DNA from: an uncultured virus (IMG/VR IMGVR_UViG_2920970810_000002)
Lineage: Duplodnaviria > Heunggongvirae > Uroviricota > Caudoviricetes
Virus record (IMG/VR): IMGVR_UViG_2920970810_000002
Length of the DNA stretch: 64,000 nucleotides
Strand: one strand, 5' to 3'
Part shown: in pieces, positions 1-64,000 of the stretch
How positions within the stretch are numbered: position 1 is the first letter of the stretch
How the letters are laid out: each line of letters opens with the position of its first letter
Program-made: the position numbers and the translations under genes
The notes under the pieces: generated by a model
Told to the model about the DNA's origin: nothing
The model's database searches: none
What the model saw: only the letters and a program-made list of their open reading frames with translations

Positions 1-124
1 AATACACCATCGCCTACACCGGAAATTACACCACGAGCGCGGACGCTAACGTCGATTGTCCGCTCCAGCACCTCCGACCCGGGTCACACTCAGCAGGCGG
101 AAGCCTAACAATCCGAGGACGAGC

Positions 125-154
125 AAGGGTCGGCCCCTGTTGGCCGACCCTTTT
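125..154 (+). terminator. Putative intrinsic terminator hairpin
   Basis: AAGGGTCGGCC-cctgtt-GGCCGACCCTT perfect stem followed by a short T run. Confidence 0.5.
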
Positions 155-344
155 CCTGGACCTTCACGTCGCACTGGTCTCCCTCTTGCTCCTTCGGCTC
201 ATCTTTGGATCGGAAAGACGACGTTCAGCTTGCGAGACGGATTTCTGGGTTACGACTTTACCCCTTGCCAACCTCAGAGTGCCCGAGAATGGACTAGTTT
301 GCCCTGCGTTCTCCTGTTATGGTCAGAAAAACAGTGAGGGCTGG

Positions 345-545
345 ATGATGGCGGATACGCCTGACCAGGCCATGACCGTAAGGGACGTGGCAGGTTACCT
401 GAACGTCGACGAGAAGACCGTTTACAGGCTCGCCAAGCGCGGGGATCTGCCGGGCTTTAAGGTCGCCGGTGCATGGCGGTTTAAGCGGTCGGACCTCGAT
501 AGCTGGATCGATCAGCAGAAAAAAGCAGCGCAGAACAAGGCGTGA
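345..545 (+). CDS. Excisionase-like HTH (HTH_17) DNA-binding protein, probable regulator of the RM operon
   Basis: MTVRDVAGYLNVDEKTVYRLAKRGDLPGFKVAGAWRF; start moved to ATG 345 after GAGGG; 10 bp before hsdM. Confidence 0.8.
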   Translation: MMADTPDQAMTVRDVAGYLNVDEKTVYRLAKRGDLPGFKVAGAWRFKRSDLDSWIDQQKKAAQNKA

Positions 546-555
546 GGGGCGGCAC

Positions 556-2688
556 GTGAGCGATTTGAATATCAGCAACTTCATCTGGAATATTGCCGAC
601 GATGTCCTTCGAGACGTTTACGTCCGGGGGAAGTACCGAGATGTCATTCTGCCCATGACCGTTATTCGTCGTCTCGATGCTGTGCTGGAGCCGACGAAGG
701 AAGCGGTGCTCTCCATGAAGACCCAGCTCGATAAGGCGGGGGTCGCGAACCAGCATGCCGCTCTGTGCCAAGCATCGGGAGAGGCATTTTACAACACATC
801 TCAGTTCCGCCTGCGCGATTTGACCTCCAGAGCGCGACGACAGCAGCTGAAGGCCGATTTCGAGGCGTACCTCGACGGATTCTCGCCGAACGTTCAGGAA
901 GTGCTGGATAAGTTCAAGTTCCGCAATCAGATTCCCACGCTCGTCGAAGCAGATGTCCTCGGTTTCCTGCTCGAAAAATTTCTGGACCCCTCAGTTAACC
1001 TGAGCCCAAAGCCGGTCCTCCACCAGGACGGGAGCGTCCGGCTTCCCGGCCTCGACAACCATTCTATGGGCACGATCTTCGAGGAGCTCATCCGCCGCTT
1101 CAACGAAGAGAACAATGAGGAGGCAGGCGAGCACTTCACGCCGCGCGACGTGGTAGAGCTCATGGCCTACCTCATCTTCATGCCGATCGCCGACCACATC
1201 CAGTCGGGCACATACCTCGTGTACGACGGCGCTTGCGGCACGGGCGGCATGCTCACTGTCGCCGAAGAGACACTGATCAAGCTGGCAACCGACCACGGGA
1301 AGGAAGTTTCGGTTCACCTCTACGGACAAGAAGTCAACCCGGAAACATTCGCCATCAGCAAGGCCGACCTGATCCTGAAGGGAGAAGGCGTTGAGGCCGA
1401 AAACATGAAGTTCGGATCTACGTTGTCAGCGGATGCGTTCCCGTCCCGCGAGTTCGACTTCATGCTTTCCAATCCCCCCTACGGCAAGTCTTGGAAGACC
1501 GACTTGGAGCGCATGGGGGGGAAAAAAGAACTGCGTGACCCTCGCTTCGTGATCGAGCACGGAGGCGATCCTGAGTTCAGCCTGATCACCCGATCCAGCG
1601 ATGGCCAGATGGTGTTCCTGGCCAACATGCTCAGCAAGATGAAGAAGGCGTCTCCCCTTGGGAGCCGGATCGCCGAGGTCCATAACGGGTCCTCGCTTTT
1701 CACGGGAGATGCGGGTTCCGGTGAAAGCAACGTCCGCCGCTGGATCATCGAAAACGACTGGCTCGAGGCCATCATCGCCCTGCCGCTGAACATCTTTTAC
1801 AACACTGGCATCGCAACCTACATCTGGGTCTTGAGCAATCGCAAGGCCGAGAACCGCAAGGGCAAGGTACAGCTCATTGACGCCACCGCTTGGTTCAAGC
1901 CGCTCCGCAAAAATCTCGGGAAAAAGAACTGCGAACTCGGCGTTGACGATATCAAACGCATCTGTGACGCGTTCCTCCTACAGAAGGAAGACGAGACGTC
2001 CAAGGTCTTCCCAAACGAGGCGTTCGGCTATTGGAAGATCACAGTCGAGCGTCCCTTGCGCTTGAAGGCGGAGCTGACGGAAGGAGCCTTACGGCGATTC
2101 CGCAAGACGTGCTCCGAAGCGGGAGAAAGCGATCTCGTCCGCGCCATCGAGGCGGTGGCGGAAGCCCGTGGTCCGGGCCCGCATTTGGACTTCAATGCCT
2201 TCGTTGCCGAGGTGGAGGATGTCGCCAGCTCGCTTGGCCTCCGTATGACGGCCAAGCGGCAGAAGCTGCTCATGTCGGCGCTCGGCCAGAAAGATGCCGC
2301 AGCGGAACCGGTGATCCGCAAGACCTCGAAGCCGAAGGCGGGGTCGGATGCGACGCGGGAAGCGCTGTATGGCAGCTATCACACGACGGTTGGCGGCAAA
2401 GCGTCGGTCGTGGAGTATGAGCCTGACACCGAGCTCAGGGATACCGAACAGGTACCGTTCCTCGAAGACGGCGGCATCGAAGCCTTCTTCCGGCGCGAGG
2501 TATTGCCGCATGCCCCCGACGCTTGGATCGACGCCTCGAAAACGGTGATTGGTTACGAAATTTCGTTCACGCGGCATTTCTACAAGCCGCAGCCGCTGCG
2601 CACACTCGATGAAATCGAGGCCGATATCCGAGCGCTGGAGAAAGAGACGGAGGGCTTGCTCGAAGACGTCCTCATGGGAGGGCACTAA
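556..2688 (+). CDS. hsdM: Type I RM methyltransferase subunit
   Basis: [23 protein letters not shown], motif [12 protein letters not shown], motif IV NPPY; GTG start at 556 inferred. Confidence 0.95.
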
Positions 2689-2690
2689 GA

Positions 2691-4487
2691 ATGGCCACCC
2701 AGCGCTACTCCGTCACTCCCCATCCGATCGAAACGCTTCTGACTTGGGTGAAGTCCGGTGAGATTGCGATCCCCGAGATCCAGCGTCCGTTCGTGTGGGA
2801 TGCGACGAAGGTCCGGAACCTGCTTGACTCCCTCTATCAGGGCTATCCGGTCGGATACCTCATCGCCTGGCGAAATCCATCCGTCCGGCTGAAGGACGGT
2901 ACGACATCGTCCGGCAAGCGCATCCTGATCGACGGGCAGCAGCGCGTGACGGCGCTGATGGCGGCGCTGCTCGGACAAGAGGTGCTGACCAAGGACTACG
3001 AGACCGTCCGGATCAGGATTGCGTTCCATCCAGTCGAGGAGCGGTTCGAGGTTTCGAACCCCGCGATCCGCAAGGACGCGGCCTGGATTCCCGATCTCGC
3101 TGCGGTCTTCTCTCCTGATGCCAGCCTCACCGAGCTGACAGACGAGTATTCCGAACGTAACCCCGATGCCGACCGCAAGCAGGTTTCGCGCATCCTGGAA
3201 CGCGTCCGGAAGATCATCAACAACCACGTCGGCATCATCGAGCTGGCCGAAGACCTCGACATCGAAACCGTGACCGAGATCTTCATCCGGGTGAACTCGG
3301 CCGGTGCGTCGCTTAGCCAAGCGGATTTCGCGATGTCGAAGATCGCGGCCAACGACACCTACGGCGGCAACATGCTGCGCAAGGCCATCGACTATTTCTG
3401 CCATCTGGCCGTCGCGCCCGAGTTCCTCTCGCGCATCGAGAAGGGCGACAAGGCATTCGCCTCGTCCGAATTCCTCCCGAAAATGCGGTGGCTGAAGGAC
3501 GTCAACGACGACCTCTACGACCCTTCCTACACCGACATGCTGCGCGTGGCATTCACGTCCGAGTTCCGGCGCGGCAAGCTGCAGGATCTCGTGGCCTTGC
3601 TATCAGGGCGGAACTTCGAGACCAAGCAGTATGAGGAAGCTGTCGCCGAGGAGGCGTTCGCCCGCCTGAAGACCGGCGTTCTCAACTTCATCAACAAGAC
3701 GCACTTCGATCGTTTGACGATGATTCTGCGCTCGGCCGGGTTCATCACTTCGAACCTCATCCGCAGCCAGAATGCCATCAACTTCGCCTACATCCTCTAC
3801 CTGCGCGGCCGTGCGGAAGGCATGCCGGCTGCCGACATCGAGCGGCTGGTAAGACGCTGGTATGTCATGTCGCTGCTAAGGGGACGCTACTCCGGCAGCC
3901 CGGAGACGGCGTTCGATTTCGATATCCGACAGATTGAAGCGCGCGGCCTTACGTCCTATTGCGAGGCGGTTATCGATGCGGAGCTCCCTGAGAGCTTCTG
4001 GTCCACGCTGCTCCCGCAGGAGATGGATACCTCCTCGGCATCGAGCCCCTACTTCCTCGTCTACCAGGCGGCACAGGTGAAGCTAGGGGACCTCGGCTTC
4101 CTGTCGCGGGATATCACCGTGCGCGACCTGTTGCTGAATCGCAGCGACGTGCATCACGTCTACCCGCGCAACCACCTGAAGAACCAGGGGCTGACGCGGG
4201 GGCGCTACAACCAGATCGCCAACTTTGTCCTGGCCCAGAGCGAGATCAACATCGCCATCGGCGACAAAGCGCCCGAGGTCTACTTCGCCGAGCTGGCCGA
4301 GCAGTGCAACGGCGGGCCAAGGAAGTACGGCGGCATCACGGACATGGCCGAGATGCGGGCCAATCTCCGCATGAGCTGCCTGCCCGAAGCGCTGCTCGAT
4401 GGGGAAATTCCCGATTTTGGAGACTTCCTCGAAGCGCGCCGAAAGCTGATGGCAGCGAAGATCAAGACGTACTTCGAAGGGCTTTGA
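2691..4487 (+). CDS. GmrSD-like (DUF262 + C-terminal HNH) modification-dependent restriction nuclease
   Basis: [25 protein letters not shown] (DUF262 motifs); DVHHVYP...NQIANF (HNH-like). Confidence 0.85.
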
Positions 4488-4528
4488 GATGCGGCGGTGG
4501 GCAAGCGACAGGCAGGGGGAGAACGGAA

Positions 4529-5575
4529 ATGGCTGAGCGGGACGATCTTCTCGCGTCCATCGCGGCGACGACGGCCGACTATCGTGAGGCTGATGGGGAA
4601 GCCCCGACGCCAGAGCGTATCGAGCGTTGGGTCGGTCAGTTCGACGCCGCAGTTCAGCTGCCAATTCTGCGGGAGATGGACCACGTCCTGAAGCAGACCT
4701 ACTTCTCCCGCGCGAGAACTGCGAAATTTCTAGCCGGACTGTTTCAGACCAAAGAGCTGGTTGGCGAAGATCCGTGCGCGTTCTGGAGGAGCGTCAAGTT
4801 TCTCGACATCCAAGGCGGCGGGGCAAGCCAGAAGGAGATGCTCGCTCTGTTCAGCAAGTTGCTCAAGGCGAATTGCGGTTTCGAAGTCTCCGAGTGCGGT
4901 AAGGACGCGGAGGTCTTTGTTTACATTGATGACGCGACATTCACAGGAAACCGCGTTAAGCAAGACATCGAGAAATGGATCGCCGGAGACGCGCCCGCGA
5001 AAGCCACAGTGCACATAGTAATGATCGCAATGCACACTGGTGCCAGATATTATGCGGAACAGCACAACAAGGGAAACATACTGAAGGCGGCGAAGGACGC
5101 CGGGAAGGATATCACCTTTCATTGGTGGTGCGAGCTAGATCTCGAAAATCAGAGAGCTCACACTGATTCGTCAGACGTGTTGCGGCCTGTTCGTATCCCA
5201 GATGACGCGGCAGTCGCGGAATACGTGGGAGCGATGACCCACAAGCCACACCTGCGAACGCCGGGACAGGTCGGTGGAAAGGGAATTTTTTCAAGTGATG
5301 AAGCGCGCCAGCTTTTGGAAGATGAATTTCTGAAGGCCGGTGTGCGCATTCGGCAGATGTGCCCGAACCTGAATAAGTATCAGCGCCCATTGGGAAACAT
5401 GCTCCTCGAAACGCTCGGTTTCGGCTCGCTGATCGTAACCTTCAGAAATTGCCCCAACAATGCGCCGCTGGCGCTGTGGGCGGGGGATCCTTGGTATCCG
5501 CTGTTCCCCCGCACGACGAACAGCGACACGTCGCTGCGCAGGTTCATGGCGATGCTGGCACAGGAAGACTTCTGA
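4529..5575 (+). CDS. Phosphoribosyltransferase-like protein, candidate toxin/effector
   Basis: PRPP-loop-like VFVYIDDATFTGNRV; C-terminal NCPNNAPLALW...WYPLFPR; TGATG coupling to the next gene. Confidence 0.65.
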   Translation: MAERDDLLASIAATTADYREADGEAPTPERIERWVGQFDAAVQLPILREMDHVLKQTYFSRARTAKFLAGLFQTKELVGEDPCAFWRSVKFLDIQGGGASQKEMLALFSKLLKANCGFEVSECGKDAEVFVYIDDATFTGNRVKQDIEKWIAGDAPAKATVHIVMIAMHTGARYYAEQHNKGNILKAAKDAGKDITFHWWCELDLENQRAHTDSSDVLRPVRIPDDAAVAEYVGAMTHKPHLRTPGQVGGKGIFSSDEARQLLEDEFLKAGVRIRQMCPNLNKYQRPLGNMLLETLGFGSLIVTFRNCPNNAPLALWAGDPWYPLFPRTTNSDTSLRRFMAMLAQEDF

Positions 5576-7701
5576 TGGCCCAGCCCAGCCAGGTTCGCAC
5601 ATACCATCCAGCGGAGAGCGCCGTCTTCCTTAAGACGAACGAGCGCTTTGGCGGGCTGTCGAACATGGCGCCGGGCTTCCCGATTGTCCTGAACGGCGTG
5701 CGGATCCGCACGTCGGAGGCACTCTACCAGGCCTGCCGTTTCCCGCGCCGGCCGGACGTCCAGCGCCAGATCATCGACGATCCGAGCCCCATGACCGCAA
5801 AGATGCGGAGCAAGCCGTTCCGCTCCGACACCCGGCCGGACTGGGATGCGGTGCGGGTGAAGATCATGCGCTGGTGCCTGCGCGTGAAGCTGGCGCAGAA
5901 CTGGCAGACCTTCGGCAAGCTGCTGCTGTCCACGGCGGACATGCCGATTGTCGAGAAGAAGGTCCGCCGCAAGGACTTCTGGGGAGCCACGGAGCAGCCG
6001 GACGGCACACTCGTCGGCATGAACGTGCTGGGTCGCCTGCTGATGGAGCTGCGCGAGCAGTTGAAGGGCGACGAGGCGGAGAGCCTGCGGTTCATCGAGC
6101 CGCTGGCCATTCCCGACTTCCTGCTGTTTGGAGAGCCCATCGAGGCCGTGCAGGCCCCGAACAATGCGCAGATTCCGGGTTGGGCCGCGCGGCAGTCGCC
6201 TGCACCCGTCGCCGCTCCGCCGCCCAGCGATCCCCAGCCATCCCTGTTTGAGCAACCAATGAATTCCGAGACCAAGCCCGCACCCGCCCATTCAGCCGCC
6301 GACAGCAATAGGCGCCGCGGCGCTTTAGGGCGTTTTCCGCAGTACCGAGACAGCGGTCTGCCCTGGCTTGGTGAGATCCCGGAGCATTGGGATGTGCGTC
6401 GCAACGGTCGTCTTTTCGCTGAGCGCGTCGAGACCGGCTTTGAGGACTTGCCGATCCTGGAGGTATCGTTGCGGACGGGCGTGCGCGTGCGCGATATGGA
6501 GAATGGCGCGCGGAAACAGCAAATGGCGGACCGCAGCAAGTACAAGCGCGCAGCCAAGGGCGACGTTGCCTACAACATGATGCGGATGTGGCAGGGCGCG
6601 GTGGGTGTTGCGCCTGTGGATGGCCTGATCAGCCCTGCCTATGTCGTGGCGCGCCCGTTCCCAGAAGTTGATCCGCGCTACTACACCTATCTCTTCCGCA
6701 CCACCGCCTACATGCGTGAGGTGAACAAGTTCTCGCGCGGCATCGTCTCGGACCGCAACCGGCTCTATTGGGACGAGTTCAAGCAGATGCCGTCTGCGTT
6801 TCCTCCGACTGAGGAGCAGACAAGAATTGCCGATTTCCTCGACGCACATGGGCGCCTCGCCGCGCGCCTGATCCGCAACAAGCGGCGGCTGATCGGGCTA
6901 TTGAACGAGCAAAAGCAGGCGATCATCAACCGGGCCGTCACGCGCGGCCTGAACCCTGACGCCCCGATGAAGCCCACTGGCATCGACTGGATGCCCGAGG
7001 TTCCAGCCCATTGGGAGGTCAAGCGGCTGAAAACACTGGTCCGCAACGTCACGGAACAAACGAACTCGTTGCGCGAGGGGGAAACCTACATCGCATTGGA
7101 ACATGTGAAGAGCTGGACAGGTGAGATTACCCCACCAGGCGATGATATTGCTTTCGATAGCCAAGTGAAGCGTTTCGCCGCGAATGATGTACTATTCGGC
7201 AAGCTCCGTCCTTACCTTGCCAAGGTGACCCGCCCCGAACAGCCTGGCGTTTGTGTTGGCGAGTTTCTGGTGTTGAGGCCCACGGAGGAAGCACCCATGG
7301 CTGAGTTCCTTGAGGTAAAGCTTCGCTCCAAGACCATTATCGATATCGTGAATAGCTCCACCTTTGGGGCCAAGATGCCGCGAGCTGAGTGGGGCTTTAT
7401 CGGCAATCTCCGCTTCGCATTTCCACCCAACGATAAAGAACAGGCGGAAATTCTGGCTTCGATTTCGGCGGAGACCAGCACGCTCAGCAATGCAATCAGT
7501 CGAACCGAAAACGAGATCACACTGATCAGCGAATATCGCGAGCGCCTGATTGCCGATGTTGTCACCGGCAAGCTGGACGTGCGCCACATTGAGATCGCCG
7601 CGCCGGTGGATGAGCCGATTGCCGACGAGGATGACGCACTGGACGACGTGTTGGAAGACGGCGATGCCGAAGCGATGGAGGGGGCCGATGCCGACGACTG
7701 A
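5575..7701 (+). CDS. hsdS: NADAR domain fused to type I RM specificity subunit
   Basis: N-terminal FGGLSNM, TSEALYQA, DFWG, GMNVLGRLLMELR (NADAR/YbiA); Pro/Ala linker; HsdS repeats YRDSGLPWLGEIPEHW and MKPTGIDWMPEVPAHW; LIADVVTGKLDV; acidic tail. Confidence 0.9.
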   Translation: MAQPSQVRTYHPAESAVFLKTNERFGGLSNMAPGFPIVLNGVRIRTSEALYQACRFPRRPDVQRQIIDDPSPMTAKMRSKPFRSDTRPDWDAVRVKIMRWCLRVKLAQNWQTFGKLLLSTADMPIVEKKVRRKDFWGATEQPDGTLVGMNVLGRLLMELREQLKGDEAESLRFIEPLAIPDFLLFGEPIEAVQAPNNAQIPGWAARQSPAPVAAPPPSDPQPSLFEQPMNSETKPAPAHSAADSNRRRGALGRFPQYRDSGLPWLGEIPEHWDVRRNGRLFAERVETGFEDLPILEVSLRTGVRVRDMENGARKQQMADRSKYKRAAKGDVAYNMMRMWQGAVGVAPVDGLISPAYVVARPFPEVDPRYYTYLFRTTAYMREVNKFSRGIVSDRNRLYWDEFKQMPSAFPPTEEQTRIADFLDAHGRLAARLIRNKRRLIGLLNEQKQAIINRAVTRGLNPDAPMKPTGIDWMPEVPAHWEVKRLKTLVRNVTEQTNSLREGETYIALEHVKSWTGEITPPGDDIAFDSQVKRFAANDVLFGKLRPYLAKVTRPEQPGVCVGEFLVLRPTEEAPMAEFLEVKLRSKTIIDIVNSSTFGAKMPRAEWGFIGNLRFAFPPNDKEQAEILASISAETSTLSNAISRTENEITLISEYRERLIADVVTGKLDVRHIEIAAPVDEPIADEDDALDDVLEDGDAEAMEGADADD

Positions 7702-10660
7702 CACCAGTGAAAAAGGCCTCGAAGCCCTGATCGTCCGTTCGCTGATCGACGAGGCGGGTTATGTCGCAGGCGACTCGACGGATTTCGACCGGGACCACGC
7801 TCTTGATGTCGCAAAGCTGTTCGACTTCCTGAACGCTACGCAGCCAGAGGCTGTGGAGGCGCTGGGGATCGGTGTGGACGGCCCGAAGCGCCTGCAATTC
7901 CTGCATCGGCTGCAGGGCGAGATCGCCAAGCGCGGTGTTATCGACGTGCTACGCAACGGTGTGAAGCACGGCCCGGGCTCGGTGGAACTGTTCTATGGCA
8001 CGCCCACGCCGGGGAACGCGAAGGCGGAGGCGCTGTTCGCCGCCAACGTCTTCAGCGTCACCCGCCAGCTGCACTATTCCAAGGACGCGACCAAGCTGTC
8101 GCTGGATGCGGGATTGTTCATCAACGGCCTGCCCGTCGCCACGTTCGAACTCAAGAACAGCCTGACCAAGCAGACGGTCGAGGACGCGGTCGAGCAGTAC
8201 AAGCGCGACCGCGATCCGAAGGAGCTGCTGTTCCAGTTCGGCCGCTGCGTCGTCCATTTCGCCGTGGACGACCACGAGGTGCGGATGTGCACGCACCTGA
8301 AGGGGAAGGCGTCCTGGTTCCTGCCGTTCAACAAGGGCTGGAACGATGGCGCGGGCAACCCGCCGAACCCCCACGGGCTGAAGACCGACTACCTCTGGAA
8401 GGAATACCTGACGAAGCGGAACCTCACCGACATTCTGGAAAACTACGCCCAGGTGGTCGAGGAGGTCGACGAGCGCGGCAAGAAGAAGCCGCCCAAGCAG
8501 GTCTTCCCGCGCTTCCATCAGCTGGACGTGGTGCGCAAGCTGCTGGCCGACGCCGAAGCCAAGGGGGCGGGCAAGCGCTACCTGATCCAGCACTCGGCCG
8601 GTTCGGGCAAGAGCAACTCGATTGCCTGGCTCGCCCACCAGCTGATCGGGCTGGAGACCGGCGGCAAGACGACCTTCGACTCCGTCATCGTGGTCACCGA
8701 CCGCCGTGTTCTCGACAAGCAGATCCGCGATACGATCAAACAGTTCGCGCAGGTTTCATCCGTGGTGGGACACGCCGAAAAGTCTGGCGACCTGCGGGCC
8801 TTCCTGAAGGCCGGCAAGAAGATCATCATCACGACGGTCCAGAAGTTCCCCTTCATCCTAGACGAGATCGGCGACGAGCATCGCGGGCGAACCTTTGCCA
8901 TCATCATCGACGAGGCTCATTCCAGTCAGGGTGGCCGGACCGCAGCGAAGATGAACATCGCGCTCGCCGCGAATGGCGCCGAGGAGGAAGAGGAGACGGT
9001 CGAGGACGCCATCAACCGTCTGATGGAGGCGCGGAAGGTGCTGCCGAACGCCAGCTATTTCGCGTTCACCGCCACGCCAAAGAACAAGACCCTGGAGGTT
9101 TTCGGTGCGCCGGTCCCGCAAGGGGACAAGATCAAGCACGTACCCTTCCACAGCTACACGATGAAGCAGGCGATTCAGGAGGGCTTCATCCTCGACGTGC
9201 TGAAACACTACACGCCGGTCGACAGCTATTATCGGCTTATGAAGACGGTGGAGGACGACCCCAAGTTCGACACCAAGCGGGCACAGAAAAAGCTGCGCAA
9301 GTATGTGGAATCCCATGACCACGCGATCCGCAAGAAAGCCGAGATCATGGTCGATCACTTCCACGACCAGGTCATGGCGTATCGCAAGATCGGCGGCGCG
9401 GCCCGGGCGATGGTCATCACCAACGGGATTCAGCGCGCAATCCAGTACTTCCACGCGTTCCAGGAATATCTGAAGGAACGCAAGAGCCCCTATCAAGCCA
9501 TCGTCGCCTTTTCGGGGGAGCATGAATACGGCGGCCAGAAGGTCACTGAAGCGACCTTGAACGGCTTTCCAAGCAGCCAGATCGAGGAGCTGATCCAGAA
9601 GGACCCGTACCGGTTCCTGATTGTCGCGGACAAGTTCCAGACCGGCTATGACGAGCCGCTGCTGCACACGATGTATGTGGACAAGACGCTGTCCGGCGTG
9701 AAGGCGGTGCAAACGTTGTCGCGCTTGAACCGGGCGCATCCACAAAAGCACGACACCTTCGTGCTGGATTTCATGAACGATTTCGAGGCCATCAAGACGT
9801 CGTTCGAGCCCTATTACCGGACCACGATCCTCAGCGAGGAAACCGACCCAAACAAGCTGCACGATCTGAAGGCCGCGCTGGATGGCTACCAGGTCTATGC
9901 ATGGGACCAGGTGGAGGACCTGGTGGCGCTCTACCTCGGCGGAGCGGACCGGGACAAGCTCGACCCGATTCTCGATGCCTGTGTTGCCGTCTACAAGACC
10001 GACCTCGATGAGGATGGGCAGGTCGATTTCAAGGGCAAGGCGAAGGCGTTCACGAGGACATACGGCTTCTTGGCCGCGATCCTCCCCTACAGCAATGCGG
10101 ATTGGGAGAAGCTATCCATCTTCCTCAACTTCCTGACGCCCAAGCTGCCGGCGCCTGAGGAGCAGGACCTGTCCAAGGGGATCCTTGAAGCGATCGACAT
10201 GGACAGCTACCGCGTCGAAGCCCAGGCAACCATGGCCATCGTGCTGCCGGACGCGGACGCCGAAATCGGACCGGTCCCTACTGCTGGCGGCGGTCGCAAA
10301 CCCGAGCCCGAGCTCGATCTGTTGAGCAACATCCTCAAGACGTTCAACGAGATGTTCGGCAACATCGACTGGAAGGACCGGGACAAAATCGGGAAGGTCA
10401 TCGCGGAGGAGCTTCCGGCTAAGGTGTCGGCCGACAAGGCGTATCAGAACGCCATGAAGAACTCGGACAAGCAGAACGCGCGCATTGAGCACGACAAGGC
10501 GCTTGAACGTGCCGTGATCGAACTGCTGTCCGACCACACGGAACTGTTCAAGCAGTTCAGCGACAACCCCTCGTTCAAGAAGTGGCTTTCCGAGACGATC
10601 TTCGCGGCAACCTATGCGGACACTGCGTCAAAAGCCAGCTCGGCTTCTATTGGCAGTTGA
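7688..10660 (+). CDS. hsdR: Type I RM restriction subunit
   Basis: NGLPVATFELKN nuclease motif, QHSAGSGKS, DEAH, FTATP; start MPTTDTSEKGLE overlaps the end of hsdS. Confidence 0.95.
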   Translation: MPTTDTSEKGLEALIVRSLIDEAGYVAGDSTDFDRDHALDVAKLFDFLNATQPEAVEALGIGVDGPKRLQFLHRLQGEIAKRGVIDVLRNGVKHGPGSVELFYGTPTPGNAKAEALFAANVFSVTRQLHYSKDATKLSLDAGLFINGLPVATFELKNSLTKQTVEDAVEQYKRDRDPKELLFQFGRCVVHFAVDDHEVRMCTHLKGKASWFLPFNKGWNDGAGNPPNPHGLKTDYLWKEYLTKRNLTDILENYAQVVEEVDERGKKKPPKQVFPRFHQLDVVRKLLADAEAKGAGKRYLIQHSAGSGKSNSIAWLAHQLIGLETGGKTTFDSVIVVTDRRVLDKQIRDTIKQFAQVSSVVGHAEKSGDLRAFLKAGKKIIITTVQKFPFILDEIGDEHRGRTFAIIIDEAHSSQGGRTAAKMNIALAANGAEEEEETVEDAINRLMEARKVLPNASYFAFTATPKNKTLEVFGAPVPQGDKIKHVPFHSYTMKQAIQEGFILDVLKHYTPVDSYYRLMKTVEDDPKFDTKRAQKKLRKYVESHDHAIRKKAEIMVDHFHDQVMAYRKIGGAARAMVITNGIQRAIQYFHAFQEYLKERKSPYQAIVAFSGEHEYGGQKVTEATLNGFPSSQIEELIQKDPYRFLIVADKFQTGYDEPLLHTMYVDKTLSGVKAVQTLSRLNRAHPQKHDTFVLDFMNDFEAIKTSFEPYYRTTILSEETDPNKLHDLKAALDGYQVYAWDQVEDLVALYLGGADRDKLDPILDACVAVYKTDLDEDGQVDFKGKAKAFTRTYGFLAAILPYSNADWEKLSIFLNFLTPKLPAPEEQDLSKGILEAIDMDSYRVEAQATMAIVLPDADAEIGPVPTAGGGRKPEPELDLLSNILKTFNEMFGNIDWKDRDKIGKVIAEELPAKVSADKAYQNAMKNSDKQNARIEHDKALERAVIELLSDHTELFKQFSDNPSFKKWLSETIFAATYADTASKASSASIGS

Positions 10661-10847
10661 ACCAGCGCATGGCGGTTTGGATCAGATGATCATGATCCAC
10701 GCTTGTGGCCTCTTGGTAGAACGCGTCGATCTCTTGCTGCGAGAGGCCCGCTTCTTTTGCGGCCCGTCGGCACAAGCCAAGGATCATGAAGGCATTGCTG
10801 TCATGTCCAGTCAGCTGGACTGTTATGTTGGGATACTTGGGGGGCAT
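10647..10847 (-). CDS. Small phage-type hypothetical protein (66 aa)
   Basis: GGAGGAG RBS; VQLTGHDSNAFMILG resembles small phage proteins; converges on hsdR. Confidence 0.65.
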   Translation of the reverse strand: MPPKYPNITVQLTGHDSNAFMILGLCRRAAKEAGLSQQEIDAFYQEATSVDHDHLIQTAMRWFNCQ

Positions 10848-10886
10848 TGACCGGCTCCTCCAGCGCAGTGGACACGACGCCTAGAA

Positions 10887-10911
10887 CGCTCGTTTCTTCA
10901 TTATTATCAAC
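10887..10911 (-). promoter_or_regulatory. GTTGATAA-N12-GAGCG promoter-like motif, copy 1
   Basis: Same motif and spacing as 35411-35435; each lies upstream of small phage genes. Confidence 0.5.
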
Positions 10912-11017
10912 AGGATAAGGCGCTTTTGGTTCGCGCTTTTCCCATTGCCGTGTTTAAGGGCTTCGGCCGCGACAACTTCGTAAGCGTCCGGTCGAAACCG
11001 TTGTCGGCAATGGCCAG

Positions 11018-11072
11018 TTTCGGGATGCGGGTGGCGGCACCGGAATGACCGGGTTTGGGTGGATAGCGGAAT
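11018..11072 (+). repeat. Cargo-flanking motif X, copy 1
   Basis: TTTCGRGAT-N18-ATGRCCGG-N3-TGGGTGGAWAGCGGAAT, shared with 14628-14682. Confidence 0.75.
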
Positions 11073-11201
11073 TTCCGTTTCGACCTTGCCGAGACTTGCG
11101 CAGCATTCTAAACCATCGGCGACGGGGCGAAGCAACCTCCCGTTCAGGCCGAGAAAAGCCCAAGCGTTGCCTCGTAGCCTTGCCGTTGTTGGCAAGGTCT
11201 T

Positions 11202-12536
11202 TTGTGCGAGGTCATCTTGGCGTCATCGGCTCTCACCCATTCCGTCGCTCTTGTCGATCTGCTGCGGGCGTTCACCCGCATCGGCCTGCTCAGCTTTGGC
11301 GGACCTGCGGGGCAGATCGCGCTGATGCACCGGGAATTGGTGGAAGAGCGCAAATGGGTGGCCGAGGAGGATTTCCTCCACGCGCTCAATTTCTGCCACC
11401 TGCTCCCCGGCCCCGAAGCGCAGCAGCTCGCCACATGGATCGGGTGGCGGCTGCATGGATGGCGCGGCGGGCTGGCCGCGGGGCTGCTGTTCGTCATTCC
11501 GGGCGCGGCCATCATTCTGGCGCTGTCGGTGCTCTATGCCATTGCCGCCAATCTCGCATGGGTCGAGGCGCTGTTTCTGGGCGTAAAGGCAGCAGTGCTT
11601 GCGATTGTGGTGCAGGCCTTGTTGCGGATTGCCGGACGTGCGCTCGATACGGGATTGAAGCGTGCGCTGGCGGTGGCCGCGTTTGTCGGACTCTTCCTGT
11701 TCGATCTGCCATTTCCGCTGATCGTGCTGGGTTCCGGGGTGATTGGAATGGCGGTCGCAGCGTGGCGCCCTGCCCTGTTGGCGCTGAAACCCACAGCACC
11801 CGCTGGCGATTTGCCCGAACGACCATGGCGCAGCACGATCATTTCGGTTGCCCTTTGGGGAGCGGTCTGGGCCGCGCCGATGGTGCTGATTGCGCTGACG
11901 CTGGGGCAGGATCACGTGCTGTGGGAAATCGGCGTATTCTTCTCGCAGCTCGCCATCGTCACCTTTGGCGGGGCTTATGCAGTGCTCGCCTACATGGCGC
12001 AGGAAGCGGTGCAGGGCTTCGGGTGGCTACGTCCCGGTGAGATGGCCGATGGGCTTGGCCTTGCGGAAACCACGCCGGGGCCGCTGATCTTGGTGACGCA
12101 ATTCGTCGGTTACCTCGCGGCCTTCCGTGCGCCGGAACCGTTCTCGCCTTTCCTCGCGGGATTGCTGGGGGCGGGGCTGACCACGTGGGTGACGTTCGCG
12201 CCGTGCTTCATGTGGATCTTTGCCTTCGCGCCGTGGATCGACCGACTGGGTAACGCTGTGCGGTTGAAGGGCGGGCTCGCAGCAGTGACGGCGGCGGTTG
12301 TGGGCGTCATCGCCAACCTCACCGCATGGTTTGCGCTGCATGTGCTGTTTGCTGAGGTGGGCCAGCGCCAATTCGGTCCGCTGCGGTTATACTGGCCGGA
12401 CCCGGCGAGCTTCGAATGGCGCGCAGGCGTGCTGGCAGCGCTCGCCTGCGCACTGGTGTTCGGGCTGAAATGGTCGGTGCTGCGGGTTCTGATGGCCGCC
12501 GCGCTGGGCGGCATGGTTCTGGTTTTGGCAATCTGA
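11202..12536 (+). CDS. chrA: Chromate efflux transporter (CHR family); start approximate
   Basis: IGLLSFGGPAGQIALM, LLPGPEAQQLA, TFGGAYAVL, AETTPGP; two-domain membrane protein. Confidence 0.93.
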   Translation: MCEVILASSALTHSVALVDLLRAFTRIGLLSFGGPAGQIALMHRELVEERKWVAEEDFLHALNFCHLLPGPEAQQLATWIGWRLHGWRGGLAAGLLFVIPGAAIILALSVLYAIAANLAWVEALFLGVKAAVLAIVVQALLRIAGRALDTGLKRALAVAAFVGLFLFDLPFPLIVLGSGVIGMAVAAWRPALLALKPTAPAGDLPERPWRSTIISVALWGAVWAAPMVLIALTLGQDHVLWEIGVFFSQLAIVTFGGAYAVLAYMAQEAVQGFGWLRPGEMADGLGLAETTPGPLILVTQFVGYLAAFRAPEPFSPFLAGLLGAGLTTWVTFAPCFMWIFAFAPWIDRLGNAVRLKGGLAAVTAAVVGVIANLTAWFALHVLFAEVGQRQFGPLRLYWPDPASFEWRAGVLAALACALVFGLKWSVLRVLMAAALGGMVLVLAI

Positions 12537-12546
12537 GGAGGACGAC

Positions 12547-13275
12547 ATGAGCATCATCACACGCAGGCAAGCCATCGGCACAGCAGCCCTTTCGGCCACG
12601 GGCATCGCGCTGGCAGGAACGGCAAGCGCAGCTTCGGCGCAAGATCCTGCCGCAGCCGCTTCCCGTGCCGCTGCCTTTGCCGGCAAGCACACGCCGAAGC
12701 CGCTGCGGTTCAATCCGGCCAAGCTCACCGGCCTGTCCGAGCGGCTGATTACCTCGCACTGGGAGAACAATTATCAGGGCTCAGTGCGCGGGCTCAACAC
12801 CATCGAGACCCGCCTTGCTGCCGCCATGGCCGATCCCGACTTTCCGCCGGTTGCCTATGCCGGGCTGAAGCGCGAGGAACTGCACCGCACCGGATCGGTG
12901 GTGCTGCACGAATATTACTTCGATGCTCTGGGCGGCAACGGCAATCCCGGCGGGTCGATCTACGAGGCGCTGGATGGGTGGTTCGGGAGCTTCGATGCGT
13001 GGGAGGCCGAATTCCGCCGCACCGCAATGTCACTGGCGGGCGGATCGGGCTGGTGCATCCTCAGCTACAACCGCCACACCGAGTCGCTGCACAATTACTG
13101 GGCCTTCGATCACATGCACGGTGCAGCCACCGGCGCGCCGCTGATCGCGCTCGATATGTATGAGCATAGCTTTCACATGGACTACGGTGCGGCGGCAGCG
13201 AAGTATGTCGATGCCTTCATGGCCAACCTTGAATGGGAGGTGGTGGACGCAAGGTATCGTGCGGCGATTGCGTGA
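12547..13275 (+). CDS. Fe/Mn superoxide dismutase (ChrC-like) with Tat signal peptide
   Basis: ITRRQAIG twin-arginine leader; SHWENNY, VLHEYYF, GSGW, DMYEHSFHMDY. Confidence 0.88.
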   Translation: MSIITRRQAIGTAALSATGIALAGTASAASAQDPAAAASRAAAFAGKHTPKPLRFNPAKLTGLSERLITSHWENNYQGSVRGLNTIETRLAAAMADPDFPPVAYAGLKREELHRTGSVVLHEYYFDALGGNGNPGGSIYEALDGWFGSFDAWEAEFRRTAMSLAGGSGWCILSYNRHTESLHNYWAFDHMHGAATGAPLIALDMYEHSFHMDYGAAAAKYVDAFMANLEWEVVDARYRAAIA

Positions 13276-13895
13276 TGGGGCATTCTGCAAACCGGCTCTT
13301 GATCCTTACCTTGTTGGCTCTTGCGATTGGCGGAACCTGCCTCGCAGTTCAGGGGCCATTGCCGGGCGACGTTGGGGCCACACGCGGATTGCAATCCCTG
13401 TTTGGTAATGCGCCGCCTTGGGCTGAATGGTTTACCGATACAGCCAAGCCACCAATGGTAATTGCGACCATGGTGGTCGGGGTCGGGCTGGTATGGCTTG
13501 CTGCTGGCTGGCGCGCAGTGCTTTCGGTCCCGCTTGCCTTCGGTCTCGCCTGGCTGATCGACAAGGGCATGCGCGCTGTGATCTTTGCGCCGCGGCCTTC
13601 GGCGGATCTGGTTGCCGTTGCCAACGCCAGCAGTTCGAGCGGGCTGCCTTCCACCTTCGGGCTCGTTTATGGAAGCATCTTCGGAGTCGTTGTCTTTGCG
13701 GCAGCAACGGGCAGGTCGGCGAACGGGCTGCGCGCCCTTGCGCTTGCTCTGATCTTTGCCGGAGTGGCGGCCCGGGTGGTGCTCGGGGGACACTGGTCGA
13801 GCCAGATGCTCGCCTCGGTTCTGCTGGGTCTGTTGGCGGCCGCTGCTGCAAGCGAAGTAGCTAATCGGTTGCTCGTGAAGGAGGGCGCACGATGA
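13275..13895 (+). CDS. PAP2-like membrane protein (degenerate motifs)
   Basis: K...RP, LPSTF in place of PSGH, ARVVLGGHW; TGATG coupling. Confidence 0.65.
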   Translation: MGHSANRLLILTLLALAIGGTCLAVQGPLPGDVGATRGLQSLFGNAPPWAEWFTDTAKPPMVIATMVVGVGLVWLAAGWRAVLSVPLAFGLAWLIDKGMRAVIFAPRPSADLVAVANASSSSGLPSTFGLVYGSIFGVVVFAAATGRSANGLRALALALIFAGVAARVVLGGHWSSQMLASVLLGLLAAAAASEVANRLLVKEGAR

Positions 13896-14518
13896 CAGAA
13901 GAACCTCAGCATCAGCACTGGGATCGGGTCTATTCCGACAAGGCACCCAGCGAGGTCAGCTGGTTCCAGAGCGAACCGCGCCCTTCGCTTGCCGCGCTTG
14001 CACGCTTTGATGTGCCCCGCACGACACCCTTCGTCGCTATCGGAGGGGGCGCCTCCAATCTCGTCGATGCCTTGCTGGCAAACGGGTGGAGCGATGTGAC
14101 CGTGGTCGACATTGCCGCCCCGGCACTGGAGGCGGCGCAAGCCCGACTGGGCGAGGCGGCAGCGGGCGTCCACTGGGAGATCGCCGACATAACCCGCTGG
14201 AACCCGCCGCATCGCTACGGGGTATGGCATGACCGGGCCGTCTTCCATTTCCTGACCGAGCCTGAGCAACGGGACGCCTATCGGCGTGCACTGCTGGCTG
14301 GAACCGCCCCCGGTGCACTCGTCATCATCGCCACCTTCGCGCCCGATGGACCAGAAAAATGCAGCGGCCTGCCAGTGCAGCGCCATGATGCGGCAAGCCT
14401 TGCCGTTGCACTCGGTAGCGCGTTCACGTTGCTTGACGACTGGCGTGAGGAACACCTCACCCCGTGGGGCGCGGCGCAGAAGTTCATCTGGTGCGTGTTC
14501 CGGCGAGACAGCGACTGA
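13892..14518 (+). CDS. Class I SAM-dependent methyltransferase
   Basis: HWDRVY, IGGGAS, WHDRAVFHFL, GPEKCSGL. Confidence 0.85.
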   Translation: MTEEPQHQHWDRVYSDKAPSEVSWFQSEPRPSLAALARFDVPRTTPFVAIGGGASNLVDALLANGWSDVTVVDIAAPALEAAQARLGEAAAGVHWEIADITRWNPPHRYGVWHDRAVFHFLTEPEQRDAYRRALLAGTAPGALVIIATFAPDGPEKCSGLPVQRHDAASLAVALGSAFTLLDDWREEHLTPWGAAQKFIWCVFRRDSD

Positions 14519-14560
14519 TCAGCTCTCTGCCTGTTCGGTGTGGCCAAACTTGTGATGAGC

Positions 14561-14591
14561 GACTGCATTGGGGTCGCTTCCCGAATGGCGG
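14561..14591 (+). repeat. Cargo-flanking motif Y, copy 1
   Basis: GACTGCATTGGGGTCGCTTCCCGAATGGCGG, 25/31 identical to 16537-16567. Confidence 0.75.
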
Positions 14592-14627
14592 GAATTTTTC
14601 GTGAGCCGGGGATTGCCGCCATACGGC

Positions 14628-14682
14628 TTTCGAGATCGAGCATTGTCCCGGCTCATGGCCGGTCGTGGGTGGAAAGCGGAAT
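14628..14682 (+). repeat. Cargo-flanking motif X, copy 2
   Basis: Same blocks and spacing as 11018-11072. Confidence 0.75.
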
Positions 14683-14716
14683 GGCGGCTTTTCGCTGAGA
14701 GTTTCCAGGGTGGATT

Positions 14717-16423
14717 TTATTCGACTGCTTCGAGCAGGACGACGCGACCCGGTTTTGCGATATGCACCTCCCCCGCCACCACCCGTGCCATCTCGCCGCT
14801 GTAACTGTCGCGCAGCAATGTGCCTTCGGGGAAGACCGTCCCGGTGCGGATGGTAATCGGGCCGCTCGTTCCTGCGGTCATTGCCACCACGGCCTTATCG
14901 GTCAGCCCAGCTTCGTTCAGGATGCGTGCGAAGGTGTAGGGCTTAAAGGCGAGTTCGTGGTGCCGCCCTGCGCCAATCGCCGGATGCCGCTTACGGAATT
15001 GCCCGAGCTTCTGCCAGTGCTGAAGCATGGCGCGGCCGGCGTCGGTATCGGATTTCTGCCAATCGAACACTGACCGCAGGGTTGCGTCGCCCTTGGTGCC
15101 GGGGATCACCAGCGAGCGCGCAATTTCGTCGCCGTAATAGATTTGCGCGCCGCCAGGGGCGAGCAGCAGCGCCTCGGCGGACTCGAGATGTTTTGCGCGC
15201 GGCTGATCATACGACGCCATGTCGTCGTGTGACGCGAGATAGTTCAAGGTTGCTCGTCCTGCGAAGGCACCCGTCGCCAATTCGGCGTCAAATGCACGAT
15301 AAAGCGCGGGGAGCGGCATCGCGAGGTGCGCGGGAAAGCCCATGTTGATCGTGCCGTCGAAGCCGTGATCGCGGAAGTCGACGAACCGGTCGCCATAATC
15401 ATAGGCCGCGCCGACCGATTGACCGTTGGCCAGCAGCCCATGGTTGAACACCTCCCCGACCATGTAAAACGGGCGATCCCCTGCGATCCTGTCGGCATTG
15501 CGCGCGCGCCATTCAGCCAGTGCGATGGCAGATTCCTTCTTGAGCACGCCCCACAGTTCAGGATCGACGTGCTTGGCGGTGTCCACCCGGAAGCCGTCAA
15601 TCCCATAATCTCGCACCCAGTCGGTCAACCACTTGACCAGATAGTATTTGGGCGCACGCGGATAGCCGGTGCGAGCGAAGAACGTATCGAGCTCGGCAAG
15701 TTCACGCTTGAGCCTGCCTTCCTTGCGCCATTTCGCGAGCAAAAAGTCGGGCAACGCCACGGGCGTTTCGCTGTCGGTGCGTATGTCCTGCAAGGTGAAG
15801 GACAGCTCGCAATCGACTGTGCCGGCATAGCTCTGGTAATCGCAAGCCGGTGTGCGGCGCACCCAGGTTTCGGGCCAGCGCGGGTCGAGCGGAGTCGCTG
15901 GCCCTGCATGGTTGGCGATGACATCGACGATCACCCGCAGCCCCTTGCCATGTGCCGCCTTCACCATTGCGGCGAAATCGGCCTCGGTCCCTAGATTGGG
16001 ATCGATTGCGGTCCAGTCCTTGGGCCAATAGCCGTGATAGGCGTAGGTGCGTCCCCACTCGCCTTCCTCGACGGAGCCGTGGACGTTCTCGATCACCGGC
16101 GTTGTCCAGATTGCATCGACGCCGAGATCGTTGAACCAGCCCTGCTTGATCTTCTGTGTCAGTCCCTTGAGATCGCCGCCCTCGAAACTGCGCAGCGGAC
16201 CTCCGTTCGGCTCGCGGCCGACAGAGCGATCATTGGTTGGGTCACCATTGGCAAAGCGGTCGGTGAGCAGGAAGTAGATCGTGGTGGCGCGCCATCGCGG
16301 ATCGACCGTCTCAGGTTGAATCGGCGTTTCCTCTTGCGCGAATAGCGGAACTGGATGGAAGCTAGCAGCGGCAACACCGGCCATTGCGATTGCAAGCGCG
16401 CGAGGCGCAGTGACATGACGCAT
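14717..16423 (-). CDS. Secreted alpha-amylase (GH13)
   Basis: Signal peptide; IYFLLTDRFANGD, YHGYW, DVIANH, DGFRVDTAKHV, GEV, SHDD; ATG 16423 after GGAGAGG. Confidence 0.92.
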   Translation of the reverse strand: MRHVTAPRALAIAMAGVAAASFHPVPLFAQEETPIQPETVDPRWRATTIYFLLTDRFANGDPTNDRSVGREPNGGPLRSFEGGDLKGLTQKIKQGWFNDLGVDAIWTTPVIENVHGSVEEGEWGRTYAYHGYWPKDWTAIDPNLGTEADFAAMVKAAHGKGLRVIVDVIANHAGPATPLDPRWPETWVRRTPACDYQSYAGTVDCELSFTLQDIRTDSETPVALPDFLLAKWRKEGRLKRELAELDTFFARTGYPRAPKYYLVKWLTDWVRDYGIDGFRVDTAKHVDPELWGVLKKESAIALAEWRARNADRIAGDRPFYMVGEVFNHGLLANGQSVGAAYDYGDRFVDFRDHGFDGTINMGFPAHLAMPLPALYRAFDAELATGAFAGRATLNYLASHDDMASYDQPRAKHLESAEALLLAPGGAQIYYGDEIARSLVIPGTKGDATLRSVFDWQKSDTDAGRAMLQHWQKLGQFRKRHPAIGAGRHHELAFKPYTFARILNEAGLTDKAVVAMTAGTSGPITIRTGTVFPEGTLLRDSYSGEMARVVAGEVHIAKPGRVVLLEAVE

Positions 16424-16536
16424 TATTGTGGTCCCTCTCCAGTACAAGATCATCGTCGCTTCAGCCACTTAGCAGGTCAAGCATACGGTCGATGAATACG
16501 AATGTTGATCCGTAATTGGATTGCCAGACTCGGAAC

Positions 16537-16567
16537 GACCGCTTCGGGGTCGCTTGCTGAATGTCGG
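16537..16567 (+). repeat. Cargo-flanking motif Y, copy 2
   Basis: GACCGCTTCGGGGTCGCTTGCTGAATGTCGG. Confidence 0.75.
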
Positions 16568-16613
16568 CTTCTGGCGGAAAATCGCAGATAGCTGCCATCG
16601 GCGCAATGGGTCC

Positions 16614-18272
16614 TCACGCAACGTCGGGGTCACTGGAACGAGCCGCCTTCCACGCCCATGGCAGGAGCTCGTCGAGGCGGTTGATGGGATGGCCTTTGCC
16701 GATGCGGTCGAGGACGTCGGTCAGCCAGACCTGCGGGTTCACGCCGTTGAGCTTGGCGGTCTCGAGCAGCGAATACATCGCGGCCGCCCGCTCGCCGCCG
16801 CAATCCGCGCCGGCGAACAGCCAGTTCTTGCGCCCGACCGCGATGCCGCGCAGCGCGTTCTCGGCAAGGTTGTTGTCGATCTCGAGCCGTCCGTCCTGGG
16901 TGTAGGCGAGCAGCGCGGGCTTCAGCTTGACGGCATAGCGCAGCGCCTCAGCAAGCGGTGAGCGCGCCGATGCCTGGCCGAGCACGCTGTCTGCCCATGC
17001 GAAGAAATCGAGCGCAATGAGCTGTGATGCCGATCGCTGGCGCAGACGCTCCATGGGAGGCTCACCCCCAACCAACCGTTCGATCTCGTAGAGTTGCGCA
17101 ATCATGGCGAGCCCCTTGCGCGCGGCAGAGCCGCGGTCAGCAACAAGCACGTCATGCAGCTTGCGCCTCGCATGCGCCCAGCAGGCGACGGGCGTGATGG
17201 GGCCGGGCTCGCGGCCTGAGTCATAGAGGGCGTTGAACCCCGCATAGGCATCGGCCTGCAGAAAGCCTGCAAAGGCCGCAAGATGCTCGCGCGGTCGCTC
17301 GCCCTTGCGATCGGGGCTATAGCGGAACAGGGCTGCGGGCTTGTCGCTGGGGCTCCATCGGCGGTTATCGCGCAGATAGACCCATAATCGCCCGGTCGAT
17401 GTCTTGCCCGTTCCGGGAGCCAGCACCGGGACGGGCGTGTCGTCGGCGTGGAGCTTCGGGCTCGCCATGACGTGTGAGCAAAGCCGCTCGACCAGTGGAT
17501 CGAGCAGCCAGCTGACCTGACCGAGCCAGTCGGCCATCGTCGAGCGGGGAAGTTCGACGCCCTCGCGCGCATAGATCTGCGACTGGCGGTATAACGGCAG
17601 GTGATCGGCGAACTTGGCAACGATTATGTGCGCCAGCAGCCCGGGACCGGCACGGCCGCGCGGGATCGGCAGAGCGGGTGCTGGTGCTTGGGCGATGGTA
17701 TCGCAGCACTTGCAGGCGACTTTGGGACGGACATGGCGCACCACGCGGAAGCTTGCGGGCACATATTCCAGCACTTCGGTGACGTCCTCACCTAGAACGC
17801 TCGCCTTACCGCCGCACGCCGCGCAGCGATCCGCGCCGGGCGCCGGATGCATGATCACATCGCGCGGCAGATGATCGGGCAGCGGCGCGCGCTTGGGTTT
17901 GCGCCTGGGCTTCGGCTCTTCACTCTCGTCCTGATCGACCTGCCCGCGCACGACGCACTCGGCATGGGCCTGCCGGGCTTCAAGATCCTCGAGCGTCAGC
18001 TCAAGCTGGTCGGCAAGCTGCGTCATGCGCTCGGACGACTGGCCGAACTTCATCCGCCGTAGCTTGGCAAGCTGGGCTTTGAGCTTCTCGATCTGAAGCG
18101 TCGTCAGCTTGATCGCGTTGCGCGCGGCACCGAGTTCGTCTCGCGTTGCACCGTGTGCTTTGCGCTCGTCAGCAAGCGCCTGTTCCGAAGCGGAAAGGCG
18201 CTCCTTCATTGCCTCGGCAAAGGCCCGAAGTTCGTCCGGATCGGAGGGTAAATCAAGGTCGGCGGGAGACAC
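16614..18272 (-). CDS. tnpC: IS66 DDE transposase
   Basis: FGQSSER, Zn finger, HLPLYRQ, LHADDTPV, CWAHARRK, DNNLAENALR, GRKNWLF; GTG start inferred. Confidence 0.95.
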   Translation of the reverse strand: MSPADLDLPSDPDELRAFAEAMKERLSASEQALADERKAHGATRDELGAARNAIKLTTLQIEKLKAQLAKLRRMKFGQSSERMTQLADQLELTLEDLEARQAHAECVVRGQVDQDESEEPKPRRKPKRAPLPDHLPRDVIMHPAPGADRCAACGGKASVLGEDVTEVLEYVPASFRVVRHVRPKVACKCCDTIAQAPAPALPIPRGRAGPGLLAHIIVAKFADHLPLYRQSQIYAREGVELPRSTMADWLGQVSWLLDPLVERLCSHVMASPKLHADDTPVPVLAPGTGKTSTGRLWVYLRDNRRWSPSDKPAALFRYSPDRKGERPREHLAAFAGFLQADAYAGFNALYDSGREPGPITPVACWAHARRKLHDVLVADRGSAARKGLAMIAQLYEIERLVGGEPPMERLRQRSASQLIALDFFAWADSVLGQASARSPLAEALRYAVKLKPALLAYTQDGRLEIDNNLAENALRGIAVGRKNWLFAGADCGGERAAAMYSLLETAKLNGVNPQVWLTDVLDRIGKGHPINRLDELLPWAWKAARSSDPDVA

Positions 18273-18337
18273 GAACAGCGGATAACATGATGGGCGATCT
18301 TGACCAAGCCGAAGGCAGGAAAACCGTGCCCGATTCG

Positions 18338-18691
18338 TTAGATATGCACAGGCCGTTTGGGCGGCTTTGGCGCCACCGTCCGCCGCCAATCCATAGCCTC
18401 CAGAAGCAGCGAAAACTGCGCCGGTGTCAGCACCACACCCCCATCGACCAGCGGCGGCCACACGAAGCGATGGCGCTCGAGCCGCTTGGCGAAAAGGCAC
18501 AGGCCGGTGCCGTCCCAGATTAGCGCCTTGAGGTAGTTGCCGCGCTTGCTGCGGAACAGGAAAACGTGCCCACTGTAAGGGTCGAGCCTGAAGACTTCGC
18601 TGGCAAGCACGCTCAGGCCCGCAAAGCCCTTGCGCATATCGACCGGCTTGCTGGCGAGATAGACCTTGGTGCCCGGCGGCAGGCTCAGCAT
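18338..18691 (-). CDS. tnpB: IS66 accessory protein
   Basis: PVDMRKGFAGL, WDGTGLCLFAKRLE. Confidence 0.95.
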   Translation of the reverse strand: MLSLPPGTKVYLASKPVDMRKGFAGLSVLASEVFRLDPYSGHVFLFRSKRGNYLKALIWDGTGLCLFAKRLERHRFVWPPLVDGGVVLTPAQFSLLLEAMDWRRTVAPKPPKRPVHI

Positions 18692-19140
18692 GGCACGGCC
18701 TTCAACGCGCGCAGAACCCGGGCGAGCGCCTTCTCGTTGACGAAGCTGTCGACGGTCAAGCGCGCTCCGTTGGCGAGCTCGATGGCAATCGTGCCTGCTC
18801 GTGGCGGCTCGGTCGGCGGAGAAGCCGCTACACCGGCCACCAAAGGGCCGACCGACGGCTCTGGCCCCTCAGGGATGATCGCGGGAGCCGAAGTGTCCGC
18901 TGTGGCCTCGACGAACTGGCCGCATGGGATAAACTCCAGCGCCTTCCTTGCAATCGCTTCAGCCTCGCACCGGTTGGCACGCCAGTTGTAGATTAAACTC
19001 TTGGCGATGCCATGCCTGCGCGCGACCGACGTGACCGTGACATCGGGCCGCAAGCTCTCCGCGACGATCGCGGCCTTCTCCGCATCAGAATAGCGCCGCC
19101 GCCGCTCCGTCCGCACGATCACGCCACCACCGTCGATCAC
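18685..19140 (-). CDS. tnpA: IS66 accessory HTH protein
   Basis: RRRRYSDAEKAAIVAES, VARRHGI, IYNWR. Confidence 0.9.
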   Translation of the reverse strand: MIDGGGVIVRTERRRRYSDAEKAAIVAESLRPDVTVTSVARRHGIAKSLIYNWRANRCEAEAIARKALEFIPCGQFVEATADTSAPAIIPEGPEPSVGPLVAGVAASPPTEPPRAGTIAIELANGARLTVDSFVNEKALARVLRALKAVPC

Positions 19141-19188
19141 AAGACCTCCTTATGGAGTCCAGAAAGAGCTCCCTTCAGGAACCGTCCT

Positions 19189-19482
19189 TCATTGCTCAGC
19201 GGCAACCCCGCAACTCGTGGTTGGCCGGACGCTTACACAACTTCGCGCCTGATCCCGCATGACGCTGTAGTCGGCGAGCATTTCGGCGAGAGCCGACCCC
19301 TCCGGCAGCAGATCGAGCTCGTCGGCTGTGCGTGCCTGGAACTCGCGGCTATACTCGACCACCGGTGGGCAGACGGTCGTGACGCGGGGCTTAGAAGCGA
19401 CCGTTGTGCAGCCGGTCAGCGAGATTGTTACGATCGCGAGGGCGGCGAGCCGCCGCATCGAGCATCTGGCGTTGGACGTCAT
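19189..19482 (-). CDS. o-spanin-like lipoprotein with its C-terminus replaced by the IS66 insertion
   Basis: Lipobox SLTGC, CPPVVEY; overlaps the i-spanin-like gene; original end RGRSP* lies at 10954-10971. Confidence 0.65.
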   Translation of the reverse strand: MTSNARCSMRRLAALAIVTISLTGCTTVASKPRVTTVCPPVVEYSREFQARTADELDLLPEGSALAEMLADYSVMRDQARSCVSVRPTTSCGVAAEQ

Positions 19483-19648
19483 TGGTCTTCTCCGAGGTTT
19501 CGAGGCGTTCGGCGAGGCGACCAGCGCGCTCGCCGCAGCGCCGAAGTGCGAGCAGGAACAGGAGCACCGCGAGTGCGATGGCGCCGTAGCGTAGGGCCGC
19601 CCGCATCCACGGGGCGGCGGCGATCCCGGTGAACAGAGCGGCGATCAT
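19391..19648 (-). CDS. i-spanin-like membrane protein
   Basis: N-terminal TM helix then a charged helix; follows the endolysin. Confidence 0.6.
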   Translation of the reverse strand: MIAALFTGIAAAPWMRAALRYGAIALAVLLFLLALRRCGERAGRLAERLETSEKTNDVQRQMLDAAARRPRDRNNLADRLHNGRF

Positions 19649-20319
19649 CGACGCCCCCGTTTCCAGTCGTCGATGCGGGCGTAGATCGTCACGGCAAGGC
19701 CCGCGATCGCCACGACGATGAACACCCAGCGCAAGGTGTCGAGATAGGGCACAAGCGGCAGGATCGCGGTCTGGGTCTCCGCCAGGACGTTCTGCGCCAC
19801 CTCGACGCCAGCGGCGCCCAGCGTCGCCACGCCAGCTGCGCCGCTGCCCTTCATCGTGCGGCTGTCGGCCAGGACCTCTCGTGCGGGCGGCGTTTCTTCG
19901 GCGAACGCCGTCGCCCGGACCGGGAACCGCTCGCCCCACTGACGCGCCGGGCCGAGATCGATGTGGATGAAGCCCGAGCGCGGATAGTAGCCGAACCCCT
20001 TGAACCCGACGGCTCGGGCGGCGGCCTCGAAAGCCACCGGATCGTGGTTCGCCATGGCAATGTCGAAGGCGGTGCCGTCCATGTGCTTCGAGCGCGGTGC
20101 GCCGCCGATGGCGCGATTGTGCTGCGGGCTGCGATAGGCCGAACGGACAATAAGCGGCTTGCCGAGCCGGTCGCGCAGCGCCTGGAGCTTGTCGAGCGCC
20201 TCCTCGTGCACACGGATGGCGCCTGTGCCGCGACAGGCGATCTCGGCAGGCGAGAAGTTCTTCCAGCGCCAACGGTTGCTGGGCACATCGCGCCAATGGC
20301 GATAGGTGATGGCAGTCAT
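19645..20319 (-). CDS. Endolysin, peptidase M15 family, with C-terminal hydrophobic segment
   Basis: NFSPAEIAC, SAYRSPQHN, SKHMDGTAFDI, FIHID. Confidence 0.88.
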   Translation of the reverse strand: MTAITYRHWRDVPSNRWRWKNFSPAEIACRGTGAIRVHEEALDKLQALRDRLGKPLIVRSAYRSPQHNRAIGGAPRSKHMDGTAFDIAMANHDPVAFEAAARAVGFKGFGYYPRSGFIHIDLGPARQWGERFPVRATAFAEETPPAREVLADSRTMKGSGAAGVATLGAAGVEVAQNVLAETQTAILPLVPYLDTLRWVFIVVAIAGLAVTIYARIDDWKRGRR

Positions 20320-20341
20320 GAGCGGTCTCCGGACAGGATGA

Positions 20342-20372
20342 CGCCCACCCCTCTGCAAAAGAGGGGCGGGCG
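20342..20372. other. GC-rich hairpin upstream of the endolysin
   Basis: CGCCCACCCCTCT-gcaaa-AGAGGGGCGGGCG. Confidence 0.5.
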
Positions 20373-20434
20373 CGAAGGATGGGATGGAAGGCGCGGCGTG
20401 AGGGCCGGTCGGCCCCATGCCGCGGCGGTTCGGT

Positions 20435-20641
20435 TCAGGTCAGCAGGTTACCGGTGCAACCGTGCCGATCGCGCGGACGGCGCGCCTTCACGCCGAGAGG
20501 GAGCGGCGCGGTATCCGGCAGGGCCGAACCTCCGCGCCCTGCCTTCCCCGCCGGCATCGCCAGCAGCGCGCGGCAGGCCTCGGCGAGCGCGCAGGCCGCG
20601 GCGCGGCGCAGCCGGACGGCGGCAAGGCTTTCGCGGCTCAT
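20435..20641 (-). CDS. Hypothetical protein (doubtful)
   Basis: ATGA overlap with the upstream gene; low-complexity sequence. Confidence 0.3.
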   Translation of the reverse strand: MSRESLAAVRLRRAAACALAEACRALLAMPAGKAGRGGSALPDTAPLPLGVKARRPRDRHGCTGNLLT

Positions 20642-20835
20642 CGGCCCAGCCTTTCCTGGATGACGGCGGTGAGCGCGGCGAGCGAGGCGGCGAGTTGGCG
20701 GTCGGCCTCGAGCCGCTCGCGGTCATAGGCGAGCCGCTCCCTGGCGGTGGTCATGCGCTCCCACACCAGCCAGCCGATGATGAGGCCGGCCGGCCCGAAG
20801 CGGGTGGCAAGCTCGAGGATGAGCGATGGCTCCAT
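20638..20835 (-). CDS. Holin-like small membrane protein
   Basis: AGGAGGAG RBS; one TM segment (FGPAGLIIGWLVW) then coiled coil; precedes the endolysin. Confidence 0.55.
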   Translation of the reverse strand: MEPSLILELATRFGPAGLIIGWLVWERMTTARERLAYDRERLEADRQLAASLAALTAVIQERLGR

Positions 20836-20856
20836 GATGCTCCTCCTTTCATGCGA

Positions 20857-21498
20857 TCAGCCGGCAGCGAGGAAGGTGATGCCGGCAAGCGAGCTGAACA
20901 CGGCATTCGATCCCTGGAGGATCACCTCGCCCGCGGGCGTCACATCGACCCGGTAGGCGCCGCCGCCCGACCAGCAGGCGAACATCAGCCGCGCAGGTGG
21001 GCGATAGCCGGCAAGCAAAGTGAACACGGTGCCGTCGCTCCCGGCCTGCATCAGCCCCTCGATGCTCACCCGCCCATGGGCATCGCGCCAGTAGCGGGGT
21101 GAGGCATAGCCCGATCCGTAGCCGATCCAGCCGAGGGCCAGCGTCGGGATCTGCATCGCCTCGGCCGGCAGGTCGCCCCAGGCGCTGCCGGAGAAGGTCA
21201 CGAGCCGCTGGGCCTGCTCGTCCCACAGCCGCCAGCCCGCGCGCGGCACGAGGAAGCGCCAGCCCGATTGCCACAGTGCGATCCGGCCGCTCTGACCCGT
21301 CCACGCACCGGTGGCGCCGGGCCCGACGATCCACGCCTCGCCCTCGGCGGGCGCGGCCGGCGGGGCGGAGAGGTGGCGGCCCTTGACCCGCCCCTGCACC
21401 AGGGCATCGAGCAGGATCAGCGCCTCGTTGTGGGTCACCTCCTTCTGCGCCTGGGCGGCATCGATGAAGGGCAAGGCAAGGTTGGGAGTGGTCGTCAC
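20857..21498 (-). CDS. DUF2793-type tail-associated protein
   Basis: TPNLALPFIDAAQAQKEVTHNEAL, GAWTGQ. Confidence 0.85.
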   Translation of the reverse strand: MTTTPNLALPFIDAAQAQKEVTHNEALILLDALVQGRVKGRHLSAPPAAPAEGEAWIVGPGATGAWTGQSGRIALWQSGWRFLVPRAGWRLWDEQAQRLVTFSGSAWGDLPAEAMQIPTLALGWIGYGSGYASPRYWRDAHGRVSIEGLMQAGSDGTVFTLLAGYRPPARLMFACWSGGGAYRVDVTPAGEVILQGSNAVFSSLAGITFLAAG

Positions 21499-23741
21499 AG
21501 GGTCACCTCCAGGGCTGCGCCGCGCCCCACCCGCTCGCTCAGCTGGTGGATGCGGCAGGTCACGGCAGGTTGCACGGTGCCGAAGTCGGCGATCTGGTCC
21601 GCAGCCGGGTAGAGCGCCTGCGGCTGGGTGGTGGCGATGGTGCGCCTGACGCTGCTGCCTGCCATGATGTCGATCTGATATGCCTCGCCCGCCTCGCCGA
21701 GCGGGGCATCGACATGGTCGCTCCAGGGCGCGGGCCAGCGGGTGCGGCGGATCCAGCGGATCGCCAGATCGCCCGCGCCGTTGCGCTCACCTCGCGCATG
21801 GACGGGAGCAAGCGGGATCAGCGCGCGCGCCTGCCAGGCAAGGCTGATGGTCGGCGCATCCTCGGCCCGGGTGCCGAGCGAGACCGCGCGCCATTGGCGC
21901 AGCGCCCCGCGCTCGGCCAGCGGCAGGGCGAGCCGGGCGTTCCCGGCGGAGCCAGTGAGCAGCACGAAGCGCTCGCCTGGGCCATGGGCGCCGATCGCAT
22001 CACCGGTGCCGCGCCGCCCGCGCAGCAGGGTGGCAAGACGCCAGGTGCCCGGCGCGACCAGTTCGGCATCGCGGAACTGGATCACCTCCCCGCCGACGAG
22101 GCAGGCATTGGCGCCGGAGAGCACCGCCGCCTCGCTCACGCTCTCGAGCGTGTCGGACGGATCGAGGAGGCTGACGGTGAGGCTGCTTGCCCGGTCCCAG
22201 ACATGGGGCGAGGCCGGTGGCAGGACGTCGAGCGCGGTGCCGAGCACGGCTGCCTCGGTGAGGTCGGCGAGCCGCTCCCAGGTGGCGCCGCCATCGGCCG
22301 ATCGCTCGAGCACCGCGCCGCGCCAGCCGGCCGAGGCCCCGGCCGCGGCGAGCAGCAGGTGCGGCCCGTCGTCCTCCTCGCGCAGCAGCGGCAGATCGAG
22401 GAGGTGGGCGGTGGTCACCCCGGGCAGCAGCACTTCCTGCGGCGGCACCGGGGCCGGCGCGGCGCTGGCGATGCGCGAGAGCGCGGCGGCGCCGTCGGTC
22501 ACCGCCTCGACCAGCAGGCTGCCCGGCAGGCGCAGCTCGCGCCGGGTGACCCGCAAGGTGCGCGCGCGGCCCTCGCCATCCAGCACCACCAGCTTGTCGC
22601 CCGGCTCGACGTGGAGATAGGCGATCGGCAGCTGGCAGGTGACCGTGTCGCGCCCGAGCCACTGGAGCCAGACCATCCGCTCGGCGATCGCCTTGGCCTC
22701 GGAGGCCTCGAGCACCAGCGGCAGGTCGACCGAGAGATCGGCGGTGCTGGGGCTGGTCGAGCGGCGGGCGCGCTGCGCGTTCACCTGGTAGTCGCGCGCG
22801 GGATCGAGGTGCTGCACGGTGATCTGGCGCGGCAGTTCGGCCTCCGCCGTGCGCCGGAGCTCGAGCGGCGGCGGCTCGCTGCCGAAGGGGTGGGCGCCGA
22901 GTTCGCCGGCGGGCACCCGCGCGACCGGCGTGCCATCGGCGGGGAAGAAGGCGAGCGCGCCCTCGATCTCGGCGGCATCGAAGAAGAAGGCGCTGCGCAG
23001 CGGCTCGAGCACCTGGCGGATGCTCGCCGGGCGCGCCACGGCATAGCCGGCAAGGTCGATGCGCCCGGTGCGCGCGGCATCGAGGAAGGGCACGCCGGCG
23101 AGGCTGCACAGCTCCTCGATCACGCTCGCCACCGTGGCCGAGGCCTGCGCCTCGACCTCGAAGGTGAAGTTGGGGATGCGGTTGCCGAAGTCGGCAAGCT
23201 CGAGGCGCTCGAACACCACATAGGCAAGACCGCGGTGCGCCGGGCAGCCCGCCGCACCGAGGGCTGCCTGCATGGCGGGATCGGGCATCTGGTCCTCGCT
23301 GCCGGGGTAGACGCGCAGCGCCTCGGCGTGGCGCTGCACCCCGTCGGCATCGCGGAACAGCTTGCCGTCGGCCCAGATGCGCCGCACGCCCGCGATGGGC
23401 CCGCGGCACAGCGCGATCGCGCAGTCGACATGGTAGCTGTAGGTGGTGGTGGTGGTCTTCGCCCCGCCGCCCTTGCCGCCCTGCTTCGTGGTGGTCTTGG
23501 TCTCGATGAGGCCGGTCGACCAGATGAGATTGCCGGCGATGCGGCCCGTCCCCCACAGCCGCGGGATGGGCTGGCCGTAGCTCGAGGCCTGCACCGCCAG
23601 ATCGGCAAGACGCGGGCCCTCGGCGCTCACCGTGGGGGCGAACAGGGTGCGGTCGAGCGCCGAGCCGATGAGGCCGCCGATCGTGCCGCCCAGCGGCCCG
23701 CCGATCGCGGTGCCGACCGCGGAGAGGACGAGCGAGGCCAT
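21495..23741 (-). CDS. Tail tip/host-specificity protein (RcGTA g15-like)
   Basis: EGPRLADL, SSYGQPIP, RIWADGK, AHRGLAYVVF, FGNRIP. Confidence 0.88.
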   Translation of the reverse strand: MASLVLSAVGTAIGGPLGGTIGGLIGSALDRTLFAPTVSAEGPRLADLAVQASSYGQPIPRLWGTGRIAGNLIWSTGLIETKTTTKQGGKGGGAKTTTTTYSYHVDCAIALCRGPIAGVRRIWADGKLFRDADGVQRHAEALRVYPGSEDQMPDPAMQAALGAAGCPAHRGLAYVVFERLELADFGNRIPNFTFEVEAQASATVASVIEELCSLAGVPFLDAARTGRIDLAGYAVARPASIRQVLEPLRSAFFFDAAEIEGALAFFPADGTPVARVPAGELGAHPFGSEPPPLELRRTAEAELPRQITVQHLDPARDYQVNAQRARRSTSPSTADLSVDLPLVLEASEAKAIAERMVWLQWLGRDTVTCQLPIAYLHVEPGDKLVVLDGEGRARTLRVTRRELRLPGSLLVEAVTDGAAALSRIASAAPAPVPPQEVLLPGVTTAHLLDLPLLREEDDGPHLLLAAAGASAGWRGAVLERSADGGATWERLADLTEAAVLGTALDVLPPASPHVWDRASSLTVSLLDPSDTLESVSEAAVLSGANACLVGGEVIQFRDAELVAPGTWRLATLLRGRRGTGDAIGAHGPGERFVLLTGSAGNARLALPLAERGALRQWRAVSLGTRAEDAPTISLAWQARALIPLAPVHARGERNGAGDLAIRWIRRTRWPAPWSDHVDAPLGEAGEAYQIDIMAGSSVRRTIATTQPQALYPAADQIADFGTVQPAVTCRIHQLSERVGRGAALEVTL

Positions 23742-24196
23742 CAGTCCGCCTCCTCCTGCGCCACTCCCGGCAGGCGGAAGGCGGCAAGGATGCGCTGCGC
23801 CCAGTCCGCGTCGATGCGGTGCTCGACCACCCGGCGCCGGGGCGCATGGGCGTGGATGATCGCCGGATCGCCGGCAAGGTCGGAGCGGATCGCGAGATGC
23901 TGCGCGCGGCCCTCGATGGCGATCAGCAGCACGTCGCCGGGCCGGGCGGCGGCCGGATCGATGGGCTGCATCAGTTCGTGCGCGAGGCGGGCGAGCAGGT
24001 CGCTGTCGGGCCGGCGGGCATAGCCGGTGATGTCGAAGTCGGAGAGGCCGAGCTCATGCGCCACGGCGATGACGAGGCCGACGCAGTCGACCCCCACCCC
24101 GCGCCGCCGCCCCTGGTGGCAGAAGGGGGTGCCGAGCCAGCGCCGCGCGGCGGCCACCACCGCGGCGCCGGTGACGCGGGCGGCAGGCTCAGCCAT
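23741..24196 (-). CDS. NlpC/P60 tail peptidase (RcGTA g14-like)
   Basis: ARRWLGTPFCHQG, DCVGL, HLAI, IIHA. Confidence 0.9.
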   Translation of the reverse strand: MAEPAARVTGAAVVAAARRWLGTPFCHQGRRRGVGVDCVGLVIAVAHELGLSDFDITGYARRPDSDLLARLAHELMQPIDPAAARPGDVLLIAIEGRAQHLAIRSDLAGDPAIIHAHAPRRRVVEHRIDADWAQRILAAFRLPGVAQEEAD

Positions 24197-25025
24197 GGAC
24201 GATCTTGCCCCCGCCGCGCAGCGTGCCGGTGCTCGTGCTGCTGGGGATGATCACCGGGAACAGGCAGGCATCGTTGGGGATGTCGGGCAGGCCGAGCTGG
24301 GCCCAGTCGGCGACGTTGGAGAAGTTCGCCAGCGGCATGGGCAGAGCGGTGCGCGGGCGGGTGACGGTGATCCCGGCACTGCCCGCCGCCCCGGTCGAGG
24401 CCGAGAGCGTGACGCTGCTCACCCCGCGGATGTTGCGCCCCTGCTGGGCGGCGGTGCGCAGGCCGTCGAGGCTGAAGAGGCGCCCGGCCGCCAGACTGCC
24501 GCCCACGGCGAGCGGGTTGAGGGTGCCGGTCGAGCCGTCATCGAAGGTGACGGTGAAGGTGGCGTTGGCCGCGGTCGCGCCGCCGGGGCTGTAGATCTCG
24601 TACCACCACTGCAGGTCGGAGAAGTCCGCGCGGCCGATCCGGTCCGCTGCGACGCCGAGCGTCTGGACATCCACGCCAACCGTTTGCGCGCTCGTCACCG
24701 AGAGGTTGAGCCCGCCCATGTGCGCCAGCCGGTCGTGGATCTCCAGCGTCGTGGCGCTGGCGCTCGAGACCGCCCAGAGCCAGGCGAGATAGCTGCGGCG
24801 CGGCGCGGCCTGGTTGGCAAAGGGCAAGGCGCCGACGAGGGCCCCGGTGCAGACCTCGGCCGCACCGGGGATGGCGCCCTGCCCCGGCGTGCCGGTCGCG
24901 CGCCACAGCGAGGCATATTGACCGGCAGAGCCGGAGCCGAGGGCGATGGAGCCCTTGTCGATGACGATGCGACTGGCGCCGTTGGCAAGCGCATCGATCA
25001 GCTGGTCACGGGTGGTGATCGGCAT
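24189..25025 (-). CDS. Hypothetical virion protein, Gly/Ala/Thr-rich
   Basis: MPITTRDQLIDALANG start; beta-rich composition; lies in the tail module. Confidence 0.6.
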   Translation of the reverse strand: MPITTRDQLIDALANGASRIVIDKGSIALGSGSAGQYASLWRATGTPGQGAIPGAAEVCTGALVGALPFANQAAPRRSYLAWLWAVSSASATTLEIHDRLAHMGGLNLSVTSAQTVGVDVQTLGVAADRIGRADFSDLQWWYEIYSPGGATAANATFTVTFDDGSTGTLNPLAVGGSLAAGRLFSLDGLRTAAQQGRNIRGVSSVTLSASTGAAGSAGITVTRPRTALPMPLANFSNVADWAQLGLPDIPNDACLFPVIIPSSTSTGTLRGGGKIVHG

Positions 25026-25042
25026 GGCTGGGGTCCTCGGGT

Positions 25043-25327
25043 TCAGGGCGCAGGGTCGGGGGTCACATCGGGCCAGGCCGCGATTGCGGCGCGGCGGCGG
25101 GCCTCGCACAGGGCAAGGTCGATGTCGCGCTGGCGCAGCGCGCGCTCGGCCCCGGCGGCGGTGAGCGTGCCGTCAGGGCCGGTCGGGAGCGGGGTGCGCG
25201 TGCAGGGCTGCAGCGCCACCGCCGGGGGCGGCGGCACCTTCCAGGCCAAGGGCAGCGGCGCTGGCCTCGATGGACTGCACGCGCCCAGCATCAAGGCACA
25301 GCACAGCGCCGGCAGGGGTGGTCTCAT
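25043..25327 (-). CDS. Second o-spanin-like lipoprotein
   Basis: Lipobox MLGAC, Pro-rich, two further Cys; overlaps the upstream gene in another frame. Confidence 0.6.
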   Translation of the reverse strand: MRPPLPALCCALMLGACSPSRPAPLPLAWKVPPPPAVALQPCTRTPLPTGPDGTLTAAGAERALRQRDIDLALCEARRRAAIAAWPDVTPDPAP

Positions 25328-25616
25328 GGGTGCGGGCCTCCTCGAGCGAGTGGATGATGATCGGCTGCAGCTTCTCGCGGGTGAGGGCATGGGCGGTGCT
25401 CGCCGCGCTCGCCCGCGCTGCTGCAGCAGCCTCGAGCGCAGTGATCTGCCGGGTCTGCGCCTCGAGCGCGGCCTGCCAGCGCGCCGCCGCTTCGGCCGCG
25501 GCGCGGGCCTCGCCTTCGGCCTTGCGCGCCGCCCCGAACTGCCAGAGCACGAGCGCGGCCAGCGCCAGCAGGATGAGGCCGGCGCCCATCGGCAGCAGGC
25601 TGCGCCACGGGCTCAC
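25173..25616 (-). CDS. Second i-spanin-like protein
   Basis: N-terminal TM helix, Ala-rich coiled coil, C-terminal Cys; GTG start inferred. Confidence 0.6.
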   Translation of the reverse strand: MSPWRSLLPMGAGLILLALAALVLWQFGAARKAEGEARAAAEAAARWQAALEAQTRQITALEAAAAARASAASTAHALTREKLQPIIIHSLEEARTHETTPAGAVLCLDAGRVQSIEASAAALGLEGAAAPGGGAAALHAHPAPDRP

Positions 25617-25819
25617 GGCTCGCCCGCCTCGCCCCGGTCGGCCCCGGGGCGCTCCCACAGCAGCATGGCAGCGAGGCTGGCGAGCGCGGCGGCCGCGGCG
25701 GACCAGACCTGCCACTCGGCCTCGGAGATCCCGAGCGCGAGCGCGAGGCCGGCGAACCCCGCCCAGGTCGAGGGTTCGCGCATGCGATTGACGAGATAGC
25801 GGATCATGGCAGTCTCCAT
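25613..25819 (-). CDS. Holin-like protein
   Basis: RMREPSTWAG followed by two hydrophobic helices; true start may be 25807. Confidence 0.6.
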   Translation of the reverse strand: METAMIRYLVNRMREPSTWAGFAGLALALGISEAEWQVWSAAAAALASLAAMLLWERPGADRGEAGEP

Positions 25820-25891
25820 CGGCGCCCCGCCGCCAGCCCGGCGGGGCGCAAGGTGATGAGGCTTGGCTGGAAAGAGGGTCGAAGACCGCGC

Positions 25892-28792
25892 TCAGCCGCG
25901 CGGATCGGGATAGCGCAGCATCGCATCCTGCCCCGGCACGTGCGGCTCACCGCGGAAGTTGAGCACGTTGGCGAACTTGTCGCGGCAGGTGGCCAGCGCC
26001 TTGTCGCAGCCGGCATGGAGGATGAAGCCATCGCCCACGGCGATGTCGCGCCCCATCGGCTCCCACAGCTCGATCCGCCCGCCCACCTGGCTGCGCACCT
26101 CGCAGCGCCGTCCGGCATTGGCGCCGCTCGTCCAGACGAGCTCGCCATAGTCGGCCCAGCCGTCGGGCTTGCCGAGGCCGGAAGCCTGGAACACCCGGTT
26201 GTCGCTCACCGCGCCGAGGCTGCCATCGGTGAGCGCGGTGACGACGGCGCTTGCGGCATGGGCGGCGCGGCTCACCCCGCATTGGGGCGAATAGAGATCG
26301 ACCCGGCATTCGGGGCTGTAGCTGTCGATCACCGGCTGCTGGATCGCCTGGGCGAGCCCGCGCAGCTCGGCGCGGAAGGAGCCGCCCGCCGCGCTCACCG
26401 TGCCGATCCGCCCGCGCCGCACGATGGTGCGCGGCAGATCGGGCGCGCTCCAGTCGATCACGAACAGCTCGACCGCGGCATGGTCATAGACCCCGGCGAG
26501 CAGGTCCGCGGCGGTGATCGCCTCGGCATCGAGCGCGCCCAGCAGCTCGACATCGCCCACCGACATGTCGGCGGCCGAGGCGATCTGGCTGGCCGAGAAG
26601 GCATTGGCGGGCTGGTAGGCGAGCCCGTCCACCACCAGCGGCCGGTCGTGCGAGGTGAACCCCAGCACCACCCCGTCGGTGCGTTCGATCCGCCAGCACT
26701 GGGCAAGGTGGGTGAGGCCGCCCCACAGCTTCCAGTCGCGCCGGTCGAAGGTCCAGCCGTCGCGCATCACCTGCTCGCGGCTCCAGACGAACACCTCGGC
26801 CGGCCCCTCGCGGAAGGCGCGCCAGATCGCCCGGTCGGTCTCGTGCCAGATCCAGGTGGTCTCGGGCCTCAAGGTGAACCCGGCGAAGTAGTGGATCTGC
26901 TCCTTGGGATAGCCGAGCACCCGGGTGGCGAGCAGCCAGGTCAGACGGGCAAGATCGTGCCGCGCCTCGGCGATCCAGTCATAATCCTCGATCTGCAGCA
27001 CGTCGAAGGCGGGATGCTGCCAGTCGGCCTCGGGGAAGTTGAGCGTGCGCAGCATCGGCGCATCCTCGCGCAGGATCTGCGGGGTGAAGACCAGCAGGTG
27101 GCTGCGCCCCTCGCTCCCGTTGCTGCCGCCCCGGCCGAAATATGCCTGCGTCTCGATCGCGCCCGCGCCGGGGCTGTCCCAGGCATCGGCCCCGCCGCGA
27201 AAGCGCCGCTCGATCTGGGGCATGCGCTCTGCGGCCCCGGCCCCGCGCACCGCCTCGACCAGCCAGCGGGTGGCGACGCCCAGCTGGTCGCGGCACCAGG
27301 CGAGATAGGGCAGATGCTGCGCGGCGGGCTGGCCGAAGATGGTGGCGAGCCGCGGCGTCGGCACCGCCTGGCCGGTCGCCGCGGTGTAGGCCGCCTCGGT
27401 GGTGGCATCGTAGATGTGCGGGGCGTGATTGCCGAAGCTGCCGTCCCACCACCACGGCTCGCCGATCTGGAAGTGGCGCGGCGCGCCTTCCGGCAGCAGG
27501 TCCAGCACCGCGAGGAACACCGCGCGCAGCCAGGCCAGCGCCTGCGGATGGGTCGGCGCGATCAGGCTCGAGGGCGGCTCCCAGCCGGTCGTGGCCATGG
27601 TGCCGTCATGCGCGCGCTGCGCCCAGGCCGAGGGCATGAAGCGGGCGAGGATCTCGAAGGAGACCGAGACGATCACCGTGTAGCCCAGGGCGTGCAGGCG
27701 CGCGAGGAAGTCGGCAAGCCACTGCACCGTCGGCGCGTTGAGCGGATAGGCGCCCGCATCGACCACGTGGCGCTGTTCCCCCGCATCCCAGACGAGCGCG
27801 TGGAACTTGGAGATGCCCATGTAGAGCACGTAAGGCCCGCGATAGCCCAGCGCGTGGACCTGGCGCGCCAGCCGCTCAGGGGTGAAGGGATAGGCGTTGT
27901 CGAAGCCATCGGCCATCCTCAGGTCGTGCGCGTCAAGCGGGGCGCTGCGCAGCGGCAGGGTGCTGTTGGGGCCGGAGACGGTGATGTTGGTGAGGCTCAC
28001 CTCGGCCTGCGCCTCGCCGAGCGGCTCGGGCTCGGCGGTCTCGACGAAGGCCTCGGCCCCGGCCGGGATCGGGGTGCCGCCGCCGGTCACCAGCGGCGGG
28101 GTGATGGCGAGGGTCTGCACCGGCCCGCTGGTGGCGGAAGTGACGGTATAGGCCGGGACATCGGGATGCGAGCCGAGGATATAGACCCGCGCGCCCGGGG
28201 CGATCGGTCCGCCATCGCCGACGTTGAGCGTGATCGTGCTGGTCCCCGGTGCCGCCGGGGCGGCGAGCGCGCAGTCGCCCCGCCCGGCGGCGAGCGGCTG
28301 CAGCGAGATGAACAGGCGCTTCACATCGTGCCAGGGCACTGGCGCATCGGCGTAGAAGCCGCCGCGCGTGGTCTCGTCGAGCACCATGCGGATGTGGCAG
28401 GCATCGGGCGTGCCGCTGGTGGCATAGTTCCACAGCCGCACGTAGTGGGTGCCATTGCGGTATGTCTCGACCGTGAGCGAGACCGATTGCAGCCGGTCCA
28501 TTGGCCGGATGCCAGAGGAGAACCAGTCGAACTCCAGCACGCAGCCGCGGCAGTCCCGCGCGCGGTGGTAGGCGAACAGGCCGTGGTCCGCCCGGTCCTC
28601 GGTGTGCCAGATCAGGCCGGCAAGGTCGCGGTTGGTGCGGAACACCGCGCGCACTCGCAGCGCATCCGGCCCGGTGGTGATGACGCTCGCCATCATCGGC
28701 AGCGGAAAGTCGACCGTCCAGTATGCCGGCTCGAAGCGGCGGATCGTGGCATCGGCCTCGGCGCGGCGCGGCCAGGTGACGAGGCGGCTCAT
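25892..28792 (-). CDS. Large tail protein: TIM-barrel-like region fused to DUF2163/BR0599 baseplate hub
   Basis: N-terminal RFEPAYWTVDFP, FQIGEPWWW, DVLQIEDYDW; C-terminal CWRIERTDG, GFTSHDRPL, GCDK...C...FANVLNFRGEPHVPG. Confidence 0.8.
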   Translation of the reverse strand: MSRLVTWPRRAEADATIRRFEPAYWTVDFPLPMMASVITTGPDALRVRAVFRTNRDLAGLIWHTEDRADHGLFAYHRARDCRGCVLEFDWFSSGIRPMDRLQSVSLTVETYRNGTHYVRLWNYATSGTPDACHIRMVLDETTRGGFYADAPVPWHDVKRLFISLQPLAAGRGDCALAAPAAPGTSTITLNVGDGGPIAPGARVYILGSHPDVPAYTVTSATSGPVQTLAITPPLVTGGGTPIPAGAEAFVETAEPEPLGEAQAEVSLTNITVSGPNSTLPLRSAPLDAHDLRMADGFDNAYPFTPERLARQVHALGYRGPYVLYMGISKFHALVWDAGEQRHVVDAGAYPLNAPTVQWLADFLARLHALGYTVIVSVSFEILARFMPSAWAQRAHDGTMATTGWEPPSSLIAPTHPQALAWLRAVFLAVLDLLPEGAPRHFQIGEPWWWDGSFGNHAPHIYDATTEAAYTAATGQAVPTPRLATIFGQPAAQHLPYLAWCRDQLGVATRWLVEAVRGAGAAERMPQIERRFRGGADAWDSPGAGAIETQAYFGRGGSNGSEGRSHLLVFTPQILREDAPMLRTLNFPEADWQHPAFDVLQIEDYDWIAEARHDLARLTWLLATRVLGYPKEQIHYFAGFTLRPETTWIWHETDRAIWRAFREGPAEVFVWSREQVMRDGWTFDRRDWKLWGGLTHLAQCWRIERTDGVVLGFTSHDRPLVVDGLAYQPANAFSASQIASAADMSVGDVELLGALDAEAITAADLLAGVYDHAAVELFVIDWSAPDLPRTIVRRGRIGTVSAAGGSFRAELRGLAQAIQQPVIDSYSPECRVDLYSPQCGVSRAAHAASAVVTALTDGSLGAVSDNRVFQASGLGKPDGWADYGELVWTSGANAGRRCEVRSQVGGRIELWEPMGRDIAVGDGFILHAGCDKALATCRDKFANVLNFRGEPHVPGQDAMLRYPDPRG

Positions 28793-29418
28793 TCGCGGAT
28801 CTCCACGATCGGGATCTCGTCGAAGCGCATCACCCCGGGCACCGGCGCGCTCGCCTCGAGCCGGTCGGTATCGAAGCGCGCCGGCACGTCGAAGGCAAAG
28901 CCCGCGCTCACCGCCACGCCGGCCGGCACGGGACTGTCGAAGATGACAAGACCGGTGTCGTGCGCGACCGTGAACCCGGAGGCCTGCTCGATCCCGCCCA
29001 GCGCCACGCGCACGCTGCCCGCCACGGGGCGGGTGATGCGGCGAATATGCGCGCTCGGCCCGCTGCCATAGGTCTTGATCAGCTGGAAGAACTGCCGCGC
29101 CCCGTCGCCGGTGCCGAGCAGCTGGTCGGTGGGCGAAGGCGCGGCACGAACGCTGCACGACTTCCAGTCGGACCAGTCGCGCAAGCGAAAGCCCCGCGCC
29201 CGCCCGGCCCGGGCATGGAAGAAGGCGAGCAGCGCCTCGTGATCGGCAAGGGTGCGCACCCCCGGCGCCACGTTGAAGCGCCGCCGCGCCCCGGCCCAGT
29301 TGCGGTTGCGCTGCTCGAAGCCCGATGCCACCTCTGTCACCTCGGTCGAGAACTCCGGCCCCGCACTCGAGCCGATGGAGATGCCGATGGGAAAGAGCAC
29401 GTCGTCGAAGTCGGTCAT
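28789..29418 (-). CDS. DUF2460 distal tail protein (RcGTA g12-like)
   Basis: GPEFST, SGFEQRN, FFHARAG, AGFAFDVPARFDTD. Confidence 0.9.
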   Translation of the reverse strand: MTDFDDVLFPIGISIGSSAGPEFSTEVTEVASGFEQRNRNWAGARRRFNVAPGVRTLADHEALLAFFHARAGRARGFRLRDWSDWKSCSVRAAPSPTDQLLGTGDGARQFFQLIKTYGSGPSAHIRRITRPVAGSVRVALGGIEQASGFTVAHDTGLVIFDSPVPAGVAVSAGFAFDVPARFDTDRLEASAPVPGVMRFDEIPIVEIRE

Positions 29419-29472
29419 TGGGCTCGGTTCTCCCGACTGACTCGAGAGGGCTTGGCGCGCATCGTCATATTC

Positions 29473-29486
29473 GATATCATGATATC
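29473..29486. promoter_or_regulatory. Palindromic operator of the fitAB-like TA
   Basis: Perfect palindrome GATATCATGATATC just before the RBS. Confidence 0.65.
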
Positions 29487-29501
29487 AAAAGGAGGCATGC
29501 G

Positions 29502-29747
29502 ATGGCTCAACTGGTGGTTCGCAATCTCGATGAAGAGGTCAAACGGCGGCTGCAGAAACGGGCCCGGCGCCATGGCCGCAGCACGGAAGAGGAAGTGCGC
29601 TGCATCCTGCGGCGTGCGGCACTTGAGGAGGATGTGCCCGACATCCCGCTCGGTTCGCGCATCGCCGCCCGCTTTGCCGGCCTGGGACTCAAGCAGGACA
29701 TTCCCGAGCTGCGCGGTGAGATGGCACAGCCAGCCGTGTTCGACTGA
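29502..29747 (+). CDS. FitA-like RHH antitoxin
   Basis: MAQLVVRNLDEEVKRRL...HGRSTEEEVR. Confidence 0.9.
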   Translation: MAQLVVRNLDEEVKRRLQKRARRHGRSTEEEVRCILRRAALEEDVPDIPLGSRIAARFAGLGLKQDIPELRGEMAQPAVFD

Positions 29748-30172
29748 TGATCCTGCTCGATACCAACGTCGTCTCGGCTCTGATGCGCGACGAACCGGAT
29801 CCGGCGATCATTGCCTGGCTCGACAGCTTGCCATCCGGCTCGATCTGGACCTCGACCATCACGGCCTTCGAAATCCGCTTCGGCATCGAGCTTCTGAGCG
29901 AGAGCCGCAGGCGCCGTTCGCTTGAGGAAGCCTTCGACCTGGTTCTGGCTTCCGACCTCGAGGGACGGGTTCTTCCCTTCGACGAGGGTGCAGCCGATGC
30001 CGCTGCCCGCCTCGCCGCGCGCAGGCGTCAGCAAGGAAAGCCGATCGAAATCCGTGACGTGCAGATCGCCGGCATCGCGCTGGCGCGCAAGACCATGCTG
30101 GCGACGCGTAACGTCAGGCATTTCGAGGATACCGGTGTGAACCTCGTAAATCCCTGGTCCGTCTTGCCTTGA
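29747..30172 (+). CDS. vapC: PIN-domain toxin
   Basis: LLDTNVVS, DVQIAGIA, ATRNVRHF. Confidence 0.93.
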   Translation: MILLDTNVVSALMRDEPDPAIIAWLDSLPSGSIWTSTITAFEIRFGIELLSESRRRRSLEEAFDLVLASDLEGRVLPFDEGAADAAARLAARRRQQGKPIEIRDVQIAGIALARKTMLATRNVRHFEDTGVNLVNPWSVLP

Positions 30173-30179
30173 CCGAGCC

Positions 30180-32693
30180 TCAGACCCCCCGCCGCCCCTC
30201 GCCGAGCATGCGCGCGAGGCGGGCGCCGGCCTGCGCGGCTGAGCGGCGCACCTCCTCGCGATTGCTCACCGGCCCGTTGAAGTTGATCACCACATCGCCC
30301 GCTGCGGCCCGCTCGGAGAGCTGCCCGGCGAGCTTGGCGGCCTGGCGGCGGGTGAGCACCACCTCGCCGCGCTCGAGGATCGCGGGCACCTCGTGCGGGC
30401 CGAGCCCGGCCACCCCGCCGCCATGGAGCCGCGGCGCGGCAGCGAAGGCAAGCGCGGGCACCCGCCGCATCGGCGCGGGCGCGCCCACCACCCCGCCGGC
30501 ATGGAAGATCGAACCGAACAGCGAGCCGAAGAGGTTGCCAAGATCCAGCCCTTGCGAGAACATGCGCGCGAGCGGCTCGGTCACCGCCTGGCGGAACACC
30601 AGCCGGGCGAGATCGGCAAGGATCGAGTCGATCAGCCCGCGAAAGTCGAGCTTGCCGGTGGTCACGAAGCGGGCGAAGGCATCCTCGGCCGAGCGCAGGG
30701 CGCCGGTCAGCGCCTGGCCCAGCCCCTTGCCCCAGTTGGCCGCCTCCTCGGCATAGCGCGCCAGTTCCTCGCGTACCGCCGCCCAGCCGCGCGCGGCCTG
30801 CTCGGCCGCCTGCGTGATCACCTCTCCGGCCTCGCGCGAAGCACGCCCCGCGCGCTCGGCCGAACCCTCGGCGCCGCCGCCGGGCTCTCGGCCAGCCGAT
30901 CCGCCGTTGCCGCCCCCGGCCGCAGCCGCATTGCCGCCGCCACCGATCGCCTCGAGGCGCTCGTCGAGCATGGCGGCGGCCTCGCCAGCCTCGCCGATCC
31001 TGCGGTCGGCCTGCTGCATCGCCTCGCCCAGCGCCTCGAGCGCGGCGAGCGGCGCGAGCGCCTGCGCGCGCAGGGCATCGGCGCGGGCAAAGGCCGCATC
31101 GCTTTGCTCTCGCGCCTCGCCCGCCATGCGCCCCATTCCTTCGGGCATGGCGAAGGGATCGTCGGCGAAGGCCTCGGCAAAGGCGCGCCTTGCGGCACTG
31201 CCGGCCCGCGCCGCGGCCCCGGCGAAGCGGTTGTCGATCCGCGGCAGGTCGATCTCGGGCACCAGCGCGATGCGCCGCTCGGAACCCAACAGGTCGAGCC
31301 CGGCATTGGCCGCCGCGAGCAGGCGGTTGATGCCGCGCACGGCGGCGTTCAGCATCCGCTCGAGCGCCCCGATCAGGGCATTGGCGGCGCGCACCGCCAG
31401 ATCGCCGAGCGCCTGCGGCAGGCGCTGCCAGATCGCAATCGCGGCAGTCAGCGCGGCCTCGAACAGGTTGACCGTGCGGTTGGCGAAGGCCACCACGCCG
31501 CGCACCGCGCCATCGAGCGCCTCGAGCACCGCGGCGCGGATCGCGTGCCAGACCGCGGCGATCCGCTCTCCGGCCACCTCAGCGAGGAGGCCCATGCGCT
31601 CCCACACCTCGCGCGCGAGATCGCCGAGCAGCGCCAGGGCCTCGCCGAAGCTGCCCGCGCCCTGCACGAGCCGGGAGAACTGGTAGACCAGCTCGCCCGC
31701 CGCCACGATCACGAGGCCGATGCCCGTGCGCGCCAGCGCGCCGCGCAGCACCACCAGCCCGGTGGCAAGGCTGCCGGTCGCGAGCGCGGCCGCCGCCAGG
31801 CTCGCCACCCAGCGCCCGGCCATGAAGGCGGCCAGGACAAGCCCGGTCGCCACCAGCCGGCCGATATTGTCGATCAGCAGCCCGATCGCCTGGCCCACCA
31901 CGCCGCTGCGCCGCGCCAGCGCGGCCAGCCCATCGGCGATGGCGATGAGCACCGGGGCGGCGGCCACGGTCAGCTGGTTGACCAGCCCCTGCCAGACCAG
32001 CTGCAGCCTTGCGATGGCATCGCCCGCCTCCTCGATCGCCGCGGCATCGCTCTGGGAGACCGCCACGCCGAAGTCGGCGACGTCGCGGGTCGCCTGCTGG
32101 AGCGTGGCCGTATCGATCCGCATGAATGCCAGCGCGGCGCGGTTGCCGAACAGGTCGCTCGCCACCGCCGCCCGCTCGGCCGGCGGCACGAAGCGCTCGA
32201 GCGCCTCGCGGATGGCGATGATGCGCCGATCGACCGGCAGGGCCTGGAGCGCGGCGGCCGAAAGGCGCAGGCGCTGCAGGGCGCCCACCGCTGCGCCGCT
32301 GCCGGCCGCCGCCTCGCTCAGGCGCCGGGTGAGCTGGAAGGTGGCCTGCTCGATCTCGCCCATCGACACGCCGGCCAGCTCGCCCGCCCATTGCAGCGTC
32401 TGCACACTGGCCACCGTGGTGCCGATCGATTGGGCAAGCTTGGCTTGGCTGTCGATGAGCTCGAGGCCGGAGCGCACCATGGTCACCACACCGGCGGCAA
32501 AGGCCGCGGCCATGGCGGCGGCCGCGATCCGGATGCGCGCCTGCAGCGCGGCCGTGCGCTCGCCCGCCGCATCCATCCCCCGCGCAAGGCGCTGCGTGCT
32601 GCGCTCGCCGGCCTCGCCGATCCCGGCCAGCTCCGCGCGCACCTCGCGCCCGCCCACCACCGCAAGCCGAACCGAGACGCGTTTGTCAGCCAT
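30180..32693 (-). CDS. Tail tape measure protein
   Basis: MADKRVSVRL, long Ala-rich helix, FVTTGKLDF, FHAGG. Confidence 0.9.
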   Translation of the reverse strand: MADKRVSVRLAVVGGREVRAELAGIGEAGERSTQRLARGMDAAGERTAALQARIRIAAAAMAAAFAAGVVTMVRSGLELIDSQAKLAQSIGTTVASVQTLQWAGELAGVSMGEIEQATFQLTRRLSEAAAGSGAAVGALQRLRLSAAALQALPVDRRIIAIREALERFVPPAERAAVASDLFGNRAALAFMRIDTATLQQATRDVADFGVAVSQSDAAAIEEAGDAIARLQLVWQGLVNQLTVAAAPVLIAIADGLAALARRSGVVGQAIGLLIDNIGRLVATGLVLAAFMAGRWVASLAAAALATGSLATGLVVLRGALARTGIGLVIVAAGELVYQFSRLVQGAGSFGEALALLGDLAREVWERMGLLAEVAGERIAAVWHAIRAAVLEALDGAVRGVVAFANRTVNLFEAALTAAIAIWQRLPQALGDLAVRAANALIGALERMLNAAVRGINRLLAAANAGLDLLGSERRIALVPEIDLPRIDNRFAGAAARAGSAARRAFAEAFADDPFAMPEGMGRMAGEAREQSDAAFARADALRAQALAPLAALEALGEAMQQADRRIGEAGEAAAMLDERLEAIGGGGNAAAAGGGNGGSAGREPGGGAEGSAERAGRASREAGEVITQAAEQAARGWAAVREELARYAEEAANWGKGLGQALTGALRSAEDAFARFVTTGKLDFRGLIDSILADLARLVFRQAVTEPLARMFSQGLDLGNLFGSLFGSIFHAGGVVGAPAPMRRVPALAFAAAPRLHGGGVAGLGPHEVPAILERGEVVLTRRQAAKLAGQLSERAAAGDVVINFNGPVSNREEVRRSAAQAGARLARMLGEGRRGV

Positions 32694-32765
32694 GGGTCGG
32701 GATATCCTTGCCTTGTCAGAATGCTTTTCTTACGTTCCTTTGATCGATCAATCAGGAGCAAGCCG

Positions 32766-32978
32766 ATGGCCGAGACCGCAACCCTTTCCTCGAAGTTCCA
32801 GATCAGCATCCCCAAGGCGATCCGCTCGGCCCAGCACTGGCGGGCGGGGCTGAAGTTTGCCTTCATTCCCAAGGGCTCGGGCATCCTGCTCATGCCGGTG
32901 CCGAGCAAGGCGGACCTCGAAGGCATGGCCAAGGGCGCCAGAACCGAGGATTTCCGCGACCGGGCGGACAGGACCTGA
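32766..32978 (+). CDS. AbrB/MazE-type antitoxin
   Basis: ATLSSKFQISIPKAIR; AGGAG RBS; TGATG coupling to the toxin. Confidence 0.9.
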   Translation: MAETATLSSKFQISIPKAIRSAQHWRAGLKFAFIPKGSGILLMPVPSKADLEGMAKGARTEDFRDRADRT

Positions 32979-33358
32979 TGATCCTGGTCGATACTTCGGC
33001 CTGGATCGAATGGCTGGTCGGCTCGGCAACGGGAAAGCGCCTTGCCCCGCTGCTGCCGGAGCCGGATCGCTGGCTGGTTCCCACCATGGTCCAGCTCGAG
33101 CTTGCCAAATGGCTCACCCGCGAGGTTGACGAGGACGCGGCCGATCGCACCATCGCCTTCACCCAGACCTGCCAGGTCGTGACGCTCGACACCCACATCG
33201 CGCTGCTGGCAGCCGAGCTTTGCCGCGAGCATCGTCTGGCCACCGCCGATGCCGTCATGCTGGCAAGCGCGCGCATCCATGGCGCGCGCCTGCTGACCTG
33301 CGATGCCCATTTCGAGGGTCTCGATGACGTGCAATTCTTCGCCAAACGCCCCCAATAG
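32978..33358 (+). CDS. vapC: PIN-domain toxin
   Basis: LVDTSAWIE, ADAVMLA, LLTCDAHF. Confidence 0.92.
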   Translation: MILVDTSAWIEWLVGSATGKRLAPLLPEPDRWLVPTMVQLELAKWLTREVDEDAADRTIAFTQTCQVVTLDTHIALLAAELCREHRLATADAVMLASARIHGARLLTCDAHFEGLDDVQFFAKRPQ

Positions 33359-33366
33359 GTGTCTGC

Positions 33367-33693
33367 TCAGCCCCTCTCCGCGGCCATCTGCGCATTGATC
33401 CCGCGCACCATCATCGCCTCGATCGCGGGCAGGAACTCGGCCGCCGCGCGGGCATCGATGCCGAGCGCCTCGGCCATGGCGAGCGCGGCGGCGAGGTCGA
33501 GGCCAAGGACCGCGCCCGGCACGGCGCGCAGCTGGCCGACGAGGCGCTGCGCCAGATCCCAGACCAGAGCGCCCTCGAGCGTGTGCGGTCGGTTCAGGAC
33601 GGCAGGGCACTGGGCGCAGGTGGTGCTGCAGGCGCGGCAATAGCGCTCGCCTCCGCCGAAGTGCCACTCGGCGAGCCGTGCGAGGCGTTTTTT
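33367..33693 (-). CDS. Tail assembly chaperone frameshift extension (gpGT-like)
   Basis: -1 frame opens at A AAA AAC: KRLARLAEWHFGGGERYC..C...C..CP; lies before the tape measure gene. Confidence 0.7.
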   Translation of the reverse strand, partial: KKRLARLAEWHFGGGERYCRACSTTCAQCPAVLNRPHTLEGALVWDLAQRLVGQLRAVPGAVLGLDLAAALAMAEALGIDARAAAEFLPAIEAMMVRGINAQMAAERG

Positions 33694-34040
33694 TCCTCCT
33701 CCAGCAGCAGGCCCTTCGCAACATAGCCGAGCTGGAAGGCCTCGAAGAAGGGCAGGAGGTCGAGCAGGGCATCGAGGCCATCGCCGCTCACGGCCAGGGG
33801 ATTGCCATCGGCATCGCCCACCCCTTCCCAGTCGCGCACCGCGAGCCGCGCCAGCGCCTTGGCCATGGCCACCGCAAGCGCCTCGTTCGAAGCGCCCTCG
33901 CCAAGGCCGGCGACCAGCGGATCGCTGCGCGCGGCGGCCATCAGCGCGGTGGTGAGCGGCGCGACCAGCAGGCGCACCCCATGGCCGAGATCGAGCCAGA
34001 ACGGCGCGCGGGCAAGATCGAGACGGATCATCGGGAACAC
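33594..34040 (-). CDS. Tail assembly chaperone (gpG-like)
   Basis: MIRLDL...WEGVGDADG...EEKN; between tail tube and tape measure. Confidence 0.8.
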   Translation of the reverse strand: MFPMIRLDLARAPFWLDLGHGVRLLVAPLTTALMAAARSDPLVAGLGEGASNEALAVAMAKALARLAVRDWEGVGDADGNPLAVSGDGLDALLDLLPFFEAFQLGYVAKGLLLEEEKNASHGSPSGTSAEASAIAAPAAPPAPSALPS

Positions 34041-34046
34041 TCCTCC

Positions 34047-35318
34047 TTACGCATAGCTGGCGACATCGTTGAGCAGGCGGGCGCGCAGCATGGTGCCCTC
34101 GGCCTCGTCGAAGGCGGCGCGCCACTCGTAGCGGGCCTCGACCCCGCCGGGGCCGCTGATCGCGTATTTGCTGCGCGGCAGGAACACCCGCGGCAGCTCG
34201 AAGCGCAGGGCATAGCCCTCGGGCATGGTGAGGCCATATTCGAGCGCGACCGGATCGCCATCGCTCGCCTCGCCCATGAGCGTCGCCCCATCGAAGCGCA
34301 GCGCCAGCGTGCCGCTGGCGGTGGCCAGCGTCGGATCGGCGGCATCGATCTTGCCGTCATCGCGGATCGTGCGGATACGCTCGAGACTGTTGGAGAAGGT
34401 GAGACTGCCGCCGGTGACCCCGGCGAGCGGCTGCCCACCGCGGCGCACGAAGCCGCGCGCCTGGGCGAAGCGCCGCGGCGCCCAGCTGGCGGGCGCGGCA
34501 TCGACGGTGGTGGCGGAGCGCTCCTCGCCCTGCGCCACCAGCTGCAGGCGGGCATTGGCCGGGCCGTCCTGGCCGAGCTCGAACTCGATGCTTTCGGCCA
34601 TGGTGCCGAGATGGCGGAAGAACACCGGGGTGGTGAGCTTGGGATGGCCGATCTCGATCGTGTGGCTCGGGATCTCGTCGGCCCCGCTCTGCCAGAGGTG
34701 CTCATGCCCGCCACCGGTGAGCCGCGGACCCGAGGGCGAAGCATGCGAGGCGGCGATGGTGAAGGCATTGCCAGAAGGCCCGGCCGTATCGAAGACGATC
34801 TCGAGCCGCTGGGTGCTGGCCGGACGGCTGTAGGTGCACTTGCTGATCTCGGGATTGGCCGAGGCGTTGAGATTGGTGACCAGCTGGTCGATGGTCTGGG
34901 TCACGGTCGCCTGGATCTGGGTCTGCAGCGCCCCCGGCGTGCCGGTGACGAAGGTCCACACCACCCCGTTGAGCGTGATCGTCTGCCCCGCGGCAGGGTT
35001 GGCGGCGAAGGTGATCGATCCGCGCGCGGCCACATTGCTGGTGACGGGCAGGCCGAACAGCGCGGTCAGCCAGAAGCCGGTGCCGCGCAGGTCGATCGGC
35101 ACATCGATCTGCCCCTCGTCGGTGACGAGGCCGCGCCAGGGATCCTGCGCATTGCGCCCGCGCCCGAGCAGCGGATCCTCGCCGAGCGGCTGCATCGCGG
35201 ACAGGTCGGTCGAGCGGAAGTCGAGGCTGCGCCAGCCGCTCGATGGCATCACGCCATAGCTGGTCTCGCGGGCGATCTTCAGCGTCGCGTCCGCGCCATA
35301 GGCACGCAGTTTGGGCAT
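34047..35318 (-). CDS. Tail tube (major tail) protein with inserted domain
   Basis: RAYGADA, LLGRGR, GFWLTALFG, ISGPGGVEA. Confidence 0.85.
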   Translation of the reverse strand: MPKLRAYGADATLKIARETSYGVMPSSGWRSLDFRSTDLSAMQPLGEDPLLGRGRNAQDPWRGLVTDEGQIDVPIDLRGTGFWLTALFGLPVTSNVAARGSITFAANPAAGQTITLNGVVWTFVTGTPGALQTQIQATVTQTIDQLVTNLNASANPEISKCTYSRPASTQRLEIVFDTAGPSGNAFTIAASHASPSGPRLTGGGHEHLWQSGADEIPSHTIEIGHPKLTTPVFFRHLGTMAESIEFELGQDGPANARLQLVAQGEERSATTVDAAPASWAPRRFAQARGFVRRGGQPLAGVTGGSLTFSNSLERIRTIRDDGKIDAADPTLATASGTLALRFDGATLMGEASDGDPVALEYGLTMPEGYALRFELPRVFLPRSKYAISGPGGVEARYEWRAAFDEAEGTMLRARLLNDVASYA

Positions 35319-35410
35319 GGGTCATCTCCGGCAGGACTGGGGGACGGGAATGCCGCGCGGGCCATGCGCGCGCGGGACAGGATTATTGTTCCAAATCATG
35401 TGCTTGGTGA

Positions 35411-35435
35411 GTTGATAAGCAGCGCGGACAGAGCG
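35411..35435 (+). promoter_or_regulatory. GTTGATAA-N12-GAGCG promoter-like motif, copy 2
   Basis: Matches 10887-10911. Confidence 0.5.
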
Positions 35436-35488
35436 AACAGGATGACACGCCGCGAGTTGCGGACGTGCATCGCAAGGGAGACCAAGCC

Positions 35489-35752
35489 ATGAGCCAGACC
35501 ACCACCGCCCGCCATGAGGCCCGCGCCGACGGGGGGTGCGCCGACGGGGCCCGCCGCAATCAGCAACAGGCCCTTTCCGCCTTCATCGCCGTCAAGGCCG
35601 AGATCGACACGCTGCTGGGCCAGCTGCGGGCGCTGAGCGACGAGCACTTCCATGCCGCGCCCGAGAGCGTGAACTGGGCCCATGTCGGCAGCATCGCCCA
35701 CGCCCGCAACCAGCTGCGCGAGGTCGCCCGCTTCCTCGGGATCGAAGGCTGA
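35489..35752 (+). CDS. Small phage hypothetical protein
   Basis: AFIAVKAEIDTLL...SDEHF...VNWAHVG; RBS present. Confidence 0.75.
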   Translation: MSQTTTARHEARADGGCADGARRNQQQALSAFIAVKAEIDTLLGQLRALSDEHFHAAPESVNWAHVGSIAHARNQLREVARFLGIEG

Positions 35753-35771
35753 GAGGCAGGGAGACCAAGCC

Positions 35772-35987
35772 ATGCCCCGCTATGTGGTCACAATCGAAAG
35801 CCGTCGCCGCAGCCGCGAGCTTGCGGCTTTCAGCGACCATATCGACGCGCGACGTGCGCTGCATGAGGCGCTCGAAGCAGCGTCCGCCTCGTCGCGCCGC
35901 ACCATCCACGGTCGGGTGACCGACAGCCAGACCGGGGACGTCATCACCCATGGCCGGGCATGGAATGGCTGGGTCGGGTTCATCTGA
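35772..35987 (+). CDS. Hypothetical protein
   Basis: Same 17-nt leader as the previous gene. Confidence 0.6.
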   Translation: MPRYVVTIESRRRSRELAAFSDHIDARRALHEALEAASASSRRTIHGRVTDSQTGDVITHGRAWNGWVGFI

Positions 35988-36010
35988 CAGGACAGGGAAG
36001 GAACAGCATC

Positions 36011-36718
36011 ATGAAACTCTCCGACACGCAGCTCGTGGTGCTCGCCGCAGCCGCGCAGCGCGAGGATGGCAATCTCCTGCCGCTCCCCGCCAGCCTTTCC
36101 GGCGGCCTGCGCGCGCGCAACGCCGCGCGGGTGGTGGAAGCGCTCAAGCGTCGCGGGCTGATCGCCGAGACCGTCACCAAGAGCTGGGCCAAGGCGGATC
36201 CTGCGTGCAACGCCTTCTGGCGCAACGACGAGGACGGCCGCGCCACCCTGCTCCACATCACCCACGCAGGCCTTGCCGCGATCGGGATCGCGCCGGAACC
36301 GGAACCGGATGGCCCGCAGGAGACCAGCGCCGCGCCCGATGCCGCAGCGCCAACGGCGACTGGCTGTCCGCACTGCGATGGTGCGGGCCGCCACCGGCAT
36401 CAGGCCGGCACCGAGCTGGAGCACACCACCCGCTGCCATGTGTGCGATCCCGAACCGGAGACCGCAACGGTCAACGCCCCGCCTGCCGCTGCGCCGCCGC
36501 GCCGCGTTCGCCAAGGCACCAAGCAGGCCGCGCTCATCGCCATGCTCGAGGCGCCCGAAGGCGCCAGCGTGGCCGAGATCAGCGCCGCGCTGGGCTGGCA
36601 GCCCCACACCGTGCGCGCCGCGCTCTCCCATGCGCTCCCCCGCCGCCTCGGCCTTGCCGTCTCCTCGCAGAAGGAGGAGGGCCGGGGCCGGGTCTATCGT
36701 CTGGCAGCGGCAGGCTGA
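36011..36718 (+). CDS. DUF3489-type winged-helix protein
   Basis: MKLSDTQLVVLAAAAQRED; GTKQAALIAML...GWQPHTVR...GRVYRL. Confidence 0.85.
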   Translation: MKLSDTQLVVLAAAAQREDGNLLPLPASLSGGLRARNAARVVEALKRRGLIAETVTKSWAKADPACNAFWRNDEDGRATLLHITHAGLAAIGIAPEPEPDGPQETSAAPDAAAPTATGCPHCDGAGRHRHQAGTELEHTTRCHVCDPEPETATVNAPPAAAPPRRVRQGTKQAALIAMLEAPEGASVAEISAALGWQPHTVRAALSHALPRRLGLAVSSQKEEGRGRVYRLAAAG

Positions 36719-36721
36719 GCC

Positions 36722-36916
36722 ATGGCCAAGGCCAAGCTGCACGACCGTCTGCTCGCCGCTCTCCTCGCCGCGGGCGAGCGCCGTGTGCCCGAAGCGGCCA
36801 CGCAGCGCACCACCGTGCCCACCTGCAGCCATCCCAAGGCGCCGCAGGGCTGGCACTACCACGTCGGCCACGCCGGGGCCCTGCGCGTCGGTCCCACCGC
36901 CAGCGCCAGCCGCTAG
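36722..36916 (+). CDS. Hypothetical protein
   Basis: Starts 3 bp after the DUF3489 gene. Confidence 0.45.
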   Translation: MAKAKLHDRLLAALLAAGERRVPEAATQRTTVPTCSHPKAPQGWHYHVGHAGALRVGPTASASR

Positions 36917-37001
36917 GGCGAGCGAGACGCTCAGGGAGACGCTGCTCGGGATCGTGCGGCTGAAGCAGGTGGACTCCGACGGGCTGACTCGACAAGCCTG
37001 A

Positions 37002-37027
37002 CTTGACATGTCAAGCAAGGCTTGACA
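37002..37027. promoter_or_regulatory. higBA operator/promoter
   Basis: Overlapping palindromes CTTGACATGTCAAG and TGTCAAGC-aag-GCTTGACA; contains TTGACA. Confidence 0.65.
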
Positions 37028-37036
37028 GGGTGGGTC

Positions 37037-37321
37037 ATGGAGATCGAAAGCATCGTCCACAAGGGCCTTCGCCGTTTTTTCGAGACGGGCGATCCCAAGG
37101 GCCTTGTCGGCGATGTCGCGCGGATCCGGCGGATGCTCGCCTTCATCGATGCTGCGGCAAGCTTCGAAGAACTGGCGCTTCCGCCCAATTTCGGGTTGCA
37201 TCCGCTCAGCGGCGACAAGGCCGGACGCTGGGCCATGAGCGTGACCCGCAACTGGCGGCTGACCTTTGTGAAGCGCGATGCCTACACCATCGCCGAAGTC
37301 GATCTGGAGGATTACCACTGA
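37037..37321 (+). CDS. higB: HigB (RelE-family) toxin
   Basis: HKGLRRFFETG, LHPLSGD, SVTRNWRLTF, DLEDYH. Confidence 0.93.
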   Translation: MEIESIVHKGLRRFFETGDPKGLVGDVARIRRMLAFIDAAASFEELALPPNFGLHPLSGDKAGRWAMSVTRNWRLTFVKRDAYTIAEVDLEDYH

Positions 37322-37623
37322 TGGCGCTTTCCATGCATCCCTCCTTGGCGGTTCATCCCGGCGAATGGCTGCGGCACGAGGTGCTCACGCCTTACGGGGT
37401 GAGCATCAATCGGCTGGCGCGCAGCTTCCATGTCTCGCGCCAGGCGCTGAGCAGCCTGCTCAACGGGCGGGCCGCGCTGTCGGCCGAGATGGCGATCCGC
37501 TTCGAGAAGGCCTTCGGTATCCGGGCCGAGACGCTCATGCGCATGCAGACGGCTCACGACATGGCGCGTGCCCGCGCACGGGCCGACGAGATCGTGGTCG
37601 AGGACCTGCGCCCCGCGGCCTGA
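37321..37623 (+). CDS. higA: HigA antitoxin
   Basis: HPGEWL, LSAEMAIRFEKAFG, MRMQ. Confidence 0.93.
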   Translation: MALSMHPSLAVHPGEWLRHEVLTPYGVSINRLARSFHVSRQALSSLLNGRAALSAEMAIRFEKAFGIRAETLMRMQTAHDMARARARADEIVVEDLRPAA

Positions 37624-37772
37624 TCGCTCATGGACGTTGCCGGGACATTGCCTTATGACGCCGCCGCACCTCCGGTGGTTTCGACCGCTGGGCGCGGGGC
37701 CTCTTCGGGAGGCCCCTGCTTTTCGGGCCTCATGACGCGCCCATTCTGCCCAATTGCCTGACCGTCTGCCGC

Positions 37773-38204
37773 TCAGCCGCCGAGCGGATCGCTGACCAGA
37801 TATTCGGCGGTCAGCACGATCCTCGCGCTGAGCAGCGGTGCGGCGCCCTCGATGGCCAGCACGCCGATCTCCGGGGCGGAGGGGACGAGCGTCTCGGCCA
37901 GCCCGCCGAGCGTCTCGTCTGCCGTGAGCGCGGCGCCGATCGCGCCAAGCAGGGCATCGAGCCCCGCCTCGCCGCCGCCACCGGCAGGCTGGGACATATA
38001 GGCCTCGAGCTCGATGCGGTGGCGGTACCATTCGCGCCGCGGGTTCAGCGTCACCTCGGGCTCGCCGGGCTCGCCGTCGCGCAGGATGACGAGCCCCTCT
38101 GCCGGCACCTTCTCCGGTAGTGCGGCATTGCGCCGCACCGGCGCTGACAGCCGAGCGCCGAGCTGCGCGGCGAGCGCGGCAAGGATGGCCTCCCGCTTCG
38201 ACAT
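37773..38204 (-). CDS. Tail terminator-like protein
   Basis: REAILAAL, ILRDGEPGEP, DETLGGL; position before the tail tube gene. Confidence 0.7.
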   Translation of the reverse strand: MSKREAILAALAAQLGARLSAPVRRNAALPEKVPAEGLVILRDGEPGEPEVTLNPRREWYRHRIELEAYMSQPAGGGGEAGLDALLGAIGAALTADETLGGLAETLVPSAPEIGVLAIEGAAPLLSARIVLTAEYLVSDPLGG

Positions 38205-38223
38205 GGCATCTTCCCGATCGTCG

Positions 38224-38865
38224 TCAGTTCCAGCGCCGCACGATGCGGTCCTCGAGCCGGGCGATCCAGCGCTCGGCCGCGCCGCCCACATCGAGCCGTT
38301 TGCTGAGGCGCACCTGCGGCACCAGCACGAACAGCACCACGCTCACCAGTCCGTGACCGGTGCGCATCGCCGTAGTACTCGCGCGGGCATAGCCGCCGCG
38401 CCGGCCGCTGCGCGCGCGCAGGTTCTCGCCGACCAGCAGCGCCGGCCGGCCCGCTCGTCCCGGCACGAAGCGCAGGGGCTGGCCCATGCGCTGCTCCCAC
38501 AGCCGCGGGGTCAGCCGCCGCCCGCCGGCACGCATCGCCCTGGCCGCCTCGGTCGGAATGGCAAGGAAGGTGGCATGCCGCGCGCGGATCAGCGCGCCCT
38601 CGGCATGGCCGCGGATGATCAGCGGCGCCTTCGACCACACCAGCCCCGCCGCCCCGAGGCTCGCCTCGCCCTTGGGCCAGACCTGTCCGCGCCAGGTGCG
38701 CGCCAGCCGCGTTCCCAGCCCCGCGCCTGTCACCTGCGCGCGCAGCTCGTCCTTGAGCCCGCCGGTCGCCTCGGCGACGGCGCCGCTCACCGCCTGCTCA
38801 GCCGCGGCCACCTCCTCGGCCATGATCTGCCTGAGATCGCCGATGGTGGTAAGCTCAAGCCTCAT
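38224..38865 (-). CDS. Neck/tail completion protein (DUF6441-like)
   Basis: LRAQVTGAGLG.RLA.TW, LAIPT, FVLVPQV. Confidence 0.75.
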   Translation of the reverse strand: MRLELTTIGDLRQIMAEEVAAAEQAVSGAVAEATGGLKDELRAQVTGAGLGTRLARTWRGQVWPKGEASLGAAGLVWSKAPLIIRGHAEGALIRARHATFLAIPTEAARAMRAGGRRLTPRLWEQRMGQPLRFVPGRAGRPALLVGENLRARSGRRGGYARASTTAMRTGHGLVSVVLFVLVPQVRLSKRLDVGGAAERWIARLEDRIVRRWN

Positions 38866-39176
38866 GGCCCGCGCAGCTCCGCCGTCCAGACGAGGCGCTC
38901 GGCATCGCCGAGCGGTTCGCCCTGCACGATCCACGTCTCGCCTGCGACTTCGATCGTGTCTCCGGCAGAAAGCAGCGGCACCTCGGCCATGCGCAGATCG
39001 GCAAGCGCGGTCGGCGCGTGCAGGCGGGTCTCGCCCCAGCCAACCACCCGGTCGGGACGGCGCAGCACCACCCGCACCGGCACAGGCGCACCGCTGCCGC
39101 CCGCCCGCCAGAGGCCATCGCGCGCAAGGTTGGGATCGGCGAAGAGATCGTCGATGGCCTCCGCGAAGGGGCTCAT
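38862..39176 (-). CDS. Head-tail joining protein
   Basis: LFADPNLA, GD.I, RLVW; follows the capsid gene. Confidence 0.78.
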   Translation of the reverse strand: MSPFAEAIDDLFADPNLARDGLWRAGGSGAPVPVRVVLRRPDRVVGWGETRLHAPTALADLRMAEVPLLSAGDTIEVAGETWIVQGEPLGDAERLVWTAELRGP

Positions 39177-39178
39177 GC

Positions 39179-40201
39179 TCAGTTGCTCGAGAAGATGCGC
39201 ACCGCGAGCCGCGGGCGCTTGTTGACAGGCAGGATCGACGCCTCGGTCTTGACCTCGATCGCGCTGCCATCGGGCCGGGCGATCTGCCGCGCGTAGATCG
39301 GCAGGCCGACCGTGTTGACCGTCTCGATCAGGTTGGCAGGCGCACCGTAGGTGACGAAGGTGTCGAGCGTGCCAAGCGGGAAGGCGATGCCCTCGCCGGA
39401 GGGGATCAGCGTTTCCGTTGCGCCGGTCGAGAGGGTGACGGTGGCATTGTACTCCTCGAACACGATCCCGGCGAAGGGGAAGCGCCGGCGCGTGTCCTCG
39501 CGCAGCGGCTGCGCCCCGGTCGAGGAATAGTACTTGTAGGCCTCCTCGACCTTGGCGTGACCGATCAGCCTGTCGAAGAACTCAGGACTGACGAGCGCGA
39601 GCACACCGGTCATGGTCTCGCCCTTGAGCTCGGTCTCGATCTTCCTGAGCACGTCGCGCACCTTGCCCTGGACCTGGGTGCCGGCGGTGCCGAGCAGGAA
39701 GTCCGTCTCCTGCTGCGCCAGCCCGAACTCGGTGAAGTAGTTGTAGAGCGTGGTGCCGGCGCCATCCCTGACGATGCCGCGCAGCGCGTTGACCTCCATG
39801 TACTCGCGCGTCTGGGCGTGCTTGACCCGCATGCGGGTGAGCTTGCGCTCCATGACGGTGGCGAGCGGATCGGCGGCGTCGGCGACGCCGAAACCGCGCA
39901 CGCCCTGGATATCCTGCGGCGTGATCACGTCGTCGTGCGGGATCCAGGGCACCGTGAAGGAGCGCATGGAGCGCGTGTCGCGATTGGCGACGGTGGCGGG
40001 ACCGCCCAGCGGCACGGTGGGCAGGAGGTTGAGCACGCCTTCGGCCTGCTCGATGACGACGGAGCGCTGGGTGATGCCATCGAAGCGGAACAGGCCCATC
40101 TGCCCGAGCCGGGTGTAGACATTGGGCAGGATGTTGATGGCCTGGGTCATCTCGGCGAGCGAGTAGCCGCCCGCGTCGAACGGGTTGATCATGGCGACCA
40201 T
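39179..40201 (-). CDS. Major capsid protein (lambda gpE-like)
   Basis: MTQAINILPN, TREYMEVNALRG, ETVNTVGLP. Confidence 0.9.
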   Translation of the reverse strand: MVAMINPFDAGGYSLAEMTQAINILPNVYTRLGQMGLFRFDGITQRSVVIEQAEGVLNLLPTVPLGGPATVANRDTRSMRSFTVPWIPHDDVITPQDIQGVRGFGVADAADPLATVMERKLTRMRVKHAQTREYMEVNALRGIVRDGAGTTLYNYFTEFGLAQQETDFLLGTAGTQVQGKVRDVLRKIETELKGETMTGVLALVSPEFFDRLIGHAKVEEAYKYYSSTGAQPLREDTRRRFPFAGIVFEEYNATVTLSTGATETLIPSGEGIAFPLGTLDTFVTYGAPANLIETVNTVGLPIYARQIARPDGSAIEVKTEASILPVNKRPRLAVRIFSSN

Positions 40202-40234
40202 GGGGTCGGGTCTCCTTGGGCTGGAACGGGCATG

Positions 40235-40264
40235 AAAAAAGCCCCGAGGCGGAAGCCTTGGAGC
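40235..40264 (-). terminator. Terminator-like hairpin between decoration and capsid genes
   Basis: GCTCCAAGGC-TTCC-GCCTCGGGGC-TTTTTT on the - strand. Confidence 0.55.
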
Positions 40265-40295
40265 CGGTCAGAGAGTCAGAGGGGAAACGTGAAGA

Positions 40296-40685
40296 TCAGG
40301 CGGTGTCGCGCGGCACGATGCCGGCAGCGCTGAGCTCGGCGTGTTTGGCGGCCGCCTTGGCCGCGTCATCGACGGAGGCGTCGAAGACGAGCGCCGCCCT
40401 GGAAACGATCGCGGGCCCGCGGGCGATGACGAGGCCGGTCCTGTCACCGGCCGTGGCGTCGACCGCCTCGGTCAGAACGGCGCTTGCGACTTCCGCGCCC
40501 TCGTCACCGACAACCTGGGCCGCCGGCGCAAGTCGGTACTTGCCCGAAGCGGTGATCCGCCCGAGCACGGAACCGAGTGCATAGCTCGTTCCGGCCTTGA
40601 GGGTCACAGCCTCGCGGCAGTAGCTCGCATTGAGCTCATACTTGAGAAGATCGCCCAGCGTGGGCGGCATGGTCAGCGCGGGCAT
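40296..40685 (-). CDS. Head decoration protein (gpD-like)
   Basis: GDLLKYE, GSVLGRITASGKY, ARGPAIV. Confidence 0.88.
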   Translation of the reverse strand: MPALTMPPTLGDLLKYELNASYCREAVTLKAGTSYALGSVLGRITASGKYRLAPAAQVVGDEGAEVASAVLTEAVDATAGDRTGLVIARGPAIVSRAALVFDASVDDAAKAAAKHAELSAAGIVPRDTA

Positions 40686-40696
40686 GGATCACCTCC

Positions 40697-42058
40697 TCAT
40701 GCGTTGCGGTTGGTGGTCGCGGCGCGCTCTCGCGCACGGCGGACGATGGGGCTGTCGCCAGGGCCAGGCGCCTGCGGCGCCGCGACAACCACGGCGCTCG
40801 CCTTGGCACGTGCCGCGAGTGCGTCGAGCACGGAGCGGCGCAGCGCTTCGGGCCTGATTCCCCTCGCCATGGCGTCCGCCGCATCGATGGTCAGCCCAAG
40901 CCGGCCCGCCTGCGCCGCGATGGCGGCGATCTCGGCATATTCGGCCCGGAGCCGCTCGGCTGCAGTCTCAGCCGGGGCTTCGGGCGAAGCCGGTGCGGAG
41001 ACGGGAGCCGCCGGTGCAGGTTCCGGTGCCTGGCCGTCGTCCACCTGGGATTCCGGAGGATTGGAGGCGGGCGCATCCGTCTCGATGTTGGCGGCTGTAT
41101 CGTTCGCCACTTCGGTATCGGTGGTCATGTCGAGCTTGCTCCTTGGAGGTTGAACGGCAGAGGTGCGCCGCTGGGCGCCTGCCTTCGCCGGGGCGAGACC
41201 CCGGCTTCGGACCGGTCGATCGAGCGTCGCGGCGAGGTCGGCGAGGGCCTGGTCGACGCTGCCCAAGCGGTCCGCGAAACCGACGTCGATGCCGCGCCGG
41301 CCGCGATATGTAGCGGCCTGTGTTGCGCGGACCGCGTCCGGGCTCATGTTCCGGTTGCGCGCGATGAGCGCGACGAGTTCGTCATGCAGCGCATCGACAT
41401 CGGCCTGGATGTCGGCGAAGGCCTCAGGCGAGAGCGGCTCGTGGAGATTGCCATCGACCTTCTTCGCGCCCGCGTGGATGAGCGTCCACTTGAGGCCGGC
41501 CATCGCGTCGGCGGCGCTCTCGTCGACATGGATGGCGACGACGCCGACCGAACCGACCTCACCGGTGCGGGTAACGTAGAGGCGGTCCGCCACGCTGGCG
41601 ATGGCGAAGGCGGCCGACAGCGCGCTCTCGCTCGCCACCGCCCAGAGCGGCTTCTGCGCGGCTTCGCGCAGGGACACGAGGCGATCGACCAGGTCGAACA
41701 GGCCGCCGACCTCGCCGCCCGGCGAGTCGAGCTCGAGCAGCACGGCGCGGGTGGCGGGATCGGCGAAGGCCGCCGCGACGGCGCTGCCGATCGCGCCATA
41801 GTCGGTCGCGCCGAAGAGCGCCGTCAGCCAGTCGCCCCGGCCCACCAGCGGTCCGAGCACCGGCACCACGGCGATGCCGCTCTCGGTCACCGTGAAGCCA
41901 CGCGATGCCGCCCGATCGGCGTCGGGGAGGATCGGCATGATCGCGGATCGCGTATCGACGGTCAGATCGGCGGCGAGCAGTCCATCGAGCGCGCGCGGCG
42001 CGATCGCCAGCGGCTGGCCCAAGAGCCGAGCGAGATAGGACCGATGCATCATTGGCAC
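40697..42058 (-). CDS. S49 head maturation protease with scaffold-like tail
   Basis: DSPGGEV, SAAFAIAS, GSVGV; Pro/Ala-rich C-terminus. Confidence 0.9.
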   Translation of the reverse strand: MPMMHRSYLARLLGQPLAIAPRALDGLLAADLTVDTRSAIMPILPDADRAASRGFTVTESGIAVVPVLGPLVGRGDWLTALFGATDYGAIGSAVAAAFADPATRAVLLELDSPGGEVGGLFDLVDRLVSLREAAQKPLWAVASESALSAAFAIASVADRLYVTRTGEVGSVGVVAIHVDESAADAMAGLKWTLIHAGAKKVDGNLHEPLSPEAFADIQADVDALHDELVALIARNRNMSPDAVRATQAATYRGRRGIDVGFADRLGSVDQALADLAATLDRPVRSRGLAPAKAGAQRRTSAVQPPRSKLDMTTDTEVANDTAANIETDAPASNPPESQVDDGQAPEPAPAAPVSAPASPEAPAETAAERLRAEYAEIAAIAAQAGRLGLTIDAADAMARGIRPEALRRSVLDALAARAKASAVVVAAPQAPGPGDSPIVRRARERAATTNRNA

Positions 42059-42062
42059 GTCC

Positions 42063-42401
42063 TTAGGCGAGGAGCCTCGTACGGACGCGCGCGGCGATCG
42101 CGGTCATGTCGAGGCGAATTTCTGCGTCGCCGATGCGGGCGGTCAGAACATCCTGCCCCGCCGTCTCCAAGGGCGAGTGACCGATGATCGTAGCCGCACG
42201 CGACACGGGAAGCCCCAGTACCTGCAACTGTTTGATCGCAGCCAGATGGATGGCGTCCCGGAGCGTGAAGGGACGGTGAACGCCGCGCCGCGTCGGATGG
42301 ATCGGATTGACATATTGCAGATTGATCCATTTGTGGATGCACGCCGGGCTGACGCCCGTGGCCGCGCAGACCGCATCGATCGTGAACGTCCGTTCGGTCA
42401 T
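42063..42401 (-). CDS. MerR-like HTH hypothetical protein
   Basis: GAGGAGG RBS; FTIDAVCAATGVSPACIHKWI...RRGVHRPFT. Confidence 0.6.
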   Translation of the reverse strand: MTERTFTIDAVCAATGVSPACIHKWINLQYVNPIHPTRRGVHRPFTLRDAIHLAAIKQLQVLGLPVSRAATIIGHSPLETAGQDVLTARIGDAEIRLDMTAIAARVRTRLLA

Positions 42402-42411
42402 CACGACCTCC

Positions 42412-43884
42412 TCAGGTGTCGAGAGATTGCGCTTCCGTCGCGGGGACGGATTCATCCGTCCCGGACGGGTCGGTTGGGATGGACGCCTTGCCAAAGGCAA
42501 GCCCGAGCTGGCGCTCTCGCGCACGGTCCGCAGCGATCTCGGCATCGACCTGATCGGCGTCGTAGCCGCGCTCGGCGAGGGCCTGGGTGCGGCTCTTGAG
42601 CCCCGCCTCGATCTGCTCGATCTCGGCGCGGGCATCCTTCAGCGGATCGACCCAGTCCCATTTGGGCGGCAGCCACGAGCAGGCAATGTGGTCACGGCGG
42701 CGCGCCTCGTAATCGGGAAGGTCGAGAGTGCCGGCCATGACCGCCGTATCCATCCAGCGCGCCCAGACGCGCCGACAGATCTGCCAGACCATGACCGAAT
42801 GCTGATAGGCCTCGATGCGGCGGCGGAACTCGAGGAGCGCGAGGCGCGAGTTCGAGTAGTTCGCCTTCAACATGTCGTTCGACAGATATGCGTACGGAAT
42901 GCCGAGCGCCGCCGAGACCTGCAGCAGCGTGCGATACTGGAACGGCTCGTAGGTCTGGCCGACATCCGCCGGCGCCGAGGTCTGCACCTCCTCGCCCGGC
43001 TCCAGCATCACGATCTGGCCGGGCTGCAGGTCCATCGTCCGCTCGCCGCCTTCGTCGCTCTCGGCGACATCGAAGGACTCGGCCGGCGCCGGCGTGGTGA
43101 TGAAGAGCGCATGCATCGCCGCGACCTTCTTCCGGTCGAGCTCGGCGTCGTCGTACTGGTCGAGCAGGAACAGCTTCACGATGCCCGGCGCGAAGCGCGA
43201 GACGCCCCGCAGCTGCCCGGCATCGACCGGATCGATCACGTGGATGACCTCGGATGCAGGAACACGAACGGTCTCGGCCATGAGCCCCGGATCGGTCACG
43301 TCGCCCGGGTGCCGGCGCAGGAAGTGATAGGCGACGCGCCTGCCGATGCCATCGAACTCGATGCCCTGGCGGACGACATTGCCGCCGGGAAGCTGCTCGT
43401 TGCGGCTGAGCGGCAGCATCTCGGAGGGGATCATCTGCAGCTGCAGCGGCACCACGAGCCCGTCCTCGGGCCGGCGCGGACGGAAGCGGAGGAACACCTC
43501 GCCGGCGATGAACACCTCGCGCGCGGCGCGCCGTTGCAGGCCATAGAAATCGGTGAACCCCTCGGCGTCGCTGTCGTCGGTCCAGTCGAGCCAGAGGCGC
43601 TGCACGCGCGCCTTGAGTTCGGCATCGGCGATCAGGGACGACGGCTTGATGCCGTCGCCCACCACATTGCCGGCCCAGCTCTCGATCGCGTTCGCCGCAT
43701 AGCCATTGTTGCGCACCAGCCAGCGGGCGCGCGCGGTGATGTCGGCGCCGGCAGCCGCGATCAGCGTGTTGAGATGCGCCCGGCTCGGCTGGAAGTGCCG
43801 CAGCCTGCGGCTTGCCTGCCCCGCTTCGAAGCCGCCCACCAGCGCGCCGATGCGGCGGCGCCACCGTGTGATCGATTCCAGCAC
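42412..43884 (-). CDS. Portal protein (lambda family)
   Basis: RARWLVRNN, GIEFD, GQLRG, ANYSNSR, WDWVDPLKD. Confidence 0.93.
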   Translation of the reverse strand: MLESITRWRRRIGALVGGFEAGQASRRLRHFQPSRAHLNTLIAAAGADITARARWLVRNNGYAANAIESWAGNVVGDGIKPSSLIADAELKARVQRLWLDWTDDSDAEGFTDFYGLQRRAAREVFIAGEVFLRFRPRRPEDGLVVPLQLQMIPSEMLPLSRNEQLPGGNVVRQGIEFDGIGRRVAYHFLRRHPGDVTDPGLMAETVRVPASEVIHVIDPVDAGQLRGVSRFAPGIVKLFLLDQYDDAELDRKKVAAMHALFITTPAPAESFDVAESDEGGERTMDLQPGQIVMLEPGEEVQTSAPADVGQTYEPFQYRTLLQVSAALGIPYAYLSNDMLKANYSNSRLALLEFRRRIEAYQHSVMVWQICRRVWARWMDTAVMAGTLDLPDYEARRRDHIACSWLPPKWDWVDPLKDARAEIEQIEAGLKSRTQALAERGYDADQVDAEIAADRARERQLGLAFGKASIPTDPSGTDESVPATEAQSLDT

Positions 43885-43887
43885 GGG

Positions 43888-44100
43888 TCAGAGCCCCTTG
43901 GTTGCCGTCGTGCGAACGATGCGGCGGCGCGCGCCGGTCTGCGCCTCGGCGATCCGCCGTTCGAGGTCGCCGAGGGCGGAGGCCATTTCGGCATCGCTCG
44001 CATAGGTGATGCGGCGCCCCTCGATCTCGACGGTGCGCACGCCGCGCCAACGGGCGGCGAGCAGCGCATCGCGGCGCGCGATCATGTCCTCAAGCGTCAT
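43888..44100 (-). CDS. gpW-like head completion protein
   Basis: GVRTVEIEGRRITY; between terminase and portal. Confidence 0.85.
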   Translation of the reverse strand: MTLEDMIARRDALLAARWRGVRTVEIEGRRITYASDAEMASALGDLERRIAEAQTGARRRIVRTTATKGL

Positions 44101-44110
44101 GGTCCTGGTC

Positions 44111-46153
44111 TCAAACGAGATAGCTGGGCGTGATCACCCGTCGGCCGCGCCGGGCTGGCGCTCGTCGCACCAGACCCGCGGAGGCGATCCCTGGCGTGCC
44201 GGGGTGAGAACCAGCAGTCTCTGGCGCCACCGGGGCACACCGATCGAGCGAACCCACCTGGCCTTCGAGATCGCGCCACCGGGCTTCCCCCCAGCGGTCG
44301 GCGCCGGCGATCCAGGCGGCAGCGCGGGCGTAGACCCGGCAGTCGAGCGCCTCGTTCCTCTCGCGCAGCTTCTGCCATTCGAGCCGGGCAAAGCCGCGCC
44401 GGTTGCGCACCGTCACCAGCTGCTCGGCGGTGAGCTGGCGCAGCCACTCGCTCTCGATCCAGTCGGGCAGATGGATGGTGCCCGGCGGGAAGCCGGCGCC
44501 GGCCGCGCGCTCCTCGGCAGTCGGGCGCGCGAGCCGCAGGAAGCGGTAGGTCTCGGCCTTGAAGCTCGAGACCGCGACGGTCCACAGCCGCGCGCCGCGC
44601 CGCAGGCGCCGCCCGTTCTCGGTCGCATCGACATAGGTGGGCCCCGAGACCGGGCTTGCCCGGTTGAACCCCTCCACCCCCTTGACCGGCGCCACCTGCG
44701 CAAAGCCGACGCTGCGCGCCCAGGCATAGACCGCCGGGGCCTCGTAGCCCGTGTCGATCGCGAGCCGGGCGATGCGCAGCTGCGCGCCGTGCTCGTGCGG
44801 CCAGGGGCGGTCGAGGAGCGCGCTCAGCCGCTCCCAGGCTTCCTGCCGGTCCGGCCCGCCCTCGATGACGATATGATCAACGAGCCAGCTTTCGAGGCCG
44901 CGGCCCCAGGCCCAGACATCGACCTCGATGCGGTCCTTCTGCACGTCGGACCCAGCGGTCAGGAACAGCCCGCCCGCGGGCACGGTGCCGGCCGGCCAGC
45001 TTTCCCTGCGATCGTAGAGCCGCTGCCAGTCGGGCGCCTCGCCGCTCTCGACCCAGGTCTCGCCCAGCACGGTGTTGCGAAACACCTTGATCGCCTCGTC
45101 AGAGCCTTGCGCCGCCTCCCAGCTGCGCGCGATCCGCGCCCAGCTCAGCCAGCCCACCGGCGAGTAGAGCGCCGAGAGATGGTAGCCGGTCGTGGCAGGA
45201 TCGGCGGCGGTCGCGGTGGCGCGCCATTCGCCGGCTTCCAGCATCGCCGTCTTGTGGTGCTCGGCGATGGGCGCCTCGCAGCCCTCGCAGACATATTCCG
45301 CCGTCTCGGGCTGGCCCTTGTGCCAGCGCAGCCGCTCGAACTTCAGCCACTGCATCGCCCCGCAATGCGGGCAGGGCACGAAGTAGCGGCGCTGGTCGGA
45401 GGCCTCGAACTCGCGCTCGATCCGGCTCACCCCGCGGATGGTGGGCGTCGAGACCAGCAGCACCTTGCGCCGGTGGGCGAAGGTGAGCGAGCGCGCCTCG
45501 GCGAGGCTCACCGGATCGCCCTCCTCGTCGGCCGAGGCCGGATAGGCGTCGATCTCGTCGAGGAAGATGTAGCGCGCCGGCATCGAGCGCAGGCCCACGG
45601 CCGAGTTGGCCCCCGTCATGATCAGGATGCCGCCCGCGAACTCCTTGGACAGCATGGTGTTGCCGGCATCGCGGGACCGGGCAGGCTTCACCCGCTCCCG
45701 CAGCGCCGGGCTCTCGGCGATCAGCGGATCGATGCGCTGGCGCGAATGGCGCTTGGCCAGCTCCACCGTGGGCTGAACCGCGAGCATCGGCCCCGGCGCC
45801 TGGTGGATGACATAGCCGATCCAGTTGTTGCCGGCCTCGGTCGCGCCCACCTGCGCGGCCTTCATGAACACCACCCGCTGCACCGGATCGTGCGGACCGA
45901 GCCGGTCCATGATCTCGCGCATGTAGGGCGTTCTCGCCGTGCGATAGCGCCCCGGCTCGGCCGAGGCGCGCGCGGCGAGCATCCGGTGGCGATCGGCCCA
46001 GGCGGAGACCGCGAGCAGCGGATCGGGCGCGAGACCGCGTGCCCAGGCGCGCAGGATGTCAGCCGCGCCGGCGAAGGCCTCGCCCGCCGCGCGCGCCTCA
46101 GGTGAGGTCGGGGGCCCGTGGGGCGGCAAGCTCCTCGAGGTGGCTGCGGACAT
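44111..46153 (-). CDS. Terminase large subunit (gpA family); start uncertain
   Basis: RTPYMREIMD, KAAQVGATE, LDEID, STPT, CPHC, DVQKDR, NEALDC. Confidence 0.95.
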   Translation of the reverse strand: MSAATSRSLPPHGPPTSPEARAAGEAFAGAADILRAWARGLAPDPLLAVSAWADRHRMLAARASAEPGRYRTARTPYMREIMDRLGPHDPVQRVVFMKAAQVGATEAGNNWIGYVIHQAPGPMLAVQPTVELAKRHSRQRIDPLIAESPALRERVKPARSRDAGNTMLSKEFAGGILIMTGANSAVGLRSMPARYIFLDEIDAYPASADEEGDPVSLAEARSLTFAHRRKVLLVSTPTIRGVSRIEREFEASDQRRYFVPCPHCGAMQWLKFERLRWHKGQPETAEYVCEGCEAPIAEHHKTAMLEAGEWRATATAADPATTGYHLSALYSPVGWLSWARIARSWEAAQGSDEAIKVFRNTVLGETWVESGEAPDWQRLYDRRESWPAGTVPAGGLFLTAGSDVQKDRIEVDVWAWGRGLESWLVDHIVIEGGPDRQEAWERLSALLDRPWPHEHGAQLRIARLAIDTGYEAPAVYAWARSVGFAQVAPVKGVEGFNRASPVSGPTYVDATENGRRLRRGARLWTVAVSSFKAETYRFLRLARPTAEERAAGAGFPPGTIHLPDWIESEWLRQLTAEQLVTVRNRRGFARLEWQKLRERNEALDCRVYARAAAWIAGADRWGEARWRDLEGQVGSLDRCAPVAPETAGSHPGTPGIASAGLVRRAPARRGRRVITPSYLV

Positions 46154-46709
46154 GGTCCTCCAGGATTTTCTGCATCGCCGCCACCTCCACGTTCACCTCC
46201 TCGCTGCACGCGGCCGAGAGCTCGGCCGCCATCAGCGCCGCCACCCGCGCCGGCCAGGTGACCCATGCCTCGCGCTCCTCGCGCGCCAGACGGAAGACCA
46301 GCGCCTCGGCCCGGGCGCGCTCAACCAGCTCGCCCTTCAGCTTCTGCAGCCGGATGCGCCGCTCCTGGGCTTTCAGCACCTCGTTGGCGGTGCGCGCCTG
46401 GAGGAAGGTCATTGCGCTGTTCGCCGGCGGCGCGGCCAGCCCCTGCTCGCGCAGGGTCTCGCCCACGGCGGCGACGGCGGCCTCGGGCACGGGCCTGACG
46501 CGCTCTGCCGGGCCGCGGCGGGATCTGGCCGGATCGGTGGCCTCGGCGCGGCGCACATCGGAAGCGGCGGCATCGATCGAGCCGTCGGGATGCAGCACCA
46601 GCCGCCCGGCGGCGCGCGCCTTCTGCACCGCGCCGCGCGAGATCCCGGCATGCGCCGCATATTGCCGCTCGCTCATGCCCATGGGTGCGGGAGTTCCGTT
46701 GGCAGTCAT
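46098..46709 (-). CDS. Terminase small subunit-like protein
   Basis: N-terminal HTH SERQYAAHAGISRGAVQKA, coiled coil, KGELV; precedes the large subunit. Confidence 0.78.
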   Translation of the reverse strand: MTANGTPAPMGMSERQYAAHAGISRGAVQKARAAGRLVLHPDGSIDAAASDVRRAEATDPARSRRGPAERVRPVPEAAVAAVGETLREQGLAAPPANSAMTFLQARTANEVLKAQERRIRLQKLKGELVERARAEALVFRLAREEREAWVTWPARVAALMAAELSAACSEEVNVEVAAMQKILEDHVRSHLEELAAPRAPDLT

Positions 46710-46966
46710 GTCGCCGACCGATCAGGCCTTGCCGATCCTTGCCCCAGCGCCTGGCGCTCGCGCAGCTGCTCGAACAGCCGCCGCAGCGCATAGGAGCGCG
46801 CAAGGCTCACCAGCGTGAACATGGCGCCGATCATCAGGTTCTGCGCCAGCGTCGCATACAGGCCGAAGATCGGAAAGATCAGGACCTGCGTGACGACCGC
46901 GACGCCGTAGCCGACGGCGACGTTGGCAAGGGACTCGACCAGCGACATGAGGCGGGATTGCTTCAT
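46706..46966 (-). CDS. Small membrane protein
   Basis: MKQSRLMSLVESLANV...RSYALRRLF; two TM helices. Confidence 0.8.
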   Translation of the reverse strand: MKQSRLMSLVESLANVAVGYGVAVVTQVLIFPIFGLYATLAQNLMIGAMFTLVSLARSYALRRLFEQLRERQALGQGSARPDRSAT

Positions 46967-48162
46967 GCCTCTGCCTCATCCATCGCCCAGCAGTTCAGCC
47001 GCCAGAGTTCGCAGCGCATGCGCTGCAACCAGCGGGACCACGCCATTGCCACAGAGCCGAAGCCGGTCCACCCGGTGGGCCAGCCCATCAGCGCCTCGAC
47101 GAACAGCGGGTTCAAGGTCCGGGGCGATGGCGAGATATCGCGCCCAGCCATCGACGTCACCAGGACCTGGCGGCCAAGCAGGCCGTTCACCGGTGTGTTC
47201 GCCAATGTCGTCGCCCCATCCTTGTGATCCCGCGCCGTCGGCGTCATCCACATCCCCGCCGCATGGGTCAGGTCGGCACTCCTGCGGTTGCCCGCGCTCG
47301 GCTTGCAGCCGTCGTTCGCCATCGGCGTCGGCCAATCCCGCGCCATCCGGTCCAGACCCTTCTCGTCCTTCCTTTCCCCACCTCGGCTGCGAAAGCTGTC
47401 GGTCTGCGGCGTCGGCCACAACGCGGCCGTCGTCGCGAGGTTCATGCCGTGCTGCCCCGCTGCCTGCGAGGGCGTCGGCTTCGTCTGCCGGTTTTCGTTG
47501 GCGCTGGCGCGGGGCGTCGGCCAGAGCCGCAGCAGTTCCGTCCGGTTCCCGCCACTCGACCGGGTTCCAGAGCAGGCGCGCGGGGTCGGCCAGCTCGTCC
47601 CCCTCGCGAATGGCGAGGATGAACAGACGCTCGCGTTTGTGGGGAGCGCCGACTTCCGCCGCTGTGAAGAGGCCCGCCGCAAGGCGGTAGCCCATGCCGA
47701 CCAGTCCTGCGGCGACTTCGGGGAAACCGAGGCGGAGATGATGGGCGACATTTTCGAGGAAGACGAAGGGCGGCTCGACCTCGCCGATGATACGGGCGAC
47801 ATGAGGCCAGAGGTGGCGTGGGTCGTCGGCACCCCGGCGCTTGCCCGCGACGGAGAACGGCTGGCACGGATAGCCCGCAGTGACGATGTCCACCGCGCCG
47901 CGCCACGGGCGGCCGTCGAAGGTGCCAACATCGTCCCAGACAACAGCCTGATCCAGGGACGCGTCTTCCATCCGCGCCACGAGAGTGGCTGCGGCGTAGG
48001 TTTCCCGTTCGACATGGCCCACAGCACGATATCCGGGGATGGCGATGGCGAGCCCAAGGTCGAGACCGCCTGCGCCGGAGCAGAGGGAGAGGCCGAACAG
48101 GCACGCATCTCCCGCTCCGGAATCGTCTCCGGAGGAAGGTAAAGCCAAGTCATGCATGTCAC
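46963..48162 (-). CDS. Overlapping alternative-frame ORF, putative methyltransferase beta subunit
   Basis: Repeated WPTP units and LNPLFVEALMGWPTGWT (motif IX-like); ATGA-type overlaps with both neighbours. Confidence 0.6.
   Translation of the reverse strand: MTCMTWLYLPPETIPEREMRACSASPSAPAQAVSTLGSPSPSPDIVLWAMSNGKPTPQPLSWRGWKTRPWIRLLSGTMLAPSTAARGAARWTSSLRAIRASRSPSRASAGVPTTHATSGLMSPVSSARSSRPSSSSKMSPIISASVSPKSPQDWSAWATALRRASSQRRKSALPTNASVCSSSPFARGTSWPTPRACSGTRSSGGNRTELLRLWPTPRASANENRQTKPTPSQAAGQHGMNLATTAALWPTPQTDSFRSRGGERKDEKGLDRMARDWPTPMANDGCKPSAGNRRSADLTHAAGMWMTPTARDHKDGATTLANTPVNGLLGRQVLVTSMAGRDISPSPRTLNPLFVEALMGWPTGWTGFGSVAMAWSRWLQRMRCELWRLNCWAMDEAEA
46976..48157 (-). CDS. C5 cytosine DNA methyltransferase, main frame
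   Basis: SLCSGAGGL (I), GYPCQPFS (IV), ENV (VI), HKRERLF (VIII), RLRLCGNGVV (X). Confidence 0.88.
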   Translation of the reverse strand: MHDLALPSSGDDSGAGDACLFGLSLCSGAGGLDLGLAIAIPGYRAVGHVERETYAAATLVARMEDASLDQAVVWDDVGTFDGRPWRGAVDIVTAGYPCQPFSVAGKRRGADDPRHLWPHVARIIGEVEPPFVFLENVAHHLRLGFPEVAAGLVGMGYRLAAGLFTAAEVGAPHKRERLFILAIREGDELADPARLLWNPVEWREPDGTAAALADAPRQRQRKPADEADALAGSGAARHEPRDDGRVVADAADRQLSQPRWGKEGREGSGPDGAGLADADGERRLQAERGQPQECRPDPCGGDVDDADGAGSQGWGDDIGEHTGERPAWPPGPGDVDGWARYLAIAPDLEPAVRRGADGLAHRVDRLRLCGNGVVPLVAAHALRTLAAELLGDG

Positions 48163-49535
48163 GCGGCGGTCTTGCGCTTTCGCGCGGGTTCAGGGGCGGT
48201 GTCCATGTCCGGCGTATCGGCCATGGGTTCCGTGCCGTCGCCCAACCGCTCGGCTTTCACCTCGGCAAAGGTCCGCCCGTTGCCCTCGAGGATCGCCTCG
48301 CGGCCCGTGGCGGCCTGCCAGCGTTCGATCGCGACATCGACATAGGCCGGGCTGATCTCCATCGCGAAGACACGCCGGCCGTTGGCCTCACCGGCCATGA
48401 TCTGAGTGCCCGAGCCGCAGAACGGCTCGTAGCACAGCCCGCCGCGCTCGACGTGCTGGCGCATCGGGATGGCGAAGGCATCCACCGGCTTGGGCGTCGG
48501 ATGATCGGGGCGCTCCTCGCCGGCAGGCACGGCCATCTCCCAGGTCGAGGGCAGCGTCTCCTCGGCGACCTTCGGCGGACGGTGCGGGCGGCGCCAGCCC
48601 ATGAAGCAGGGCTCGTGCTTCCACAGATAATGCGAGCGGGTGAGCACGCCGCGGTCCTTCACCCAGATGATCTGCTGATGGACGAAGGCGCCGGCCTTCT
48701 CCCAGCAGGCTTCCAGCATCGCCTGGCGGCGGGACGCGTGCCAGCAATACCACGCGGCATCCTCGGTGATCGCCTCGGCAATGGCCGCGGCGATGAAGCC
48801 GTCGTAGAGTTCCGCGCCCTGCGAACTGTCGTCCCAGGTCACCCCATAGGACTGCGACCAGTCCTTGTTCCGCGTCGGGTGGTTCGCGCCGTCGTAGTCC
48901 ACGAGATAGGGCGGGTCGGTGGCAAAGAGCACGGCGCGCTCGCCGTTCATCAGGCGGCGGACGTCCTCATGGTTGGTGCTGTCGCCGCAGAGCAGACGGT
49001 GGTGCCCGAGGATCCACAAATCGCCCCTGCGTGAGGCCGGGTTGCGCGGCGGCTCGGGGATGGTCACCGGCGGAAACGAGCCGCCAGCCCCGCCGTCTTC
49101 ATCGTCTGCGTCCGGGTCGAGCGCGAGGAGCTTGTCGAGTTCGCCGTCGGAGAAGCCGACCAGCGACAGATCGAAGTCCTCGGCCAGCAGTCCCTGCAGC
49201 TCGGCGGAGAGCAACGCCTCGTCCCAGCTTCCGAGTTCCGTCAGCTTGTTGTCCGCGATGCGGTAGGCCCGGCGCTGCGCGGGCGTGAGATGCCCGAGCA
49301 CGATCACCGGCGCCTCCTTCAGCCCGAGCTGGCTCGCCGCCAGAACGCGGCCGTGGCCCGCGATCAGCTCCCCGTCCTCGGCCACGAGGCAGGGCACGGT
49401 CCAGCCGAACTCGGCCATGCTGGCGGCGATCTTCGCCACCTGCTCGGCCCCATGCTGCTTCGCGTTCCCGGCATAGGGCTTGAGGCGCGCGAGCGGCCAC
49501 GTCTCGATCCGGTCGGGTGCAAAGGCAAGGGTCAT
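48159..49535 (-). CDS. ParB-N domain + N6/N4 DNA methyltransferase
   Basis: IAGHGR, RIADNKL; TDPPY, HPTPKPV, EPFCGSGT. Confidence 0.92.
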   Translation of the reverse strand: MTLAFAPDRIETWPLARLKPYAGNAKQHGAEQVAKIAASMAEFGWTVPCLVAEDGELIAGHGRVLAASQLGLKEAPVIVLGHLTPAQRRAYRIADNKLTELGSWDEALLSAELQGLLAEDFDLSLVGFSDGELDKLLALDPDADDEDGGAGGSFPPVTIPEPPRNPASRRGDLWILGHHRLLCGDSTNHEDVRRLMNGERAVLFATDPPYLVDYDGANHPTRNKDWSQSYGVTWDDSSQGAELYDGFIAAAIAEAITEDAAWYCWHASRRQAMLEACWEKAGAFVHQQIIWVKDRGVLTRSHYLWKHEPCFMGWRRPHRPPKVAEETLPSTWEMAVPAGEERPDHPTPKPVDAFAIPMRQHVERGGLCYEPFCGSGTQIMAGEANGRRVFAMEISPAYVDVAIERWQAATGREAILEGNGRTFAEVKAERLGDGTEPMADTPDMDTAPEPARKRKTAA

Positions 49536-49680
49536 GGATAAGAGGAACCGATGAGGGGTCAGGAACGCGGGAGCGGCGGCACCGGCGCTGGTGGCCGCTG
49601 ATTGGCCAGGCTGGCTCAGCGGCCGAAGCCTCGACGCGCATGCAGCCGATGGGCAGCTTGCTCGATTGGGCGAACGGGAG

Positions 49681-49855
49681 AGTGGATCCTGCGGTGGATT
49701 CCACGGTGGATCGCCTGTGGACTCCGGGTGGATTCTGCAGGCCAGCAGGAAGCCACCCGGAAGCCAGCCCGGGCCTTCGGCTATCCAACGGAAATCACGC
49801 GGTTTTCTTGTGTCATTCGGCAGGCGGTGGCTTCCGTCTGGCAGGGGTGGCTTCC
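49681..49855. repeat. Cluster of GGTGG(A/C)TTCC-like 10-mers (cosB-like)
   Basis: Copies at 49693, 49705, 49716, 49727, 49826, 49846 and inverted at 49748, 49759. Confidence 0.7.
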
Positions 49856-49884
49856 CAAAAAATCGGCCTGTGCCAAGCGATACG

Positions 49885-49929
49885 CCGCGCCTCGCCCGCC
49901 AGCATACGATTTCCGCCAGGAAGGACCCG
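49885..49929 (-). other. Lambda-like cos site (cosQ + cosN)
   Basis: GGGTCCT (49928-49922), 20 nt, TGGCGGGCGAGG (49901-49890), CGCGG. Confidence 0.6.
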
Positions 49930-50070
49930 CGAACTCGTCTGGAAGCGGGACCAAGGCCGCGACGCGCGCGCCTCTCCCGAGGATAGCCAGAATCTACCCA
50001 AGAACCGGGGTTTTCGTCTCTTCGAAAAGTGTCCGGCGGACACTTTCCGCCTCGCTTCGCGAGATTGCGG

Positions 50071-50589
50071 TCACTCGCCGAGGAGCGCTCGCAGATCTTT
50101 CATCAGCAGGAAGAGATGATACGGGTCGGTCGGGCTTGGCTCGAAGTCAAGCGCCTCATACCAGGCGCGCGCTTCGTCGTCCTTGGCATGTACGAGCAGT
50201 GCTCGGATACCAGCAATCTCGGCCGCTTGGGCCGTGCGGAGCAGCGCGTCCTTGAGCAACCCCTTGCCCAGTCCCTTTCCCTGCTCGGATCGGTCGATGG
50301 CAAGACGAGCGAGGAGCATCACCGGAATCGGGTGACGAGCCAGCCCCTTGCCGACCCGACCAGGCGCATCGCCATGTTCGACGGCGCCGACCGCGAGGCT
50401 GTAGTAGCCCACGACGCGCTGCCCTTCGTGACAAACGACATAGGTCTGAGCGCTGCCCGCTTTCTGGCTGACCAGCGCGTGGCGTTGCAGGAATCGATTC
50501 AGGGGCTCTTTGCCGCAATCAAACGCGTCAACGCTATGGGAAGCGTCGAGCTTTCGGACGGCAGAGAACGCTTGGTCCTCCGCCGTCAC
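50071..50589 (-). CDS. GNAT acetyltransferase toxin (TacT/AtaT-like)
   Basis: FDCGKEPLN, LLARLAID, QGKGLG, LVHAKD. Confidence 0.92.
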   Translation of the reverse strand: MTAEDQAFSAVRKLDASHSVDAFDCGKEPLNRFLQRHALVSQKAGSAQTYVVCHEGQRVVGYYSLAVGAVEHGDAPGRVGKGLARHPIPVMLLARLAIDRSEQGKGLGKGLLKDALLRTAQAAEIAGIRALLVHAKDDEARAWYEALDFEPSPTDPYHLFLLMKDLRALLGE

Positions 50590-50861
50590 TCAAGCACGCT
50601 CTTCTTGGCGAGCAGTTTGGCGAGGCGCGGCTTGCTCTGGACGGGACGGTCGAGAACATCCTGGAAGGCTTGCCACTGGGCGTCGTCCAGCCGGAACAAG
50701 CGCCGATCGACCAGCGCTTCCTCGGCGGCATGGATGCCCGCTTCGAGCAGGAACTCCGTCACGTTCTTGTGCGAAAACGTGGCCGCTCGCTGCAGCAGCG
50801 CCTTCATGCTCGGCGTGGTGCGCACCTCGATACGTTCGGACTTGGCTTCGGCTGCGGGCAT
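50586..50861 (-). CDS. DUF1778 antitoxin
   Basis: KSERIEVR, LLQRAA, WQAFQDVLDRP; TACGGACAA direct repeat upstream (50892, 50903). Confidence 0.92.
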   Translation of the reverse strand: MPAAEAKSERIEVRTTPSMKALLQRAATFSHKNVTEFLLEAGIHAAEEALVDRRLFRLDDAQWQAFQDVLDRPVQSKPRLAKLLAKKSVLE

Positions 50862-50915
50862 GGCTGATCTCCTGTCCCAGATTCCATATCATACGGACAA
50901 CGTACGGACAAGAAG

Positions 50916-51368
50916 TTAATTGGGATGTCCAGCGGGATCGTCGCAAGCCTCCTTAACCATTTCAATCACGTAGCGCCGCGACCGGAGTCGCGGGACTTTC
51001 CGCTGATTCAGCCGCCACGCGATCACGCAGAGCGCGTAGAGCCAGTGCTCGTGCGCCGCCGAGCGCTGCAATCCCACGGTCCAGCAGATGGTTTTCCAGC
51101 GCTCGCCGTAGGCGCGCAGCCAGACAATCTTGCCGTCGATCGGATCGAGCCCCACCGTCCAGCTGAGCGTCTCCTCCATCCGGCTGATCGCGGCGGGTGA
51201 CGGGATGACGCGCATCGGCTTCGGCTCCTGTCCGACCTTGTCGGCGAAGCTATGGATGACCTCCGGCCAGACGTTGAAGTAGCCCTGCCGCCGGGGTTCG
51301 GGCAGGCGCTTGAGCACAAAGGCCGCTTCCGCGAGACGTTCCTCGACGAGGCTCGGTGTCCACTTCAC
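50916..51368 (-). CDS. DUF6362-like protein, possible late-gene regulator
   Basis: WTPSLVEERLAEAA, WLRA.G.RWK.IC; position at the end of the early operon. Confidence 0.7.
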   Translation of the reverse strand: MKWTPSLVEERLAEAAFVLKRLPEPRRQGYFNVWPEVIHSFADKVGQEPKPMRVIPSPAAISRMEETLSWTVGLDPIDGKIVWLRAYGERWKTICWTVGLQRSAAHEHWLYALCVIAWRLNQRKVPRLRSRRYVIEMVKEACDDPAGHPN

Positions 51369-51898
51369 TGCACGCCTCCTCGGGTCTCCAAGGCCCAGAG
51401 CAGGATCGCGATCGCGTCGGCCTCGTTGTCGTCGGCGGGTTGGAACCCGCGCTGGCGCATTGCGGCGAGCACGGCATCCTTGCCGGCGTTGCCCTTGCCC
51501 GTGGCGAAGCGCTTGATGGTGCCGACCGGAACGCCCTGATAGGCGACACCCTCACGCTCGCACCAAGCGGTCAACGTCGCCAGGAAACCGCCGTAGAGGT
51601 GGGCGGCGTCAGTGCCGATATGGCGCCGGACCTCCTCGAAATAGATCGCGGCCAACCCACCGCTGTCGTCGGCCAGTTGTTCGAGCCAGCGCTGGAAACG
51701 CAGGTACCGCATGCCGCCGCCATCGAAGCGTCCGGAGCGGAAGGTGGCGGTTCCGCTGTGCACGATCCCGCCCGCCAGGCTCGCCCAGCCCGTGGTGGTG
51801 CCGAGATCCAGGGCGAGAATGGCGCTGCCCGCGGATGTCGAGATGACCGGGGCCGGATGGGGCGCGCTCTTGGGGAGAGGTGACGGGCACTGGCTCAT
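51365..51898 (-). CDS. RuvC-like Holliday junction resolvase
   Basis: LALDLGTTTGW, FEEV, ATGKGNA.K, DDNEADA. Confidence 0.85.
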   Translation of the reverse strand: MSQCPSPLPKSAPHPAPVISTSAGSAILALDLGTTTGWASLAGGIVHSGTATFRSGRFDGGGMRYLRFQRWLEQLADDSGGLAAIYFEEVRRHIGTDAAHLYGGFLATLTAWCEREGVAYQGVPVGTIKRFATGKGNAGKDAVLAAMRQRGFQPADDNEADAIAILLWALETRGGVQ

Positions 51899-51967
51899 GG
51901 TGGTGGGTCCTTCTCGTCTGATGTCGGTGAGGGGATGGACGGCACGGTGCCTGCGCGCGCGAAGCCC

Positions 51968-52300
51968 CTGGGGGTGGGAGTGGGAGAACCCGCTTGGCGC
52001 GGTTCTCCCCCACCCCCGAAGGGGGTGGCTTTCACCCCCACAACTTCGAGAGCGCATCAACACGTTGAATCTTTTGGAGAAATCGAAGTTGGGACGGCCC
52101 ATGGCGTGGGTCGCGTTCCCAACTTGAATCTGCGAAAGGCCGCGCAGCGGGGCGCGCTGGAGCCAAGGTAGTTGGGAGGAGCTTTCCCAACTTGAATGTG
52201 CGCGGGACGGCTGGGGGGTGCGCGGTGGCGCGAAAAGCAGCGAAAGTAGTTGGGAAGCTGGCCGCCCAGCTCGCCGCAACTTGCCACAACTTGATTCTGC
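51968..52300. repeat. Iteron-like/inverted repeat cluster, candidate replication origin
   Basis: AGTTGGGA at 52087, 52170, 52248; TTCCCAACTTGAAT at 52116, 52184; hairpin near 51970-52017. Confidence 0.6.
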
Positions 52301-52332
52301 GTAAGTCCGCGTAATCGGGATGAGCTGGCGCA

Positions 52333-54654
52333 TCACGAGGTCTCCTCCGTCTGATAGACCCAGACCAGAGGGTTCTCGACCGGCAGCGCCGCGCCGCTCT
52401 GTGGGCACTTGTAGGTGCTGGGAAGGACCGGGATCCGGACGGGCACGACCTCGCCGGTGTCGGGGTCTGCCGTCTCTTCTCCGGTCGGGAACGTCATGCC
52501 CTCGACGCAGAGATAGCCGAACTTCGAACGCGAGGTTGGCAGGCCGAATGGCGCGCCATCGCGAACGAACTTGATGAAACCCTTCGTGGCCAGCACGCTG
52601 ATCCGTTCGCGGATCGTGTCCTTGCCGCCGAGCCCGGCCTGGTTCTCGAAGCTCTCGGCGAACTGCAGCGCGGTGTAGAGTCGGCCGGCCTCGGCCTCAT
52701 CGAAGAGCAGTTGAAGGATCACGTCGTGTTTCCGGGTCCGTTCGGCGTCCAGCTTCTCGCCAAATTCGCGGCGCACGAGGCGCTCGCCAGAGCGGTCCAC
52801 CACGACCCAGCGCCCGTCGGCCTTGTCGATGATCATCGGCTCGATGCCGGGGCCGTTGCGCAGCTCGAAATGCAGCATCCGCTCCGGCCGGCCCTCGTCG
52901 GGACGGTGCATGATCACGCCGGAGGTGTAGAAGCTGCGGAGGCTGCCCGCGCCCGAGAGCGCCATGAACGGGTCCTCGACGAGCTGTTTCTTCGTGGTCT
53001 TGCGGGTGTGATGGCAGAGGATCAGGCCGGCATCCGGGGCTACGGCGTCCCGCAGCGCTTCGACCCGCTCTTGCAGGAAGAAGAGCATCGCGGTGTTGTC
53101 GTTCTCCCCGCCGCCGTCCGGACCCCCATCGAAGAGATTGCGGATCGGGTCGATGCAGAGGATATCGGGAGCGCCATGGCCGTAGTGGGCGCGAACCGCG
53201 GCGATGGTCAGGCCCACGCCGCCGGCGTCGAGCAGCATGCGGACCTTCGGCGTGGCGACGAGATTGTCGCGCGCCGCGGCCAGGAGCGCCGGATCGATCC
53301 GGATCGCCTGAAGGCGTTCGCGCAGGTAGTGGTATTGAATCTCCGCCTGCAGATAGAAGATCCGCAAGGGCCGGCTTGGCGCGAAGCCGAGGAACGGCAC
53401 GCCCGCCGCCATGTGGACGAGCAGACTGATCAGGAAATCGCTCTTGCCGACCTTGGGGGCGCCGCCGAGCACCAGCATCCCGCCGGGCGTCAGCAGCCGC
53501 GGAGCGATGATGTCCTCGGGCATCGGGCTCACGTCGTCGAGCAGTGCGCCGAGCGTGAAAACCGGCAGCGCGGACATCGGCGGAACAGCGATCCGTTCGA
53601 GGGCCGGTCCGTGGCGCTCTTCGTGCAGCCGCCAGAGGCGCTGTGCTTCCGAGGCGAGACGTTCGAGCGGCCAGCTCGGACGGAGCTGGGCGGCGTTGTA
53701 CTGGCAGATCGCCTCCCACGCGTCGTCGCGGCTCATGCGGCCCTCGTGCGCCATGCGGACGTAGTGGCCGATCGCGGCGCTCGCCCCCTGGAAGCGCGTC
53801 CAGTCGTCCGAGCCGCCTTCGCGGACCGGTGTCGTCAGGACATCGGTGATCGAGGGTTTGTCCGAAGATGGGCCTGGCTCGGATCCGACCCCGGCAAGCG
53901 GCGGCATGTCGGCGACTAGCTCGGCGAAGTCGCGCAGATGGACCTCGACCCGCGGGCTGTGGCGGCGGATGTTGACCAGGCGCTTGAACCCGCCCTTGTG
54001 ATAGACGGAGCCGGCCAGACGGATCGGCTGGTGGGCCGATCGGAAATGCGTGTCGCCGCCGACCTTGACCGCAATGTCGCCGCGCAGCCGACAGAGAAGC
54101 GCGATGTCCTCGCCCTCGGCCGGTTCACTCAAGCGCCACCAGACATGCAGCTTGTCGAGACCGTCCGGCGTCCGGCCGCCGCTTTCGACGAGCAGTGTCG
54201 GCTCGCCGAGATGCCGGATGAGGTGGTCGAGCTTGGCGGCGATGTCACCCGCGTCGAGGTCGACCAGGACCGTCTGCATCTGCTGGACATCGGCGGCCTT
54301 GGCCTTGCCGGTCTCGGCGACCGTTCCCGGCACCACATAGAAGGCCGCCCCTTCGCGTGCTGCCCAACCGGCGAAGGAAACCGCCTTCTCCAGCAAACTG
54401 CCGTCGATCTCGATCCAGGCGTTGTGGGGTCGGCCCCCGCCGTGCTCCGCACGGCCATCTTCAGATTTCTTTGGGCCTTGGCCCTTGTCCACGAACCCGC
54501 GCAGCGGAACCCAGCCCTCGCAATAACCGAAGACGACGTCGAGAAAGACGGCGATCTGCTCTGGATCCGGCTCGATGTCGAACGGATCGGACTGCGGCGT
54601 AGCGTCGTTGAAGTCGCGCCAGGCATCGAGGGAGACGACTTTGTTCTCGCTCAT
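52333..54654 (-). CDS. Primase-helicase (RepB-like primase + AAA_25)
   Basis: VDLD, KLHVWWRL, PIRLAGS; Walker A GAPKVGKS, IDP, HHTRK. Confidence 0.88.
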   Translation of the reverse strand: MSENKVVSLDAWRDFNDATPQSDPFDIEPDPEQIAVFLDVVFGYCEGWVPLRGFVDKGQGPKKSEDGRAEHGGGRPHNAWIEIDGSLLEKAVSFAGWAAREGAAFYVVPGTVAETGKAKAADVQQMQTVLVDLDAGDIAAKLDHLIRHLGEPTLLVESGGRTPDGLDKLHVWWRLSEPAEGEDIALLCRLRGDIAVKVGGDTHFRSAHQPIRLAGSVYHKGGFKRLVNIRRHSPRVEVHLRDFAELVADMPPLAGVGSEPGPSSDKPSITDVLTTPVREGGSDDWTRFQGASAAIGHYVRMAHEGRMSRDDAWEAICQYNAAQLRPSWPLERLASEAQRLWRLHEERHGPALERIAVPPMSALPVFTLGALLDDVSPMPEDIIAPRLLTPGGMLVLGGAPKVGKSDFLISLLVHMAAGVPFLGFAPSRPLRIFYLQAEIQYHYLRERLQAIRIDPALLAAARDNLVATPKVRMLLDAGGVGLTIAAVRAHYGHGAPDILCIDPIRNLFDGGPDGGGENDNTAMLFFLQERVEALRDAVAPDAGLILCHHTRKTTKKQLVEDPFMALSGAGSLRSFYTSGVIMHRPDEGRPERMLHFELRNGPGIEPMIIDKADGRWVVVDRSGERLVRREFGEKLDAERTRKHDVILQLLFDEAEAGRLYTALQFAESFENQAGLGGKDTIRERISVLATKGFIKFVRDGAPFGLPTSRSKFGYLCVEGMTFPTGEETADPDTGEVVPVRIPVLPSTYKCPQSGAALPVENPLVWVYQTEETS

Positions 54655-55439
54655 GCCGCCAGCCCCCAGCAGCGATCCGACCACGGGCACATCCGGCACT
54701 CGTGGAAGTCACGGCTCGTAGCGATGCGCGGCAGCAGATCCCCTGCATCGCTCGCCTGAAGGATCCGCACGGCGCGGTCGCTCATACGCTGGGCGAGCCC
54801 CGCGTCGAACGGCACGAGTTCGTGGTGCAGTTCGGCGGTGTCCTTGTTGATGGCGGTGAAGAGCGCTGGATTGTCGGAGATGCCGGGGACCTGCGGCTCC
54901 ATGTAGGCCTGGTAGAGGGCGATCTGGGCGGCGTAGACCGGCTTCGCGACAACCACGCCCTTGGCCACGGTCTCGCGCCAGTTCCTGGCGTTCATCGTCT
55001 TGCATTCCCAGAGCGCGGGAACGCCGATGCCCAGCTGCTGCGGAGCAGCGGCAATGATCCCATCGACATGACCGCGGATGCGGCCACCCGCGACCGAGAA
55101 GCCGAACTGAAAGTCGGCGCCAGCCAATTGCTCGCCGTCCGGACGGTTGCCCTTGCGGGTAAAGAGATCGAACCCGGCACCGCGCAGCCAGCCGATGGCA
55201 AGATCTTCGAGCGCGTGTCCGATCTCGAAGATCCGCAGCGTCTGGCCGGAGAACTCCCGGCCCTCATCCTTTGGCGCCCCCGTGAACTCGAATTGCAGAG
55301 CGCGTTCGCACGGGTGCCCGAGGCGGGAGCCGCCGAGGTAGGTCCTGGGCGCAACCGCCGCGCGTTCAGCAGCGATCGCCTCGTCGATCACCGCATTGAT
55401 GCGTTCGGCGCAGGTGGGGCGGCGGTTGTAGTCGAGCAT
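54651..55439 (-). CDS. Cas4-like PD-(D/E)XK exonuclease
   Basis: YLGGSRLGHPC, GHVDG, WECK, AQIALY, C..C....C. Confidence 0.85.
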   Translation of the reverse strand: MLDYNRRPTCAERINAVIDEAIAAERAAVAPRTYLGGSRLGHPCERALQFEFTGAPKDEGREFSGQTLRIFEIGHALEDLAIGWLRGAGFDLFTRKGNRPDGEQLAGADFQFGFSVAGGRIRGHVDGIIAAAPQQLGIGVPALWECKTMNARNWRETVAKGVVVAKPVYAAQIALYQAYMEPQVPGISDNPALFTAINKDTAELHHELVPFDAGLAQRMSDRAVRILQASDAGDLLPRIATSRDFHECRMCPWSDRCWGLAA

Positions 55440-55846
55440 CAGAACGGCACATCCTCGTCTTCAGCAGCAATGGCGTGCATGGCGTCCTGGAAGCCGCCGA
55501 CGGCGACCTCGATGAGCGTGAGCACCTGCGCCTCCGAGAGATCGGAGAAGCGCGTCTGCCAGCCGATCTCCTCCATGATTTCGGCGACCGGCTTCATGGC
55601 GGCGCGGATCGCCGCCTTCTCCTGTTCGGTGAGATCAACCATGGCCCAGCGCTCCCGCGCCAAGCGCGTCCAGAAGCCCTGGCAGGCCATCGAGCAGAAC
55701 CAGACCGAGGGGCGCGGCCAGTTCGATGGCACCGGATCGAACCAGCCAAAGCCACGGGTGGGTCGCCGGCAGACAGCACAGAGCCTTCCACGCGGATGCC
55801 AGAGCCGCCGCCGTTCCTCGGCCGTGGTAGGGGAAACAGAAGCCAT
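55439..55846 (-). CDS. DUF6511-like protein with Cys motif
   Basis: CAVC...FCSMAC; MVDLTEQE. Confidence 0.7.
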   Translation of the reverse strand: MASVSPTTAEERRRLWHPRGRLCAVCRRPTRGFGWFDPVPSNWPRPSVWFCSMACQGFWTRLARERWAMVDLTEQEKAAIRAAMKPVAEIMEEIGWQTRFSDLSEAQVLTLIEVAVGGFQDAMHAIAAEDEDVPF

Positions 55847-55849
55847 GGC

Positions 55850-57553
55850 TCATGCCGCCCTCCCGATGGCTGCTTCGGGCGCGGCATCGGCCGCGCCGAA
55901 GACGAGGGAGCGGATGGCGTCGCGGTTGAACCGGAAGGCCAGCAGCGCCGAGGCCTGGTAGCGGGTGAGCCCGAAGTCCTGCCGGGACTCCGGCGGCAGG
56001 AAGGCGAGCTGCCGGTCGGTGGGCGGCTGGTTCAGCCAGCGGCGGGTCTTGTGGGCGCTCTCGTCGCTCTCATGCTCGTTGAGCCAGTCGTCAGCCGCTG
56101 CCAGACAGACGGTGCGCTCGCCCACGGCCAACAGATGCGGCCGCTGCTTCTGGAGGCCTCCGATGCCGTACCACCGGCCGTTCAGGAAGAAGACACCGCC
56201 CCAGGCATTGAAGCCGTTGGCGATGAGCGCGGCATCGTCGCCGAAGAGGTCGCACCAACGGAAACTCGACCGCTTCAGCAGGTCGATCTCGGTCATCACG
56301 AAGTCACCGAGCGGCGTTGCTTCGCCGCCTTCGGGACGCTCCCAGACATGACCGCACAGCGGGCATTCGATAGTGGCGAGCGGCACGATGGCGCCGCAGT
56401 CCGGGCAATCCTTGGTCGGCGCCTCGCCGGAGGGTTCGCGACCGTCCAGGTCGACGTCCTGCTCCAGCGATCCGTGCATCAGGGTCGAGGTGCCGAAGTC
56501 GAGCACGATGCAGTCGGTCTTGATGATGCCGGGATGCTCCTCGGGCGAGACCGTGCGCAGACCGCGACCGACCATCTGGATCATGGTCGACTTGTAGGAG
56601 CTCGGCCGCAGCAGCACGACGCAGCCCGTCGGCGGGTGATCCCACCCCTCGGTCAGCACCGCGACATTGACGACGACCCGCAGCTCTCCGGCGGCGTAGG
56701 CGTCGAGGGTCGTCTTGCGGTCGGTATCGGCCATGTCGCCTTGGATCAGCCCGGCGGCGACACCGGCCGCGTTGAAAGCGGCGGTCACGTTGCGCGCGTG
56801 GTCCACGGTCGAGCAGAACACCACCGTCTGGCGCTCGCCCGCCTTTTCCCGCCAGTGGCGGATGACGGCGTCCGTGACCGGCGACCGGTTCATGATCGCG
56901 TCGACCTCGGCCATGTCGAAATCGTCGGCCGTGCGGCGCACCTTGGTGAGCTGGTCCTGGACGCCGACATCGATCACGAAGGTGCGCGGCGGCACGAGAT
57001 GGCCGGACGCGATCAGCTCCCCGATCCGGATCTGATCGGCGACGTTGGAGAACACCGGGCGCAGACCGCGCTTGTCGCCCCGATTGGGCGTCGCCGTGAC
57101 GCCGTAGACCCGGCACATGGCATTGCGCTGCAGCGCGGCGTCGATGATGCGCCTATAGCTGTCGGCTGCCGCGTGATGCGCCTCGTCGATCACCAGGAGG
57201 TCGAGCGCGGGCAGCTGGCCGAGATTACCGGCGCGCGCCAGCGTCGGCACCATGGCGAAGGTGACCTGGCCAGCCCAGGATTTCTCCTTCGCGTCGACGA
57301 CCGAGGTCGTGATGCGGGGATTCACCCGGCCGAACTTGCTGCGGTTCTGCGCGGTCAGCTCGTCGCGGTGGGCGAGCACGCATGCCTTGGCGCCCGTGCT
57401 CTTCGGGGTTTCGCCGACCATGCGACCGACGACCCCCGAAAGCATGATCGTCTTGCCGGCTCCGGTCGGGGCGACGCCGAGGGTGTTTCCGTGTTCGTCG
57501 AGCGCGCGGACGCTGCGCTCGACGAACTGCTTCTGGCGGGGACGCAGCAGCAT
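55850..57553 (-). CDS. SF2 DEAH helicase with Zn ribbon
   Basis: PTGAGKT, DEAHH, TATP, QMVGRGLR, CPDC..CPLC. Confidence 0.93.
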   Translation of the reverse strand: MLLRPRQKQFVERSVRALDEHGNTLGVAPTGAGKTIMLSGVVGRMVGETPKSTGAKACVLAHRDELTAQNRSKFGRVNPRITTSVVDAKEKSWAGQVTFAMVPTLARAGNLGQLPALDLLVIDEAHHAAADSYRRIIDAALQRNAMCRVYGVTATPNRGDKRGLRPVFSNVADQIRIGELIASGHLVPPRTFVIDVGVQDQLTKVRRTADDFDMAEVDAIMNRSPVTDAVIRHWREKAGERQTVVFCSTVDHARNVTAAFNAAGVAAGLIQGDMADTDRKTTLDAYAAGELRVVVNVAVLTEGWDHPPTGCVVLLRPSSYKSTMIQMVGRGLRTVSPEEHPGIIKTDCIVLDFGTSTLMHGSLEQDVDLDGREPSGEAPTKDCPDCGAIVPLATIECPLCGHVWERPEGGEATPLGDFVMTEIDLLKRSSFRWCDLFGDDAALIANGFNAWGGVFFLNGRWYGIGGLQKQRPHLLAVGERTVCLAAADDWLNEHESDESAHKTRRWLNQPPTDRQLAFLPPESRQDFGLTRYQASALLAFRFNRDAIRSLVFGAADAAPEAAIGRAA

Positions 57554-57560
57554 GGCCGCC

Positions 57561-58157
57561 TCACTGCGCCCAGGACGGGCGCGTGCCCGCCGCCGGTGCT
57601 GAAGATTGGGGCATGGATGGCGGGGAAGGCTGAGCCTGCGGCTGCGCTGCCGCACCGGGCACGCCCATGAGGGCGGCATAATCCTTGTGATCCGGCGTCA
57701 CGGCCGCGCGGATCTCGTTCTTCTCCTCGCCGTTGGTGTCGGTGCCGATGTCGATCCGCGCCACGAACTCGAGCCCGTCGAGATCGGCAAAGCCGCTGAT
57801 GCGACGCGCGGCCTGGGCCTGGGCGGACGTGTCCTTGTCCGCAATGCCGCGCGCGGAGTTGAGCATGCCGCGGATCAGGCTGCGGCCCATGTTCGCCCAG
57901 TCCGGCCCCTTGGGGCTGTACAGCCCGATCAGGGTGAAGATCTTGCGCCGTGCGTAGGGCCCTTCGAGAACCGTGAACTCGCCCGAGAGATAGACCGAGC
58001 CGGTGGTCCCCCGCGTGGCGTATCCGCCGGTCCAGCCCTGCGCCGGATCGTCGAAACCGCCCGGACGGATCGTCAGGCGCACCTTGGCCAGCGTGCCCTT
58101 GGGGATGATGTTGCTGTTCTGCTTGGCGTCGTTGAAATCGTTCCAGGATCCAGTCAT
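57561..58157 (-). CDS. Putative phage ssDNA-binding protein
   Basis: IPKGT, EFTVLEGPYARRKI; Pro-rich tail ending RPSWAQ. Confidence 0.65.
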   Translation of the reverse strand: MTGSWNDFNDAKQNSNIIPKGTLAKVRLTIRPGGFDDPAQGWTGGYATRGTTGSVYLSGEFTVLEGPYARRKIFTLIGLYSPKGPDWANMGRSLIRGMLNSARGIADKDTSAQAQAARRISGFADLDGLEFVARIDIGTDTNGEEKNEIRAAVTPDHKDYAALMGVPGAAAQPQAQPSPPSMPQSSAPAAGTRPSWAQ

Positions 58158-58174
58158 GGCTGGGGTCTCCTCGT

Positions 58175-59065
58175 TCAGGCGTTTTCGGAAATGGCAGGGG
58201 CGTCGGAGGTCGCAGCGGTCGCGGCCGGGGGCGCCCTGCGATAGGCCAGCCGTTCGCAAGCCGGCTTCACGGGGCCGCGGATCTTGGCCATCAGGCGGCC
58301 GAGATGCGGCTCCTCGATCAGGTCGAGACGGCCGGATCGATCCTTCGCCGGGAAATTGCAGGGGTTGATCGTCTGGCAGACGAAGGCACGGTACGGCGCG
58401 CCGGCGTCGTCCTTGATCTCCGCCATCGTCAGGACTTCATCGACGATGCCCGGCAGCTCGAGGCCGGTCTTCGCGCCGTCGATCTGCGGCTGGAAGATGC
58501 GTCGATTGAAGTCGTCGAGCTTCTCGTCGAGGATCCCGACGAACCAGACGTTCTTCGCCCGCGTGTGCTGCAGATGCGTGAGCCACGCGATCATCTCGCG
58601 GCCGTGCAGGCCATAGGCGCCGCGGACATCGGGCTTGCCGGTCTTCTCCGAGAATGCCTCGGGCTGCCCCTTGCACCATTGGAAGCAGAGCCGCCCGGCG
58701 ACGGTGATCGAGTCGATGAAGACCGTGTGGTAGCGGTCGAGCGCAGCCGGATCGCCGAAGCGCTCGCACACCGCCGCGAAGTGGGCCTCGCTGTAGACCT
58801 GGTCGTCCCGCAGCGCCGGATTGGGGCCGCCGATGAAGACCGCGAAGTCGCGGCATTCAGCCCATGTGCGCGGCCGGACGCTGTCGCCGGACCATCCCTC
58901 GATGGCGAGGTCGCCCGCCTCCAGGTCGATGAACAATGTAGTGGCGGGGTCGAGCGTCCAGAGAAGCGAGGTCTTGCCGATCCCGGACTTGCCGAAGATC
59001 GTGCCCTTGATGCCGCGCGGCTCGGCGAGCCGCTGGTCGGCGGAGATGATCGGGAGGGCCATCAC
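58175..59065 (-). CDS. AAA_24/Sak4-like ATPase
   Basis: GKSGIGKT, FIDSIT, AKDRSG. Confidence 0.85.
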   Translation of the reverse strand: MMALPIISADQRLAEPRGIKGTIFGKSGIGKTSLLWTLDPATTLFIDLEAGDLAIEGWSGDSVRPRTWAECRDFAVFIGGPNPALRDDQVYSEAHFAAVCERFGDPAALDRYHTVFIDSITVAGRLCFQWCKGQPEAFSEKTGKPDVRGAYGLHGREMIAWLTHLQHTRAKNVWFVGILDEKLDDFNRRIFQPQIDGAKTGLELPGIVDEVLTMAEIKDDAGAPYRAFVCQTINPCNFPAKDRSGRLDLIEEPHLGRLMAKIRGPVKPACERLAYRRAPPAATAATSDAPAISENA

Positions 59066-59358
59066 TTGCCTCCCTTCGTCGCGATCAGGGCGTCGATCGC
59101 GACGTCCGCGCCGAGCGCGCCGGCCTTGCGGGCCTCGTCGTGGAGGGTGCGCACCGCGTCGATTTCTCGGTAGAGGGCCGATGCCCGCTCGTTCAGACCG
59201 ATGAGGGCAAATGCCAGGTCGTCGATCGAGGCCGTCCCGACCGGCTTGACGGTCTCGTCGCGACGCTCGCCAAGGGCCGGCACCCGGATGGTCTCGGGCA
59301 GCTTTTCCAGCCCGTAATGGTGCTCGCGGAGCACCGCGAGCTTCTTCGTGATGCTCAT
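59062..59358 (-). CDS. Hypothetical protein
   Basis: Translationally coupled to both neighbours. Confidence 0.75.
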   Translation of the reverse strand: MSITKKLAVLREHHYGLEKLPETIRVPALGERRDETVKPVGTASIDDLAFALIGLNERASALYREIDAVRTLHDEARKAGALGADVAIDALIATKGGK

Positions 59359-59843
59359 GTCGTCACCTCGCCGTTCAGGGAAAGACGGAAGCTGGGCTTG
59401 CCGGTGCGGACGGTGCGCGCGTCCTCGAAGGCGGAGCGGATGTGGCTCGGCCAGGCCGCGAACTTGCGCTCGGGCACCTTGATCGCGACATCGACGTATT
59501 CACCGGGGTCGTCGCCCTCGGCCCGGATGCGTTCGACGAGAGCGGCGAGCTTGTCCTGGTCCCAGTCGACGCGCTTCGGCAGATCGGCGATCACGGTGAC
59601 CGCGCCGTCATCGAAGCGGACCGTGCCGGTGTCTTTGCCGGCAGTCTGGCGCGCTGCGTGGGCACGATCGCCGTACTTGAGCGCGACGGCCCCATCGAGC
59701 CAGTCGCAGACGGTCTTGGCGCGGCGCAGGGCGTCGGCGGCATCGTCCTGCAAGAGGGCGAGTTGCTCGGCGGGCAGAGCGGCGATGTCGCCGACGGCCA
59801 TGCGGCGGAGCTCATCGAGGGAGATACGGTTTGAGATCGTCAT
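59355..59843 (-). CDS. Conserved phage replication-region protein
   Basis: GKDTGTV, PKRVDWDQ, VPERKF..WP. Confidence 0.75.
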   Translation of the reverse strand: MTISNRISLDELRRMAVGDIAALPAEQLALLQDDAADALRRAKTVCDWLDGAVALKYGDRAHAARQTAGKDTGTVRFDDGAVTVIADLPKRVDWDQDKLAALVERIRAEGDDPGEYVDVAIKVPERKFAAWPSHIRSAFEDARTVRTGKPSFRLSLNGEVTT

Positions 59844-59853
59844 CACCGCCCCC

Positions 59854-60063
59854 TCACGCCGCAGGCTTGCTTGGGTGGTCGGCGGTACTCGCGCGGATCT
59901 GCTCGCGCTCGTACTCCTCGACGTCTTCGAGGCGATACACGACGCGACCGCCGAGCTTGACGAAGCGCGGGCCTTCGCCCGTCCAGCGCCAGCGCTCAAG
60001 CGTGCGGTGGCTGATGTTCCAGCGCGCAGCCAGGTCGATCTGGTTGAGGTGTTTCGTAGCCAT
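59854..60063 (-). CDS. AlpA/excisionase-like HTH protein
   Basis: LAARWNISHRTLERWR..G.GP.F.KLG.RV.Y; AAGGAG RBS. Confidence 0.88.
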   Translation of the reverse strand: MATKHLNQIDLAARWNISHRTLERWRWTGEGPRFVKLGGRVVYRLEDVEEYEREQIRASTADHPSKPAA

Positions 60064-60182
60064 CTGATTCTCCTTCGGTTTTGGTCGAAAACCTGCGGAG
60101 ACGATGGACGAGGCCGGGGGAGGAGCCGGGGAGGAGCCAGGGAGGAGATACGGGAGGAATGCAGTCCGAGTGGCCAAAAACC

Positions 60183-60208
60183 AAAAAGGCCGCCCCGAAG
60201 GACGGCCT
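60183..60208 (-). terminator. Intrinsic terminator
   Basis: AGGCCGTCC-TTCG-GGGCGGCCT-TTTT after the 60230 gene. Confidence 0.75.
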
Positions 60209-60229
60209 AGTTTCGAGAGGCTTTCAGTG

Positions 60230-61177
60230 TCACACCTCGAGCCAGCAGTTGGATCCGCTCTCTCTGATCACCTCTTGCCAGGTGGGGTGGCCACCGAAGA
60301 GATCCTTCAATCGCTTCACCGATGGCCCGCACTCGGCTTCCTCCAGGATGCGCGCGACGGGCAGCACGGGGTCGCCGCCCAGCCAGGCTTCGGCGAGCAT
60401 GGCCACGGCGATCTTCTGTTTACCGCCAGTGAACTCATGCCACGTGCCATGCACGATCAGCACGCCGCCATCGCCGGAGACCCAGACGGGCCCTTTGTGC
60501 GAAGGCCCCTTCAGCAGGCGTGCGGCCAGGACTTCCGGTGCGACAGCGAGGCCATCCTCGTGATCGACGACATCCGCCAGCGCGACGAACTCATGGCCCC
60601 TTATGAAGCTGAGGCGATGCCGATCCGGAGGATCGAGGAAAAGGACCACGCGCAGGCCTTCGGGGGGACGGCGCGTGACGAGTTGACGGAACTCCTCGAA
60701 AACCGCCGGCGCCGTCAGACCTCGGGCGACCCAGATCCCAGCGCGCGCCCTGCGCTTCGGCAGCCGCGCCGTCCCAAAGTCCATCACCGCACCATCAAGG
60801 GATGGCACGGGGTCATCACCGAGCGAGCAGTCGAGCCGGGCGGCCACTCGCCGGGCTGTGGCCGACATGTCCAGTGCATAGACCCGGCGACGGGCAGTGA
60901 AGTGCTCATCCTGCCACGCCTCATTGCCGAGATGCCCATGACGCCCCGTGATCGGGTGAACGATGACGGACGTCGGGGTGTCGTCCAGATCGTCCTCGGC
61001 GACGACGGCCATGGTGCTGCCGCGCGGCACGAGCAGTCCCGCTTCGATCAGCTGCTTTCCGGCGCCGCGCTTGTGGGCGAGGGCCATGGCCGAGACCCGC
61101 GCGTCGCGGGTCCCGGCGATGGACGAGAGCAGCCGGCGGGCGGCGAGATCAATCCTCGAAGAGCTGCAGGTCATCAA
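60230..61177 (-). CDS. Hypothetical protein (possible C-terminal winged helix)
   Basis: 315-aa ORF overlapping the upstream gene. Confidence 0.7.
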   Translation of the reverse strand: MMTCSSSRIDLAARRLLSSIAGTRDARVSAMALAHKRGAGKQLIEAGLLVPRGSTMAVVAEDDLDDTPTSVIVHPITGRHGHLGNEAWQDEHFTARRRVYALDMSATARRVAARLDCSLGDDPVPSLDGAVMDFGTARLPKRRARAGIWVARGLTAPAVFEEFRQLVTRRPPEGLRVVLFLDPPDRHRLSFIRGHEFVALADVVDHEDGLAVAPEVLAARLLKGPSHKGPVWVSGDGGVLIVHGTWHEFTGGKQKIAVAMLAEAWLGGDPVLPVARILEEAECGPSVKRLKDLFGGHPTWQEVIRESGSNCWLEV

Positions 61178-62336
61178 CCAGGATCCCCCAGCGCCGAAGG
61201 TACTTCTCGCCGATCATCTGCTCGGCCGCGGTGCGATCCTTCAGATCGCAGCCATGCGGCCAGGTGATCGTCAGGGTCAGCGTGCGCCGCCTGTCACCTC
61301 CCGGGCGCCGGGCAAGCTTCACGGCGATCTTGGCCCGCGTGACGACGTACCCTTCGCTCAGGGGCGTGCGATCTCCGAACTTCTCTTCCGCCTTCGCCCA
61401 TATCGTTTCGTCAGCGCGCGCGGGCTTCTCCAGCGTCACCCTGAAATCACTGTCGTCGATCGGCATCAGGCGCAGCTCGCGCACCTCGACACCCTCGATC
61501 CCGTCCTCGGGGTCGACCGGGAAGTCGTACGGCGTCAGCAGCACGGAAAGGTCGTAGCACCGCAGGGGCAGGCGGTTCTCCCTGAACTCGATGCCAAGGA
61601 GGTGCGTGACCGTCGCCTTCACGATCTCGCTCCGCGTCACCTTGTCGTTGGCGATCACCTCGATGCCACCTGTTGCGGGCTCATAGGTCACCGCGGCCTC
61701 GAACACGGGACGATAAGCCTGCCGCACGAGGGATCCCTTATCGTCGAAGCGCAGCAGATCGTCGGGCCGTCCCTCGCGGTAGATCGTCACCTGCACGAGG
61801 TCGCATTCGTCGCCCTCATGGGTCGTCCTCACCCGGTCGAAGATGTCGACATGGGCATGGGCGGCGCCCGAGAACTCCTTGATCGCGGAGACAAAGGCAT
61901 GGCGGGCCGACGCGTCGCGTTGCACGACGCATCCGGCGTCGGTCATGTAGCCGGCCCACATCCGGCCGCGCCGGCGGTCCTCCGTGAAGCGAACCTCTTC
62001 GGCATGGCGGAACCGGTCCTGCGCGTTGAGGAACATCCAGAGCGACCGCGCGTGCGGGTTCGCGAGGCCGTCGAGGAAGGCGGGATCCTCGGCCACGCTG
62101 TAGATCGCGGCTTGCCCCGGCTCGTCGGACAGGGCATGGACGCGCTCAGCGTCATTGGAGATGCGGTCGCGCTGGACGCGGGACATCTTCTCGATGGCGC
62201 CGAGAAGCGGCCTGGACAGCGCGGCCTCCGGCACGCTCCAGTCGAACTCGGTGGGCAGGCCGATCTCCGGCCGGTCGAAGTATTCGCGCAGCGCCTCACC
62301 GGGCGTCTTGCGAAGGAAGGCGGAAAGAGCGGTCAT
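61149..62336 (-). CDS. Hypothetical protein
   Basis: 395-aa ORF with AAGGAG RBS. Confidence 0.8.
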   Translation of the reverse strand: MTALSAFLRKTPGEALREYFDRPEIGLPTEFDWSVPEAALSRPLLGAIEKMSRVQRDRISNDAERVHALSDEPGQAAIYSVAEDPAFLDGLANPHARSLWMFLNAQDRFRHAEEVRFTEDRRRGRMWAGYMTDAGCVVQRDASARHAFVSAIKEFSGAAHAHVDIFDRVRTTHEGDECDLVQVTIYREGRPDDLLRFDDKGSLVRQAYRPVFEAAVTYEPATGGIEVIANDKVTRSEIVKATVTHLLGIEFRENRLPLRCYDLSVLLTPYDFPVDPEDGIEGVEVRELRLMPIDDSDFRVTLEKPARADETIWAKAEEKFGDRTPLSEGYVVTRAKIAVKLARRPGGDRRRTLTLTITWPHGCDLKDRTAAEQMIGEKYLRRWGILVDDLQLFED

Positions 62337-62417
62337 GCTGGTCTCCTTTCGTGGTGCATCCGCGGAGTGGCTAATCCGCTAATTAGCGTATTTAGCACCC
62401 GCGCGGAGTCAATCGAA

Positions 62418-62439
62418 AAAATACGCTTTTCCGCGAATT
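62418..62439. promoter_or_regulatory. Repeated promoter/operator, copy 1
   Basis: 19/22 identical to 63532-63553. Confidence 0.6.
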
Positions 62440-62452
62440 GACGGATTCTCTG

Positions 62453-63169
62453 CTAGAAAAGAGAGGGTTGGCTGCTGGAGGAGACCAGTAGGCTCAGCTT
62501 CAAAAGGCGGACTCGCGCGGCATCCTCTGAGACCGCGAATCGGTCCATGACTGCACGGATAAGTGCGCAGCCATCCTCCGATGCCTGGTGTATCGAGCCG
62601 TGCAGTCCTCGCGGCTCGCAATAATCCGAGACAAGGCGGCGCAGCTGAGTCGCGGGCATAAGGATCGCCCCGCTGACGTATCCAGCCTGCCATTCCATCC
62701 AGTCGTACTGGGACGCGCTTATGATGCTGTCGCGCTTGCAGATGGCCTTGTTCTCGATGCTCTTGCGATCGAACAGATGCCGAGCGATGAACTTTTCCGC
62801 CCAGAGATGGCGGTGGAAATACACATGCCCAAACTCGTGGGCGAGGGTCGTCCGCAGCCTATTCTCCCGTCGCGAGTCGTTGGCCAGTTTCTCCGAGATG
62901 GAGACCTTCGTTCTTCCTTCCGGAAAGAACTCGGTCATGCCTTCAACGTCGTCCCCGAAGTCCGATAGGTCGGCGTAAGCATCAAGTTCCGATTCGTGCT
63001 GCTCAATCAGCACTTCGAGATCATCCGTCCGTACAGGAAAATCGACGGAGCCACGACGGCCGCGCAAGAGGGCGGAGACAATCCGCTCACACTCGCGGTC
63101 AAGCTCTTGGGCGGAGTAGTGTGGCCTCTCCGCGAACCGTCCAGTCTTGTCGGGCACCATCCTAACCAA
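62453..63169 (-). CDS. ImmA/IrrE metallopeptidase
   Basis: RTTLAHEFGH, EWQA...ILMP, FAVSEDAARVRL. Confidence 0.9.
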   Translation of the reverse strand: MVRMVPDKTGRFAERPHYSAQELDRECERIVSALLRGRRGSVDFPVRTDDLEVLIEQHESELDAYADLSDFGDDVEGMTEFFPEGRTKVSISEKLANDSRRENRLRTTLAHEFGHVYFHRHLWAEKFIARHLFDRKSIENKAICKRDSIISASQYDWMEWQAGYVSGAILMPATQLRRLVSDYCEPRGLHGSIHQASEDGCALIRAVMDRFAVSEDAARVRLLKLSLLVSSSSQPSLF

Positions 63170-63179
63170 GGCGACTACC

Positions 63180-63533
63180 TCAATTCGTAATGTTCTTTCT
63201 GAAATTTGCGAAGCTCTTCACGATCTTATCTCGATCCTTCGCCTTTTCTCGCACGTCATCAGGGATCTTTCCGGCCAGCACGAAAAGGTAGCCCTCGTCC
63301 TCATCGAGGATCGTTGCAAACTGCTTGATCAGGTGATCGGACGTGGGGCTCCGGCGGTCATGCTCGATGTCATTGAGGTACTGCGGCGAAATCGGGCCGC
63401 CGCCTTCCTCCTTCTTCACAAGTGCCGCGAGCTCCTTCTGGCTGAGGCCCTTTGCCTTGCGCGCCTTGGAGATCGCCTGACCAAAGGTCATGGATTGGGC
63501 TGACATCGCGGCTATCCTTTCGACTCCAACCAA
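63180..63533 (-). CDS. XRE-family repressor (start probably 63506)
   Basis: FGQAISKARKAKGLSQKELA...SPQYLNDIEHDRR. Confidence 0.9.
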   Translation of the reverse strand: MVGVERIAAMSAQSMTFGQAISKARKAKGLSQKELAALVKKEEGGGPISPQYLNDIEHDRRSPTSDHLIKQFATILDEDEGYLFVLAGKIPDDVREKAKDRDKIVKSFANFRKNITN

Positions 63534-63553
63534 AATACGCTTGTTCGCGGATT
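63532..63553. promoter_or_regulatory. Repeated promoter/operator, copy 2
   Basis: AAAATACGCTTGTTCGCGGATT. Confidence 0.6.
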
Positions 63554-63660
63554 AGCGAAGTGTTACTCCTTATCCCGCAGTTGGATCAACCATTATGCAG
63601 TGCAGCCGGCCCGGGCGTTTGCGCGACAAGGCCAGACTTGCCTGACTGGAGGGGGCAAAC

Positions 63661-64000
63661 ATGCCGACTGTCGGCTGGATCCGTGAGGGAGATCTCGATG
63701 CCTTCTACGAAGGCACCGAGAGAGTTCCTGACCCAGCCCCTCACAAAGCGCGGACGTTTGCCTGCCCTTTCTGTCCGTCCATCCTCACGACGCAGCTCGA
63801 CCTCCACGACCATGTGTACGCCAGGCACCGCGTCGAACGGCCGGTCATCATGCTGCCAGGTGGCGAGCCAACCGGGAACGACGTGATCCGTGCACCACTT
63901 CATGAGTCGGACGTGATGCTTACGAATACGAGCTTCGCAAGAGTTAGTGTCGACGGGGCAATGTCGCGCCAGGTGTCCCCAAAAGAGCTGCCGGAAATCC
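63661..64000 (+). CDS. Partial ORF with C2H2 zinc-finger spacing (runs off the window)
   Basis: GGAGG RBS; open to the window end; CPFC-x12-H-x4-H. Confidence 0.65.
   Translation, partial: MPTVGWIREGDLDAFYEGTERVPDPAPHKARTFACPFCPSILTTQLDLHDHVYARHRVERPVIMLPGGEPTGNDVIRAPLHESDVMLTNTSFARVSVDGAMSRQVSPKELPEI

Follow-up and report, generated by a model that had tools for sequence, protein, structure and literature searches.

The window, a 64,000-nucleotide stretch of DNA from an uncultured virus, contains a type I RM operon on the plus strand in the order hsdM-gmrSD-PRTase-NADAR::hsdS-hsdR, in which a phosphoribosyltransferase (PRTase)/NADAR pair is embedded (Table 1). The RM set is complete: hsdM, hsdS (two TRDs and conserved regions), and hsdR are all open. 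An excisionase-like HTH_17 gene heads the operon and also lies 5' of hsdM in many related loci. The GmrSD_N/DUF262 gene is a second embedded defence gene and is optional, as it is missing between hsdM and the PRTase gene in, for example, L009, L011, and L033. The fusion gene and hsdR overlap by 14 nt. A reading of this DNA made earlier from its letters (the sequence-only reading) had given the extent of the gene pair exactly (4529-7701), and its placement of the two genes in a type I RM operon with TGATG coupling between them was borne out; the first runs from ATG 4529 to TGA 5575, and the second is a single ORF at 5575-7701. A promoter/terminator scan of positions 1-11200 gave nothing above shuffled sequence, blastn of 4529-6150 against a phage collection gave zero matches, and, in a set of 40 host relatives, those searched gave no match to the PRTase (P0001).

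Table 1. Features of the operon and of the PRTase and NADAR-HsdS genes
Feature	Position	Strand	Basis or detail
Excisionase-like HTH_17 protein, operon head	348..545	+	Pfam PF12728, 65.5 bits
hsdM, type I methyltransferase	556..2688	+	N6_Mtase + HsdM_N; PADLOC MTase_I, 846 bits
GmrSD_N/DUF262 protein	2691..4487	+	PF03235, 105 bits
PRTase-CE/DS-32A-family phosphoribosyltransferase, 348 aa	4529..5575	+	PF24390, 191 bits; NF053875
Exchangeable PRTase core, residues 59-285	4703..5383	+	Identity drop vs flanks
PRPP-binding loop, residues 129-141	4913..4951	+	D134/D135 at 4928-4933
TGATG stop/start overlap (translational coupling)	5573..5577	+	Sequence; PRTase TGA 5573-75 overlaps fusion-gene ATG 5575-77
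NADAR-linker-HsdS fusion, 708 aa	5575..7701	+	Single stop-free ORF
DS-32B-family NADAR, YbiA (Glu) type	5596..6141	+	NF053876; E48, R55, E127, W136
Disordered Pro/Ala-rich linker, residues 203-250	6181..6324	+	pLDDT < 50; poorly conserved
QPSLF, beta-clamp-binding-type motif (putative)	6235..6249	+	In linker; consensus comparison
In-frame ATG (M229), possible internal hsdS start	6259..6261	+	Sequence
HsdS part: TRD1, conserved central region, TRD2, C-terminal conserved region	6331..7590	+	PADLOC Specificity_I
hsdR	7688..10660	+	HSDR_N, ResIII, SWI2_SNF2, T1R_D3

The PRTase and the NADAR-linker-HsdS protein

Judged by its modelled fold and its PRPP-binding loop, the 4529-5575 product is a member of the type I PRTase superfamily and is the predicted writer, or effector, of the pair. 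The loop, VFVYIDDATFTGN, occupies the residues in which a PRPP-loop-like motif had been noticed earlier, and its D134 and D135 are invariant in 90/90 aligned homologues. The structure model (P0001) resembles type I PRTases, with a best Foldseek match of E 1.4e-3 and none at E<=0.001. In a VIA structure search, it matched uracil PRTases with Z 9.0 and rmsd of 3.8-4.0 A over 124-127 residues, and the best 16 matches were all of PRTase fold. The protein is acidic overall (pI 5.8) and matches the full NF053875 (DS32_1) profile with 411.7 bits (cut-off 250).

The NADAR domain (PF08719, fusion residues 18-164; 75 bits, cut-off 35) matches the full NF053876 (DS32_2) profile with 274.4 bits (cut-off 240). 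It aligns to the YbiA structure 2b3w, and the model of the whole fusion (P0002) gave structural matches to HsdS structures (E 7e-18), YbiA, and a NADAR. E48, R55, E127, and W136 are invariant in 90/90 homologues, and by spacing and the YbiA alignment, E48/R55/E127 line up with the catalytic E43/K50/E125 of the P. nicotianae NADAR. Characterised NADARs carry Lys where R55 sits, and a K-to-R change retains in vitro activity. The alignment thus indicates that the domain retains the residues of a ribosyl N-glycosidase, namely a Glu, a basic phosphate-binding residue, and a second acidic residue, and the catalytic residues of both proteins are intact. Because both proteins exceed their NCBIfam cut-offs, we assign the pair to DS-32, a known anti-phage system and not a new one. 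The earlier statement that the architecture is uncharacterised does not hold for the pair, and the defence role proposed for it is upheld by this membership.

The HsdS part matches PADLOC Specificity_I over fusion residues 253-672 with 352 bits and is joined to the NADAR by the Pro/Ala-rich linker, which is predicted to be disordered. An assembly or frameshift artefact is ruled out by a contig from an independent run (run X2, record 8), which covers 5306-7900 without a gap and shows 39 substitutions, and by recurrence of the full-length in-frame fusion in 61/106 related loci; the uninterrupted ORF of the sequence-only reading is therefore real. M229 in the linker could supply free HsdS, but its ATG is not conserved: the linker has no ATG in 18/57 distinct fusions, although only 2/57 have none of ATG, GTG, and TTG.

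The linker also contains QPSLF, which fits the beta-clamp motif consensus QL(S/D)LF (PMC9690074) at 4/5 positions. The motif occurs in 110/119 fusion homologues with 0 occurrences elsewhere in those proteins, compared to a background expectation of 0.003 per 80 aa, and is kept in 56/61 fusion loci. It is conserved amid a variable linker, and its synonymous codons vary without constraint, which excludes a DNA-level element. Free NADARs of L046 and L047 terminate in QLSLF, and a similar string is found at the C-terminus of E. coli DS-32B. The strict motif is missing from 9/9 HmaB fusions (described below), 11/14 free NADARs, and 19/34 HsdS-fused 50% representatives, and several NADARs without it show near variants. 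In sequence and in its exposed, disordered setting, the linker motif is of the beta-clamp-binding type and is a putative DnaN ligand. The host clamp gene lies at G000:C48:23599-24708.

Related loci and exchange of the PRTase core

We surveyed 106 PRTase-anchored loci. A NADAR adjoins the PRTase in 104 of them, and the remaining two run off contig ends; the proposed co-occurrence thus proved to be an obligate pairing. The NADAR-HsdS fusion is widespread, whereas free PRTase + NADAR pairs account for 14/106 loci. The same NADAR is fused to the Hma methylase HmaB in 9/106 loci, in the arrangement hmaA - PRTase - NADAR::hmaB - hmaC (L074, L086, L100, and others). In a plasmid collection, seven records match both proteins, and the four inspected are free pairs. 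The pair lies inside an RM operon without HsdS fusion in L096 and is intact within decayed RM operons in L048, L049, and L051. The fusion stays in frame in at least five phyla-level host groups and in two RM families (HsdM is 38-40% identical in L045 and L120), and a stop falls inside HsdS in just 2/106 loci (L024 is broken throughout). Among 401 genomes of the class, the present one included, there are four DS-32B matches above the cut-off, and in each of them the NADAR is fused to HsdS and the PRTase gene lies 5' of the fusion. The same RM subfamily is mostly without the module, which is absent from 9/10 other genomes bearing the same HsdR, and 0/7 retrieved operons of the subfamily contained a PRTase or NADAR match.

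Among 150 representatives, two are natural single-chain PRTase-NADAR proteins and 74 have other long NADAR tails, mostly without a Pfam match. Further partners of DS-32B-family NADARs are HmaB, ComEA HhH, HTH_17, DprA/PsyrA (P0273), and the DarG C-terminal domain, which are often DNA-linked or antitoxin modules. In a NADAR tree built by a quick method, in which 44/89 inner branches are unresolved, the free forms are intermixed with those fused to HsdS and to HmaB.

PRTase cores are only 64-73% identical in amino acids between operons with 98-99% identical HsdM, HsdR, and NADAR, and synonymous differences are 0.3-0.6 in the core compared to 0.06-0.13 in the flanks. Contigs of runs X2 and X5 show replaced PRTase middles. 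HsdS TRDs are likewise shuffled among near-identical operons, and PRTase alleles do not follow TRD alleles (rho -0.01 and 0.18). Matching of the PRTase allele to the RM recognition sequence was excluded by two comparisons: L031 and the window have the same TRD1 (100%) and cores that are 64% identical, and L002, L003, and L028 have cores that are 97-99% identical and different TRDs. These comparisons imply that the PRTase core moves as a cassette and that its exchange does not depend on the HsdS TRDs. Moreover, the NADAR is 96-99% identical alongside PRTases with 40-73% identical cores, as would be expected of an enzyme that removes a product common to them and not of one that binds a co-evolved surface. 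The swappable core would be the portion under phage pressure, and what phages select on could be mapped with the natural PRTase alleles that share an identical backbone. Core swapping, the clamp-type motif, and the HmaB fusion had been missed in the sequence-only reading. In a literature search conducted largely outside subscription journals, we found no report that NADAR is fused to HsdS, or how often, or to HmaB, that DS-32B has a clamp motif, that PRTase cores are swapped, or that DNA is phosphoribosylated; a figure legend in 10.1101/2024.01.29.577857 includes one NADAR-containing candidate.

A proposed writer/eraser pair and its alternatives

Experiments on the E. coli homologue, extended here by homology, assign the catalytic role in defence to the PRTase, which needs its PRPP-loop Asp. 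In the work on DS-32 (DefensePredictor; 10.1101/2025.01.08.631726, PMC13092281), the system protected E. coli by 3.7-3.9 log against Bas26 compared to 0.4 for a D137A mutant; D137 is, by hand count, the first Asp of the DS-32A YIDD loop and is equivalent to D134 here. DS-32 scarcely affected Bas67, outcomes with RB69 and T5 varied between assays, and the passages and tables consulted did not show that DS-32A is toxic by itself or that any toxicity is rescued. Because the cloned unit protects without an RM partner, the RM tether is not required for defence. A published mechanism for DS-32 was not found in the literature searched, parts of which were partial texts.

The explanation that we prefer, at roughly even odds, is that a DS-32 cassette was inserted at the hsdS start of a mobile type I RM operon, where its NADAR became fused, and that PRTase and NADAR form a writer/eraser pair. 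The two would constitute an enzymatic, type IV-like toxin-antitoxin pair acting at DNA. The PRTase would use PRPP to attach ribose-5-phosphate to a base nitrogen, and hydrolysis of the resulting bond by the NADAR would keep uninfected cells safe. With less assurance, we suppose that the modification falls on DNA or on a nucleotide at the replication fork; the clamp motif and, in the HsdS variant, HsdS and the methylase complex may keep the eraser on host DNA. During infection, the eraser would not reach its target or would fall behind, whether because phage DNA is replicated independently of the host clamp, because the host is shut off, or because HsdS is occupied by a DNA mimic; adducts would then persist, and phage replication would stall.

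Fusion of the remover to the DNA-recognition subunit, together with its clamp-type motif, gives a hint of a pair that writes and erases a DNA mark. The repeated joining of a clamp-motif NADAR to subunits of DNA methylases makes DNA or the fork a candidate target. Several observations speak against the preferred explanation: characterised conflict PRTases act on small metabolites, the strict motif is missing from many related NADARs, the PRTase is acidic, NADAR tails fuse promiscuously, M229 could release free HsdS, and DS-32 had little effect on Bas67. We advance only tentatively the narrower proposal that the PRTase phosphoribosylates DNA bases and that an eraser parked on the host clamp and on the host's own methylase (HsdS or HmaB) marks self; phage DNA whose replication dispenses with the host clamp, or whose phage uses a DNA mimic to block the RM complex, would keep the adduct and could not replicate. 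If this is true, the RM specificity subunit doubles as an antitoxin carrier. The present architecture makes it possible to test what conflict PRTases (DS-32A, ShosT, and retron III-A) use as acceptor, and the NADAR itself could serve as a reagent for releasing and identifying the adduct.

The PrrC toxin is held by the RM complex, and a PrrC-like guard role for the present operon is possible; it is compatible with the writer/eraser reading, to which it adds a trigger. By analogy with PrrC and Ronin, the RM complex would be bait, and Ocr/ArdA-type inhibitors that bind HsdS or M2S would disable or displace the tethered NADAR and leave the PRTase to kill the cell. We consider this less probable than the writer/eraser pair itself. 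It is consistent with two unrelated systems having the NADAR fused to a subunit that recognises or methylates DNA (61/106 loci for HsdS and 9/106 for HmaB), with the HsdS fusion of all four above-cut-off matches in the class, and with Ronin, whose RonA toxin is suppressed by HsdMS and triggered by ArdA (10.1101/2023.04.06.535777). By contrast, DS-32 defends without RM genes in the cloned unit, free pairs are common in the survey and plasmid records, PRTase alleles are independent of TRD alleles, and a DNA mimic would not necessarily silence an enzyme that hangs on a flexible tether of 50 residues. The architecture permits a clean test of RM guarding by a tethered antidote versus a caged toxin. 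The sequence-only reading, from which the guard model comes, had also suggested that loss of RM genes could release toxicity. Because the NADAR is N-terminal, hsdS truncation leaves it whole, and the intact pairs in the decayed operons of L048, L049, and L051 further weaken addiction by RM loss.

A metabolic drain, which we view as doubtful, would have the PRTase and NADAR run a futile cycle, or the PRTase make a toxic nucleotide, and thereby drain PRPP upon activation by a phage protein; the NADAR would be a co-effector or would remove a small molecule, like YbiA acting on riboflavin intermediates. The related retron III-A PRTase depletes PRPP (by about 50% for Eco11; PMC12746101), ShosT pairs its PRTase with a hydrolase that drives it (PMC11961720), single-chain PRTase-NADAR proteins exist, and the NADAR is of the YbiA type, scoring 62.7 bits against TIGR02464, below the cut-off of 73.7. 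A drain leaves unexplained the conserved clamp-type motif and the repeated fusions to DNA-binding subunits and DNA-toxin antitoxin domains. Finally, DS-32 may have entered an hsdM-hsdS hot spot as a neutral passenger and lost a stop, giving co-expression and no joint function; type I RM operons frequently carry embedded genes, most relatives of this operon have no module, NADAR tails fuse promiscuously to many partners, and L096 has no fusion, but we think this unlikely given the frame kept across host groups and two RM families, the rarity of stops inside HsdS, the frequent absence of the linker ATG, and a second fusion that again chose a methylase.

Comparison with known systems

DS-32 has a PRTase gene followed by a NADAR gene, the same PRPP-loop Asp, and a clamp-like tail on the NADAR, as in the window. 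The E. coli pair stands alone, with DS-32B as a free protein of 203 aa, whereas here the NADAR is fused to HsdS in a type I RM operon. In DarTG1 (PMC11543638) and YarT-YbiA (PMC11125620), a NADAR likewise undoes an N-linked ribosyl modification made by a neighbouring toxin, which for DarT1 is placed on guanine in ssDNA (PMC11543638). The DarTG1 writer is an ADP-ribosyltransferase that uses NAD+, rather than a PRTase that uses PRPP, and its NADAR differs from the YbiA/Glu-type NADAR of the window with Arg at the K50/K95 site. The locus is not DarTG1, as the neighbour of its NADAR is a PRTase and not DarT.

ShosTA (PMC11961720) and PsyrTA have a PRTase toxin with an essential DD motif and type IV antitoxins acting at DNA, to which the window pair would correspond; a DS-32B NADAR is fused to PsyrA/DprA in P0273. 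ShosT bears an additional pyrophosphatase domain, absent here, and ShosA is DprA-like and not a hydrolase. ShosT perturbs purine metabolism and bound PRPP but no tested purine (PMC11961720). The PADLOC ShosT profiles did not match the PRTase, and profile searches of the operon proteins found no DprA; the PRTase gene encodes a single PRTase-CE domain, which sets it apart from ShosTA. Retron III-A Eco11 (PMC12746101) has the Pfam PRTase-CE domain and PNNxP motif of the window PRTase, and PADLOC gave a weak match to the related retron PRTase (E 5e-10). Retron III-A differs in its reverse transcriptase, msDNA, and C-terminal wHTH, in place of which the window has putative control by a NADAR; it is not a retron, since profile searches found no reverse transcriptase family among the operon proteins.

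Hma, or Type-1 BR (PADLOC HmaABC; PMC12839542), is a second host of the PRTase-NADAR cassette at a distinct locus; nuclease backups are listed in the part of that source available, in which we found no mention of NADAR, YbiA, or phosphoribosyl. PrrC and Ronin are effectors encoded within type I RM loci, possibly as backups against anti-restriction proteins, as may be the case here. In those systems the toxin is held by RM, whereas in the window it is the putative antidote that is fused, and the effector belongs to an unrelated family that also works without RM.

DS-32 membership and the setting of the operon

The window PRTase (P0001) scored 411.7 bits on NF053875 (cut-off 250), and the NADAR-linker-HsdS protein encoded behind it (P0002) scored 274.4 bits on NF053876 (cut-off 240). 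By every feature that sequence can test, this pair belongs to DS-32, an E. coli anti-phage pair of a PRTase (DS-32A) and a NADAR protein (DS-32B). Structure-model searches matched P0001 to type I PRTases (Foldseek just short of E 0.001; VIA Z 9.0), which bears out the fold proposed in the sequence-only reading. The accessible part of the DefensePredictor preprint (10.1101/2025.01.08.631726) presents DS-32 as a PRTase with a NADAR similar to the antitoxin of DarTG, suggests partner swapping of toxin-antitoxin systems, and gives no mechanism. In the accessible journal supplement tables, DS-32 gave -log EOP values of 3.70 and 3.89 against Bas26, 0.62 and 1.64 against T5, 1.60 and 0.26 against RB69, and at most 0.9 against SECphi18, Bas67, and Candy; supplement file 10 holds no ipTM for DS-32. 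That the PRTase active site has an effector role is shown in the homologue DS-32A, where D137A drops the Bas26 value to 0.40; the toxin and antitoxin roles are putative. By hand count in the published sequences, D137 is the earlier of the two Asp in the DS-32A YIDD loop and equals D134 in P0001, and DS-32B residue 137 is Pro.

In 90/90 paired sequences (broken, partial, and duplicate loci excluded), PRTase D134, D135, R142, R243, R286, and R328 and NADAR E48, R55, E127, and W136 are invariant. By spacing and YbiA alignment, the NADAR residues match E43, K50, E125, and W133 in the NADAR of P. nicotianae. In the part of that study available, those residues bind the distal ribose and phosphate, and changing K to R kept in vitro hydrolysis but lost DarT1 rescue (PMC11543638).

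Features of the window RM operon and its flank
Feature	Position	Strand	Remark
HTH_17 gene	348-545	+
hsdM	556-2688	+
GmrSD_N/DUF262 gene	2691-4487	+	best PADLOC match HEC-05, 114 bits
PRTase (P0001), 348-aa ORF	4529-5575	+	TGATG overlap with P0002
NADAR-linker-HsdS (P0002), 708-aa ORF	5575-7701	+
hsdR	7688-10660	+
Chromate transporter, after RM operon	11202-12536
Lower-GC island	1-12000		at contig start

We conclude that the RM operon stretch is a mobile island, because its GC is lower (59-61% vs about 70% at 20-48 kb), P0001 had no match in 40/40 relatives searched, and other hosts carry operons whose HsdM and HsdR are 99% identical. Some related operons have the GmrSD_N/DUF262 gene, and others lack it cleanly. 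The same genome carries a further type I RM locus, distant and without NADAR (G000 contig C9, about 34200-41100).

Fusion partners of NADAR

P0002 is free of internal stops and runs from NADAR through a linker, predicted to be disordered at residues 203-250, into a full HsdS. The P0002 model resembles structures of HsdS, YbiA, and one NADAR. An independent contig spans the NADAR-HsdS junction without indel, confirming the uninterrupted, TGATG-coupled ORF read from the sequence. Residues 1-240 gave 1009 matches among proteins of 389-1239 aa, and the 120 listed besides the query were nearly all about 700 aa with NADAR, mostly with Methylase_S. Co-occurrence was surveyed in 106 loci fetched by PRTase homology (26 genome plus the best 80 of 406 metagenome), which are the nearest to the query and so over-represent its own architecture. 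NADAR adjoins the PRTase in 104, the other two ending before it. Full NADAR-HsdS fusions make up 61/106; the contig ends within HsdS in 3, a stop lies within HsdS in 2, and NADAR is joined to a DUF1156 methylase in 9, free in 14, incomplete or broken in 8, and lacking in 2, which leaves 5 classed as other and 2 as open. Of 401 genomes drawn evenly from the class, this one included, 4 passed the DS-32B cut-off, all as HsdS fusions behind a PRTase; a fifth NADAR fell below it and lacked a PRTase. Thus, the fusion is real and common.

The DS-32 module is optional for the RM system. Such a NADAR is missing from 9/10 other genomes carrying this HsdR subfamily, and both genes are missing from 7/7 fetched operons of the subfamily. 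In several of these, hsdS directly follows hsdM; we conclude that the cassette was inserted where hsdS begins. At L096:4503-14971, the DS-32 pair lies in a type I RM operon of a distant kind, and NADAR is joined to a nucleotidyltransferase, not HsdS; free DS-32 pairs adjoin Gabija (GajA) in L112 and Hachiman (HamA plus helicase) genes in L101.

The DUF1156 methylase, a second and separate fusion partner, is HmaB of the Hma (Type-1 BR) systems, in the order hmaA - PRTase - NADAR::hmaB - hmaC. Loci of this type are L074:3471-14924, where both DS-32 genes pass the cut-offs, L086, L087, L100, and L021; HmaC of L074 and L100 has a Swt1-like HEPN domain. The top 150 NADAR representatives at 50% identity comprised 34 HsdS fusions, 6 DUF1156 fusions, 2 PRTase-NADAR single chains (P0315, P0348; natural, or read-through errors), 34 short proteins, and 74 with other long tails. 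Most tails in the 59/79 flagged representatives scanned had no Pfam match; those with one include ComEA HhH, HTH_17, DprA/PsyrA, DUF488, DUF4365, TIR, and a peptidase, and PADLOC and NCBIfam identified a DarG C-terminal domain. Seen as proteins alone, P0346, P0273, P0370, P0265, and P0376 join NADAR to DarG C-terminal, DprA/PsyrA (both orders), ComEA HhH, and DUF488 modules.

A clamp-type linker motif and an exchanged PRTase core

Amid the variable linker, P0002 keeps QPSLF (residues 221-225), which the sequence-only reading did not mention. Q.[SDTGA]LF occurs at this site in 110/119 fusion proteins and nowhere else in them (expectation in this genome: 0.003 per 80 residues), 13-36 residues past the domain in unrelated linkers. 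Synonymous codons replace one another at every position, and the second position also differs in amino acid. Bacterial clamp binders share the consensus QL(S/D)LF, usually close to the C-terminus, according to the available part of PMC9690074. QLSLF itself forms the C-terminal end of two free NADARs (L046, L047), and the end of E. coli DS-32B is a close variant. The strict motif, a count that omits frequent near variants, is present in 3/14 free NADARs, 0/9 HmaB fusions, 15/34 HsdS-fused representatives, and 24/150 representatives overall. QPSLF is a putative clamp-binding-type motif, and DnaN binding is a prediction.

In five operons (window, L002, L003, L028, L031) whose HsdM, HsdR, and NADAR are 98-99% identical, PRTase residues 59-285 form three alleles at 64-74% identity between ends at 91-100%, and synonymous divergence rises sharply over this stretch. 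A replaced middle also occurs in contigs of two sequencing runs (X2, X5). The core is a cassette exchanged by recombination, because the window core is closer to L001 (90%) despite an HsdM at 87%. Across 276 non-independent pairs, the core correlates with neither backbone (rho 0.05) nor TRD1 (-0.01), and with TRD2 rho was 0.18; the PRTase as a reader of the RM site was rejected, since its core does not track TRD1/TRD2. That PRTase and NADAR share a tight, co-evolved interface is unlikely, because near-identical NADARs (L033/L098, 96%) serve PRTases at 76/40/68% identity by segment.

Candidate mechanisms and known systems

PRTases make, and YbiA-type NADARs break, an N-glycosidic bond to ribose-5-phosphate, so a writer/eraser couple is the simplest pairing. 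The PRTase would write and the NADAR erase; the clamp motif and, in the window variant, HsdS would keep the eraser at host DNA until infection separates it from its target. We take this scheme as the best reading, at an even chance.

A guard triggered by anti-restriction proteins, compatible with the writer/eraser scheme, is a tentative alternative for which accessible accounts of Ronin offer a precedent. The earlier proposal that RM loss itself releases the toxin fits poorly, because the fusion puts NADAR ahead of HsdS, and both genes persist in L048, L049, and L051 after RM decay. The motif survives in these loci too, as does a short remainder of HsdS, with a piece of hsdM on one side and a vWA-PP2C-kinase triad on the other; in L048:4711-13713 a helicase gene follows. 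A drain of PRPP or nucleotides, as in retron Eco11 and ShosT according to the source portions available, is an equally tentative alternative and likewise compatible with a writer/eraser pair. The same holds for a neutral joining of NADAR and HsdS. The tails cut both ways: NADAR fuses easily, yet its named partners lean to DNA-binding or antitoxin modules.

The sequence-only reading knew of no characterised system with this architecture; the pair itself is DS-32. Full-text literature (subscription papers and bioRxiv supplements aside) contained no report of NADAR fused to HsdS or HmaB, or of a clamp motif in DS-32B, and neither did the available parts of PMC9503650, PMC13712802, PMC7824862, PMC11125620, PMC12839542, 10.1101/2025.09.30.679545, and 10.1101/2024.01.29.577857. 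PMC7824862, in the portion available, notes fusions of a different domain, DUF4326, with NADAR as well as with RM parts. The NADAR-HsdS architecture offers concrete, testable clues to the unexplained DS-32. The window pair is a member of neither ShosTA nor the retrons; it is perhaps like PrrC/Ronin in position, and it is probably similar in logic to DarTG1, yet is not DarTG1.

What the first reader, a model, noticed from the sequence alone, without database searches (positions are those of the whole stretch)
11018..16567. Cassette-like X-cargo-Y / X-cargo-Y architecture inside the IS66
Seen: each cargo unit has motif X on its left (TTTCGRGAT-N18-ATGRCCGG-N3-TGGGTGGAWAGCGGAAT at 11018 and 14628, identical spacing). 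Each has motif Y on its right (31-mers at 14561 and 16537, 25/31 identical). X and Y share a GGGTSG-N6-GAAT core and all face the same way, although the two cargo units are transcribed in opposite directions. Inference: these are recombination sites of an integron- or pdif-like gene-cassette system served by a recombinase encoded elsewhere. I do not recognise them as attC, dif or IS ends.
Basis: partly seen in the sequence, partly recalled or inferred. Interest (0 to 1): 0.85.

Follow-up and report, generated by a model that had tools for sequence, protein, structure and literature searches.

The report
Gene-swap cassette sites inside an IS66
The repeats mark the exact points at which blocks of accessory genes are swapped in and out of a jumping element, part of an integron-like gene-shuffling system built from different parts in a bacterial group reported to lack integrons.

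Summary
Observation confirmed; interpretation supported and extended. An 8,257-bp IS66 (10980-19236, 8-bp target duplication) carries two cargo units. X and Y are one site type: two 11-bp arms around a 7-bp core, TGGGTGG (X) or GGGGTCG (Y). The same IS66 in Porphyrobacter YT40 carries other cargo, and shared sequence stops at these cores. Across 48 independent site pairs homology switches at the core, and no pair mixes X with Y. Sites form co-oriented X-cargo-Y/96-bp/X arrays, nearly all in Sphingomonadales, up to 32 Y sites. They are not attC, dif or IS ends. The best candidate enzyme is a ~210-aa catalytic-domain-only tyrosine recombinase: strict sites lie within 300 bp of it in 40 of 95 closer loci. 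It was not found in this genome, is not enriched in array-bearing genomes (4 of 11) and was not found in the genome with the largest array. Its E. coli relative is flanked by the two cores that bound phage P2's fun gene, so the sites belong to the family reported there in 2004. Most likely mechanism: natural two-site cassette exchange, X with X and Y with Y. No activity or excised circle is shown.

The parts
10972..10979 (.). Left copy of the 8-bp target-site duplication ACAACTTC
10980..19236 (-). IS66-family element with passenger DNA (8,257 bp), 12-bp inverted ends GTAAGCGTCCGG
   Evidence: same element at 94.5% with other cargo on plasmid pYT40
11009..11055 (+). Left part of site X1: half-site M (box plus degenerate core) and the left arm
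   Evidence: 73 of 76 and 75 of 76 identical to the same IS66 end in YT40 and WH01K
11056..11062 (+). X1 crossover core TGGGTGG
   Evidence: window vs L094 identical from here on; contigs of runs X9 and X16 begin at 11056
11063..14569 (+). Cargo unit 1 (3,507 bp): chromate-resistance cassette
   Evidence: whole unit at 91% in L081, homology 11072-14576; held without the amylase in runs X6 and X16
11122..11170 (+). chrB-b RNA motif (35.2 bits, just under the 36.5 gathering score)
11202..12536 (+). chrA chromate transporter (start codon uncertain)
   Evidence: PF02417
12547..13275 (+). Fe/Mn superoxide dismutase-like gene
   Evidence: PF02777
13233..13895 (+). PAP2-like membrane protein (below Pfam cut-off; start uncertain)
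   Evidence: PF01569, 25 bits vs 27.2
13892..14518 (+). SAM-dependent methyltransferase
   Evidence: PF13649
14570..14576 (+). Y1 crossover core GGGGTCG
14577..14665 (+). Y-to-X spacer (core-to-core 96 bp) with head-to-head boxes at 14612-14630 and half-site M core at 14631-14637
   Evidence: near-identical spacer behind another cargo in L055
14666..14672 (+). X2 crossover core TGGGTGG
   Evidence: a contig of run X9 begins at 14665
14673..16545 (-). Cargo unit 2 (1,873 bp) holding an alpha-amylase-family gene at 14717-16468
   Evidence: PF00128; no cassette-level relative in 72,556 plasmids or 300 family genomes
16546..16552 (+). Y2 crossover core GGGGTCG
   Evidence: YT40 identical from 16548 on; loose ends at 16546 and 16555 and joints to 16546 and 16548 in reads
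16553..16613 (+). Right part of Y2: right arm, inverted box, degenerate M half-site abutting the tnpC stop
16614..18500 (-). IS66 tnpC transposase ORF (true start probably downstream of 18500)
   Evidence: PF03050, PF13817, PF13007, PF13005
18338..18691 (-). IS66 tnpB
   Evidence: PF05717
18685..19140 (-). IS66 tnpA
   Evidence: PF01527
19237..19244 (.). Right copy of the 8-bp target-site duplication

Best explanation
X and Y are double-stranded tyrosine-recombinase sites. Each has two imperfect inverted 11-bp arms around a 7-bp overlap. The two overlaps differ, so X recombines only with X and Y only with Y. A unit X-cargo-Y therefore cannot cut itself out, but it can be exchanged by a double crossover. 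Arrays X-c1-Y-spacer-X-c2-Y can lose or gain a circle of cargo+Y+spacer+X by a single X-X or Y-Y crossover. The enzyme is most likely a ~210-aa tyrosine recombinase made of the catalytic domain alone. Its gene usually sits next to such sites, in the spacer position in E. coli, and acts in trans when present. Here the outer X and Y halves have become part of an IS66, which moves the array by transposition, so the element is a transposon with a swappable payload. This genome has no detectable enzyme gene, so the array is an orphan. SHOWN: site anatomy, breakpoints at the overlap, like-with-like pairing, array grammar, cargo exchange within one IS66, enzyme gene beside sites, intact catalytic residues. 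INFERRED: catalysis by this enzyme, circles, double-crossover exchange, role of the extra boxes. My odds: sites are cassette crossover points 0.92; like-with-like rule 0.75; this enzyme family 0.7.
For: The same IS66 carries aac(6') plus a serine hydrolase in YT40, and the same IS66 end leads a VOC...serine hydrolase array in WH01K. Identity to the window is 73/76 and 75/76 before X1 and 15/38 and 14/38 after it. Of 707 sites, 27 independent pairs share only downstream DNA and 21 only upstream. Identity on the unshared side falls to background at once (24% at +1 and +2; 52% and 30% at -1 and -2; background 25-70%), and 0 of 48 pairs mix the two overlaps. Of 483 adjacent site pairs 412 are co-oriented; X>Y spans cargo 171 times (median 983 bp), Y>X is short 131 times. 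Public contigs start at 11056 and 14665 and join 11071 to 16546 and 14691 to 16548 across other DNA. The recombinase is the commonest shared gene in 77 site-bearing loci (10 loci) and has a site within ~250 bp in 8 of 11 copies. In loci found by protein alone, strict sites lie within 300 bp in 14 of 24 (>=76% identity) and 26 of 71 (65-76%). R, K, H-x-x-R, H and Y are invariant in 46 of 46 diverse homologues. The model is a tyrosine-recombinase catalytic fold, nearest XerH/XerA. In 5 of 5 E. coli loci the gene's shared flanks end at a 7-bp core and cargo differs beyond it.
Against: No genome-level link. Of 11 junction-bearing genomes other than this one, 4 have the enzyme at E<=1e-50, against about 3 expected from 20 of 74 in the family; two more have fragments. 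G210, a single-contig genome with 32 Y sites in 52 kb, has no member of the family, nor has this genome. Only 6 of 30 protein-found loci in the order pass the strict profile, and 0 of 35 distant loci do. The YT40 junctions are imprecise: 4 of the 5 bases at 11052-11056 differ, including the first overlap base, and there is a one-base shift at Y2. The seed pattern forced both overlaps and the 96-bp spacing, which inflates the type counts and the Y>X count. Of same-strand pairs, 38 are X>X or Y>Y across cargo. No circle was seen; only contigs were laid. Activity of a catalytic-domain-only enzyme on these sites is untested.
Confidence: 0.68

Rival explanations
1. The sites are real cassette boundaries but are served by host XerC/XerD (pdif-like) or another host recombinase; the small recombinase is only a passenger.
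For: Arrays exist without the small enzyme (G210, this genome) and there is no genome-level enrichment. The left arm of the candidate host dif site weakly resembles the box.
Against: The dif-type inner motif occurs in 1 of 143 junctions. The overlap is 7 bp and GC-rich. Sites are co-oriented, whereas pdif sites are described as inversely oriented (title cited in PMC9771954). The enzyme gene is flanked by arm motifs across Proteobacteria (31 of 70 distant flanks vs 67 of 812 control windows), and the overlap changes with enzyme lineage.
Confidence: 0.12
2. Same enzyme, but integron-style chemistry: the junction folds as single-stranded DNA and acts like an attC site.
For: The window junction folds better than shuffles (z -3.0 top, -2.6 bottom), and inverted boxes can pair.
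Against: Across 40 of the 143 junctions mean z is -0.71 (top) and -0.87 (bottom). The consensus fold has covariation -0.03 (top strand only). Length and sequence are conserved rather than structure. attC cores occur in 0 of 143. The enzyme scores 19 bits vs a cut-off of 265 for the integron integrase model.
Confidence: 0.08
3. The 96-bp spacer is a MITE/REP-like element inserted by a transposase, and cargo boundaries are a by-product.
For: Identical spacers recur within genomes (L086, L095, G210). Weak solo sites lie beside REP-like hairpins in this genome. Transposable elements insert at these sites.
Against: The two flanking cores are not a duplication (GGGGTCG vs TGGGTGG). Cargo itself, not only the spacer, moves with core precision, including inside one IS66. 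Arms are symmetric about the core on both cargo and spacer sides.
Confidence: 0.07
4. RecA-type recombination or gene conversion between dispersed repeats produces the mosaics.
For: The cores are the most conserved part of the repeats, so crossovers could concentrate there.
Against: All 143 junctions are under 90% identical and share only 7 contiguous bases at the breakpoint. The first mismatch on the unshared side lies 1-2 bases from the core in 43 of 48 pairs.
Confidence: 0.05

Closest known systems
Inverted repeats of the phage P2 Z/fun locus (Nilsson, Karlsson and Haggard-Ljungquist 2004; not held; seen only through passages in PMC8987985, PMC13748975 and PMC9122126)
   Same: P2 fun(Z) is bounded by two sites of the same arm-7 bp-arm build, with cores TGTGCCA and TGAGCGA. 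The E. coli relative of the candidate enzyme carries those two cores on its flanks. The citing passages say the repeats allow exchange by site-specific recombination.
   Different: Different cores here (TGGGTGG/GGGGTCG), longer ends with extra boxes and a 96-bp spacer, multi-unit arrays up to 52 kb, and carriage inside an IS66. The passages I saw name no enzyme and no two-core rule; the original paper may say more.
Integrons and CALINs (IntI, attI, attC; passages of PMC4889954 and PMC8618304)
   Same: Co-oriented arrays of variable accessory units separated by a repeated site; a tyrosine recombinase gene next to the first site with variable first cassettes (L185 vs L214, L253 vs L255); orphan arrays; IS110-type elements inserting at the sites.
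   Different: No attC core or conserved fold; enzyme of 210 aa far below the IntI cut-off; two non-interchangeable crossover cores per repeat; cargo in either orientation and often multi-gene with its own regulation. PMC4889954 found no integron, In0 or CALIN in 243 alphaproteobacterial genomes.
pdif modules (XerC/XerD-dif; passages of PMC9771954)
   Same: Modules between short two-arm sites, served in trans, on plasmids and mobile DNA.
   Different: No dif consensus, 7-bp GC-rich overlap, direct rather than inverse orientation, dedicated candidate enzyme.
Engineered recombinase-mediated cassette exchange with heterospecific lox/FRT sites (recalled; only search listings seen)
   Same: Cargo between two sites that differ in the overlap and so recombine only with their own kind.
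   Different: Natural, in arrays, with a catalytic-domain-only enzyme; mechanism inferred from genomes.
Transporter IS (IS with passenger genes; search listing and recall)
   Same: IS66 with inverted ends, 8-bp duplication and passenger genes after tnpC.
   Different: The passenger region is a swappable cassette array rather than fixed cargo.

Membership tests
Integron | IntI integrase with the integron-specific insertion | tested here: not met
   The candidate enzyme is 210 aa; TIGR02249 gives 19 bits vs 265 for one copy and no hit for the other; no IntI in the element.
Integron | attC sites: RYYYAAC...GTTRRRY cores (pattern recalled) and conserved single-strand hairpin | tested here: not met
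   0 of 143 junctions have the cores; mean fold z -0.71/-0.87 on 40 of them; covariation -0.03. The window junction alone folds at z -3.0/-2.6.
Integron | Co-oriented array of exchangeable cassettes, with an attI-like site beside the recombinase | tested here: met
   (functional analogy only)
Integron | Circular cassette intermediates | not testable with these tools
   Only assembled contigs were served; no back-joint was listed.
pdif modules | XerC-6 bp-XerD dif consensus | tested here: not met
   1 of 143 junctions has TAA-N6-TTAT (pattern recalled); the candidate host dif on C26 differs.
pdif modules | Inversely oriented sites around each module | tested here: not met
   412 of 483 adjacent pairs co-oriented; orientation is defined by my profile.
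IS66 ends | Terminal inverted repeats with target duplication | tested here: not met
   The true ends are at 10980 and 19236; X and Y are internal and carry no duplication.
P2 Z/fun-locus repeat family | Two-arm site with AAAGCGGAC-type arm and 7-bp core on each side of variable cargo | tested here: met
   Direct comparison of P2, pro147 and E. coli loci with the window sites.
P2 Z/fun-locus repeat family | Same core sequences | tested here: not met
   TGTGCCA/TGAGCGA vs TGGGTGG/GGGGTCG. A core-free sphingomonad profile did not rank the P2 sites among its top hits, so the kinship rests on the shared arm motif and the shared enzyme family.
P2 Z/fun-locus repeat family | Match to the repeat as defined in the 2004 paper | not testable with these tools
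   Paper not held.
Tyrosine recombinase superfamily (candidate enzyme) | R-K-H-R-H/W-Y catalytic residues and catalytic-domain fold | tested here: met
   PF00589; R61, K89, H158, R161, H184 and Y193 invariant in 46 of 46; model pLDDT 83.8, best fold matches XerH/XerA.
Simple YR subgroups of PMC8138268 (Xer, Rit, TnpA, TnpR, integron) | Core-binding domain plus catalytic domain | tested here: not met
   About 30 residues precede the catalytic fold and residues 1-22 have low confidence; that classification used alignments of both domains (section read).
REP/MITE repeats | Dispersed at core-gene ends, no link to synteny breaks | tested here: not met
   The four IS66 sites score 35-44; the other 7 genome hits score 19-30. 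Breakpoints coincide with cores. Some weak solo sites do lie beside REP-like hairpins.

The most novel reading that the evidence does not exclude
This is one face of a general gene-cassette system of Proteobacteria, separate from integrons and pdif. A catalytic-domain-only tyrosine recombinase performs natural heterospecific cassette exchange with lineage-specific 7-bp cores. It builds superintegron-size arrays in Alphaproteobacteria, drives the anti-phage Z locus of P2-like phages in enterobacteria, and turns an IS66 into a transposon with a reloadable payload.
Probability: 0.55. Interest if true: 0.93.

Novelty: new variant of a known kind. Interest (0 to 1): 0.85.

Why it matters
PMC4889954 calls the absence of integrons from Alphaproteobacteria 'extremely puzzling'; these arrays would be the functional substitute there. 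The same site family bounds the P2 Z/fun defence-gene locus, for which the passages I saw name no enzyme. A candidate is now testable in laboratory E. coli, and a relative is present in 795 of 5,426 complete E. coli genomes. The system moves metal-resistance genes (here) and, in YT40, a gene annotated as an aminoglycoside acetyltransferase, through a route that integron finders would not report. A 210-aa recombinase with natural orthogonal sites would also interest genome engineers. I file it as a variant of a known kind because the site family was reported in 2004. The arrays, the two-core rule, the enzyme and the IS66 carriage were not found in ten library searches.

Tried and rejected
Rfam gave no match to the sites; only chrB-b was found. 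A conserved RNA or ssDNA fold was not supported. The tyrosine recombinase beside the WH01K array did not appear among the shared clusters and was not pursued. IS66 end pattern in viral contigs: 0; junction pattern: 1. No cassette-level relative of the amylase unit in plasmids or 300 family genomes. An empty version of this IS66 was not found among 401 order genomes or the 30 listed plasmid hits. The first AlphaFold run, on 10 similar sequences, was poor (pLDDT 52.5) and was replaced. A strict core-free palindrome regex found only 4 hits. An ad hoc arm score gave a modest 18 of 119 near vs 7 of 416 control windows. A model in which cargo alone circularises through an X-Y hybrid site was disfavoured: hybrid 7-mers were 27 against 501 pure ones (biased by the seed), and 0 of 48 pairs were mixed. 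Genome-level co-occurrence with the enzyme was negative. Literature searches found no description of this system; most subscription papers are outside that library.


Full report
1. Observation. The shared core occurs 4 times in the window, all on +, against 0.36 expected. They lie inside an IS66 of 8,257 bp (10980-19236) with 12-bp inverted ends and an 8-bp duplication. tnpA, tnpB and tnpC fill the right third. Cargo 1 is chrA, a superoxide dismutase-like gene, a PAP2-like gene and a methyltransferase on +, with a chrB-b RNA motif ahead. Cargo 2 is an alpha-amylase-family gene on -. The relatives returned are Sphingomonadales; one same-genus handle has a contig of the same length as, and the same match coordinates as, a named Sphingopyxis plasmid.

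2. One site, two cores. The Y1-X2 stretch finds relatives on five sphingomonad plasmids and aligns without internal gaps to ten other junctions. All loci held then gave 143 distinct junctions, none 90% alike. A single-site profile from them has 0 hits at score 18 in the reversed host genome. In the true genome it has 11: the four IS66 sites at 35-44 and seven weaker ones at 19-30. Each site is an 11-bp arm, a 7-bp core and an inverted 11-bp arm, with the two bases beside the core free to vary. The core is TGGGTGG in X and GGGGTCG in Y. Extra copies of the arm lie in the 96-bp Y-to-X spacer.

3. Cargo is exchanged at the cores. The same IS66 (94.5%) on the Porphyrobacter YT40 plasmid has its own 8-bp duplication and carries X-aac(6')-YX-serine hydrolase-Y. 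The same IS66 end on the WH01K plasmid leads into a VOC...serine hydrolase array. Identity to the window is 73 of 76 and 75 of 76 up to X1 and 15 and 14 of 38 after it; YT40 rejoins the window at 16548. The YT40 joints are not perfectly clean: four of five bases at 11052-11056 differ, and there is a one-base shift at Y2. The chr unit is found from X onward in L094, whole in L081 (homology ending at 14576, where an IS110 has inserted), and as chrA-SOD only between X and Y on a Blastomonas plasmid whose backbone holds other cargo in Sphingopyxis FD7.

For a general test I took 707 sites and chose pairs alike on one side only, leaving 14 bases either side of the core out of the choice. This gave 31 and 29 pairs, reduced to 27 and 21 that reuse no site. 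On the unshared side identity is at background from the first or second base. The first mismatch is 1-2 bases from the core in 43 of 48 pairs, and no pair mixes the X core with the Y core. Both cargo and spacer are uncoupled at both cores. In four public runs (4 of 24 listed, four studies, contigs only) pieces begin at 11056 and 14665. Loose ends fall at 16546 and 16555, and single contigs join 11071 to 16546 and 14691 to 16548 across other DNA.

4. Arrays. Of 483 adjacent site pairs in non-overlapping loci, 412 are co-oriented. X>Y spans cargo 171 times (208-7,844 bp, median 983) and Y>X is short 131 times; 38 X>X or Y>Y spans are exceptions or missed sites. The loci were chosen for holding a junction, so the Y>X count is inflated. 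G210 has 32 Y-type sites on one strand over 52 kb with near-identical spacers and small ORFs. In 201 genomes of the order a junction was found in 12, all in this family.

5. The enzyme. Among 77 site-bearing loci (14 overlapping duplicates dropped) no gene is common. The top cluster, in 10 loci, is a ~210-aa tyrosine recombinase. Eight of its 11 copies have a site within about 250 bp, often an X 76-77 bp after the stop codon. Loci found by the protein alone (148, of which 139 full-length and 130 after dereplication) have a strict site within 300 bp in 14 of 24, 26 of 71 and 0 of 35 as identity falls. Density is 0.7-1.3 per kb there and 0.02-0.15 further upstream. In the distant group the arm motif faces outward in 31 of 70 flanks against 67 of 812 control windows, with other cores. 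The catalytic residues are invariant in 46 homologues. The model is a catalytic domain with only a short leader, nearest to XerH and XerA, and no NCBIfam cut-off is met. The family is in 330 plasmid records, 26 of 201 order genomes, 29 of 301 phylum genomes and 795 of 5,426 E. coli genomes.

Against this assignment: it was not found in this genome or in G210. Only 4 of 11 other junction-bearing genomes have it, about what chance gives, though two more hold fragments. Only 6 of 30 order loci pass the strict profile, against 0 of 36 control loci. I read this as an enzyme that comes and goes, leaving orphan arrays like CALINs, but that is inference.

6. Mechanism. Tyrosine recombinases generally need matching overlap sequences (established knowledge, recalled). 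Two different 7-bp overlaps in direct orientation would then allow X-X and Y-Y but not X-Y. This explains why cargo is stable between X and Y, why arrays alternate X, Y, X, Y, why both cores are breakpoints, and why one IS66 keeps its outer halves while its payload changes. Free bases next to the core fit an enzyme without a core-binding domain (inference from recalled Cre/Xer structures). Catalysis, circles and direction are not shown.

7. What is known. It works like an integron but fails membership: no IntI, attC cores in 0 of 143, no conserved fold. It is not pdif (1 of 143) and not an IS end. An earlier AI note pointed me to the repeats around phage P2's fun gene, and I tested the link. 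The flank of the E. coli enzyme gene matches the Z locus of P2-like phage pro147. P2's fun is bounded by sites of the same build with cores TGTGCCA and TGAGCGA. In 5 of 5 E. coli loci the enzyme gene's shared flanks end at those cores (the upstream one with one change in two loci), with different cargo beyond. So the site family was reported in 2004, which lowers novelty. My core-free sphingomonad profile did not itself pick out the P2 sites.

Papers seen: passages of PMC8987985, PMC13748975, PMC9122126, PMC13586616, PMC3091744, PMC4889954, PMC9771954 and PMC8618304; passages and one section of PMC8138268; search listings for the rest. Nilsson 2004 was not held. No supplements were read; the dataset tables of PMC8138268 could show whether this enzyme family was classified there. 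Ten searches found no account of the arrays, the two-core rule or the enzyme. The labels M, spacer, arm and core are mine.

8. Verdict. Interest 0.85. Several earlier AI notes in this scan describe what looks like the same system in other genomes; they are not independent support.

Noticed in passing
G210:C1:2545858-2598877 (L338-L341): A 52-kb superintegron-like array with 32 co-oriented Y sites, near-identical spacers, small ORFs and repeated transposase copies (IS6-like by recall); no small recombinase found in the genome.
   Followed up: partly
L068, L117, L255; L081:7741: IS110-family elements insert at the cores (the same end follows TGGGTG in three loci), recalling IS1111-type targeting of attC sites (recalled).
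   Followed up: partly
L345, L068, L118, L039, L041: An element ending TGTGTTGAAAAA sits two bases after a core-like 7-mer in 5 of 10 occurrences; family not identified.
   Followed up: no
L041:17723-17730 and 22691-22720: In YT40 the IS66 itself is inserted into the left arm of a site of this family.
   Followed up: no
G210 array; L070, L275, L280: Further cores (TGGGCCG, GGGGCCG) exist, often facing back at a Y 68 bp away; Y-to-Y tail-to-tail junctions of 127 bp recur (L033, L059, L075, L185).
   Followed up: partly
L049/L050 (G143): A more distant IS66 (71%) also carries a small passenger region with a site near its end, facing the other way.
   Followed up: no
flanks of the small recombinase genes, e.g. 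L067:6900-6950: A conserved short hairpin lies just upstream of the ribosome-binding site, and another follows the stop codon and contains the first arm of the site.
   Followed up: no
window 5449-7701 and 4304-10660: A NADAR domain is fused in frame to a type I restriction specificity subunit, between a PRTase-CE gene and hsdR: a likely defence locus.
   Followed up: no
window 19189-19482 and 19237 onward: The IS66 sits in the 3' end of a small lipoprotein-like ORF at the edge of a high-GC (72% vs 66%) phage- or gene-transfer-agent-like region with a peptidase M15 gene.
   Followed up: partly
G000:C35:123554-124614: A second chrA (73% identical) elsewhere in the genome.
   Followed up: no
G000:C3:17507, C44:78272, C44:102266, C46:25442, C38, C37: Weak solo sites, several beside REP-like hairpins; possibly remnants of old insertions.
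   Followed up: partly
G000:C26:84232: Candidate chromosomal dif site; its left arm weakly resembles the box of the cassette sites.
   Followed up: no
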